A DNA stretch of 24,000 nt, from contig NZ_AUHI01000004.1 of assembly GCF_000423105.1 (NCBI RefSeq), positions 362,810 through 386,809 of the forward strand, given 5' to 3'. Under the pieces are notes generated by a model. The model made no database searches, was not told where the DNA came from, and saw nothing but the letters and a program-made list of their open reading frames with translations. This DNA comes from Halalkalibacillus halophilus DSM 18494. Its GTDB lineage: Bacteria; Bacillota; Bacilli; Bacillales; Alkalibacillaceae. The translations under genes were made by a program, and so were the position numbers. This document shows positions 1 to 24,000 of the stretch, piece by piece. Numbering within the stretch: the first letter of the stretch is position 1; every line of letters starts with the position of its first letter.

Positions 1-1265
1 GTACGCACAATGGAAAAAAACTATTTTTGTCACCTGGAAATGACCAATTGCTACAAGTTATTCAACAAGTATATGGAGCGAAAATTGTGCAAGATATGCT
101 GAAAATTGAAAATAGCTCATTAGATTATCGAATAACAGGTTTTATTGCAAAGCCTGAAAATGCCCGGTCTAACCGGAATTATATCTCTCTATTAGTGAAC
201 GGGAGATATATTAAAAACCCTGTCATTAATAAAGCGATCATGGAAGGGTTTCATACCTTCCTACCAATTGGCCGCTATCCAATTGCCGTCATTCATATGG
301 AAATGGATCCTTATTTAGTAGATGTAAATGTGCATCCTGCAAAAACCGAAGTGCGTTTTTCAAAAGAGAAAGAACTCTATCAAATTGTGAAAGATACAGT
401 ATACAAAGCACTTCACCAGGAAACACTGATCCCAGAAGGTCGAAAGAAACACAAAGATACGAGTGAACAAACTACTTTCGACTTTTCTTCGACCAATCAT
501 GTACAAGAAACACAGGCGCCACTAAGTGGAAACTTTGATACTCCTAAAAGAGTGTTTACTGAACAGCCAGCTACTACACCTTCCTCTGATTCTATAAATG
601 AATCTAGTAACAAGGAAGACTCTTCTTTCACGAATGAGGGGGAATTACTCGGTAAGAACACAAAGGAAGATACACCCACAGAAAGAATGCCTGTTGTTTA
701 CCCTATAGGTCAGTTGCGTGGAACTTATATTTTAGCGCAAAACGAAGAAGGGTTTTATATGATCGACCAACATGCTGCTCAAGAACGTATTAAGTATGAA
801 TTTTATAAAGATAAACTCGGGAATCCAGAACATGAGCTTCAAGAATTACTCGTTCCATTAACGTTTGATTTTTCACAAAATGAATCAATCATGATTGAAA
901 CTAAAAAAGCGGAATTAGAAGCTGTTGGTTTGATCTTAGAAGGCTTCGGAGATCGAAGTTATATTGTACGTGCACACCCTAGTTGGTTTCCAACAGGGGA
1001 AGAAGAACAAATTATAAGAGATATGGTAGAGGACCTAGTGACAGACCGTGCCATTAATATTGAAAAGCTACGAGAAGAAGCTGCCATTCTATTATCATGC
1101 AAGCGATCGATTAAAGCGAATCATTATTTAAATCATGCTGAAATGGAATATCTCCTTCAGGAACTAAGAGCGTGTGTTGATCCATTTACATGTCCACACG
1201 GTAGACCAATTGTTGTTCACTTTAGTGATTATGAGATTCAACGTATGTTTAAACGAATTATGTAA
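1..1265 (+). CDS. mutL: DNA mismatch repair protein MutL, C-terminal part (5' partial; the reading frame is open from base 3, so the listed TTG at 27 is not the true start)
   Basis: The frame beginning at base 3 reads THNGKKLFLSPGND... with no stop. The translation has MutL-typical blocks (NRNYISLLVNGRYIKN, DVNVHPAKTEVRF) and the C-terminal dimerisation/endonuclease region (YMIDQHAAQERIKYE, FTCPHGRP). mutL-miaA-hfq synteny supports the call. Confidence 0.93.
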   Translation, partial: THNGKKLFLSPGNDQLLQVIQQVYGAKIVQDMLKIENSSLDYRITGFIAKPENARSNRNYISLLVNGRYIKNPVINKAIMEGFHTFLPIGRYPIAVIHMEMDPYLVDVNVHPAKTEVRFSKEKELYQIVKDTVYKALHQETLIPEGRKKHKDTSEQTTFDFSSTNHVQETQAPLSGNFDTPKRVFTEQPATTPSSDSINESSNKEDSSFTNEGELLGKNTKEDTPTERMPVVYPIGQLRGTYILAQNEEGFYMIDQHAAQERIKYEFYKDKLGNPEHELQELLVPLTFDFSQNESIMIETKKAELEAVGLILEGFGDRSYIVRAHPSWFPTGEEEQIIRDMVEDLVTDRAINIEKLREEAAILLSCKRSIKANHYLNHAEMEYLLQELRACVDPFTCPHGRPIVVHFSDYEIQRMFKRIM

Positions 1266-1278
1266 GAAGGGGTAAAAT

Positions 1279-2223
1279 ATGAAACAAAAAGTGATTAGTG
1301 TCGTAGGACCTACTGCTGTTGGTAAATCTAAGCTTGGGGTGGAGTTAGCGAAACAGTTTGGTGGAGAAATTATTAATGGTGATTCTATGCAAATATATCA
1401 AGAGTTTGATATAGGAACTGCGAAGGTTTCAAAGGAAGAACAAGATGGGATTATCCATCATTTATTAGATTTCAAATCACCACAAGAAGGTTATTCAGCT
1501 GCTGAATTTCAAACAGATGTGAGTAGAGAGATCACCTTCGTTTCTAAGAATAATAAGTTACCGATCATTGTAGGAGGTACGGGATTTTATATCCATGCGG
1601 CATTATATGGCTTTAATTTTTCAGAGGCTAAAAGAGACGAACGTTATGTAAATGAAATGTTAAAGTCTATCGATGAAATTGGCGTAGAACCTTATTTTGA
1701 AAGGTTGAAAAAAATAGATCCAGTTCAAGCTAATAAAATGGATCCTCAAAATATAAGACGTGTGATAAGAGCTTTAGAAGTGTACGATACTACCGGAAAG
1801 ACGATGAGTGATTATCAACAAGAGCAGATTGCAGAAGCGCCATATAATAGTTTTATTATAGGACTAGACATGGACCGGGAGCTATTGTATGAACGAATCA
1901 ATAGTCGAGTGGATGAAATGCTAGAGGCTGGTCTAGAACAAGAAGTAAAACATTTATACTATGTTTATGGGGAAGATATCCAAGCAATGCAAGGAATTGG
2001 TTACAAAGAGTTTATTCCTTACCTGAAAGGGGAAAACTCTCTTGAAGAAGTAGCTGCTTCTATAAAGCAAAACACTAGACGTTTTGCTAAAAGACAGCTT
2101 ACCTATTATCGCAACAAATTACCCCATGTAAATTGGTATACTGTACATCCTTCGACATATGAAGAAAGTTTCACAACAATTTTTCAAGATGTGGCAGGAT
2201 TTTTACAAACGGGTAAAGAATAA
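1279..2223 (+). CDS. miaA: tRNA dimethylallyltransferase
   Basis: N-terminal P-loop VVGPTAVGKS is followed by GEIINGDSMQIYQEFDIGTAK, as in MiaA. The ATG lies 13 nt after the mutL stop and has an AAGGGG RBS. The gene sits directly upstream of hfq. Confidence 0.93.
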   Translation: MKQKVISVVGPTAVGKSKLGVELAKQFGGEIINGDSMQIYQEFDIGTAKVSKEEQDGIIHHLLDFKSPQEGYSAAEFQTDVSREITFVSKNNKLPIIVGGTGFYIHAALYGFNFSEAKRDERYVNEMLKSIDEIGVEPYFERLKKIDPVQANKMDPQNIRRVIRALEVYDTTGKTMSDYQQEQIAEAPYNSFIIGLDMDRELLYERINSRVDEMLEAGLEQEVKHLYYVYGEDIQAMQGIGYKEFIPYLKGENSLEEVAASIKQNTRRFAKRQLTYYRNKLPHVNWYTVHPSTYEESFTTIFQDVAGFLQTGKE

Positions 2224-2255
2224 CTTAAGTATTAGATAGATAGAGGAGGAATTGT

Positions 2256-2474
2256 ATGGCGAATGCTAATGTTCAAGACCAGTACTTAAATCAATTGAGA
2301 AAAGAAAAGGTTCAATTAACGGTGTTTCTTACGAACGGTTTTCAATTAAGAGGTGTAATCAAGTCCTTTGACAATTTCACAATCTTAATGGAAACAGATG
2401 GAAAACAACAATTGATTTTTAAACACGCCATTTCTACATTTGCACCATCGAAGAATCTTGATCTGGATTTATAA
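2256..2474 (+). CDS. hfq: RNA chaperone Hfq
   Basis: The 72-aa protein carries Sm1/Sm2 motifs ([41 protein letters not shown]...LIFKHAIST). A strong RBS AGAGGAGG precedes the start. Confidence 0.95.
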
Positions 2475-2493
2475 AATTATTTTATCCCTTTAA

Positions 2494-2531
2494 GTCTATC
2501 ATCTCGTATAGGTGATAGGCTTATTCATTTT
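2494..2531 (+). terminator. Putative intrinsic terminator after hfq
   Basis: A 10-bp stem pairs GTCTATCATC (2494-2503) with GGTGATAGGC (2511-2520), including two G-U pairs. The loop is 7 nt and T-rich TTATTCATTTT follows. Confidence 0.55.
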
Positions 2532-2566
2532 AATTACTCGTAATAGAAAAGCAAAGGAGTTTGTTT

Positions 2567-3799
2567 ATGCAAGAACAAGTTGTATTAGTAGGTTGCCATA
2601 CCTCCAAACAATCAGAAGAAACATTCGAATCTTCCATGGAAGAATTAAAACGATTAGCAGAAACAGTCGATTCAAATATAGTTGCAGTGTTTACGCAAAA
2701 GAGAGAACGGATCCAACCTTCTCATTATCTAGGGAAAGGAAAGACGGAAGAAATTGCTACTTTTATAGAAGAAAATGAAGTAGATGTCGTCATTGTGGAC
2801 CAAGAGTTATCTCCAACGCAATCTCGTAACCTTTCGAACGAATGGGAAGCGAGAGTTATTGATCGAACGCAATTAATCTTAGATATATTTGCGATGCGTG
2901 CGCAAACAAAAGAAGGTAAGTTACAGGTAGAGTTAGCTCAGCTTCAATACCTCCTTCCAAGGTTGCACGGCCAAGGTACTTCTTTATCTCGTTTAGGTGG
3001 TGGAATTGGAACCCGTGGACCTGGTGAAACAAAGTTAGAGTCCGACCAGCGTCATATAAGAAGAAGAATAACTGAAATAAAGCGCTCGATTGAACAAGTG
3101 GTCAACCAACGGAAACAATATAGAGAACGAAGAAAAAAGAACGCAGCCTTTCAAATTGCATTAGTGGGATATACGAACGCTGGAAAGTCGACCATTTTCA
3201 ATCAGTTAGGTAAAACAGATATGCTAGCAGAGGATAAATTGTTTGCAACACTCGATCCGAAAACAAATAAAATAAAGCTCCCGAGTGGATTTCAACCGAT
3301 CCTTTCAGATACTGTAGGATTTATTCAACATCTCCCTACGACGCTTATTGCAGCTTTCCGCTCAACATTAGAAGAAGTGCTAGAAGCGGATTTGATTTTA
3401 CATGTGGTAGATAGTTCTAATCCGCAAATTGTGGATCAAGAACAGACGGTTAAAGATATATTGACGGAACTTGGTGCAAGTCATATCCCTGTATTAACGG
3501 TATACAATAAATCTGATCAAACATCAGAAGATTTCATTCCTTATTCTACCCCCCATATTTTAATGAGTGCACATAGGAATGAAGACATGATTCGTTTAAA
3601 ATCAAAAATAGAAGAAACTTTGTTACACTACTTTGATGCATATGAAGTAAAACTTAATAGTGATCAAGGGAAAAAGCTTGATACGTTAAAAAGAGAAACG
3701 ATTGTAGCGGAAGAGTCTTTTATAAAAGAAGACGAGACATACCATTTACTTGGATATGTACACACACACTCACCTCTTTATCAAGAATTGGTTAAATAA
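2567..3799 (+). CDS. hflX: GTPase HflX (B. subtilis YnbA-type)
   Basis: The HflX N-terminal domain motif (LDIFAMRAQTKEGKLQVELAQLQY, GGGIGTRGPGETKLE) is followed by a G domain (GYTNAGKST, DTVGF, NKSD). I prefer the ATG at 2567, 7 nt after the AAAGGAG RBS. The track's TTG at 2561 is only 1 nt after the RBS. Confidence 0.9.
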   Translation: MQEQVVLVGCHTSKQSEETFESSMEELKRLAETVDSNIVAVFTQKRERIQPSHYLGKGKTEEIATFIEENEVDVVIVDQELSPTQSRNLSNEWEARVIDRTQLILDIFAMRAQTKEGKLQVELAQLQYLLPRLHGQGTSLSRLGGGIGTRGPGETKLESDQRHIRRRITEIKRSIEQVVNQRKQYRERRKKNAAFQIALVGYTNAGKSTIFNQLGKTDMLAEDKLFATLDPKTNKIKLPSGFQPILSDTVGFIQHLPTTLIAAFRSTLEEVLEADLILHVVDSSNPQIVDQEQTVKDILTELGASHIPVLTVYNKSDQTSEDFIPYSTPHILMSAHRNEDMIRLKSKIEETLLHYFDAYEVKLNSDQGKKLDTLKRETIVAEESFIKEDETYHLLGYVHTHSPLYQELVK

Positions 3800-3810
3800 A
3801 GGAGCTCATC

Positions 3811-5046
3811 ATGAAAGAAGAAACACTTACTTTAATGAATGATATAGAAAATAAAATTATAGATCATCTGCAAGACGTTCGTAATATTGTAACGTGGAAT
3901 CAAGAAAAAGTTTTAGCTGCTTTTCGGTATTTACGCGTAGGGGATGTACATTTTAATCCGACCACAGGGTATGGGTATGATGATCTTGGCAGAGAAAAAT
4001 TAGAAGAACTTTATGCTGCTATTTTTCATACGGAAGACGCATTAGTTCGCCAGCAAATGGTGTCTGGAACACATGCAATTTCTACAGCATTGTTTGCGAT
4101 ACTAAGACCAGGAGACACGATATTGTCGCTTACTGGCAATCCTTACGACACGCTTGAAGGTGTGATTGGAGCGTCGAAACCAGTTGATGGCTCTTTAACC
4201 GATTATGGGATTTTGTATCAAGTAGCGGGTCTTCTACCAAATGGGTCAATCAATTATTCGTTAATAGAAGAACAACTAAAAAATAAGCCTAAAGCTGTAA
4301 TGATTCAGCGCTCCAGAGGATATGCAGATAGGCCTTCTTTTCATATTGAAGAAATAAAGACTTTGATTCAATTTGTGAAAGAGCGTTCACCTGAAACGAT
4401 TATTTTTGTTGATAATTGTTACGGGGAATTTGTGGAAACACAAGAACCAACTGATGTTGGAGCTGACTTGATCGCTGGTTCTCTTATTAAAAATCCTGGT
4501 GCGGGGATTGTGAAAACGGGCGGATATATAGCCGGAAAGAAATATTTAATTGAAAAATGTGCCAACCGACTTACTGCACCCGGACTTGGTAAAGAAACAG
4601 GTGCCAGTTTAAACAGCTTACAAGAAATGTTTCAAGGGATTTTTCTAGCGCCACATACAGTTGGAGAAGCACTCAAAGGAGCGTACTTCACAGCGCAACT
4701 CTTAAGTGATCATGGCTATAAAACCACTCCTAGTGTGAAAGAAACAAGAACAGATCTCATTCAATCTATCACCTTTGACGATAAAGAGGCCATGGTTGCA
4801 TTTGCACAAATGATTCAGCAAAATTCGCCTATTAATGCTTACGTATCTCCTCAACCAAGTTATATGCCTGGTTATGAGCATGACGTAATTATGGCTGCGG
4901 GTACGTTTATTCAAGGAGCTAGTTTAGAATTAACTGCAGATGGACCGATTCGGCCGCCGTATACACTTTTCGTGCAAGGTGGTTTAACTTATGAACATGT
5001 GAAGATCGCAATTGTTCAAGGAATACAAGCTTTACAACAAAAATAA
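3811..5046 (+). CDS. YnbB-family PLP-dependent enzyme (methionine gamma-lyase-like, 'aluminium resistance' family)
   Basis: The 411-aa protein occupies the conserved position between hflX and glnR. The sequence (GYGYDDLGREKLEELYA..., IQRSRGYADRPSF, GSLIKNPGAG) resembles B. subtilis YnbB. An AAAGGAG RBS precedes it. Confidence 0.75.
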   Translation: MKEETLTLMNDIENKIIDHLQDVRNIVTWNQEKVLAAFRYLRVGDVHFNPTTGYGYDDLGREKLEELYAAIFHTEDALVRQQMVSGTHAISTALFAILRPGDTILSLTGNPYDTLEGVIGASKPVDGSLTDYGILYQVAGLLPNGSINYSLIEEQLKNKPKAVMIQRSRGYADRPSFHIEEIKTLIQFVKERSPETIIFVDNCYGEFVETQEPTDVGADLIAGSLIKNPGAGIVKTGGYIAGKKYLIEKCANRLTAPGLGKETGASLNSLQEMFQGIFLAPHTVGEALKGAYFTAQLLSDHGYKTTPSVKETRTDLIQSITFDDKEAMVAFAQMIQQNSPINAYVSPQPSYMPGYEHDVIMAAGTFIQGASLELTADGPIRPPYTLFVQGGLTYEHVKIAIVQGIQALQQK

Positions 5047-5052
5047 TTTATC

Positions 5053-5088
5053 AACAGCATAGCTTTTTTGGTTATGCTGTTTTATTTT
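5053..5088 (+). terminator. Intrinsic terminator after ynbB-like gene
   Basis: A 9-bp perfect stem pairs AACAGCATA (5053-5061) with TATGCTGTT (5073-5081). TTATTTT follows. Confidence 0.65.
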
Positions 5089-5119
5089 GGGGTATTAAAT
5101 AGAATAGATAATAAATTCA

Positions 5120-5136
5120 TGTAAACTTTCTTAACA
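5120..5136 (+). promoter_or_regulatory. GlnR/TnrA operator 1 (perfect TGTNA-N7-TNACA)
   Basis: TGTAA-ACTTTCT-TAACA matches the published GlnR/TnrA consensus exactly. It lies just upstream of the glnRA promoter. Confidence 0.8.
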
Positions 5137-5140
5137 TCAG

Positions 5141-5169
5141 TTGACAACTTAAGTTACATGTAATAAACT
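5141..5169 (+). promoter_or_regulatory. glnRA promoter with overlapping GlnR/TnrA operator 2
   Basis: The -35 TTGACA (5141-5146) is separated by a 17-nt spacer from the -10 TAAACT (5164-5169). The second operator, TGACA-ACTTAAG-TTACA at 5142-5158, has one mismatch to the consensus and overlaps the -35, as in the B. subtilis glnRA control region. Confidence 0.65.
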
Positions 5170-5193
5170 GAATATTAAGTTGGAGGTGTTGAT

Positions 5194-5610
5194 GTGGATT
5201 TACAAGATAGAAAATCAATGCCCTTGTTTCCTATGAGTATCGTGAGTGAATTGACAGATTTATCAGGTCGTCAAATCAGATACTATGAAGAAAAAGGCTT
5301 GGTGACTCCGGTTCGATCAAAAGGTAATAGACGATTATTCTCGTTTTATGATGTTGATCGTTTGTTAGAGATAAAGCAATTAATTGATCAGGGAGTTAAC
5401 ATGGCTGGAATTCAACATGTTTTAAAAATGAAAGAAGAACAGGTTCGTGAACAGGAGCAAGAACCTACACCTCCTACTGAACCGGAAGTAATGAAGAAAG
5501 ATTTATCAGAGAAACAACTGCATCAATTACTTCGAAAAGAACTAATGGAATCAGGTTACCAAAATCATTCATCGATTGTTAAAGGGGAACTATCAAGGTT
5601 CTACCATTAA
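5194..5610 (+). CDS. glnR: MerR-family nitrogen regulator GlnR
   Basis: The MerR HTH (PLFPMSIVSELTDLSGRQIRYYEEKGLVTP) sits immediately upstream of glnA. The start is GTG, preceded by a GGAGGTG RBS. Confidence 0.9.
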   Translation: MDLQDRKSMPLFPMSIVSELTDLSGRQIRYYEEKGLVTPVRSKGNRRLFSFYDVDRLLEIKQLIDQGVNMAGIQHVLKMKEEQVREQEQEPTPPTEPEVMKKDLSEKQLHQLLRKELMESGYQNHSSIVKGELSRFYH

Positions 5611-5640
5611 TAATAAAACAATTTCTGGGAGGAAAATATT

Positions 5641-6975
5641 TTGCCAAAGATTACGAAAGAAGACATTTACAAACGTATTGAAGAAGAAAACGTGAGGTTC
5701 ATTCGATTACAGTTTACCGATCTTCTAGGAACAATCAAAAACGTTGAAATCCCATTAAGTCAGCTGGATAAAGCGTTAGACAACCAAATGATGTTCGATG
5801 GTTCATCCATTGAAGGGTTTGTGCGGATTGAGGAGTCAGATATGCAACTATCTCCTGACTTAGATTCATTTGTAGTATTCCCTTGGACATCTGAAAAAGG
5901 AAAAGTTGCTCGTTTTATCTGTGATATTTACAACCCAGATGGTACACCATTTGAAGGGTGCCCTCGTTATAATTTAAAACGTAATTTAAAACATATGGAA
6001 GACTTAGGTTTTACGGCATTTAACATTGGTACAGAACCAGAATTCTTCTTATTCAAGTTAGATGAAAAAGGCGAACCATCCATGGAATTAAATGATAAAG
6101 GTGGCTATTTTGACTTAGCACCAACGGACTTAGGGGAAAACTGCCGTCGTGACATCGTTTTAGAGCTTGAAGAAATGGGCTTTGAAATTGAAGCATCTCA
6201 CCACGAAGTAGCACCTGGTCAACACGAAATTGACTTTAAATATTCTGATGCAGTGAAACACTGTGATGATATTCAAACGTTCAAATTAGTTGTTAAGACT
6301 ATTGCGCGTAAACACGGTTTGCATGCAACATTCATGCCAAAACCATTATTCGGTGTGAACGGTTCAGGAATGCACGCAAACATGTCTCTATTTAAAGGGA
6401 AAGAAAATGCTTTCTTCGATAAAAAAGGAGAAGAGCAGTTAAGTGAAATCGCTCACCAATTCACAGCCGGGATCATTAAACACGCAGTTAACTTCACAGC
6501 GGTAACAAACCCTACAGTTAACTCTTATAAGCGTTTAGTTCCAGGGTATGAAGCGCCATGTTACGTAGCTTGGTCTGGTCAAAACCGTAGTCCATTAGTG
6601 CGTGTTCCATCTTCTCGTGGACTAAGTACTCGTATTGAAGTACGTAGTGTGGACCCTGCAGCAAATCCTTATATGGCAATGGCTGTTATGCTAGCTGCTG
6701 GACTTGACGGCGTGGAAAACAAATTAACAGCTCCAGAACCAGTAGATCGTAACATCTATGTAATGGATAAAGAAGAACGTGAAGCGAATGGTGTTCAAGA
6801 TTTACCAGCAACGCTTAACGATGCTCTTCAAAAACTAAAAGAAGATAGCACGATTTCTGCTGCTCTAGGTGAACACTTATTAGAACACTTCCTAGAAGCA
6901 AAAGAAATTGAATGGGATATGTTCCGTACGCAAGTTCACCCTTGGGAACGTGAACAGTATATGAATAGTTATTAA
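5641..6975 (+). CDS. glnA: Glutamine synthetase type I
   Basis: The 444-aa protein is colinear with Bacillus GlnA ([55 protein letters not shown]). A TTG start lies 8 nt after the GGGAGG RBS, and the N-terminus aligns with B. subtilis GlnA. Confidence 0.96.
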
Positions 6976-6983
6976 ACCTTTAG

Positions 6984-7018
6984 ACCTCTTGAGCTATAAC
7001 GGCTCAAGAGGTTTTTTT
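6984..7018 (+). terminator. Intrinsic terminator after glnA
   Basis: An 11-bp perfect stem pairs ACCTCTTGAGC with GCTCAAGAGGT. A run of seven T follows. Confidence 0.9.
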
Positions 7019-7071
7019 GAATAATATAAATGATTAGACCTGACACTTTCTTAGTAGTGTCAGGCTTTTGT

Positions 7072-7677
7072 TTAGTAGTGACTATTGGGAGAGTACGAAT
7101 AATGACTAGGGTGATGCTGATTGTTATATCCCATATAATGATCCTTCTTACAGTCGCTGTATGGTCCTATATAAGTGCTTGGTTTTATTGGTGCAGTGAC
7201 ATTTACCCACTCTTCTTCATTCATACAATACGTATGAGCCATGACATTTGCAGGGGTTAGTGCTAATATGTCAGATCCTAAAACGACTTCTGGATTTGCT
7301 GCATCGAATACGGCTAATAAATGAGTATGATCTTCTAATGCTACTATATAGTGCCACCATCCTTGTGGAATATTTACTATTTGCCCTGGTGTGATACAAA
7401 AATGCAAATACTCTTTGGTGAATGGATTTAATAGGGATACTTCTGCTTGCCCGGATATACAATAGACGATCTCTGAAGCGTTTTGGTGATAATGCGGCTC
7501 TACAACATTCCCTCTACTTAAAAAAATATCAAGCAGGGAGGAGTGCTGTAAGCTGTTTAACTGCGCTTGCCCTGCTACATTAATTAAATTTTGTCTATCC
7601 TTAACGAACAAATGACTGTTATTCATATTAAAGAAATATTGAACAGATGGAGAAGTGTAATCGATTTGATTTGTCAT
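7072..7677 (-). CDS. Single-domain cupin protein with His/Tyr/Ser-rich C-terminal tail
   Basis: The cupin core motifs are visible (EPHYHQNASEIVYCISGQAEV ... PQGWWHYIVALEDHTHLL). I prefer the start at 7677 (MTNQIDY...) because an AAGGAGG RBS precedes it. The track's extension to 7764 has no RBS. Confidence 0.65.
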   Translation of the reverse strand: MTNQIDYTSPSVQYFFNMNNSHLFVKDRQNLINVAGQAQLNSLQHSSLLDIFLSRGNVVEPHYHQNASEIVYCISGQAEVSLLNPFTKEYLHFCITPGQIVNIPQGWWHYIVALEDHTHLLAVFDAANPEVVLGSDILALTPANVMAHTYCMNEEEWVNVTAPIKPSTYIGPYSDCKKDHYMGYNNQHHPSHYSYSPNSHY

Positions 7678-7764
7678 TACTGTAACCTGCCTCCTTTTCG
7701 CTAATATTAAACTATGATTGGAGAAGAAGATGGGTGAATGCCTAAAAAAGGAAAAAAGAAACAC

Positions 7765-7794
7765 TTGTTCTGTTCAGGTGAAATATAGTATAAT
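7765..7794 (+). promoter_or_regulatory. Sigma-A type promoter of the SOS cassette
   Basis: The -35 is TTGTTC (7765-7770), the spacer is 18 nt, and the -10 is a perfect TATAAT (7789-7794). Confidence 0.6.
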
Positions 7795-7795
7795 A

Positions 7796-7809
7796 CGAAC
7801 AAACGTTCT
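7796..7809 (+). promoter_or_regulatory. LexA (DinR) box / Cheo box
   Basis: CGAACAAACGTTCT matches the Bacillus consensus CGAAC-N4-GTTCG at 13 of 14 positions. It starts 2 nt after the -10 hexamer, a position suited to repression. Confidence 0.8.
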
Positions 7810-7828
7810 TAATTGATGAGGTGACCAT

Positions 7829-8077
7829 ATGAGCAATTACTTACTGAGAAGATCATATGAAGAAAAAATGAAACTAGACATTGTCTATCTGGATCAACAG
7901 CAAGAGATGACACAGCGTGTGGTTAGGGTTGTCAGATTGGAAGAAGATTATTTTCTCGCTTTTTGTTTTACTCGTAAAAAGGTGCGCAAATTTCATAAAA
8001 ACAATTTACTTGCTGTCTATCCGTATCAACGTCAAAGGAAAGGGGAGAGGTTCTTCGATGCACCAGGATCGAGGTAG
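7829..8077 (+). CDS. Small hypothetical protein (82 aa) with a WYL-domain-like sequence pattern; first gene of the LexA-box cassette
   Basis: The ATG follows a GAGGTGA RBS. The pattern LDIVY..(9)..TQRVVRVVRL..EDYFLAFC..RKKVRKFHKNNLL resembles the WYL consensus (I.Y....R.V.P..L....WYL.A.C....R.FR.DRI). Its 3' end overlaps the next gene's start by 20 nt. Confidence 0.5.
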   Translation: MSNYLLRRSYEEKMKLDIVYLDQQQEMTQRVVRVVRLEEDYFLAFCFTRKKVRKFHKNNLLAVYPYQRQRKGERFFDAPGSR

Positions 8078-8378
8078 TATCAAATGGACGTCACTCATGC
8101 TTCCTGAGCATGTGGAGGAACTACAGGAAATTTGGAAAGAAGATTACTATGAGCCAAAGCAAATAACTGGTGATCTGAATGAGGTGCTCGAACAAATTAA
8201 TCAGGCTTACCAAATAGAACAGGATGTAAATTTGTGCTTTTATAATGGATTTCGTTATGAACATTTACATGGGAAGGTGATCTCTATTGATGCTACTAAT
8301 CAACACTTTCAATTTAAATATCATCAACGAAGCTATAAACAGATTTCTTTTACCGCGGTGAAACGTATTGATTTTTAA
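8058..8378 (+). CDS. YolD-like protein (UmuD-analogue family usually paired with Gram-positive Y-family polymerases)
   Basis: The N-terminus reads MHQDRGSIKWTSLMLPEH, matching the YolD-like signature (RG.IKW....LPEH). The ATG at 8058 follows a GGGGAGAGG RBS. The track's longer ORF from 7917 has no RBS and overlaps most of the upstream gene. The gene sits directly upstream of the polymerase. Confidence 0.7.
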   Translation: MHQDRGSIKWTSLMLPEHVEELQEIWKEDYYEPKQITGDLNEVLEQINQAYQIEQDVNLCFYNGFRYEHLHGKVISIDATNQHFQFKYHQRSYKQISFTAVKRIDF

Positions 8379-8389
8379 GGAGGGGTAGA

Positions 8390-9646
8390 ATGGATTATCA
8401 AGGCTATCCTAGACATGATGTGTTTTGTATTGATATGCGGTCATTTTATGCAAGTGTAGAATGCATGAAAAGAGGCGTTGATCCACAAACGTCATTGCTC
8501 GCTGTCGTGGGTGATCCGAACCGGAATGGCAGCATTGTGTTAGCCGCTTCTCCTGCACTAAAAAAACAACACGGCGTTAGTAATGTAAGTCGTTATTTTG
8601 AATTACCAAATGATCCTAATTTAATTATCGCGAAAGCTCATATGGGTGATTATGTGATGGTTTCTTTGGAAATCACTAAATTGATGCTTCGATTTGTCCC
8701 AAAAGAAGCCATTCACGTCTATTCTGTCGATGAAATCTGGATTACAGTGGATGGACTTCGTAAACTATATGGTACTCCTTATGAAATTGCCCAAAAGGTA
8801 CAGGAGAGTATTCGGGAATTGTTTGGTATAGAATCGGTGATTGGAATTGGTGAAAATAAATTTTTAGCAAAAGTGGTTATGGATCTACATGCGAAAAAAG
8901 CAGAGGATGGAATTAGCGAATGTCGGTATGAAGATGTGGAACGTTTACTTTGGCCAGTTGCCCTAGAAGAAGTCTGGGGTATTGGATCACGAATGATGCG
9001 CAATTTAAATCGAATGGGCATGAGCAACTTAGGCGACCTCGCTAATCATTCCTTACCCCACTTAAAAAAGCGCTTCGGTATTATGGGAGAACAATTGTAC
9101 TGGCATGCGTGGGGAATTGATTTAAGTCCAGTTACCGGAAATTTTACGAAAACGGAGCAAAAAGGTTATGGCCATGGAATTACACTTTTAAGGGATTACT
9201 CAAAAGAAGAGATTTATGCATGCTTACTCGATCTATGTGAGGAAGCGTGCCGAAGGGCGAGAAAGGACGAGAGGTTGGGACGAACGATTCACTTGGCAAT
9301 TGGCTATTCAAGTGAGTTTGCGAAGGGATTCAGTAGGTCTATTTCCGTTGATGTTCCAACGAATGACACGCTTGAAGTATATGAAGTTTGTCTGCAGCTA
9401 TTTCATCGTTTCTACAGTGAAGGGTATAGTATTCGAAAAGCTTCTATGTCACTCACGAATTTAAGTGAGGAGGCAGGGACACAGTTGAGCTTATGGAATG
9501 ATCGGTCTAAATATCGTGATTTGTACCGAGTCATGGATGAAGTGAAAGATCGATTCGGTTCTACAGCTTTACTGCGAGCGAGTAGTTATACGAGTGGTGG
9601 AATTGCGGTGGAAAGAGGGAAGAAGATTGGAGGCCATTATGCATAG
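8390..9646 (+). CDS. Y-family translesion DNA polymerase (UvrX/YqjW/PolY2-like)
   Basis: The N-terminal catalytic motif reads VFCIDMRSFYASVEC. Other matches are SVDEIWI and GIGENKFLAKV, plus the little-finger region. An AAGGAGGGG RBS precedes it. Confidence 0.9.
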   Translation: MDYQGYPRHDVFCIDMRSFYASVECMKRGVDPQTSLLAVVGDPNRNGSIVLAASPALKKQHGVSNVSRYFELPNDPNLIIAKAHMGDYVMVSLEITKLMLRFVPKEAIHVYSVDEIWITVDGLRKLYGTPYEIAQKVQESIRELFGIESVIGIGENKFLAKVVMDLHAKKAEDGISECRYEDVERLLWPVALEEVWGIGSRMMRNLNRMGMSNLGDLANHSLPHLKKRFGIMGEQLYWHAWGIDLSPVTGNFTKTEQKGYGHGITLLRDYSKEEIYACLLDLCEEACRRARKDERLGRTIHLAIGYSSEFAKGFSRSISVDVPTNDTLEVYEVCLQLFHRFYSEGYSIRKASMSLTNLSEEAGTQLSLWNDRSKYRDLYRVMDEVKDRFGSTALLRASSYTSGGIAVERGKKIGGHYA

Positions 9647-9655
9647 GAACAGAAA

Positions 9656-9687
9656 AAAGGTATTTTCCAAACAGGGAAAATACCTTT
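9656..9687. terminator. Bidirectional terminator between convergent polymerase gene and lexA
   Basis: A 13-bp perfect stem pairs AAAGGTATTTTCC with GGAAAATACCTTT. It is flanked by an A-run upstream and T-rich sequence downstream. Confidence 0.8.
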
Positions 9688-9698
9688 TCATATTTTAA

Positions 9699-10319
9699 TT
9701 AATGAATGTCGCGGTATAAACCGACAACTTTACCTAATACCGTAACGTGATCTAAAATAATCGCTTCCATCGAAGGATTTTCAGGTTCTAAACGGTAGTG
9801 GTCTTCATCTTTAAAGAAGCGTTTGACAGTAGCTTCATCTTCTTCTGTCATTGCAACAACGATATCGCCATTGGAAGCTGTAGATTGCCTGCGAACAATG
9901 ACAAGGTCTTGATCAAGGATTCCAGCGTCGATCATACTCTGACCTTGTACAGATAAGACAAATACATCTTCTTCGGAAGTAGAAAACGTTTGAGGAAGAG
10001 GAATATATTCTTCAATGTTTTCTATCGCTGTTATTGGTTCACCAGCAGTAACTTTACCTATTAAAGGTGCGTACATAGCATTACGTTCACGAACGGTTTG
10101 GCTATCTGCAAAGGTAATTTCAATCGCTCTTGGTTTGGTTGGATCGCGACGAATAAATCCTTTTTCTTCTAAGCGAGATAAGTGTCCGTGTACAGTGGAG
10201 CTAGAAGCAAGCCCAACAGCAACAGCAATTTCACGCACAGATGGTGGATATCCTTTTTCTTTAACCTCTTGTTCAATAAAATCATAAATTTCTTTTTGTC
10301 TCTTTGATAATTTCTTCAT
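9699..10319 (-). CDS. lexA: SOS repressor LexA
   Basis: [68 protein letters not shown] is near-identical in layout to B. subtilis LexA. The cleavage-site and S24 peptidase regions are present (GQSM, VKRF). The start at 10319 follows a GGGGTGA RBS. The track's extension to 10361 adds 14 non-homologous residues. Confidence 0.95.
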
Positions 10320-10398
10320 TTTCTCACCCCGAGATTTTTGTGAATGTCCTATACCTGACATGAACTACCTATAGTATAGCAAGTTTTATCCAAGAACA

Positions 10399-10412
10399 CA
10401 AACGTTCGTTCG
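10399..10412 (-). promoter_or_regulatory. LexA box in the lexA/ynzC divergent intergenic region
   Basis: The minus strand reads CGAACGAACGTTTG, a 13 of 14 match to CGAAC-N4-GTTCG. It lies about 80 nt upstream of the lexA start and overlaps a plausible -35 for a TATACT -10. Confidence 0.65.
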
Positions 10413-10507
10413 TATTTTATTCAGATTTCTTGTTTTCATATACTGTAGACGATAAAATGATAAAAGTGGATTGAAAAATATAATGAAAATTATTTAAGTA
10501 AAGGAGT

Positions 10508-10747
10508 ATGAAAATGTTATCAGAAGAAGAAATTAAACGTATAAATGAGCTTGCTAACAAGAAAAAAACAGAGGGCTTAACAGATAAAGAACAAAAAGAA
10601 CAAAAGAAACTACGGGAAGAATACTTGCAATCGTTTCGAAGTTCATTCAAAAATCAGTTACAGTCGATGAAAGTTGTCGACCCAGAAGGAACAGATGTTA
10701 CTCCAGAAAAGCTTAAAAAAGAACAAGAAAATAATAAAAAACACTAA
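10508..10747 (+). CDS. ynzC: YnzC-family small protein (UPF0291/DUF896)
   Basis: The 79-aa Lys/Glu-rich protein contains RINELANKKKTEGLTDKEQKEQKKLREEYL, matching the YnzC family. It lies between lexA and tkt as in B. subtilis. An AAAGGAG RBS precedes it. Confidence 0.8.
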   Translation: MKMLSEEEIKRINELANKKKTEGLTDKEQKEQKKLREEYLQSFRSSFKNQLQSMKVVDPEGTDVTPEKLKKEQENNKKH

Positions 10748-10834
10748 TTTTTGCCGTTTTCTCGGCATATTTTTGTTATAATTTAAAAATGTGAACGCAA
10801 TAAATCGTGATTAACGAAGGGAGTAATAAAATTA

Positions 10835-12844
10835 ATGAGTAAAGAAACAGAAAAGCTATCAATTAATACGATACGAACATTAACAATTGACGCAGTAGAA
10901 AAAGCGAGTTCAGGTCACCCAGGTATGCCGATGGGGGCTGCTCCAATGGCTTACACATTATGGACCAAATTGATGGATCATAACCCGCAGAATTCAAATT
11001 GGTTTGACAGAGACCGCTTTGTTTTATCAGCTGGACATGGTTCCATGCTACTTTATTCATTATTACATTTATCGGGATACAAAGTATCAATCGATGATTT
11101 AAAGAATTTCCGCCAATGGGGTTCTAATACTCCAGGTCATCCGGAGTTTGGCCATACTGACGGTGTGGAGGCAACAACGGGTCCACTTGGCCAAGGGTTA
11201 TCAATGGCTACTGGAATGGCAATGGCAGAGAGCTTCTTAGCAGGGAAATTTAATCGACCTAATTATGATGTTATCGATCATTACACATATGCTATATGTG
11301 GTGATGGGGACTTAATGGAAGGTGTTTCTCAAGAATCCGCTTCTCTAGCAGGCCATTTAAAACTTGGGAAATTAATCGTCATGTATGATTCGAATGATAT
11401 TTCGTTAGATGGTGATTTAGATCGATCCTTCTCTGAAAGTGTAGAAGATCGTTATAAGGCTTACGGCTGGCAAGTAATTCGTGTAGAAGACGGAAATGAT
11501 ACAGTGGCAATTGAAAAAGCATTAGAAGATGCACGAGCGAATAAAGAACAACCGACAATGATCGAAGTGAAAACTGTTATTGGTTACGGAGCGCCGAACA
11601 AATCTGGTAAGGCAGATGCACACGGAGCACCGTTAGGCCATGAAGAGTTAAAAGCAGCGAAAGAACATTATGGATGGAACTATGAAGATGATTTCCATGT
11701 TCCAGATGAAGTGTATAAAGACTTTAAAGAAAATGTACAAAAGCGCGGAAAGCAATCCGAAGATGAGTGGAATCAATTGTTTAATCAATTTAAACAAGAA
11801 TTCCCTGAATTAGCAGAAGAGTTAGAACAAGCAATTAAAGGGGATTTACCACAAGGGTGGAATGCAGACTTACCTACGTATGATGAGCATTCTAAAGCAC
11901 TTGCAACACGTGCTGCATCAGGCGAAGTGATGAATGCAATCTCAGAAAAAGTTCCACAATTCTTTGGTGGAAGCTCAGATTTAGCTGGTTCGAATAAGAC
12001 AACGATTAAAAATGAGGAAGACTTTAAAGCGCCAGATTACAGTGGCAGAAATGTTTGGTTTGGTGTTCGTGAATTTGCAATGGCATGTGCATTAAACGGA
12101 ATGGCGCTTCATGGAGGTCTTAAAGTTTACGGAGGAACGTTCTTCGTATTCAGTGACTATCTACGTCCCGCATTACGTTTATCAGCTTTAATGGGAGTTC
12201 CTGTAACGTATGTATTTACTCACGATTCCGTCGCAGTTGGGGAAGATGGGCCAACACATGAGCCGATTGAACAATTACCTGCCTTACGTGCAATGCCAGG
12301 ATTATCTGTTGTGCGTCCTGGTGATGCAAATGAAACGAAGGCTGCATGGGAGTTGGCTCTAGAAGCTACGAATCATCCAACTGCACTCGTTCTTACGCGC
12401 CAAGGATTACCGGTATTAGCTGGAACGAATGAAAAAGCAAGAGAAGGTGTGGAACGCGGGGCTTATGTTTTACGTGAAGCAGAGAAATCAGAAGCAGACG
12501 TTTTATTACTTGCTTCAGGTTCTGAAGTACAGTTAATTACAAAAGCGGCAGAAGAACTTGAGAAAGAAAATATCTCAGCTAGAGTAATTAGCATGCCTTC
12601 ATGGGATCGTTTCAAATTACAATCTGATGCATACAAAGAAGAAGTGTTACCACAAAATGTAACGAAGCGACTAGCAGTAGAGATGGCTTCTCCATTTGGT
12701 TGGGAACGTTATGTAGGCATTGATGGTGATGTATTAGGAATTGATACATTTGGAGCGTCTGCACCAGGAGATAAAGTAATTGAAGAGTATGGCTTTACTG
12801 TAGAAAACGTGGTTAGCAGAGTAAAAGTGTTATTAAATAAATAA
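10835..12844 (+). CDS. tkt: Transketolase
   Basis: The 669-aa protein has a ThDP-binding N-terminus ([25 protein letters not shown]) and the transketolase motifs [17 protein letters not shown]. An extended -10 TGTTATAAT at 10774-10782 lies upstream. Confidence 0.96.
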
Positions 12845-12934
12845 TTTTCTACAAACTTTTTAAATAAATAACAAATAATGCGACAAACTTTTCTAAGGAA
12901 TGTTGGTAAGCTTGGCCTAAAGGGAGGTCAAGCC

Positions 12935-13372
12935 ATGTACCAATATTCCTTATTTTTCTTTAAACCAAATTATGGAGAACATTTTTATTTTAAAGTAAGT
13001 TTATTATACAAACTACTCAAAAAGTACAAAATGCAAAGTCTTCAGGATGGCATAACAACGAAACAGATAAAATACGCATTAGAGGAAGTAAAGCTTGAAC
13101 AACTTTTTTCGTATTTAAAAAATAGTACAACCGCAAATGTAAACTGGATCGACGAAGAAACTTTTGAAATGCAATCGGGTAACAAAAGAATTATCGTTAA
13201 AAAAAGTTCGAACGGGTTAGAATTGTATGCTACATCCTTGATTGAATTAGAAACGTTATTACTTAAATACTTAAAGAAATACCACGAGTACATCTTTGTT
13301 TTAAATGAAACATCAGTAGAATTTGGATGGGTTCGTCCTTATAAGAGGAAAAAACTACTTAATCATGGTTAA
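12935..13372 (+). CDS. sirA: SirA (YneE)-like sporulation inhibitor of replication
   Basis: The position between tkt and yneF matches B. subtilis. The C-terminal EFGWVRPYKRKKL resembles the B. subtilis SirA terminus (RYGWLNPVKERNF). The ATG at 12935 follows an AAGGGAGG RBS. The track's extension from 12878 lacks an RBS. Confidence 0.6.
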   Translation: MYQYSLFFFKPNYGEHFYFKVSLLYKLLKKYKMQSLQDGITTKQIKYALEEVKLEQLFSYLKNSTTANVNWIDEETFEMQSGNKRIIVKKSSNGLELYATSLIELETLLLKYLKKYHEYIFVLNETSVEFGWVRPYKRKKLLNHG

Positions 13373-13441
13373 TTACTATTGTTTTTCTAGATTTGTTTTA
13401 CTATACTGTATAGAGACAACGAAATAGGAGGATCTAGAAGC

Positions 13442-13675
13442 ATGGGCACAATATGGGTAGTTTTAATTGCTCTTGCAGCATTGGTTGTAGGTGTATTACT
13501 TGGTTTCCTTATCGCTAGAAAAACGATGATGAATTACCTGAAAAAGAACCCGCCAATTAATGAGCAAATGTTACGTACAATGATGATGCAAATGGGTCAA
13601 AAGCCATCTCAGAAAAAGATTAATCAAATGATGCGCGCAATGACTCAACAAATGGATAGTAAAGATAAAAAATAA
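13442..13675 (+). CDS. yneF: UPF0154 membrane protein YneF
   Basis: The 77-aa protein has a single N-terminal TM helix followed by [29 protein letters not shown], the YneF family signature. Confidence 0.85.
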
Positions 13676-13678
13676 AGG

Positions 13679-13711
13679 AACGGAGAGCAGAAAGTGGCTC
13701 TCCGTTTTTAT
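13679..13711 (+). terminator. Intrinsic terminator after yneF
   Basis: A 10-bp perfect stem pairs AACGGAGAGC with GCTCTCCGTT. TTTTAT follows. Confidence 0.85.
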
Positions 13712-13817
13712 AATGTTTTCCTGCAGAATTCATAAAACTGTCAAGCAGTGTTAACATGAATATGGTAATTATCTGATAGGATAGGGGAAAGAACAGTAAA
13801 TTGTAGGAGTTGTTTCG

Positions 13818-14522
13818 ATGAATGAAGTGAATATTTTATTAGCATTTGGAGCAGGGTTCCTTTCATTTATATCTCCTTGTGTGTTACCACTATACCCGGT
13901 ATTTCTTTCGTATGTCACGGGTATGAGCGTAGATGAGTTGAAGAATGATAATGCGATGCTAAGAAAACGTAGCATGCTACATACTCTATTTTTCTTAATC
14001 GGATTCTCATCGATCTTTATCATGCTTGGTTTTTCTACCTATTATATTGGAGAAATGTTATATACCTATCGTGATTTGATTCGTCAAATTGGCGCAATTT
14101 TAATTATTTTCTTTGGGTTTGTTATGATTGGTGTATTTAATTTCGAATTTTTAATGAAAGAGAAGAAAGTAACTTTTAAAAACAGACCAACAGGCTATAT
14201 TGGTACTTTATTCATCGGTGCAGCTTTCTCCATGAGTTGGACACCATGTACGGGACCAATCTTAGCAGCAGTAATTAGTTTAGCAGCCGTTAATCCTGAA
14301 TCTGGAGTAATTATGATGACAGCATACTCTCTAGGTTTTTCAATTCCTTTCTTTGTCATGTCCTTCTTCATCGGGAAAATGGATTGGATTAAAAGAAATT
14401 CACAGCGCATTGTAACGATTGGTGGTTACATTTTAATTGTATTAGGTGTCGCATTATTCTTCGATTGGTTGCGAATTCTAACTGCATATTTGGCTAATTT
14501 CTTTGGTTTTACCGGCCTATAA
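13818..14522 (+). CDS. ccdA: Cytochrome c biogenesis thiol-disulfide transporter CcdA
   Basis: This is a multi-TM protein with conserved Cys-containing motifs (FISPCVLPLYP, WTPCTGPIL) typical of the CcdA/DsbD core. Confidence 0.9.
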   Translation: MNEVNILLAFGAGFLSFISPCVLPLYPVFLSYVTGMSVDELKNDNAMLRKRSMLHTLFFLIGFSSIFIMLGFSTYYIGEMLYTYRDLIRQIGAILIIFFGFVMIGVFNFEFLMKEKKVTFKNRPTGYIGTLFIGAAFSMSWTPCTGPILAAVISLAAVNPESGVIMMTAYSLGFSIPFFVMSFFIGKMDWIKRNSQRIVTIGGYILIVLGVALFFDWLRILTAYLANFFGFTGL

Positions 14523-14591
14523 GCATTGAATCCTCTATCTAATTCGCTTATAATTAATACCACAATTGTTTACAACTAAAAGGAGTATGAC

Positions 14592-15059
14592 ATGAAGAAA
14601 AATACGAATGACTTAATTCTTAAAACGTTGACACAATTAATAGCTTTCTTATTATTAGGCTTTTCTATTTACTTATTTTTCGCTGGTCATAATGCACCAG
14701 GTGGCGGGTTTATAGGTGGTTTAATGACAGCATCTGCTATTATTCTAATGTATATTACGTATGGTATCGAAAAAATCCAACAAATTTTGCCGATTAATTA
14801 CATTACGATGTTCATAGCCGGATTAATGATTGCGACACTATCTGGTGTAGGGGCAATCATGTTTGGAGTGCCCTTTTTATCACAAACTTTTGGGTATTTT
14901 GACATCCCGTTTTTCGGTGAAACAGAATTGGCTACTGCACTCATTTTTGACTTAGGAGTGTATCTAGCTGTAGTTGGGGTAACGATGACAATTATCTTAA
15001 CAATCGCAACGGATGCAACAGAAGATAATGAAATGAATGAGGAAAAGGTTGAGGCGTAA
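14592..15059 (+). CDS. MnhB/MrpB-domain membrane protein (stand-alone)
   Basis: The signature GHNAPGGGFIGGLMTASA plus four predicted TM helices match the MnhB subunit domain of Mrp antiporters. No other mrp genes are adjacent. Its stop TAA (15057-15059) overlaps the ATG (15059-15061) of the next gene. Confidence 0.65.
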   Translation: MKKNTNDLILKTLTQLIAFLLLGFSIYLFFAGHNAPGGGFIGGLMTASAIILMYITYGIEKIQQILPINYITMFIAGLMIATLSGVGAIMFGVPFLSQTFGYFDIPFFGETELATALIFDLGVYLAVVGVTMTIILTIATDATEDNEMNEEKVEA

Positions 15060-15541
15060 TGAATGTTTTAGATCAACCATTGATCGCTGGGACTATAAGC
15101 GTGATTGCAGTTATTATGGCAATTGGTATGATCGTTATAAGGTCCCGTGCGGCTAAACGACCCGCATCTGTAAAGAAAATAATATTACCACCATTTTTTA
15201 TGAGTACAGGTGCACTTATGTTTTTATTTCCTTACTTCCAAATAAGTTGGTTACAAGTAATCGAAGCGATGATTGTTGGTGTTTTATTTTCCATTCTATT
15301 AATTTATACTTCTAATTTTGAAGTGAAGAAGAATGAAATATATTTAAAACCGTCGAAAGCACTAGCATTCATTTTAGTTGGCTTGCTAGTTATACGTGTG
15401 AGCTTTAAGTCCGTCTTGGGACAAGAAATATCGGTAGGGGAAACAAGCGCTATGTTCTTCTTATTAGCATTTGCGATGTTAGTGACTTGGAGAATAGCCA
15501 TGTTGATTAAATTTATGAAACTAAAAAATCAAATAGCATAA
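15059..15541 (+). CDS. ccdC: CcdC (YneJ)-like cytochrome c biogenesis membrane protein (DUF1453)
   Basis: KKIILPPFFMSTGALMFLFP and the overall TM layout resemble B. subtilis YneJ/CcdC. The gene is in the ccdA neighbourhood. Confidence 0.75.
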   Translation: MNVLDQPLIAGTISVIAVIMAIGMIVIRSRAAKRPASVKKIILPPFFMSTGALMFLFPYFQISWLQVIEAMIVGVLFSILLIYTSNFEVKKNEIYLKPSKALAFILVGLLVIRVSFKSVLGQEISVGETSAMFFLLAFAMLVTWRIAMLIKFMKLKNQIA

Positions 15542-15583
15542 AAAAAGCGGGTAAAAGTGTAAATCACTTCTACCCGCTTTGTG
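15541..15583. terminator. Bidirectional terminator shared by convergent ccdC and yneK-like genes
   Basis: A 16-bp stem pairs 15544-15559 with 15565-15580, with one A-C mismatch and a 5-nt loop. An A6 run lies on one side and TTT on the other. The 3' arm overlaps the last codons of the minus-strand gene. Confidence 0.75.
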
Positions 15584-16007
15584 GTTCTAATAGATGTTGA
15601 TATGGTGTAAAGTCAATGTTCTTCTCATTTAAACGTTTTATCAAAAATTTATGATCCCGCTTAGGTGTTGCAAGAATATATCCTTCAATGAGTAGTTCCA
15701 AGGTAATAGACTTTGCTTTTCTTTCTAATGCTAGTCGCCCAATTCTTGCTCCGATCTTTTGTTTGGCAACATCCCGAAAAATTTCTGGGACAGGCTCTAC
15801 CAATTCATTAAGTAACTGCTTTTTCTCGTCACTCCATAAATGAATAGTTTCTTCAATATAAAACTCTTCCCAGTCGATAATTGATTTTCCATCTTCTTTT
15901 GGTAGCTTTTTAAGAAACTTTCGAAACATAAAGTAGCCACCAATGGTAAGCAATCCTAACATAATAAATGACCAAATAACTAATAATATCGCAACGATTC
16001 CAGACAT
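15570..16007 (-). CDS. YneK-like protein (DUF2621), N-terminal TM helix
   Basis: The 145-aa protein is in the syntenic position after ccdC. The family assignment is by recollection of YneK length and layout only. Confidence 0.55.
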   Translation of the reverse strand: MSGIVAILLVIWSFIMLGLLTIGGYFMFRKFLKKLPKEDGKSIIDWEEFYIEETIHLWSDEKKQLLNELVEPVPEIFRDVAKQKIGARIGRLALERKAKSITLELLIEGYILATPKRDHKFLIKRLNEKNIDFTPYQHLLEPQSG

Positions 16008-16049
16008 CTTTTGTCATCCTCTATAATAAAAATCTCTTAAACATATAAA

Positions 16050-16146
16050 TGGCGGGACTGTGTGGGAATCGAACCCACCAGAGACAACACGTGCCTCTCG
16101 AGCGGTTTTGAAGACCGTGACACGCACCAGCTTTGCAACCAGCCCC
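16050..16146 (-). tRNA. selC: tRNA-Sec (selenocysteine tRNA, anticodon UCA), 97 nt with encoded CCA
   Basis: The minus strand reads GGGGCTGG...GGTCTTCAAAACC...GTGGGTTCGATTCCCAC-A-CAGTCCC-G-CCA. The 7-nt anticodon loop CTTCAAA is identical to E. coli selC, with UCA in the anticodon position. The T arm is GTGGG/TTCGATT/CCCAC. A long variable arm pairs (A)GAGGCA with TGTCTC(T) around the loop CGTGT. The acceptor has 7 bp plus a G-A juxtaposition at the 8th position. The gene is adjacent to selB, selD and selA. I could not fold the D and anticodon stems cleanly by hand. Confidence 0.85.
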
Positions 16147-16164
16147 AAAATAATTTTCTAGTTT

Positions 16165-16193
16165 ATTATACAAGCTGAGAACGTCTGTAGCAA
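16165..16193 (-). promoter_or_regulatory. Sigma-A promoter for selC
   Basis: On the minus strand the -35 is TTGCTA (16193-16188), the spacer is 17 nt, and the -10 is a perfect TATAAT (16170-16165). This places the -10 about 18 nt upstream of the mature tRNA 5' end. Confidence 0.7.
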
Positions 16194-16348
16194 CAAAGTT
16201 AACCACAATAATGTTCTTTATAAAGAATTATATCTGAAATTCCTTGGACATTTCGTATGAAATTGGATAAAATGGTTTTGAACTGTTATATTCTGTTAGG
16301 TTTATCATAAGATGATGATATATACGTTTTTGAGAGGAGTAATATCGA

Positions 16349-17434
16349 ATGGATAAATCGCTAACATTTATTGAGCCAAGGAGCGCAACAGATGAGCAGT
16401 CTTTCACTAGAATTAATGATGCTGCTAGTAAATGGATTGACAACTATTCGATGAACGTTCATGTCGTTTTCGATGACGATTTTAATATACATAGTGTCAG
16501 TGCATCTGTTAAAAGTTTATTTGGGTATACCCAAGAAGAGGTACTGAGTGCTTCGTTACTTTATTTTATTCATCCTAAACAGCATGAAGAATTAAAAGCA
16601 TTTGTACAGGGACTAGAGGAAAACAGTCGTCAGCGCATCGAGCTTCTTGTTAAAAATGCTAATAGTGAGTATATTCATTCTCAAAGCTATGCAGGAAAAA
16701 TTGTAGACCCTGAAACAGGAAAACCTTATTATGTAGCTGTAGCTCAAGATATATCAGATCAAAAGCAAGCTGCAGAAATGCTAGTCAGATCTGAGAAACT
16801 ATCAACAGCAGGGCAATTGTCTGCCTGTGTTGCACATGAAATAAGAAATCCGATCACTTCTTTAAAGGGTTTCCTTCAATTAATGGATACCAATATGAAG
16901 GGGAAAGAGGCATACCTAAAAATTATGAAAGATGAGATAGAAAAAATTGAAGCAATCTCATCTGAATTATTATATATTGCCAAACCTTCTACGAATACAT
17001 TCCAAGAAGATGATTTAATTATAATGCTTAAAGAAGTATGTACATTAATGCGCTCACAAGCACGAATAAATGATATCAAAATAAAGCAAGATTTTAATAT
17101 GAATCAATTCACACTACATTGTGATCGCTCGCATTTGAAACAGGTTTTTATTAATCTAATTAAAAATGCAATTGAAGCTATGGAAGACCCAGGCACAATA
17201 GAAGTAAATGTCTATTACAGTGACTATTTAACAATTGATGTAATAGATCAAGGTTGCGGGGTTCCTGATGAATTGAAAGCAAAATTAGGGCAACCTTTTC
17301 TAACCACTAAATCAAAAGGGACTGGGCTTGGATTAATGATTTCTAAAGATATTTTAAAGAAACATGATGCCACGATTCAAATAATCGACCATGAGCCAAC
17401 AGGAAGTATCTTTCGTGTTCAATTCTTAAAATAA
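16349..17434 (+). CDS. PAS-domain sensor histidine kinase, cytoplasmic, orphan (sporulation Kin-like HisKA/HATPase_c)
   Basis: A PAS-like N-terminal half (SVSASVKSLFGYTQEEVL...YVAVAQDIS) is followed by an H-box (CVAHEIRNPITSLKGFLQLM) and N/G boxes (INLIKNAIEAM, DQGCGVP, GTGLGLMIS). No TM segment is apparent and no response regulator lies nearby. A GAGGAG RBS sits 9 nt upstream of the ATG. Confidence 0.85.
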   Translation: MDKSLTFIEPRSATDEQSFTRINDAASKWIDNYSMNVHVVFDDDFNIHSVSASVKSLFGYTQEEVLSASLLYFIHPKQHEELKAFVQGLEENSRQRIELLVKNANSEYIHSQSYAGKIVDPETGKPYYVAVAQDISDQKQAAEMLVRSEKLSTAGQLSACVAHEIRNPITSLKGFLQLMDTNMKGKEAYLKIMKDEIEKIEAISSELLYIAKPSTNTFQEDDLIIMLKEVCTLMRSQARINDIKIKQDFNMNQFTLHCDRSHLKQVFINLIKNAIEAMEDPGTIEVNVYYSDYLTIDVIDQGCGVPDELKAKLGQPFLTTKSKGTGLGLMISKDILKKHDATIQIIDHEPTGSIFRVQFLK

Positions 17435-17449
17435 TAGGCTGGTGTTAAA

Positions 17450-19327
17450 ATGTCTCAACGAAATTATACTATCGGTATGGCTGGCCATATAGATCATGGA
17501 AAAACGGAACTTACGAAGGCATTAACTGGGACAAACACAGACAGGTTGAAAGAAGAAAAAGAACGAAGAATATCTATAGAATTAGGGTATGCTCCGCTCC
17601 TCCAATCTGAGGAACAAACGATATCGATTATAGATGCTCCAGGACATGAAAAATTTATTCGTCAAATGATTGCAGGCGTCTATTCCGTTGATCTCGTTTT
17701 ATTAATTGTTGCTGCTGATGAAGGCGTGATGCCACAAACGAAAGAACATATGGAGATTTTACATTATCTCGGCATTGAGAATGTGTGGTTTGTGATCTCC
17801 AAGGTGGATACCGTAGAGGAAGAGATGCTTTCCATTGTAGAAGAAGATTTAAGAGAACATATGAAACAATCATATTATCATGATCAGGCGATTTTTCATG
17901 TGGACTCCGTTAGCTTCCAAGGAATAAAACAATTAAAAGATGCCATCACGCAACACCTAGAGAGTTCACCTGTAAAGGATCAGTTTGGCGAATTCAGACT
18001 TGCAGTTGATCAAGTTTTTTCTATCCATGGGACTGGTACTGTTGTGAGAGGCACTATAATGAGCGGGATTGTGCAAGAAGGCGAAGAGGTTCTACTTCTC
18101 CCTTCAAATAATAGAACTCAAGTTAAAACGATTAGACAGTTTTCAAACAATGTATCTCTTGCTAAGGCGGGAAGTAGGACTGCTCTATCGTTAAGAAACT
18201 TACAAGTGAATGAGATAAAAAGAGGGGAAGTAGTTACCTCTAATTTACAAGCACTTGCTACTAGACGAGTGGACTTGGAGTTAAGGGTTAGTCCGTATTT
18301 AGATAAATGGATTAAACAACGTTCACCTATTAAACTGCATGTTAACACTAGTGAAGCATATGGTAGAATTGTTTTTTTCGATAGGAATAGAGTAGAGGAG
18401 CCAGACGAACTTCTTTATGTTCAAGTTGAATTAGACGACCCAATATATGTCCATAAAGGGGATCGTTTTGTACTTCGAAGGGCAACTCCGGTTGAAACCA
18501 TTGGAGGCGGTCGTATTATAGTCCCACAAGCCTCGAAACATAAATTTGGGATGGATACAGTGGAATGGTTAAAAGAAAGGTCTGAAGCCTCCTTGGAGGA
18601 ACAAATACTATTGTTAATCGAAGAGGATCCGGGAATCGATTTTACCAAATTGAAAAGTCAATTCACCTCCTCTTTGTCAGAAGTAGAAGATAAGTTTCAT
18701 GAATTACAAAAAGAGAGAATCGTACAAATAGATTACAAATTATATACTGTTAATCAGGTGAAATATGCAGAAGATTCGTTAATTAGGACTTTAACAAAAT
18801 TCCATGAAAGTAACCCGATGAAAAAAGGATTAAATAAATCAGAAGTCATTCAATCATTACCTTATCAAACCAAACGTGAAATGACGTTACTTCACTACTT
18901 TATTGACCAAGAAGTTATTGAACAGTCGATGCATTATATTTACCTAAAAGGATTTTCACCTTATGTTCCAGACAACTTAAAGGAAATGGTAGATTCATAC
19001 TTGAACCAGTTGTATAAAGACAAATATGAGGTGAAGGAGTATAGCAATTACTTAACTGAGATGTCAGCTTCAGAGCAAGTAAATGTGATAAACTATTTAA
19101 TTGATCAGAGTCGAATTGAACCTCTAACCGACGAACTAATGATGGATTCTTCAAGGTTTAAAGAGAGTGTGGACCAACTAAAGGGAATTTCTGAAGAGTC
19201 ATTCTCTTTAAAAGAAGCGAAAGATGAATTGGGTCTATCAAGAAAGTATCTTATACCGTTACTAGAATTAATGGATCATAAAGGGATAACCATTCGACAG
19301 GAAAATGTACGTGTATGGAATTCGTAA
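17450..19327 (+). CDS. selB: Selenocysteine-specific translation elongation factor SelB
   Basis: The N-terminal EF-Tu-like G domain (GMAGHIDHGKTELTKALTG, DAPGHEKF, SKVD) is followed by a long C-terminal extension of about 250 aa, as expected for the winged-helix SECIS-binding domains. The protein is 625 aa. The gene starts 15 nt after the kinase stop codon. Confidence 0.9.
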   Translation: MSQRNYTIGMAGHIDHGKTELTKALTGTNTDRLKEEKERRISIELGYAPLLQSEEQTISIIDAPGHEKFIRQMIAGVYSVDLVLLIVAADEGVMPQTKEHMEILHYLGIENVWFVISKVDTVEEEMLSIVEEDLREHMKQSYYHDQAIFHVDSVSFQGIKQLKDAITQHLESSPVKDQFGEFRLAVDQVFSIHGTGTVVRGTIMSGIVQEGEEVLLLPSNNRTQVKTIRQFSNNVSLAKAGSRTALSLRNLQVNEIKRGEVVTSNLQALATRRVDLELRVSPYLDKWIKQRSPIKLHVNTSEAYGRIVFFDRNRVEEPDELLYVQVELDDPIYVHKGDRFVLRRATPVETIGGGRIIVPQASKHKFGMDTVEWLKERSEASLEEQILLLIEEDPGIDFTKLKSQFTSSLSEVEDKFHELQKERIVQIDYKLYTVNQVKYAEDSLIRTLTKFHESNPMKKGLNKSEVIQSLPYQTKREMTLLHYFIDQEVIEQSMHYIYLKGFSPYVPDNLKEMVDSYLNQLYKDKYEVKEYSNYLTEMSASEQVNVINYLIDQSRIEPLTDELMMDSSRFKESVDQLKGISEESFSLKEAKDELGLSRKYLIPLLELMDHKGITIRQENVRVWNS

Positions 19328-19370
19328 TTTATCTTTTAAAGTGAATGTATTCTGCGACGATCAAACAAAT

Positions 19371-19419
19371 AAAACTCCAATGTAATTCATTTTAAAATGG
19401 AATTACACTGGAGTTTTTT
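19371..19419. terminator. Bidirectional terminator between convergent selB and selD
   Basis: An 18-position stem pairs 19371-19388 with 19400-19417, with one A-C mismatch. It is flanked by AAAA on one side and TTTTTT on the other. Confidence 0.85.
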
Positions 19420-19458
19420 AATTAATGGCCACCTAATTCGAAAAGTATTGCCAGAGGT

Positions 19459-20517
19459 TTAGTTAACATAAATCGGATATGGTTGTTGTTCAGATACTTC
19501 TCCGATAACCTTAGCTCCGAGTGAGCCAGTAGCATTTAATTTTTCTACATAGGATTTGGCCTGTTCAGCAGGTAGAGAAACTAATAGCCCACCTGAAGTG
19601 ATTGCGTCAGCGAGGATTACCCGTTGAATTTCCGTAATCTCATTTGAGAACGAAATAGATGATTCTAACCATTTTAAGTTTTCTTTACTACCACCAGGTA
19701 TGGCTCCTTTTTCAGCTAGCTCTGAAGTTCCTTTGATTACTGGAACTTGTTCGTTAAAGATCGTAAACGTTTTATTACTACCACGAGCCATTTCTAAAGC
19801 ATGGCCTAATAAGCCAAATCCAGTAACATCTGTAACTGCATGGGCATTACACTCATGTAAAAAAGATGCAGCCTTTTTATTCAATTCTTTCATCCAGTAG
19901 ATTGCTTCATTAGATATATGTTCAGGAGCGAATCCTTTTTTTACAGCTGTAGTAATGATTCCGCCACCAATAGGTTTTGTTAATACAAGTAGATCTCCAA
20001 CTTGACTACTTGTGTTTGTTAAAACTTTATCAGGATGAGCAATACCGGTTACTGCCATGCCGAATTTTGGTTCTAGATCATCGATGGAGTGGCCACCAAT
20101 AATGGAGCCTCCAGCTTCATGGACTTTATCTTCTGCTCCTTGAAGGATAAAAGACAACATATCAGCACCATATTTTTTTACAGAGAAATTCGTAATATTC
20201 AGTGCAGTTTTCACTTCGCCTCCCATTGCGTACACATCGCTCATAGCATTCGCAGCGGCTATTTCACCAAAAGTATAAGGATCATCGACAATAGGTGTAA
20301 AATAATCAACTGTTTGAATGAGAGCAATGTCATCCGTGAGTTTAAACACACCAGCATCGTCTGAACTATTTTGGCTGAATAAAACGTCGTCATTTTTTGG
20401 ATGTACTTTTACTTGACTCAACACGTGAGCCAGTTCGCTTGGCGCGAGTTTACATCCTCAACCAGCTTTGGTTGAAAGAGAAGTTAATCGGATGATTTCA
20501 TCTTCACTTTTATTCAT
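19459..20517 (-). CDS. selD: Selenophosphate synthetase SelD, Sec-containing form (352 codons; codon 20 = in-frame UGA read as selenocysteine)
   Basis: The ORF track starts this gene at 20424 (TTG). Reading the same frame upstream gives ATG(20517) MNKSEDEIIRLTSLSTKAG-TGA-GCKLAPSELAHVLSQV..., which recreates the SelD N-terminal glycine-rich loop. The UGA falls where E. coli SelD has its catalytic Cys (G-C-G-C-K). A GGGGG RBS and a TATAAT -10 (20550-20545) lie upstream. The rest of the protein is a clear SelD/AIR-synthase fold (DDAGVF, DYFTPIVDDPY..GEIAAANAMSDVYAMGG). Confidence 0.88.
20458..20460 (-). other. Recoded UGA (Sec) codon of selD
   Basis: The plus strand TCA at 20458-20460 is a minus-strand TGA, in frame between codons G19 and G21. 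The downstream mRNA (CUCGCGCCAAGCGAACUGGCUCACGUG) contains partial dyads (GCCA/UGGC, CGCG/CGUG) that could form a SECIS-like structure. This was not verified by folding. Confidence 0.8.
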
Positions 20518-20659
20518 TTCCCATACCCCCAATCCACTGATTTCATTATACGTGATATAAGATAAATAGAAAACTAAGCCAATTGGACAATTAAAAATGA
20601 TTGAATTTTAAAGGGTATTCTTTTAAGCTAGAAGTAATATACAACTAGGAGGAATTGGA

Positions 20660-20899
20660 ATGAGCTATAAAGTATCTATCGAATTTTGCATGCAGTGAAA
20701 CTATGCGCCAAAAGCTGCGAGTTTCGCAGATGAATTATTTACACATTTTCGTCATGACATTTCAGAAATGAAACTGATCCCTGCATCGGGTGGAGCATTT
20801 GAAGTAAAAATAGACGGAAATAAAATTTATTCTAAGTTAGATACAGGCGTGTTTCCAAAGTCTGAAGATATAATCAATGATATTCACACCATGAAATAA
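20660..20899 (+). CDS. Rdx-family (SelW/SelT/SelH-like) thioredoxin-fold selenoprotein, 79 codons with in-frame UGA at codon 13 (C-M-Q-U motif); absent from the ORF track
   Basis: The ATG at 20660 follows an AGGAGG RBS (20647-20652). The translation is MSYKVSIEFCMQ-U-NYAPKAASFADELFTHFRHDISEMKLIPASGGAFEVKIDGNKIYSKLDTGVFPKSEDIINDIHTMK. This fits the Rdx pattern IE[YF]C-x-x-[CU]...[RK]A...L...F....L.P...G.FE[VI]..[DN]G..I[YW]SK...G.FP. Both halves are in one frame across TGA 20696-20698. A hairpin follows the UGA and a terminator-like stem follows the stop. Confidence 0.85.
20715..20729 (+). promoter_or_regulatory. Candidate bacterial SECIS hairpin of the Rdx-like gene
   Basis: A perfect 6-bp stem pairs CTGCGA with TCGCAG around the apical GTT. 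Read as a 5-bp stem, the loop is AGTTT. The stem starts 16 nt after the UGA, inside the coding sequence. G/U in the apical loop is typical of bacterial SECIS elements. Confidence 0.6.
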
Positions 20900-20906
20900 T
20901 TAACCC

Positions 20907-20941
20907 AAACCCACCGAATAAGTAAGAATTTCGGTGGGTTT
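20907..20941 (+). terminator. Terminator-like hairpin after the Rdx-like gene (no strong U tract)
   Basis: A 12-bp perfect stem pairs AAACCCACCGAA with TTCGGTGGGTTT, with an 11-nt loop. The following sequence is ATGTATAAAAT rather than a T-run. Confidence 0.55.
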
Positions 20942-21000
20942 ATGTATAAAATAGGGACAGGAAAACGGTTTTACTTCAATAATAGAACGGAGATACAATT

Positions 21001-22422
21001 ATGAACGATAAAATGAGACTTATCCCTTCCATACATCAGCTAATGCTAGATGATCGAATTCAATTCATTCAAAGTGAGTATGAGTTGACCAGTGTAGAAC
21101 TAAAACAAGTATTACAAGAATCTTTGAGTGAATTTAGAGAGTCTATTTTTGCAGAAAAAGTAAGTTTAAATAGCAAAGAAGAAGTAATGGATCATATCTA
21201 TGTTTTAACTAAGAGATATAGTGATCAGATTTCTACACCCAATCTTCAACAAGTAATTAATGCTACAGGAACAGTTCTTCATACAAATCTGGGGCGAGCT
21301 CGCCTTTCTAAATCTTCTCTTGATGCTTTACAACAAATTGGAGCAAATTACTCCTCTTTAGAGTTTGATATCAAAAGTGGTAGGAGGGGATCTAGGCATG
21401 ACCTAGTGGAATCGCAATTAATACATTTAACAGAAGCAGAGGCTGCTATGACAGTTAATAATAATGCGGCAGCGGTCTATCTGATACTGTCTGCTTTTGC
21501 CAAAAATCAAGAAGTAATTGTGTCTAGAGGTGAGTTAGTAGAAATCGGAGGAAGTTTTCGGGTATCTACAATAATGGAAGAAAGCGGCGCACAATTAGTG
21601 GAAGTAGGAACAACGAATAAAACGCACTTATATGATTATACGGAAGCAATAACGTCTGAGAGTAGCATGCTTATGCGTGTCCACACAAGTAACTTTTATA
21701 TGAAAGGTTTCACTTCCAGTGTAGAAAGAGAAGAACTTATTAAAACCTCAAAGCAAGAAGAATTACTTTATTATGAGGATCTTGGAAGTGGCATGATTTA
21801 TGACTTGAAACAGCATCAAATAGGCTCAGAACCTAGTGTGGCCGATGTTATTCGCACAGGCGCAGACCTTGTCTCATTTAGTGGAGATAAGCTTTTAGGA
21901 GGGCCACAAGCTGGGATTATTGTTGGAAAAAAAGAATGGATAAATAAATTAAAGAAGCATCCACTCGCGCGGGTTCTTCGCATGGATAAATTCTCGTATG
22001 CTGCCTTAGAACAGACACTTAAAGATTATACGAAGGGTTCAGATTTTTTAAGAAGTCAAAACCCAACTATTAGGGATATATTAAAGCCTGCTAGTGAACT
22101 GAGGCAAGAGGTAGAAGCAAAATTAGCCGAATTAAATGACTTAAAAATGTTGAAAGTTTACGGAAAAGATATTATATCGAAAGTGGGAGGGGGGACGCTT
22201 CCAGAAGTTGAACTGGATTCATACGGAATTGCAATAAAGTCTGAAAGTATAAATAGTATGGAAATCCAAGAACTTTTAAGAAGTGATCAGCAACCAATTG
22301 TTTGTAGAATCGAACACGAAGCTTGTGTTTTGGATTTTCGAACACTTGATTGGGAAGAACAAAAAAGATGTATGAATGCTATAGTGGAGTTGGATAAACA
22401 ATTACGTGAAGAACTGTTATAA
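21001..22422 (+). CDS. selA: L-seryl-tRNA(Sec) selenium transferase SelA
   Basis: The 473-aa protein carries SelA signatures (INATGTVLHTNLGRA, VSRGELVEIGGSFR) and the PLP-lysine region FSGDKLLGGPQAGIIVGKK. Confidence 0.92.
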   Translation: MNDKMRLIPSIHQLMLDDRIQFIQSEYELTSVELKQVLQESLSEFRESIFAEKVSLNSKEEVMDHIYVLTKRYSDQISTPNLQQVINATGTVLHTNLGRARLSKSSLDALQQIGANYSSLEFDIKSGRRGSRHDLVESQLIHLTEAEAAMTVNNNAAAVYLILSAFAKNQEVIVSRGELVEIGGSFRVSTIMEESGAQLVEVGTTNKTHLYDYTEAITSESSMLMRVHTSNFYMKGFTSSVEREELIKTSKQEELLYYEDLGSGMIYDLKQHQIGSEPSVADVIRTGADLVSFSGDKLLGGPQAGIIVGKKEWINKLKKHPLARVLRMDKFSYAALEQTLKDYTKGSDFLRSQNPTIRDILKPASELRQEVEAKLAELNDLKMLKVYGKDIISKVGGGTLPEVELDSYGIAIKSESINSMEIQELLRSDQQPIVCRIEHEACVLDFRTLDWEEQKRCMNAIVELDKQLREELL

Positions 22423-22573
22423 AAGGATATTTTTTGCCGAAATTTCGTTTTAAACGTTTTACTTCTAATATATTTTCATATAAAATGAATACGTGCAGAA
22501 AGATTGGCTATTTTAAACGAAAATTGCTAATTAAAAATCCAAAAAAATTACATACTTCAAGGGGGTAAATAAC

Positions 22574-24000
22574 ATGGGATCAAGCAACGCTTTTAATTCA
22601 AAAAAGCAATTTGAACTGAATGGTAAAACGTACAATTATTATCATTTAAAAGCATTAGAAGAACAAGGGCAAGTAAATATTAAGAAGCTTCCGTTCTCTA
22701 TTCGTGTTTTACTAGAATCTGTATTGCGTCAACATGACGGCCATGTAATTAAAAATGAACACATTGAAAAATTAGCAAAATGGGCAGATGGAGAAAAGGT
22801 CGATGTACCTTTTAAGCCATCACGTGTCATTTTACAGGACTTCACTGGTGTACCAGCTGTAGTGGACCTAGCTTCTTTACGTAAAGCGATGGTTGATATG
22901 GGTGGAAGCCCTGATAAAATTAACCCAGAAGTACCAGTTGACTTAGTAATTGACCACTCGGTGCAAGTAGATAAGTATGGTACTCCTGATTCATTGAAAT
23001 TTAATATGGATATGGAATTTAATCGTAATGGAGAACGTTATGAGTTCTTACATTGGGCACAAAAAGCTTTTGACAACTACCGTGCTGTACCACCAGCAAC
23101 TGGTATCGTGCACCAAGTTAACTTAGAGTACATTGCAAATGTCGTTCATTCTCAAGAGCAAGAGGATGGTACGTATGATGCATTCCCAGATACTTTAGTA
23201 GGTACTGACTCACACACTACTATGATTAACGGTTTAGGTGTACTTGGTTGGGGTGTAGGAGGAATTGAAGCGGAAGCAGGTATGCTTGGTCAGCCTTCTT
23301 ATTTCCCTACTCCAGAAGTTATTGGTGTTAAGTTAACTGGTAGTATGCCAGAAGCTACAACTGCTACTGACTTAGCCTTGAAAGTAACTCAAGTACTACG
23401 TCAGAAGAATGTTGTCGGTAAGTTCGTTGAATTCTTTGGTCCAGGTCTAACGTCAATGCCATTAGCTGATCGTGCAACTATTTCAAACATGGCTCCTGAA
23501 TATGGTGCAACGTGTGGTTTCTTCCCAGTCGATGATGAAACACTTAATTACATGCGTTTAACAGGCCGTTCAGAAGATCAAATTGAGTTAGTTAAAGAGT
23601 ATTTGCAGAGAAATGATTTATTCTATACTACAGATCAAGAAGATCCTGAATTCACGGAATTAGTAGAAATTAACTTATCAGAATTAGAGCCGAATCTATC
23701 TGGACCAAAACGTCCACAAGATTTAATTCCTTTATCTGCAATGAAAAAATCATTTAATGAAGCATTGACTGCTCCTGCAGGTAACCAAGGATTCGGATTA
23801 ACTTCAAAAGAAATTGACCGTGAAGCTGAAGTAAACTTTAACGATGGTTCGAAGACGACAATGAAGACTGGTTCTTTAGCAATTGCGGCAATCACTTCTT
23901 GTACAAATACTTCTAACCCGCACGTTATGCTTGGTGCTGGACTACTTGCTAAAAAGGCAGTAGAAAAAGGATTAGATGTACCACCATATGTAAAAACTTC
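22574..24000 (+). CDS. citB: Aconitate hydratase A (3' partial, runs off the window; not in the ORF track because no stop is reached)
   Basis: The ATG at 22574 follows an AAGGGGG RBS. The translation [30 protein letters not shown]...[18 protein letters not shown]...[18 protein letters not shown]...[26 protein letters not shown]...[10 protein letters not shown] is colinear with B. subtilis CitB. Confidence 0.95.

Follow-up and report, generated by a model that had tools for sequence, protein, structure and literature searches.

Genes for selenocysteine (Sec) decoding lie together between two conserved backbone genes of Halalkalibacillus halophilus DSM 18494, which raises the questions of how the locus came to be there and which proteins its machinery serves. 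The window, the whole stretch of DNA analysed here, comprises 24,000 nucleotides of contig NZ_AUHI01000004.1, and the Sec genes and their tRNA span 6.4 kb of it, between yneK and citB. An initial annotation regarded them as an accessory cassette inserted into this interval. We consider it likely that they instead form a functional chromosomal Sec-decoding locus that was inherited vertically and lost in several lineages, with a conserved Rdx protein as the probable main client and a histidine kinase gene that belongs to the backbone.

Positions 16050-22422 hold selC, a PAS histidine kinase gene, selB, selD, rdx and selA, each where the initial annotation had placed it, and the family models for SelA, SelB, SelD and Rdx all score above their curated cut-offs, confirming the gene identities. 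selB (17450..19327, + strand) encodes the Sec-specific elongation factor with C-terminal winged-helix, SECIS-binding domains (TIGR00475, 366 bits against a cut-off of 242; PF09107, PF09106 and PF25461). selA (21001..22422, + strand) encodes L-seryl-tRNA(Sec) selenium transferase (TIGR00474, 531 bits, cut-off 268; PF03841, 459 bits). The selenophosphate synthetase gene selD (19459..20517, - strand; translation and TIGR00476, 375 bits, cut-off 125) encodes a 352-aa protein that is itself a selenoprotein: its reading frame contains a TGA (20458-20460; residue 20 in the motif KAG-U-GCK), which is kept in 13 of 13 orthologues found. The gene starts at 20517; the 20424 of the mechanical open reading frame results from the ORF list ending at that UGA. 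Between the convergent selB and selD, repeat search and folding identified an inverted repeat with 23-nt arms (19371..19417; -18.8 kcal/mol, z-score -5.5), a candidate bidirectional terminator. On the upstream side, profile searches found ccdA, an MnhB-like gene, ccdC and yneK (DUF2621; 15570..16007, - strand; PF11084, 226 bits). The downstream flank is the aconitase gene citB/acnA, which starts at about 22574 and whose translated 5' part (22574..24000, + strand; 87-89% identical to Alkalibacillus citB) runs past the end of the window. These are the B. subtilis-type flanks that had been described, and the cotM-sspP-sspO content given for this interval in B. subtilis 168 is consistent with a B. 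pumilus-group relative, in which the interval holds SspO, SspP and a 141-aa gene.

The tRNA-Sec gene selC (16050..16146, - strand) has the anticodon UCA and an encoded CCA end. It was called by ARAGORN and matched by Rfam RF01852 (57.7 bits, gathering score 47), as the check proposed for it required, and it shows a mean column identity of 89% with 17 orthologues that likewise adjoin yneK. In the window, yneK lies 42 nt downstream of selC on the same strand; the terminator scan found no terminator between the two and a strong one 3' of yneK (15544-15580). A consensus scan placed a sigma-70-like promoter, TTGCTA-17-TATAAT (16165..16193, - strand; 10/12 matches), with its end 18 nt ahead of the tRNA; because promoter-like hits in the region are no more numerous overall than expected from shuffling, it is no more than a candidate, for selC and possibly for yneK.

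The second selenoprotein gene, rdx (20660..20899, + strand), encodes a 79-aa member of the SelW/SelT/SelH family by its translation and by profile matches (PF10262, 78.9 bits, cut-off 22.6; TIGR02174, 66.9 bits, cut-off 34.2). Its in-frame TGA (20696-20698) corresponds to residue 13 and completes an N-terminal CxxU redox motif, C10-M-Q-U13. With SelD, this bears out the two selenoproteins reported for the region, both with an in-frame UGA. The rdx UGA is kept across 15 orthologous loci, and nearly all close Rdx homologues likewise have UGA at the same position. Against the Campylobacter equivalog NF041051 (SelTWH_Campy) the protein scores 82.8 bits, below the cut-off of 88, and by this comparison it represents a subfamily related to, but distinct from, that equivalog. 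The public annotation appears to contain only the 43-aa portion beyond the UGA, so rdx is probably under-annotated in the source genome. A terminator-like hairpin with a 12-bp stem followed by UUU was found by folding 3' of the gene (20907..20941, + strand; -19.1 kcal/mol, z-score -4.6); the terminator pattern scan missed it on account of its 11-nt loop.

Decoding of UGA as Sec is expected to depend on a hairpin downstream of the codon. Candidates were obtained by folding alignments with RNAalifold rather than from a dedicated bSECIS model. For selD, a 7-bp stem with a CGUGU loop (20414..20432, - strand) places the loop 33-37 nt past the U of the UGA; across the alignment, 100% of cells are paired, against at most 54% in slid controls, two pairs show compensatory changes, and the covariation exceeds that of 500/500 shuffles. 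For rdx, a 5-6-bp stem, CUGCG(A)/(U)CGCAG, with a G-U-containing loop (20715..20729, + strand) has its loop beginning 22 nt past the UGA and 97.8% of cells paired (slid controls, at most 64%). In Fictibacillus, this stem carries a UA-to-CG compensatory change via synonymous Ala codons. Two other structures were considered and set aside: an fdhF-like SECIS of rdx starting at the UGA, suggested by a single-sequence fold, is broken in several orthologues on alignment, and a further selD hairpin (alignment columns 13-27) takes different registers in two sequence groups and was not counted as conserved.

The gene between selC and selB (16349..17434, + strand) encodes a cytoplasmic histidine kinase with PAS, HisKA and HATPase_c domains by Pfam. 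The closest solved structure is ThkA (3a0r), followed by the Geobacillus sporulation kinase B (KinB, 3d36), and the H-box presumably resembles that of KinA; among models of the Spo0F-phosphorylating sporulation kinases, that of KinD gives 157 bits (cut-off 775). No response regulator adjoins the kinase in the locus. Its stop codon lies 15 nt ahead of the selB start, and the two genes probably share a transcript. Kinase orthologues adjoin yneK in many genomes without sel genes at the locus, and Fictibacillus, Alkalicoccus and one Salirhabdus have sel loci with no kinase. Judged by this distribution, it is a backbone gene of the lineage, neither dedicated to the Sec system nor cargo of a Sec cassette, and its earlier listing as a cassette member does not hold.

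The arrangement was compared across 80 loci, chosen for having the most similar YneK. The same block, in the same slot and order, is present in Piscibacillus and in each of the five sampled Alkalibacillus species, and the block also occurs at this locus in Melghiribacillus, Salirhabdus, Salinibacillus, Pontibacillus marinus, Thalassobacillus pellis, Alkalicoccus and Fictibacillus. The order, with selC and yneK on the left, then the kinase where present, selB, selD, rdx, selA and citB, is found in at least 11 genera. Linkage of rdx to the block is seen in 15 of 16 complete loci, and rdx is found only in loci carrying sel genes; Halobacillus sp. MO56 has kept the Sec machinery and is missing rdx at the locus. 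Other relatives have the kinase alone in the slot, or nothing, as in most Halobacillus, and Allobacillus, within the closest clade, has the kinase and no sel block. Presence differs even within genera: P. marinus has the block and P. chungwhensis does not, and T. pellis and Thalassobacillus sp. CUG differ in the same way. The patchiness of Sec decoding supposed for Bacillaceae is thus seen among the sampled loci, and in published tables for Bacillales (Peng et al. 2016, ISME J, PMC5029168, Tables S1/S2). In sel-less intervals, tblastn (E up to 1) gave only chance-level matches to sel genes, with no indication of pseudogene remnants, and a covariance model built from 18 tRNA-Sec genes detected no tRNA-Sec relic among another 46 loci, of which 44 lack sel genes (default filters on all 46, filters off on four).

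If the locus had been inherited with its surroundings, its phylogeny is expected to follow that of the flanking genes. The neighbour-joining tree of SelA and SelB has 12 of its 14 bipartitions in common with the flank-gene tree; all Sel bipartitions supported at 89% bootstrap or more recur in the flank tree, and two weakly supported ones differ. The group of the window, Alkalibacillus and Piscibacillus has 100% support in the Sel tree, and the window's exact place in its clade is weak there, with 41% bootstrap for grouping with Alkalibacillus vs 100% in the flank tree. Both trees recover the sister species pairs. Sel and flank distances are correlated (Mantel r = 0.76; 0/5000 permutations as high), and in no pair does the Sel distance fall below the flank distance. 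GC content shows no step, at 0.34-0.40 within the block vs 0.33-0.43 outside. These observations argue for an ancestor, shared at least by Alkalibacillus, Piscibacillus, the other sampled halophilic Bacillaceae, Alkalicoccus and Fictibacillus, that would have passed the locus down, several lineages having lost it. About five losses would explain the distribution better than six or more identical gains. Since no scars were found in sel-less loci, loss is inferred from parsimony and tree congruence.

Two forms of horizontal acquisition were weighed against this account. A mobile Sec cassette recently inserted between yneK and citB in the window's own lineage would fit the patchy occurrence of the trait, the other genes in this interval in the B. 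pumilus/subtilis type and its emptiness in most Halobacillus, the transfers of whole Sec traits documented elsewhere (PMC5029168) and the existence of plasmid-borne selA genes. All of those plasmid genes are, however, below 48% identity, and the block already occupies the same site in the six closest sampled carriers and seven more genera, the finding that the initial annotation had itself named as refuting an island. Congruent trees and flat GC point the same way, as does the window itself, where the ORF, profile and repeat searches found no integrase or transposase and only short, chance-level flanking repeats, in agreement with what was first noted. Moreover, selC and selB-selA flank a kinase that occurs without sel genes in other genomes. 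Recent insertion is therefore highly improbable. An example of true insertion at this slot, of which the window has no trace, is seen in Fictibacillus arsenicus, where about 6.5 kb and a tyrosine recombinase have entered at the 3' part of selC, 64 nt of which are duplicated. The block could also have moved repeatedly among related Bacillaceae by homologous recombination via yneK and citB, horizontally and yet keeping its place. Its uneven presence within Pontibacillus and Thalassobacillus, the lack of deletion scars and the two discordant bipartitions are compatible with such transfer, and the saturation of Sel protein distances at about 0.5-0.58 makes such transfer harder to detect inside the clade. 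Nevertheless, no well-supported conflict between the Sel and flank trees was seen, Sel proteins are in no pair more alike than the flanks, and sister pairs agree, so that we regard this route as unlikely, if less so than recent insertion.

A vertically inherited locus might still be a decaying remnant, its machinery unused and its UGA codons acting as stops that truncate SelD and Rdx. The selenoproteome of relatives is indeed tiny (PMC5029168 Table S2 counts 1-3 known selenoproteins in Alkalibacillus, Halalkalibacillus, Pontibacillus marinus and Salinibacillus); SelA and SelB are fast-evolving (48-53% and 43-46% identity between window and Alkalibacillus; SelD, 57-63%), and the annotated rdx is a fragment. 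Against decay, the four protein genes all have their full length and score far above the family cut-offs, the UGA and the frame on either side are kept in every orthologue, the SECIS hairpins show compensatory substitutions, and Rdx is 75-79% identical to Alkalibacillus Rdx from end to end, the residues ahead of the UGA included. We therefore give decay very little credence, and the Sec machinery is apparently working. A tRNA-Sec (UCA), SelA, SelB with winged helices, SelD and in-frame UGA codons with candidate hairpins, by which a Sec-decoding trait is recognized, are all present. By the known functions of the families, SelD would make selenophosphate, SelA would turn Ser-tRNA(Sec) into Sec-tRNA(Sec), and SelB would bring the latter to UGA codons with a downstream SECIS hairpin, of which there are two, in selD and rdx. 

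What the machinery is for had been left as a question, and the locus answers it in part: Rdx is linked to the block, is lost from the locus with the machinery and is much more conserved than it. In its degree of conservation, Rdx comes close to a flanking backbone protein (window YneK is 81-84% identical to that of Alkalibacillus), while SelA and SelB evolve fast, suggesting that it is probably the main client and the main reason why the trait is kept. The Halobacillus sp. MO56 locus, with machinery and no rdx, indicates that Rdx is not the sole possible client. The scope here is the window, and other selenoproteins, such as FdhA, may be encoded elsewhere in the source genome. A more speculative proposal, which we hold only tentatively, is that the whole apparatus of four genes and a tRNA is kept for a closed loop of two in-locus selenoproteins, SelD and Rdx, and that coupling of selB to the kinase could link decoding to a developmental or redox signal. 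If so, this aerobic halophile would offer a natural minimal system in which the function of a SelW-like protein is the sole reason for Sec use.

Patchy Sec use in Bacillaceae would accordingly stem from an old locus of fixed position that has been lost repeatedly, which corrects the attractive reading of island gain. With a SelW-like Rdx as conserved client, aerobic halophiles would be convenient for studying bacterial SelW-like function, and for asking why costly recoding persists for so few proteins. Rdx resembles the SelW-like family (PF10262, TIGR02174; solved CxxC homologues such as Atu0228, 2fa8) in its full-length match, N-terminal CxxU and small size, and we know of no bacterial member with a known biochemical function. 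The locus as a whole resembles the bacterial Sec insertion system of E. coli and Moorella, with all four components at equivalog level, a UCA anticodon, SelB winged helices and a G/U-loop hairpin within 16-37 nt past each UGA. In E. coli, the sel genes are dispersed; here they lie close together, no formate dehydrogenase is linked, SelD carries Sec, and a kinase gene separates selC from selB. Sec use in this clade is already catalogued: SelD, SelA and SelB are listed for Alkalibacillus haloalkaliphilus C5, H. halophilus, P. marinus and Salinibacillus aidingensis, with neither the SeU nor the Se-cofactor trait in A. haloalkaliphilus C5 and P. marinus (PMC5029168). The window locus is a further example of the same kind of system. 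That survey gives presence and counts, and not the yneK-citB location, the rdx linkage, the kinase insertion or the pattern of descent and loss. The selC-associated integrative islands of Enterobacteria are matched by the F. arsenicus locus and not by the window, where selC is directly followed by yneK. Transferred Sec operons (Photobacterium profundum/Treponema denticola; Pseudomonadales/Betaproteobacteria; Zhang 2006, Peng 2016) likewise hold compact machinery beside the gene of its client selenoprotein, and the trait comes or goes as a whole, but their client is FdhA and their phylogeny conflicts with the species tree, whereas here the client would be Rdx and the tree follows that of the flanks.

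Every gene that the initial annotation had placed in the yneK-citB interval was recovered by ARAGORN, Rfam and protein family profiles. The interval is bordered on the left by yneK (15570-16007, minus strand) and on the right by the aconitase gene citB (plus strand, from about 22574). Beside yneK, ARAGORN calls a tRNA-Sec gene, selC (16050-16146, minus strand; Rfam RF01852, 57.7 bits vs 47), which is followed by genes for a PAS-HisKA-HATPase kinase (16349-17434, plus strand), selB (17450-19327, plus strand), selD (19459-20517, minus strand), rdx (20660-20899, plus strand), encoding a 79-aa CxxU protein of the SelW/SelT/SelH family, and selA (21001-22422, plus strand). SelA (531 bits), SelB (366 bits) and SelD (375 bits) far exceed their equivalog cut-offs, and Rdx passes both PF10262 and TIGR02174.

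The backbone of the window reads mutL-miaA-hfq-hflX-ynbB-glnR-glnA ... lexA-tkt-sirA-yneF-ccdA-(MnhB-like)-ccdC-yneK. The MnhB-domain membrane protein gene (14592-15059, plus strand; NF009223, 171 bits) lies between ccdA and ccdC and abuts the ccdC start; it is common to the halophilic genera and Fictibacillus and missing from B. cereus-group and B. pumilus-group loci. In the glnA-lexA interval (7917-9646, plus strand, and 9699-10361, minus strand), YolD-like and Y-family DNA polymerase genes adjoin the divergently oriented lexA, and this group is an SOS translesion-synthesis module.

Both proposed selenoproteins carry an in-frame TGA on translation, at residue 20 of SelD (KAG-U-GCK) and residue 13 of Rdx (C-M-Q-U). 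The region after the UGA was searched for hairpins in the window and in every related locus with the gene. For selD, a 7-bp candidate SECIS hairpin (20414-20432, minus strand) is paired in 100% of cells and shows both-sided changes at two positions (GC/UA/AU); its covariation score is higher than in 500 of 500 shuffles, and when the structure is slid by 1-3 columns as a control, no more than 54% of cells are paired. The rdx candidate (20715-20729) has 5-6 bp and a G-U-containing loop and is 97.8% paired, and in Fictibacillus a UA-to-CG change is achieved by two synonymous Ala codon substitutions. In the bSECIS model, the loops of bacterial SECIS elements are positioned 16-37 nt after the UGA; both loops fall within this range, that of selD at its upper edge. 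The UGA is kept in all orthologues found (13/13 selD, 15/15 rdx), and most metagenomic Rdx homologues have W called at the Sec position, indicating a TGA there too. At the sequence level, these conserved UGAs and hairpins argue for a working Sec system. A 43-aa NCBI protein in the protein database matches the post-UGA portion of Rdx exactly (20768-20899, window ORF P0027); the source genome thus seems to be publicly annotated without the complete selenoprotein.

The distribution of the block was assessed in 80 loci from species-representative genomes, fetched with YneK as query, of which the closest are from five Alkalibacillus (YneK identity 81-84%) and Piscibacillus. In 19 of the 80 loci, tRNA-Sec lies directly 5' of yneK and in the same orientation. 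The order selC-(kinase)-selB-selD-rdx-selA-citB is shared by Alkalibacillus (four loci complete, a fifth on a truncated contig), Piscibacillus, Melghiribacillus, Pontibacillus marinus, Thalassobacillus pellis, Alkalicoccus, Fictibacillus and, without rdx at this locus, Halobacillus sp. MO56. Salirhabdus and Salinibacillus keep the order without selD, which is presumably elsewhere in these taxa. Loci containing both flanks were scored for the state of the interval, which has three main forms. The full state spans 5.4-9.7 kb (6.3-8.3 kb in most), with Alkalicoccus, without the kinase, and Salinibacillus, with extra genes, at the extremes. A kinase-only state of 1.45-1.8 kb is seen in Virgibacillus, Lentibacillus, Oceanobacillus, Gracilibacillus, Sediminibacillus, Allobacillus, Thalassobacillus sp. 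CUG and P. chungwhensis, the last reaching 3.1 kb with two extra small ORFs. Nine Halobacillus and one MAG have an empty interval of about 290 bp.

Several loci contain additional genes. The two extra ORFs of Salinibacillus, between rdx and selB, are sigma-factor/anti-sigma-like by eye only. A conserved gene adjoining citB or selA in several genera (L018, L024, L025, L071, L065, L037 and the Fictibacillus loci) encodes a protein of ~86 aa that matches nothing in Pfam; the window lacks this gene. In three Fictibacillus loci (L068, L074, L075; about 4150-7580), genes for a GT4 glycosyltransferase and a PhnC/PhnE/PhnD-type ABC transporter separate selB and selD. The glycosyltransferase matches SenB selenosugar synthase weakly (57 bits) and a GPMC-type model at 225 bits, both below cut-off, and the binding protein scores 186 bits against a cut-off of 250 for TIGR04553, "putative selenate ABC transporter"; these genes may form a sel-linked selenium uptake or selenosugar module. 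In Robertmurraya siralis (L077), tRNA-Sec (9752-9848) adjoins yneK, and selA, selB and selD were not found within 10 kb; the association of selC with yneK may predate the remaining genes of the block. Upstream ORFs there encode 408 aa (acetate kinase-like by eye only) and 412 aa (a PocR-like histidine kinase, below cut-off).

The block had been read as an accessory island inserted between yneK and citB. Comparison of this interval across relatives speaks against that reading, as the same block recurs at the same site and in the same order in Alkalibacillus, Piscibacillus and further genera, gene trees are congruent and GC is flat across the block. As first noted, no integrase, transposase or att-like flanking repeat is found in the window, and plasmid selA genes are all <48% identical. 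On the flank-gene tree, about five losses, none marked by a pseudogene or tRNA relic, account for the interval states, compared with at least six identical gains in the alternative. Twelve of 14 bipartitions are common to the SelA+SelB and flank trees, among them a clade of the window, Alkalibacillus and Piscibacillus with 100% support; the two discordant splits have bootstraps of 63% and 36.5%. Within the 80-locus sample, and with Sel distances that saturate, Sel and flank distances are correlated (Mantel r = 0.76; 0/5000 permutations as high). Identity between the window and Alkalibacillus is low for SelB (43-46%) and SelA (48-53%) because these proteins evolve fast: comparisons within Alkalibacillus give 50% identity for SelB and 87% for Tkt. 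Recombination-mediated exchange of the block among relatives would fit the lack of any pseudogene or tRNA relic in sampled loci without sel genes, and both the saturation and the sample size leave it some room. However, all Sel bipartitions with at least 89% bootstrap are present in the flank tree and in no pair are SelA and SelB closer than the flanks, making such exchange improbable.

Mobile elements are associated with sel genes elsewhere. In Fictibacillus arsenicus (L070, NZ_MQMF01000003.1), ~6.5 kb (3308-9974) is inserted between selC and yneK, with a tyrosine recombinase gene (3591-4559) and, at about 9911-9974, a second 64-nt copy of the 3' part of selC. The insertion is a true integrative element with tRNA-Sec as attachment site, like the enterobacterial selC islands. 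In several Terrisporobacter species, small 21-kb plasmids carry annotated selA (plasmid hits H4-H10); part of the Sec machinery is thus plasmid-borne there.

The sensor kinase had been counted with the Sec cassette. Its orthologues (35-49% identity) occupy the same position and orientation beside yneK in genomes without sel genes at the locus, and Fictibacillus, Alkalicoccus and Salirhabdus sp. P4669 have sel loci that lack the kinase. The kinase gene thus belongs to the backbone of the halophilic lineage; it is located inside the sel locus but is not Sec cargo. Among proteins of solved structure, its closest relatives are ThkA and Geobacillus sporulation kinase B, and the family profile search assigned it to no equivalog model. 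In the window, 15 nt separate the kinase stop codon from the start of selB, and in two Alkalibacillus loci the genes share a 1-nt overlap; this spacing suggests co-transcription. Other candidate signals are a promoter-like site (TTGCTA-17-TATAAT) ending 18 nt before selC, an inverted repeat (23-nt arms) where selB and selD converge, and a 12-bp hairpin after rdx. The terminator scan gave a strong candidate after yneK and none at the selC-yneK junction.

Within the sample, 15 of 16 complete sel loci contain rdx, and none of the loci lacking sel genes was found to carry it. Rdx identity between the window and Alkalibacillus (75-79%) is close to that of YneK and well above those of SelD (57-63%), SelA and SelB. 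In published tables, Alkalibacillus haloalkaliphilus C5 and Pontibacillus marinus have Sec-trait genes but neither SeU nor Se-cofactor genes (PMC5029168 Table S1). Known selenoproteins number 1 in A. haloalkaliphilus C5, 2 in Halalkalibacillus halophilus, and 3 in both P. marinus and Salinibacillus aidingensis (PMC5029168 Table S2). The C5 block (L003) is interrupted by a contig end, which may explain its count. Zhang et al. 2006 proposed that SelD can contribute to maintaining the Sec trait where FdhA is absent, and reported that SelW-like proteins seldom have Cys homologues (PMC1794560). On the best-supported reading, SelD(U) and Rdx(U) are the conserved clients of the machinery, and possibly nearly the only ones.

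New here are the fixed yneK-citB location of the block, its probable vertical inheritance with clean losses on several occasions, the kinase embedded in the locus, and a SelW-like client that is strongly conserved and linked to the block. The presence of the system in this Bacillales group has already been tabulated (Peng 2016, PMC5029168), and the window carries the standard bacterial Sec system.

Follow-up and report, generated by a model that had tools for sequence, protein, structure and literature searches.

Many bacteria carry a selenophosphate synthetase (SelD) that itself contains selenocysteine (Sec), the enzymes of Haemophilus influenzae and of clostridia being examples. In these proteins (family TIGR00476, motif UxxK), the UGA codon stands at the position equivalent to Cys17 of Escherichia coli SelD, in an N-terminal glycine-rich loop, and a lysine follows three residues further on; a SECIS element lies directly downstream within the coding region, and selA and selB are found in the neighbourhood. 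The mammalian SEPHS2 and the archaeal SPS2 obey the same logic, as the enzyme that provides the selenium donor is itself a selenoprotein, but their SECIS is located in the 3' UTR and their Sec is made via PSTK and SepSecS instead of SelA. The idea of an SPS2-type autoregulation dates from the literature of the 1990s. Among bacterial selenoproteins, FdhA and SelD were reported to be the most widespread (Zhang et al. 2006), and a later census placed SelD as the second most widespread family (Peng et al. 2016, PMC5029168), counting selenoprotein SelD in 383 organisms and SelW-like proteins in 35 (Table S3). That census already includes the organism studied here, Halalkalibacillus halophilus DSM 18494, as SelD+, SelA+, SelB+, YbbB-, YqeB- and YqeC- (Table S1), that is, as a Sec-utilising bacterium with neither the selenouridine nor the Se-cofactor trait, and attributes two known selenoproteins to it (Table S2).

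The SelD of H. halophilus shows no categorical difference from the Sec-containing bacterial enzymes and shares all of the above features with them. Its motif is U-G-C-K, comparable to the C-G-C-K of E. coli, whereas U-A-A/S-K dominates the wider sample, and its host is an aerobic, halophilic bacterium of the Bacillus type, whereas selenoproteins are most abundant in anaerobes. The structurally characterized enzymes of E. coli (3U0O) and Aquifex aeolicus (2YYE/2ZOD) align over nearly their full length and share the GAG-C/U-GCK loop, although the E. coli protein is a Cys form that needs neither recoding nor SECIS. On the basis of the sequence comparisons presented below, it seems very likely (probability of about 0.95) that this selD gene encodes a 352-residue selenophosphate synthetase with a UGA-specified Sec at the catalytic residue 20. 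Since the family is widespread and this genome had already been surveyed, the reading of the UGA as Sec is correct, yet textbook and already known in kind.

The window, that is, the whole stretch of 24,000 nucleotides that was analysed, contains the complete machinery for the bacterial synthesis and insertion of Sec next to selD:

16050..16146, minus strand: selC, the tRNA-Sec, anticodon UCA (ARAGORN; Rfam RF01852, 57.7 bits)
16349..17434, plus strand: sensor kinase with PAS, HisKA and HATPase domains (Pfam), ending 15 nt ahead of selB
17450..19327, plus strand: selB, Sec-specific elongation factor of 625 aa (TIGR00475, 366 bits; WP_027963281.1)
21001..22422, plus strand: selA, Sec synthase of 473 aa (TIGR00474, 531 bits; WP_027963283.1)

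The scores of selB and selA are far over their respective equivalog cutoffs. The four genes selA, selB, selC and selD are all found in one 6.4-kb block (16050-22422) made up of the tRNA-Sec, the kinase, selB, selD, a SelW-like/Rdx gene and selA, with the tRNA-Sec, selB and selA within 4.5 kb. The selD gene itself lies on the minus strand, and its main elements are the following:

19459..20517, minus strand: entire selD gene from ATG to TAA, 352 codons with Sec20 counted and the stop left out; product of about 37.5 kDa
20515..20517, minus strand: ATG start codon of selD, read from the sequence
20458..20460, minus strand: Sec codon UGA, residue 20, aligned to the catalytic Cys17 of E. coli SelD
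20422..20424, minus strand: GTG valine codon, the "start" of the ORF finder, within the apical loop of SECIS hairpin 2
20545..20550, minus strand: candidate -10 box TATAAT of selD, read from the sequence

The program-made list of open reading frames gives selD 321 codons. An earlier note, made from the sequence alone, had proposed that the same frame continues upstream through a single TGA to an ATG at 20517, so that 31 codons were lost from the list, and direct reading of the minus strand bears this out: ...GGGGGTATGGGAA ATG AAT AAA ... AAA GCT GGT TGA GGA TGT AAA ..., with TAA at 19461-19459 as the stop codon. Translated, this frame starts with MNKSEDEIIRLTSLSTKAG-U-GCKLAPSEL..., in agreement with the N-terminal peptide that had been put forward, and the G-rich ribosome-binding site invoked for it is found as a Shine-Dalgarno-like GGGGG run at 20530-20526, 8 nt upstream of the ATG. 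Only the codon at which the listed frame was said to begin has to be corrected: the note had a TTG at 20424, but codon 20424-20422 is GTG and the TTG is the next codon (20421-20419). A methionine start at the homologous position is present in three of the four sister loci, the Piscibacillus-like contig being the one where it was not seen.

Upstream of this start, the TATAAT at 20550-20545 was not among the sites reported by the promoter scan of the window, which missed it because the -35 element is weak; that scan of promoters and terminators returned seven sites, as against six expected, and no terminators. A 10-codon upstream ORF beginning with the ATG at 20546 (minus strand) would terminate within an ATGA that also contains the start codon of selD. 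Since its ATG overlaps the putative -10 box, this small ORF is probably not transcribed.

The relevance of the 31 additional codons can be evaluated from profile searches, for which Cys was used in place of U. The full-length protein reaches 375.5 bits against TIGR00476 (cutoff 125) and covers profile positions 1-310 of 311, while it obtains 331.6 bits against NF002098, whose curated cutoff is 299. The 321-aa form covers only positions 31-310 of TIGR00476 with 340.9 bits, and its 292.9 bits against NF002098 are under the cutoff. Thus, the extension contributes about 35 bits on TIGR00476 and renders the match complete from the first profile position. Residues 7-340 align to the E. coli SelD structure (PDB 3u0o, 2e-65), and in this alignment KAG-U-GCK lies over GAG-C-GCK, so that U20 falls on Cys17 and K23 on Lys20, the correspondence that the earlier note had suggested checking. 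The A. aeolicus SelD (PDB 2yye) is matched at 1e-67, and the PurM-like AIRS and AIRS_C domains (PF00586 and PF02769) are recorded for a protein identical to the 321-aa form.

In order to follow the evolution of the recoded codon, 80 related selD loci were taken from species-representative genomes; the best match of this genome-contig scan was 53% identical, and the source genome was not in the set. The codon at the Sec column is TGA in 59 loci, TGC in 15 and TGT in five, a Cys codon being found in 20 of the 80. A second set was made up of closer relatives with public SelD calls of about 320 aa (Tenuibacillus multivorans, the Piscibacillus-like contig, Thalassobacillus devorans and one further genome). 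All four of these sister genera have the TGA in an identical KAG-U-GCK context, and a pattern scan of metagenome contigs retrieved 37 more genuine selD 5' ends of the UGCK type with TGA. The two elements expected of a Sec/Cys pair, an in-frame UGA facing Cys in homologues and the retention of the UGA in orthologues, are therefore both observed. When the five species are compared, the stretch of 14 codons that leads up to the TGA has 34/4/73 differences by codon position, as compared to 30/8/54 for the codons downstream. This third-position bias, similar to that of the downstream codons, indicates that the segment 5' of the TGA is translated. Together with the gain in profile score and the conservation of the TGA in the five species, it makes the extension more than a chance open frame.

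These data bear on two alternative interpretations. According to the first one, translation would really start at the GTG at 20424 (or at the TTG at 20421), SelD would have 321 residues and the upstream frame would be fortuitous. This is the protein delivered by ORF finders and by the call for this gene in the public protein collection, and shortened SelD records of about 320 aa exist for relatives too. Nevertheless, such a protein would miss profile positions 1-30 and with them the catalytic Sec/Cys, as the earlier note had recognized for the residue itself, as well as the lysine. In addition, codon 20424 has no Shine-Dalgarno sequence upstream and is situated inside a hairpin loop, the 14 codons that precede the TGA show, in five species, the substitution pattern of selected coding sequence, and all the relatives' calls of about 320 aa whose DNA was compared have the same TGA-containing frame upstream. 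We regard this interpretation as very unlikely; the short ORF of 321 aa is artefactual and results from the UGA being taken for a stop. According to the second one, the TGA would be a nonsense mutation in a pseudogene or a sequencing error for TGC or TGT. It differs from these codons by a single base, TGT is used by the nearest Cys-type relatives, and both assemblies that contain this selD sequence may stem from the same reads. Yet, TGA stands at this exact codon in four other genera, in the 37 metagenome sequences of the UGCK type and in 59 loci of the wider sample of 80. Both flanks of the codon are under purifying selection, a conserved and covarying hairpin follows it (see below), and selA, selB and selC are intact beside selD. 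The probability of this second interpretation is hence very small.

The hypothesis that selD is a Sec-encoding gene also has to be weighed against a decoding of the UGA by other means, either through a reassigned genetic code or through near-cognate read-through as Cys or Trp. Of 20 large ORFs present in the window, 18 end in TAA, two in TAG and none in TGA, so that there is no local instance of UGA acting as a stop. However, all 20 of these ORFs are intact under translation table 11 and none has an internal TGA, and TGA is an ordinary stop in the sister genomes, where it closes 2/8, 5/8, 4/7 and 1/7 of the long ORFs. That the window has no TGA stops reflects a preference for TAA or a small-sample effect, not a reassignment. 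Moreover, selD has a dedicated tRNA-Sec, selB and selA as neighbours, and the only two in-frame TGAs seen are both at known Sec positions (UxxK and CxxU). Only minimal credence can be given to such an alternative decoding, and the decoding of this UGA as Sec is preferred.

If so, a SECIS element is expected shortly after the UGA. The bacterial model used by bSECISearch (PMC13188914) specifies an apical loop of 3-9 nt on a stem of 4-16 bp, a G as first or second nucleotide of the loop, mostly with G or U after it, a spacing of 16-37 nt from the UGA to the loop, and a minimum free energy (MFE) of -7.5 kcal/mol or lower. The following structures were predicted downstream of the selD UGA:

20414..20432, minus strand: SECIS hairpin 2, nt 29-47 counted from the U of the UGA, stem UGGCUCA/UGAGUCA and loop CGUGU; proposed SelB-binding element
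20435..20447, minus strand: hairpin 1, nt 14-26 from the UGA, UCGC-GCCAA-GCGA; putative accessory hairpin, located ahead of hairpin 2
20399..20457, minus strand: whole predicted structure, with an outer helix GGAUGUA/UACAUCC around hairpins 1 and 2

Hairpin 2 fits the model in loop (5 nt), stem (7 bp), G-U (loop positions 2-3), spacing (32 nt) and energy. Folded as 22 nt with its flanks, it reaches -7.7 kcal/mol (z -2.7), right at the threshold, and the bare stem has -6.7 kcal/mol, which means that hairpin 2 alone is predicted to be only marginally stable in an AT-rich genome. Hairpin 1 contributes -4.3 to -5.3 kcal/mol. The 74-nt region folds at -21.1 kcal/mol (z -2.9), a stability reached by one of 200 shuffles, whereas the fold of a 51-nt single sequence is not significant (z -0.83). 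The outer helix is conserved only in part among the relatives. The folding of this single sequence is not decisive. The scan of the window at Rfam gathering thresholds has the tRNA-Sec as its sole match, with no curated bacterial SECIS family.

Covariation was studied in an ungapped alignment of 42 selD sequences. The two-hairpin structure has 86.8% of its cells paired, as compared to 21-48% in slid controls, and eight of its 13 pairs have changed on both sides. None of 500 shuffles reaches the observed pairing values, with the caveat that shuffles ignore relatedness and codon structure. For hairpin 2, compensatory changes affect six of the eight aligned pairs; for instance, the window has GCU...AGU (Ala...Ser) where other sequences have GCG...CGU (Ala...Arg) or GCA...UGU (Ala...Cys), and the corresponding pair of Thalassobacillus is UCG...CGG. 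RNAalifold recovers only five of the hairpin 2 pairs from the 42 sequences, with a weak consensus energy of -0.91, and for this reason explicit pair counting and a comparison between Sec-type and Cys-type genes were preferred. Cys-type selD genes were taken as the control because the hairpin region is also coding sequence, subject to constraint at the protein level. Of the 59 Sec-type genes, 42 carry a model-compliant hairpin of -7.5 kcal/mol or lower, but only three of the 20 with Cys do so (Fisher p = 1.5e-5). In the closest relatives that have a Cys-type gene (Halolactibacillus, CGCK...), only two to three of the eight hairpin 2 pairs are retained. Judging from these sequences, hairpin 2 appears to be largely absent from Cys-type selD genes. 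The earlier note had advised folding the region 3' of the UGA, and the SECIS-like hairpin found there is backed both by covariation and by the Cys-form control. One feature has to be read with caution: across the homologues, the conserved valine codon and the unchanging G-U of the loop are the same nucleotides, so that the invariance cannot be attributed solely to a role of the RNA.

In selD genes of the UGCK type, the two hairpins directly abut each other after the UGA (alignment columns 16-28 and 29-47; 20414-20447 in the window), which puts the G-U loop at 32-33 nt from the UGA, near the upper limit allowed for a bSECIS. This long spacing, the additional conserved hairpin ahead of hairpin 2 and the borderline energy are the points in which H. 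halophilus differs from the model. Most selD genes of the UGCK type have an equivalent of hairpin 1 (GGUCC-NNN-GGACC), which is 87% paired. Hairpin 1 was also considered as the SelB-binding element and rejected: its spacing of 14 nt is below the minimum of 16, and its loop has no conserved G in the homologues (CACAA or CUAGU in some of them). Outside of this group, many Chloroflexota selD genes have hairpin 2 too (GGCGCAG-GUN-CUGCGCC), and deltaproteobacterial selD genes have instead a hairpin at a spacing of 17-20.

The following mechanism may be proposed for the expression of this gene. Translation would start at the ATG at 20517 and, once the ribosome reaches the UGA at 20460-20458, SelB loaded with Sec-tRNA(Sec) would bind SECIS hairpin 2 just downstream, preceded by the small hairpin 1 in a putative accessory role, and would deliver Sec in place of termination. 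The resulting protein, with a Sec-Gly-Cys-Lys (UxxK) motif in its N-terminal glycine-rich loop, would then make the selenophosphate used by SelA. The earlier note had pointed to the autocatalytic dependency that this entails; this is not a new insight, as the self-dependency of a Sec-containing SelD is discussed in PMC1794560. Biologically, this gene is a further case of a well-described arrangement, in which a Sec-dependent SelD may keep the Sec trait "locked in", and the finding raises no new question.

The main importance of this locus concerns annotation, as standard ORF calling yields a 321-aa SelD devoid of its catalytic residue and also cuts the neighbouring SelW-like gene to a 43-aa fragment. 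Named public SelD records of about 320 aa exist for Tenuibacillus, Piscibacillus, Alkalibacillus, Schinkia and Thalassobacillus. The upstream TGA-containing frame was found in the DNA of the Tenuibacillus and Thalassobacillus records and in the metagenome contig that encodes the Piscibacillus protein, and the lengths of the remaining three records suggest the same systematic truncation. The gap in accession numbers between WP_027963281.1 (SelB) and WP_027963283.1 (SelA) hints that RefSeq may hold the full-length SelD of H. halophilus.

The second recoded gene of the window is located between selD and selA:

20660..20899, plus strand: SelW-like/Rdx gene of 79 codons with a CxxU motif, UGA at 20696-20698
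20715..20729, plus strand: candidate SECIS hairpin of this gene, CUGCGA-GUU-UCGCAG, 22 nt after the UGA

Its product matches Pfam PF10262 (3.4e-22) over profile positions 1-73 of 74 and obtains 66.9 bits against TIGR02174, whose cutoff is 34.2. The motif reads C10-M-Q-U13 within the peptide MSYKVSIEFCMQ-U-NYAPK..., and the ORF list gives only the last 43 codons (20768-20899). The gene with its candidate SECIS is conserved in two sister loci, that of Tenuibacillus and the fourth one. In the 50 nt that follow its UGA, the MFE prefers a fold other than the candidate hairpin (z -1.3). SelD and Rdx probably account for the two selenoproteins of the published count, an equation that we infer, given that the census table names no proteins. 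In the Piscibacillus-like contig (about 5553-5800), the Rdx homologue seems to have lost its frame through an insertion of 2 nt within the SECIS hairpin (GAGUCUCUCGCAG vs GAGUCUCGCAG), which makes it either a pseudogene or an assembly error. A terminator-like hairpin is seen 3' of the Rdx gene in the window, at about 20907-20940.

The surroundings of the sel genes have a Bacillus-type synteny (mutL, miaA, hflX, glnR, glnA, lexA, tkt, sirA, ccdA, ccdC, yneK/DUF2621 and aconitase), and the block fills the gap between yneK/DUF2621 and citB. A Sec block occupies the same site in the Tenuibacillus, Piscibacillus-like, Thalassobacillus and fourth sister loci. It looks like an inserted island and may hold the entire selenoproteome of the organism. 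A broader scenario, which is possible but rather doubtful, would combine these observations: the island would be self-contained and equal to the whole selenoproteome, its machinery, including the Sec-dependent SelD, would serve a single SelW-like protein of 79 residues, a dedicated PAS kinase would be translationally coupled to selB, and the selD SECIS would represent a conserved tandem two-hairpin type with an unusually long spacing of 32-33 nt. Only this compact island, with one apparent client protein and a selB-coupled kinase, might deserve a closer look. The sensor kinase (16349-17434) has no response regulator adjacent to it and is probably co-transcribed with selB. In all four sister loci, an orthologue (41-52% identical) abuts or overlaps selB, and none was seen in the other loci compared, which suggests a clade-specific kinase-selB operon.

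Follow-up and report, generated by a model that had tools for sequence, protein, structure and literature searches.

What does the region between selD and selA of Halalkalibacillus halophilus DSM 18494 encode, and why does it lie among the sel genes? The window (the whole stretch of 24,000 nucleotides that was analysed) had previously been read from its letters alone. This sequence-only reading proposed that the region holds a selenoprotein gene of the SelW-like (Rdx) family, split by an in-frame TGA codon and missed by ordinary annotation, whose embedding among the sel genes suggests a role in selenium handling or in protection of the pathway, rather than that of a generic client. Judged from sequence comparisons, window 20660-20899 is a genuine selenoprotein gene of H. 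halophilus whose 79-residue product belongs to the SelW-like (Rdx) family; the role proposed for it requires a separate discussion.

The split reading frame and its product

The gene opens with an ATG at 20660, meets an in-frame TGA at codon 13 (20696-20698) and closes with a TAA at 20897-20899, and its translation, joined across the TGA (asterisk), reads MSYKVSIEFCMQ*NYAPKAASFADELFTHFRHDISEMKLIPASGGAFEVKIDGNKIYSKLDTGVFPKSEDIINDIHTMK. Both the 79-codon frame, split after 12 codons, and the strong ribosome-binding site of its own that had been claimed for it are confirmed by the window sequence (Table 1). The CxxU motif of the product, C10-M-Q-U13 (20687-20698), is placed right after a hydrophobic strand, VSIEF.

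Table 1. Features of the SelW-like locus and of the sel genes around it (window coordinates).
Feature	Coordinates	Strand	Basis or remarks
SelW-like (Rdx family) selenoprotein gene	20660..20899	+	79 codons plus stop
Shine-Dalgarno AGGAGG of the SelW-like gene	20647..20652	+	7 nt 5' of the ATG; read from the sequence
UGA read as selenocysteine (predicted), SelW-like codon 13	20696..20698	+	TGA conservation; aligned Cys in homologues
Bacterial SECIS apical hairpin (putative)	20715..20729	+	Covariation, RNAalifold, bSECIS rules
Putative sigma-A-type promoter of the SelW-like gene	20601..20629	+	-35 TTGAAT 20601-20606, 17-nt spacer, -10 TAAGCT 20624-20629
Terminator-like 12-bp palindrome (AAACCCACCGAA...UUCGGUGGGUUU)	20907..20941	+	Separates the SelW-like gene from selA
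selD (selenophosphate synthetase), itself a selenoprotein gene	19459..20517	-	TGA 20458-20460; divergent from the SelW-like gene
selA (L-seryl-tRNA(Sec) selenium transferase)	21001..22422	+	Pfam SelA, E 1.3e-137; NCBI WP_027963283.1
selB (Sec-specific elongation factor)	17450..19327	+	Pfam GTP_EFTU, SelB beta-barrel, SelB winged-helix; NCBI WP_027963281.1
selC (tRNA-Sec, anticodon UCA)	16050..16146	-	ARAGORN; Rfam RF01852, 57.7 bits vs gathering score 47

For the family profile searches the selenocysteine (Sec) of the product was written as Cys. The Pfam Rdx model (PF10262) matches with an E-value of 3.4e-22 (78.9 bits, cutoff 22.6) along positions 1-73 of the 74-position profile, a match that spans the TGA, and TIGR02174 (CXXU_selWTH) matches with 66.9 bits (cutoff 34.2); these were the two models against which the joined translation was to be checked, and both score above their cutoffs. 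The top-scoring NCBIfam model is NF041051 (SelTWH_Campy; 82.8 bits, E 1.5e-23, model positions 1-69 of 70), whose equivalog cutoff of 88 bits is not reached, and the product is therefore a relative of that group and not a member. Placement among the Rdx / SelT-SelW-SelH proteins follows from curated cutoffs that are passed, from coverage of the whole domain and from a CxxU that comes after the first beta-strand. A Pfam match of this quality across the TGA, together with the recurrence of the same interrupted frame in 79 of 80 related loci, puts the locus far beyond chance. It is, on the other hand, no new kind of gene, the bacterial SelW-like CxxU family being long known.

Structural comparison leads to the same assignment. 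Sequence searches of the PDB returned six bacterial Cys-form crystal structures from structural genomics and one human Rdx-family protein (E 8e-13 to 4.5e-6), and the CTQC of 2FA8 and 3DEX aligns with the CMQ(U) of the SelW-like protein. The fold was taken from an AF2 model of a natural Cys form that is 66% identical (P0011, from Cytobacillus eiseniae) and stands in for the window protein itself. This homologue model (pLDDT 85.5) runs beta1 (residues 4-11), CxxC (11-14), alpha1 (17-30), beta2, beta3, beta4 and alpha2, which is the thioredoxin-like order beta1-alpha1-beta2-beta3-beta4-alpha2, and Foldseek places it closest to bacterial SelW-related structures (TM 0.81-0.86), followed by mouse SelW (2NPB; TM 0.69), which has the same fold with its CxxU/CxxC in the same position, and then by thioredoxins. 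The proposed Rdx/SelW-like CxxU identity is thus borne out by the Pfam and TIGR02174 matches, by the PDB sequence matches and by the fold of the Cys-form homologue.

The mechanical list of open reading frames holds only the 43-codon tail of the gene (20768-20899), and the corresponding 43-residue fragment (P0027) is the sole product of the locus found in a public collection of 15 billion proteins, which confirms that ordinary annotation had missed it. Most homologues in the collection carry a 'W' at the Sec position. More than 20 metagenomic homologues (P0001-P0022, P0024-P0026) are stored in this way, with Trp in CMQW or CMMW. In the two 'W' homologues that were checked at the DNA level (L082:446-694 and L083:423-656) the codon is TGA, and the 'W' entries are for this reason regarded as gene-caller artefacts, in which TGA on short contigs was read as Trp. 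SelW-like genes are notoriously skipped by annotation, as has been reported for Epsilonproteobacteria (PMC4607533), and the practical value of the present locus lies in the correction of both kinds of entry, the fragment and the homologues with Trp for TGA.

Conservation of the UGA and of the hairpin behind it

The comparison uses 80 loci from a scan that took one genome for each species and turned up 195 relatives. The loci represent at least 15 genera, among them Neobacillus, Cytobacillus, Mesobacillus, Robertmurraya, Rossellomorea, Tenuibacillus, Salinibacillus, Sediminibacillus and Virgibacillus, all within one family-level lineage (Bacillaceae and close relatives). The motif codon is TGA in 79 of the 80 loci and TGC (Cys) in one. 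Residues F9, C10 and M11 on the 5' side of the TGA and N14-A20 on its 3' side are invariant in the relatives; a start codon with a GGAGG-like Shine-Dalgarno sequence lies 11-13 codons upstream of the TGA in the 75 related loci examined for it; and none of the 80 loci has a frameshift, a second stop or a disagreement of frame between the two halves. Conservation thus extends to either side of the TGA and the halves share one frame in 80/80 loci, the two outcomes on which the sequence-only reading had made its proposal depend. The in-frame UGA, between these conserved flanks, aligns with a Cys in the homologues, namely the second Cys of the CxxC of the Cys-form proteins (P0011, P0023 and P0029) and of the PDB structures.

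The sole Cys-form locus among the 80 (L031:5995-6231, from Cytobacillus sp. FJAT-53684) has a neighbouring selD with its TGA retained, and selA, too, is present, though at a greater distance (+1549 nt). The predominance of the Sec form over the Cys form, 79 to 1, fits the statement in PMC1794560 that SelW-like proteins have very few Cys homologues in organisms that use Sec.

These observations bear directly on the idea that the UGA is not recoded at all and simply terminates translation, the locus being either a decaying gene or the source of a 12-residue peptide and/or of the 43-residue C-terminal ORF. Automatic gene calling does yield the 43-residue ORF only; its internal Met, however, lies mid-fold and has no ribosome-binding site with a conserved role. 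Furthermore, a TGA that is kept at the same codon in 79 of 80 loci and flanked on either side by invariant residues, with neither frameshifts nor second stops, a single exception that is itself a Cys codon, a complete Sec machinery next to the gene and a downstream hairpin that covaries at synonymous sites make plain termination barely conceivable.

The hairpin, CUGCGA-GUU-UCGCAG, consists of a perfect 6-bp stem (20715-20720 with 20724-20729) and a GUU loop (20721-20723). It starts exactly 16 nt past the A of the UGA, as had been claimed for it, with a UGA-to-loop distance of 22 nt, and it sits inside the coding sequence, over residues A-A-S-F-A. That it is a SECIS-type element is supported by covariation, which was evaluated in an ungapped alignment of 76 sequences against 500 column shuffles. 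All 450 cells of the stem (75 distinct sequences) hold standard pairs, with no C-A or other mismatch, and two pairs show compensatory double changes, with U-A in place of C-G in 11 sequences and A-U in place of G-C in three. Every variable stem position is a synonymous third codon position. The shuffled alignments give 97.4% pairing and none of the 500 reaches the observed pairing or covariation, while sliding the partner columns lowers pairing from 100% to 19%-66%. Without constraints, RNAalifold returns exactly the 20715-20729 helix and nothing else.

The consensus for bacterial SECIS elements (bSECIS) comprises a loop of 3-9 nt, an upper stem of 4-16 bp, a G in the first two loop positions, the pattern N1-G-[G|U]-N-N2, a UGA-to-loop distance of 16-37 nt and an MFE of -7.5 kcal/mol or lower (PMC13188914). 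The window hairpin agrees with the rules on loop (GUU, or A-GUU-U), stem (6 bp), G position and spacing (22 nt), and the loop-closing pentamers of the relatives, AGUUU (60), GGUCU (7), AGGUU (5) and AGUCU (4), all fit the pattern. As regards energy, the isolated 15-nt hairpin of the window has an MFE of -6.5 kcal/mol, slightly weaker than the threshold, and the median of the relatives is -8.0. In the single-sequence fold of a 71-nt region (MFE -17.9) a competing structure is preferred, in which the UGA region is paired with the 3' arm. Rfam holds no family for the hairpin, tRNA-Sec being the only match. The 5'-UTR of selAB in E. coli reportedly carries a SECIS-like repressor element. A role of that type was considered for the present hairpin and rejected as unsupported, since the hairpin precedes the selA start by about 270 nt, often with another gene in between.

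The weak isolated hairpin and the divergent single-sequence fold could also be taken to mean that the signal for Sec insertion is something other, or something more, than these 15 nt, and that the hairpin is conserved mainly because of the peptide that it encodes (A-A-S-F-A-E): the peptide encoded by the stem is indeed highly conserved, and of the six pairs three are constant in the alignment of relatives. Against this, the positions that do vary are all synonymous and keep their pairing in all 450 cells, more than the shuffles allow, and the four-fold degenerate Ala codons of the stem use only bases that pair. In the Cys-form locus, moreover, two pairs of the former SECIS stem have weakened to G-U wobbles (-3.7 kcal/mol), and the loop motif of the SelW-like hairpin recurs, conserved, downstream of the selD UGA. 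An origin of the conservation in the peptide, with a signal other than or beyond these 15 nt, is accordingly judged very unlikely.

The sel genes and the transcription signals around them

The genes selA, selB, selC and selD are all found in the window, within 5 kb of the SelW-like gene, which argues for a genuine selenoprotein gene. The product of selB is the factor expected to bind the hairpin. The coordinates confirm the arrangement described earlier, in which the SelW-like gene stands head-to-head with selD and directly upstream of selA, the latter being on the same strand and 101 nt downstream.

SelD is itself a selenoprotein, with its in-frame TGA in the context …STKAG-U-GCKLAPSEL…, and this TGA is kept in every related locus that has selD nearby (about 56), including the Cys-form locus. 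The ORF list and the public gene calls give selD 321 residues from an internal GTG; the full gene has 352 codons and starts with an ATG at 20517. The selD mRNAs of the relatives (56 distinct sequences) contain two conserved hairpins 3' of the UGA, the second of which, GCGCA-A-GUU-U-UGCGY, lies 33 nt past the selD UGA and has an A-GUU-U loop like that of the SelW-like hairpin, as would be expected if one SelB reads both. In the window itself (20395-20466, minus strand) the second selD hairpin reads GGCUCA-CGUGU-UGAGUC.

Two further genes adjoin the machinery. A PAS-domain histidine kinase (PAS, HisKA, HATPase_c; 16349-17434, plus strand) ends 15 nt before the start of selB, a gap that suggests co-transcription of the two; the kinase does not belong to the neighbours that the related loci conserve. 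A DUF2621 protein (E 1.5e-67; 15570-16007, minus strand) directly adjoins the tRNA-Sec gene, and we know of no link between DUF2621 and selenium.

Across the 80 related loci, selA lies 3' of the SelW-like gene on the same strand in 79, selD is divergent and immediately upstream in 56, and selB is nearby in approximately 15. The sel island of the relatives is usually located between kbl/tdh-like genes and aconitase, and the neighbourhood of the 80 loci contains no further conserved gene related to selenium. In 52 of them the SelW-like gene and selA are separated by an opposite-strand gene for an Hsp20/alpha-crystallin-like protein (134-150 residues; PF00011, 27.5 bits). An example is L002:6329-6733 (minus strand); H. 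halophilus lacks this gene and has the 101-nt spacer with its palindrome instead.

The transcription signals were assigned from the letters of the DNA, and it is in this sense that we infer promoter and terminator functions at the SelW-like gene. The putative promoter aligns with TTGCAT-17-TAAAAT boxes that are conserved in 48 divergent selD/Rdx intergenic regions; a consensus promoter scan did not call TTGAAT-17-TAAGCT. A promoter-like box for selD in the window is TATAAT on the minus strand. The selD/Rdx intergenic region was also searched for an operator common to both genes; it has no obvious palindrome, and promoter-like -35/-10 boxes for each gene are all that is conserved. On the other side of the gene, the palindrome at 20907-20941 has a folding energy of -20.6 kcal/mol (z = -3.9), and 0 of 200 shuffles are as stable. 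It is perfect, is preceded by an A-run and followed by a U-run, and looks like a bidirectional intrinsic terminator. A simple terminator scan reported nothing between the SelW-like gene and selA; the loop of the palindrome is 11 nt long and its T-run is short. Since this stable palindrome separates it from selA, the SelW-like gene is probably a transcription unit of its own. Control of selA by attenuation or by a leader peptide was considered as well and rejected, given that the terminator-like hairpin lies more than 200 nt from the UGA and that the Hsp20-like gene intervenes in 52/80 loci.

A client of the machinery or an accessory to it

Taken together, the data suggest the following sequence of events. 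Translation would begin at the ATG behind the strong ribosome-binding site and proceed to the UGA at codon 13, where SelB with Sec-tRNA(Sec) would bind the 6-bp hairpin with its GUU loop, and selenocysteine would be inserted instead of termination. The resulting protein is predicted to adopt a small thioredoxin-like fold with its C-M-Q-U redox centre where strand beta-1 ends and helix alpha-1 starts, and most likely alternates between the selenol/thiol and the selenenylsulfide state, as a thiol-dependent oxidoreductase would. Each gene of the sel module probably has its own promoter. The SelW-like gene would lie between selD and selA because, in the Bacillaceae lineage, the machinery for Sec and the main client of that machinery form one compact, co-inherited module. 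The identity of the protein and the predicted mechanism of its synthesis are well supported by the comparisons described above; the actual insertion of Sec at this particular UGA, the redox chemistry and the status of sole client are inferred. As a joint reading, a SelW-like selenoprotein that is made by UGA recoding, acts as a thiol oxidoreductase and is the sole client co-inherited with the Sec machinery appears to us the probable one.

The part of this reading that concerns the client is based on a survey in which H. halophilus DSM 18494 is listed as Sec-utilizing with exactly two known selenoproteins (Peng et al. 2016, Table S2). Sec-containing SelD and the SelW-like protein account for these two, so that the latter is apparently the only client of the Sec machinery in this organism; the match is one of number, given that the table names no families. 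In the same survey B. methanolicus has two selenoproteins and other Bacillales have 0 to 10, and where the formate dehydrogenase FdhA is the sole selenoprotein, its gene is close to the sel genes or in one operon with them (Peng et al. 2016).

The alternative is that the SelW-like protein is an accessory of the pathway, which reduces or re-activates the U-G-C of Sec-containing SelD, delivers selenide, or protects SelA and SelD from oxidation. The tight linkage of the gene to selA, which is immediately downstream on the same strand in 79/80 loci of at least 15 genera and has persisted through several rearrangements while selD, selB and the Hsp20-like gene vary, would likewise be expected if the gene were tied functionally to the pathway. 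In addition, the gene is divergent from selD in 56 loci, in which SelD always has Sec next to a Cys, and the Cys form keeps its position in the presence of both Sec-selD and selA. All 80 loci, however, belong to one family-level lineage, so that the linkage possibly stems from a single ancestral arrangement, and the genes are so close to each other that breakage would be rare even without selection. Nor do the SelW-like gene and selA form an obligate operon, because an opposite-strand gene in many relatives, or a terminator-like hairpin in the window, comes between them. SelW-like selenoproteins are reported from many phyla in the available portions of PMC1794560 and PMC2398784, and these portions make no mention of a linkage to sel genes; Cys forms, for their part, have been solved from Agrobacterium, Pseudomonas, Streptomyces and Vibrio.

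The selenium-handling role that the sequence-only reading had drawn from the embedding among the sel genes is not supported, since no other selenium-handling gene is conserved nearby and FdhA provides a precedent for a sole client that clusters with these genes. The same holds for its preference for selenium handling or pathway protection over a generic client, as the count of two selenoproteins fits a sole client. On this analysis, the clustering of a sole client with its machinery would explain the linkage to selA most simply, and an accessory function is considered unlikely. A narrower version, in which selD, the SelW-like gene and selA are a self-contained unit, the SelW-like protein is a dedicated redox partner of the pathway that, for instance, keeps the U-G-C of Sec-containing SelD reduced or passes selenium on, and the entire Sec apparatus is kept for this protein and SelD in H. 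halophilus and in relatives with two selenoproteins such as B. methanolicus, is in our opinion distinctly doubtful; if it were true, it would be the first function assigned to a bacterial SelW-like protein, a family that is still without one (PMC13188914).

If the SelW-like protein is the sole client, a sel mutant of H. halophilus should have the phenotype that results from loss of this protein. A spore-forming aerobe whose selenoproteome apparently consists of SelD and a SelW-like protein would offer a clean genetic setting, a minimal-selenoproteome system in which SelW-like function may be approached, and the near-invariant place beside selA gives a modest but testable hint of function. Existing knowledge of how selenoproteins are made is left unchanged by the finding.

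The survey of 2016 also lists Virgibacillus, Oceanobacillus, Gracilibacillus and many Paenibacillus with Sec machinery but zero selenoproteins. The TGA gene adjoins selA in Virgibacillus kekensis (L073) and in a strain named Paenibacillus sp. FSL R5-0490 (L005), and on account of these two loci small SelW-like genes may have been missed in some of the zero-selenoprotein genomes.

With respect to known systems, SelW-like CxxU proteins have been a catalogued bacterial selenoprotein family since at least 2006 (PMC1794560, PMC2398784). The window protein shares with the bacterial SelW-like selenoproteins (PF10262/TIGR02174) the full-length domain, the CxxU position, the small size and the fold, and it differs from them in no family-defining feature. 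The bacterial Cys-form Rdx proteins of solved structure (2FA8 Atu0228, 3DEX SAV_2001, 2OBK, 2OJL, 2OKA and 2P0G; E 8e-13 to 3.5e-8) are approximately 30-40% identical to it and have CxxC in the place of its CxxU, in chains of about 100-108 residues as compared with 79. What sets the Bacillaceae subgroup apart is a conserved signature of its own, EFCM[QM]U-NYAPKAASFAEELF, and the near-invariant place directly upstream of selA; no description of this place, or of a linkage of SelW-like genes to selA in Bacillaceae, was found in the literature searched. The closest parallel in organization is provided by the modules in which FdhA is the sole client: there, as here, the machinery and the gene of a client selenoprotein are adjacent in an organism with a minimal selenoproteome, the difference being that the client is a SelW-like protein instead of a formate dehydrogenase, and that SelD is here a selenoprotein itself.
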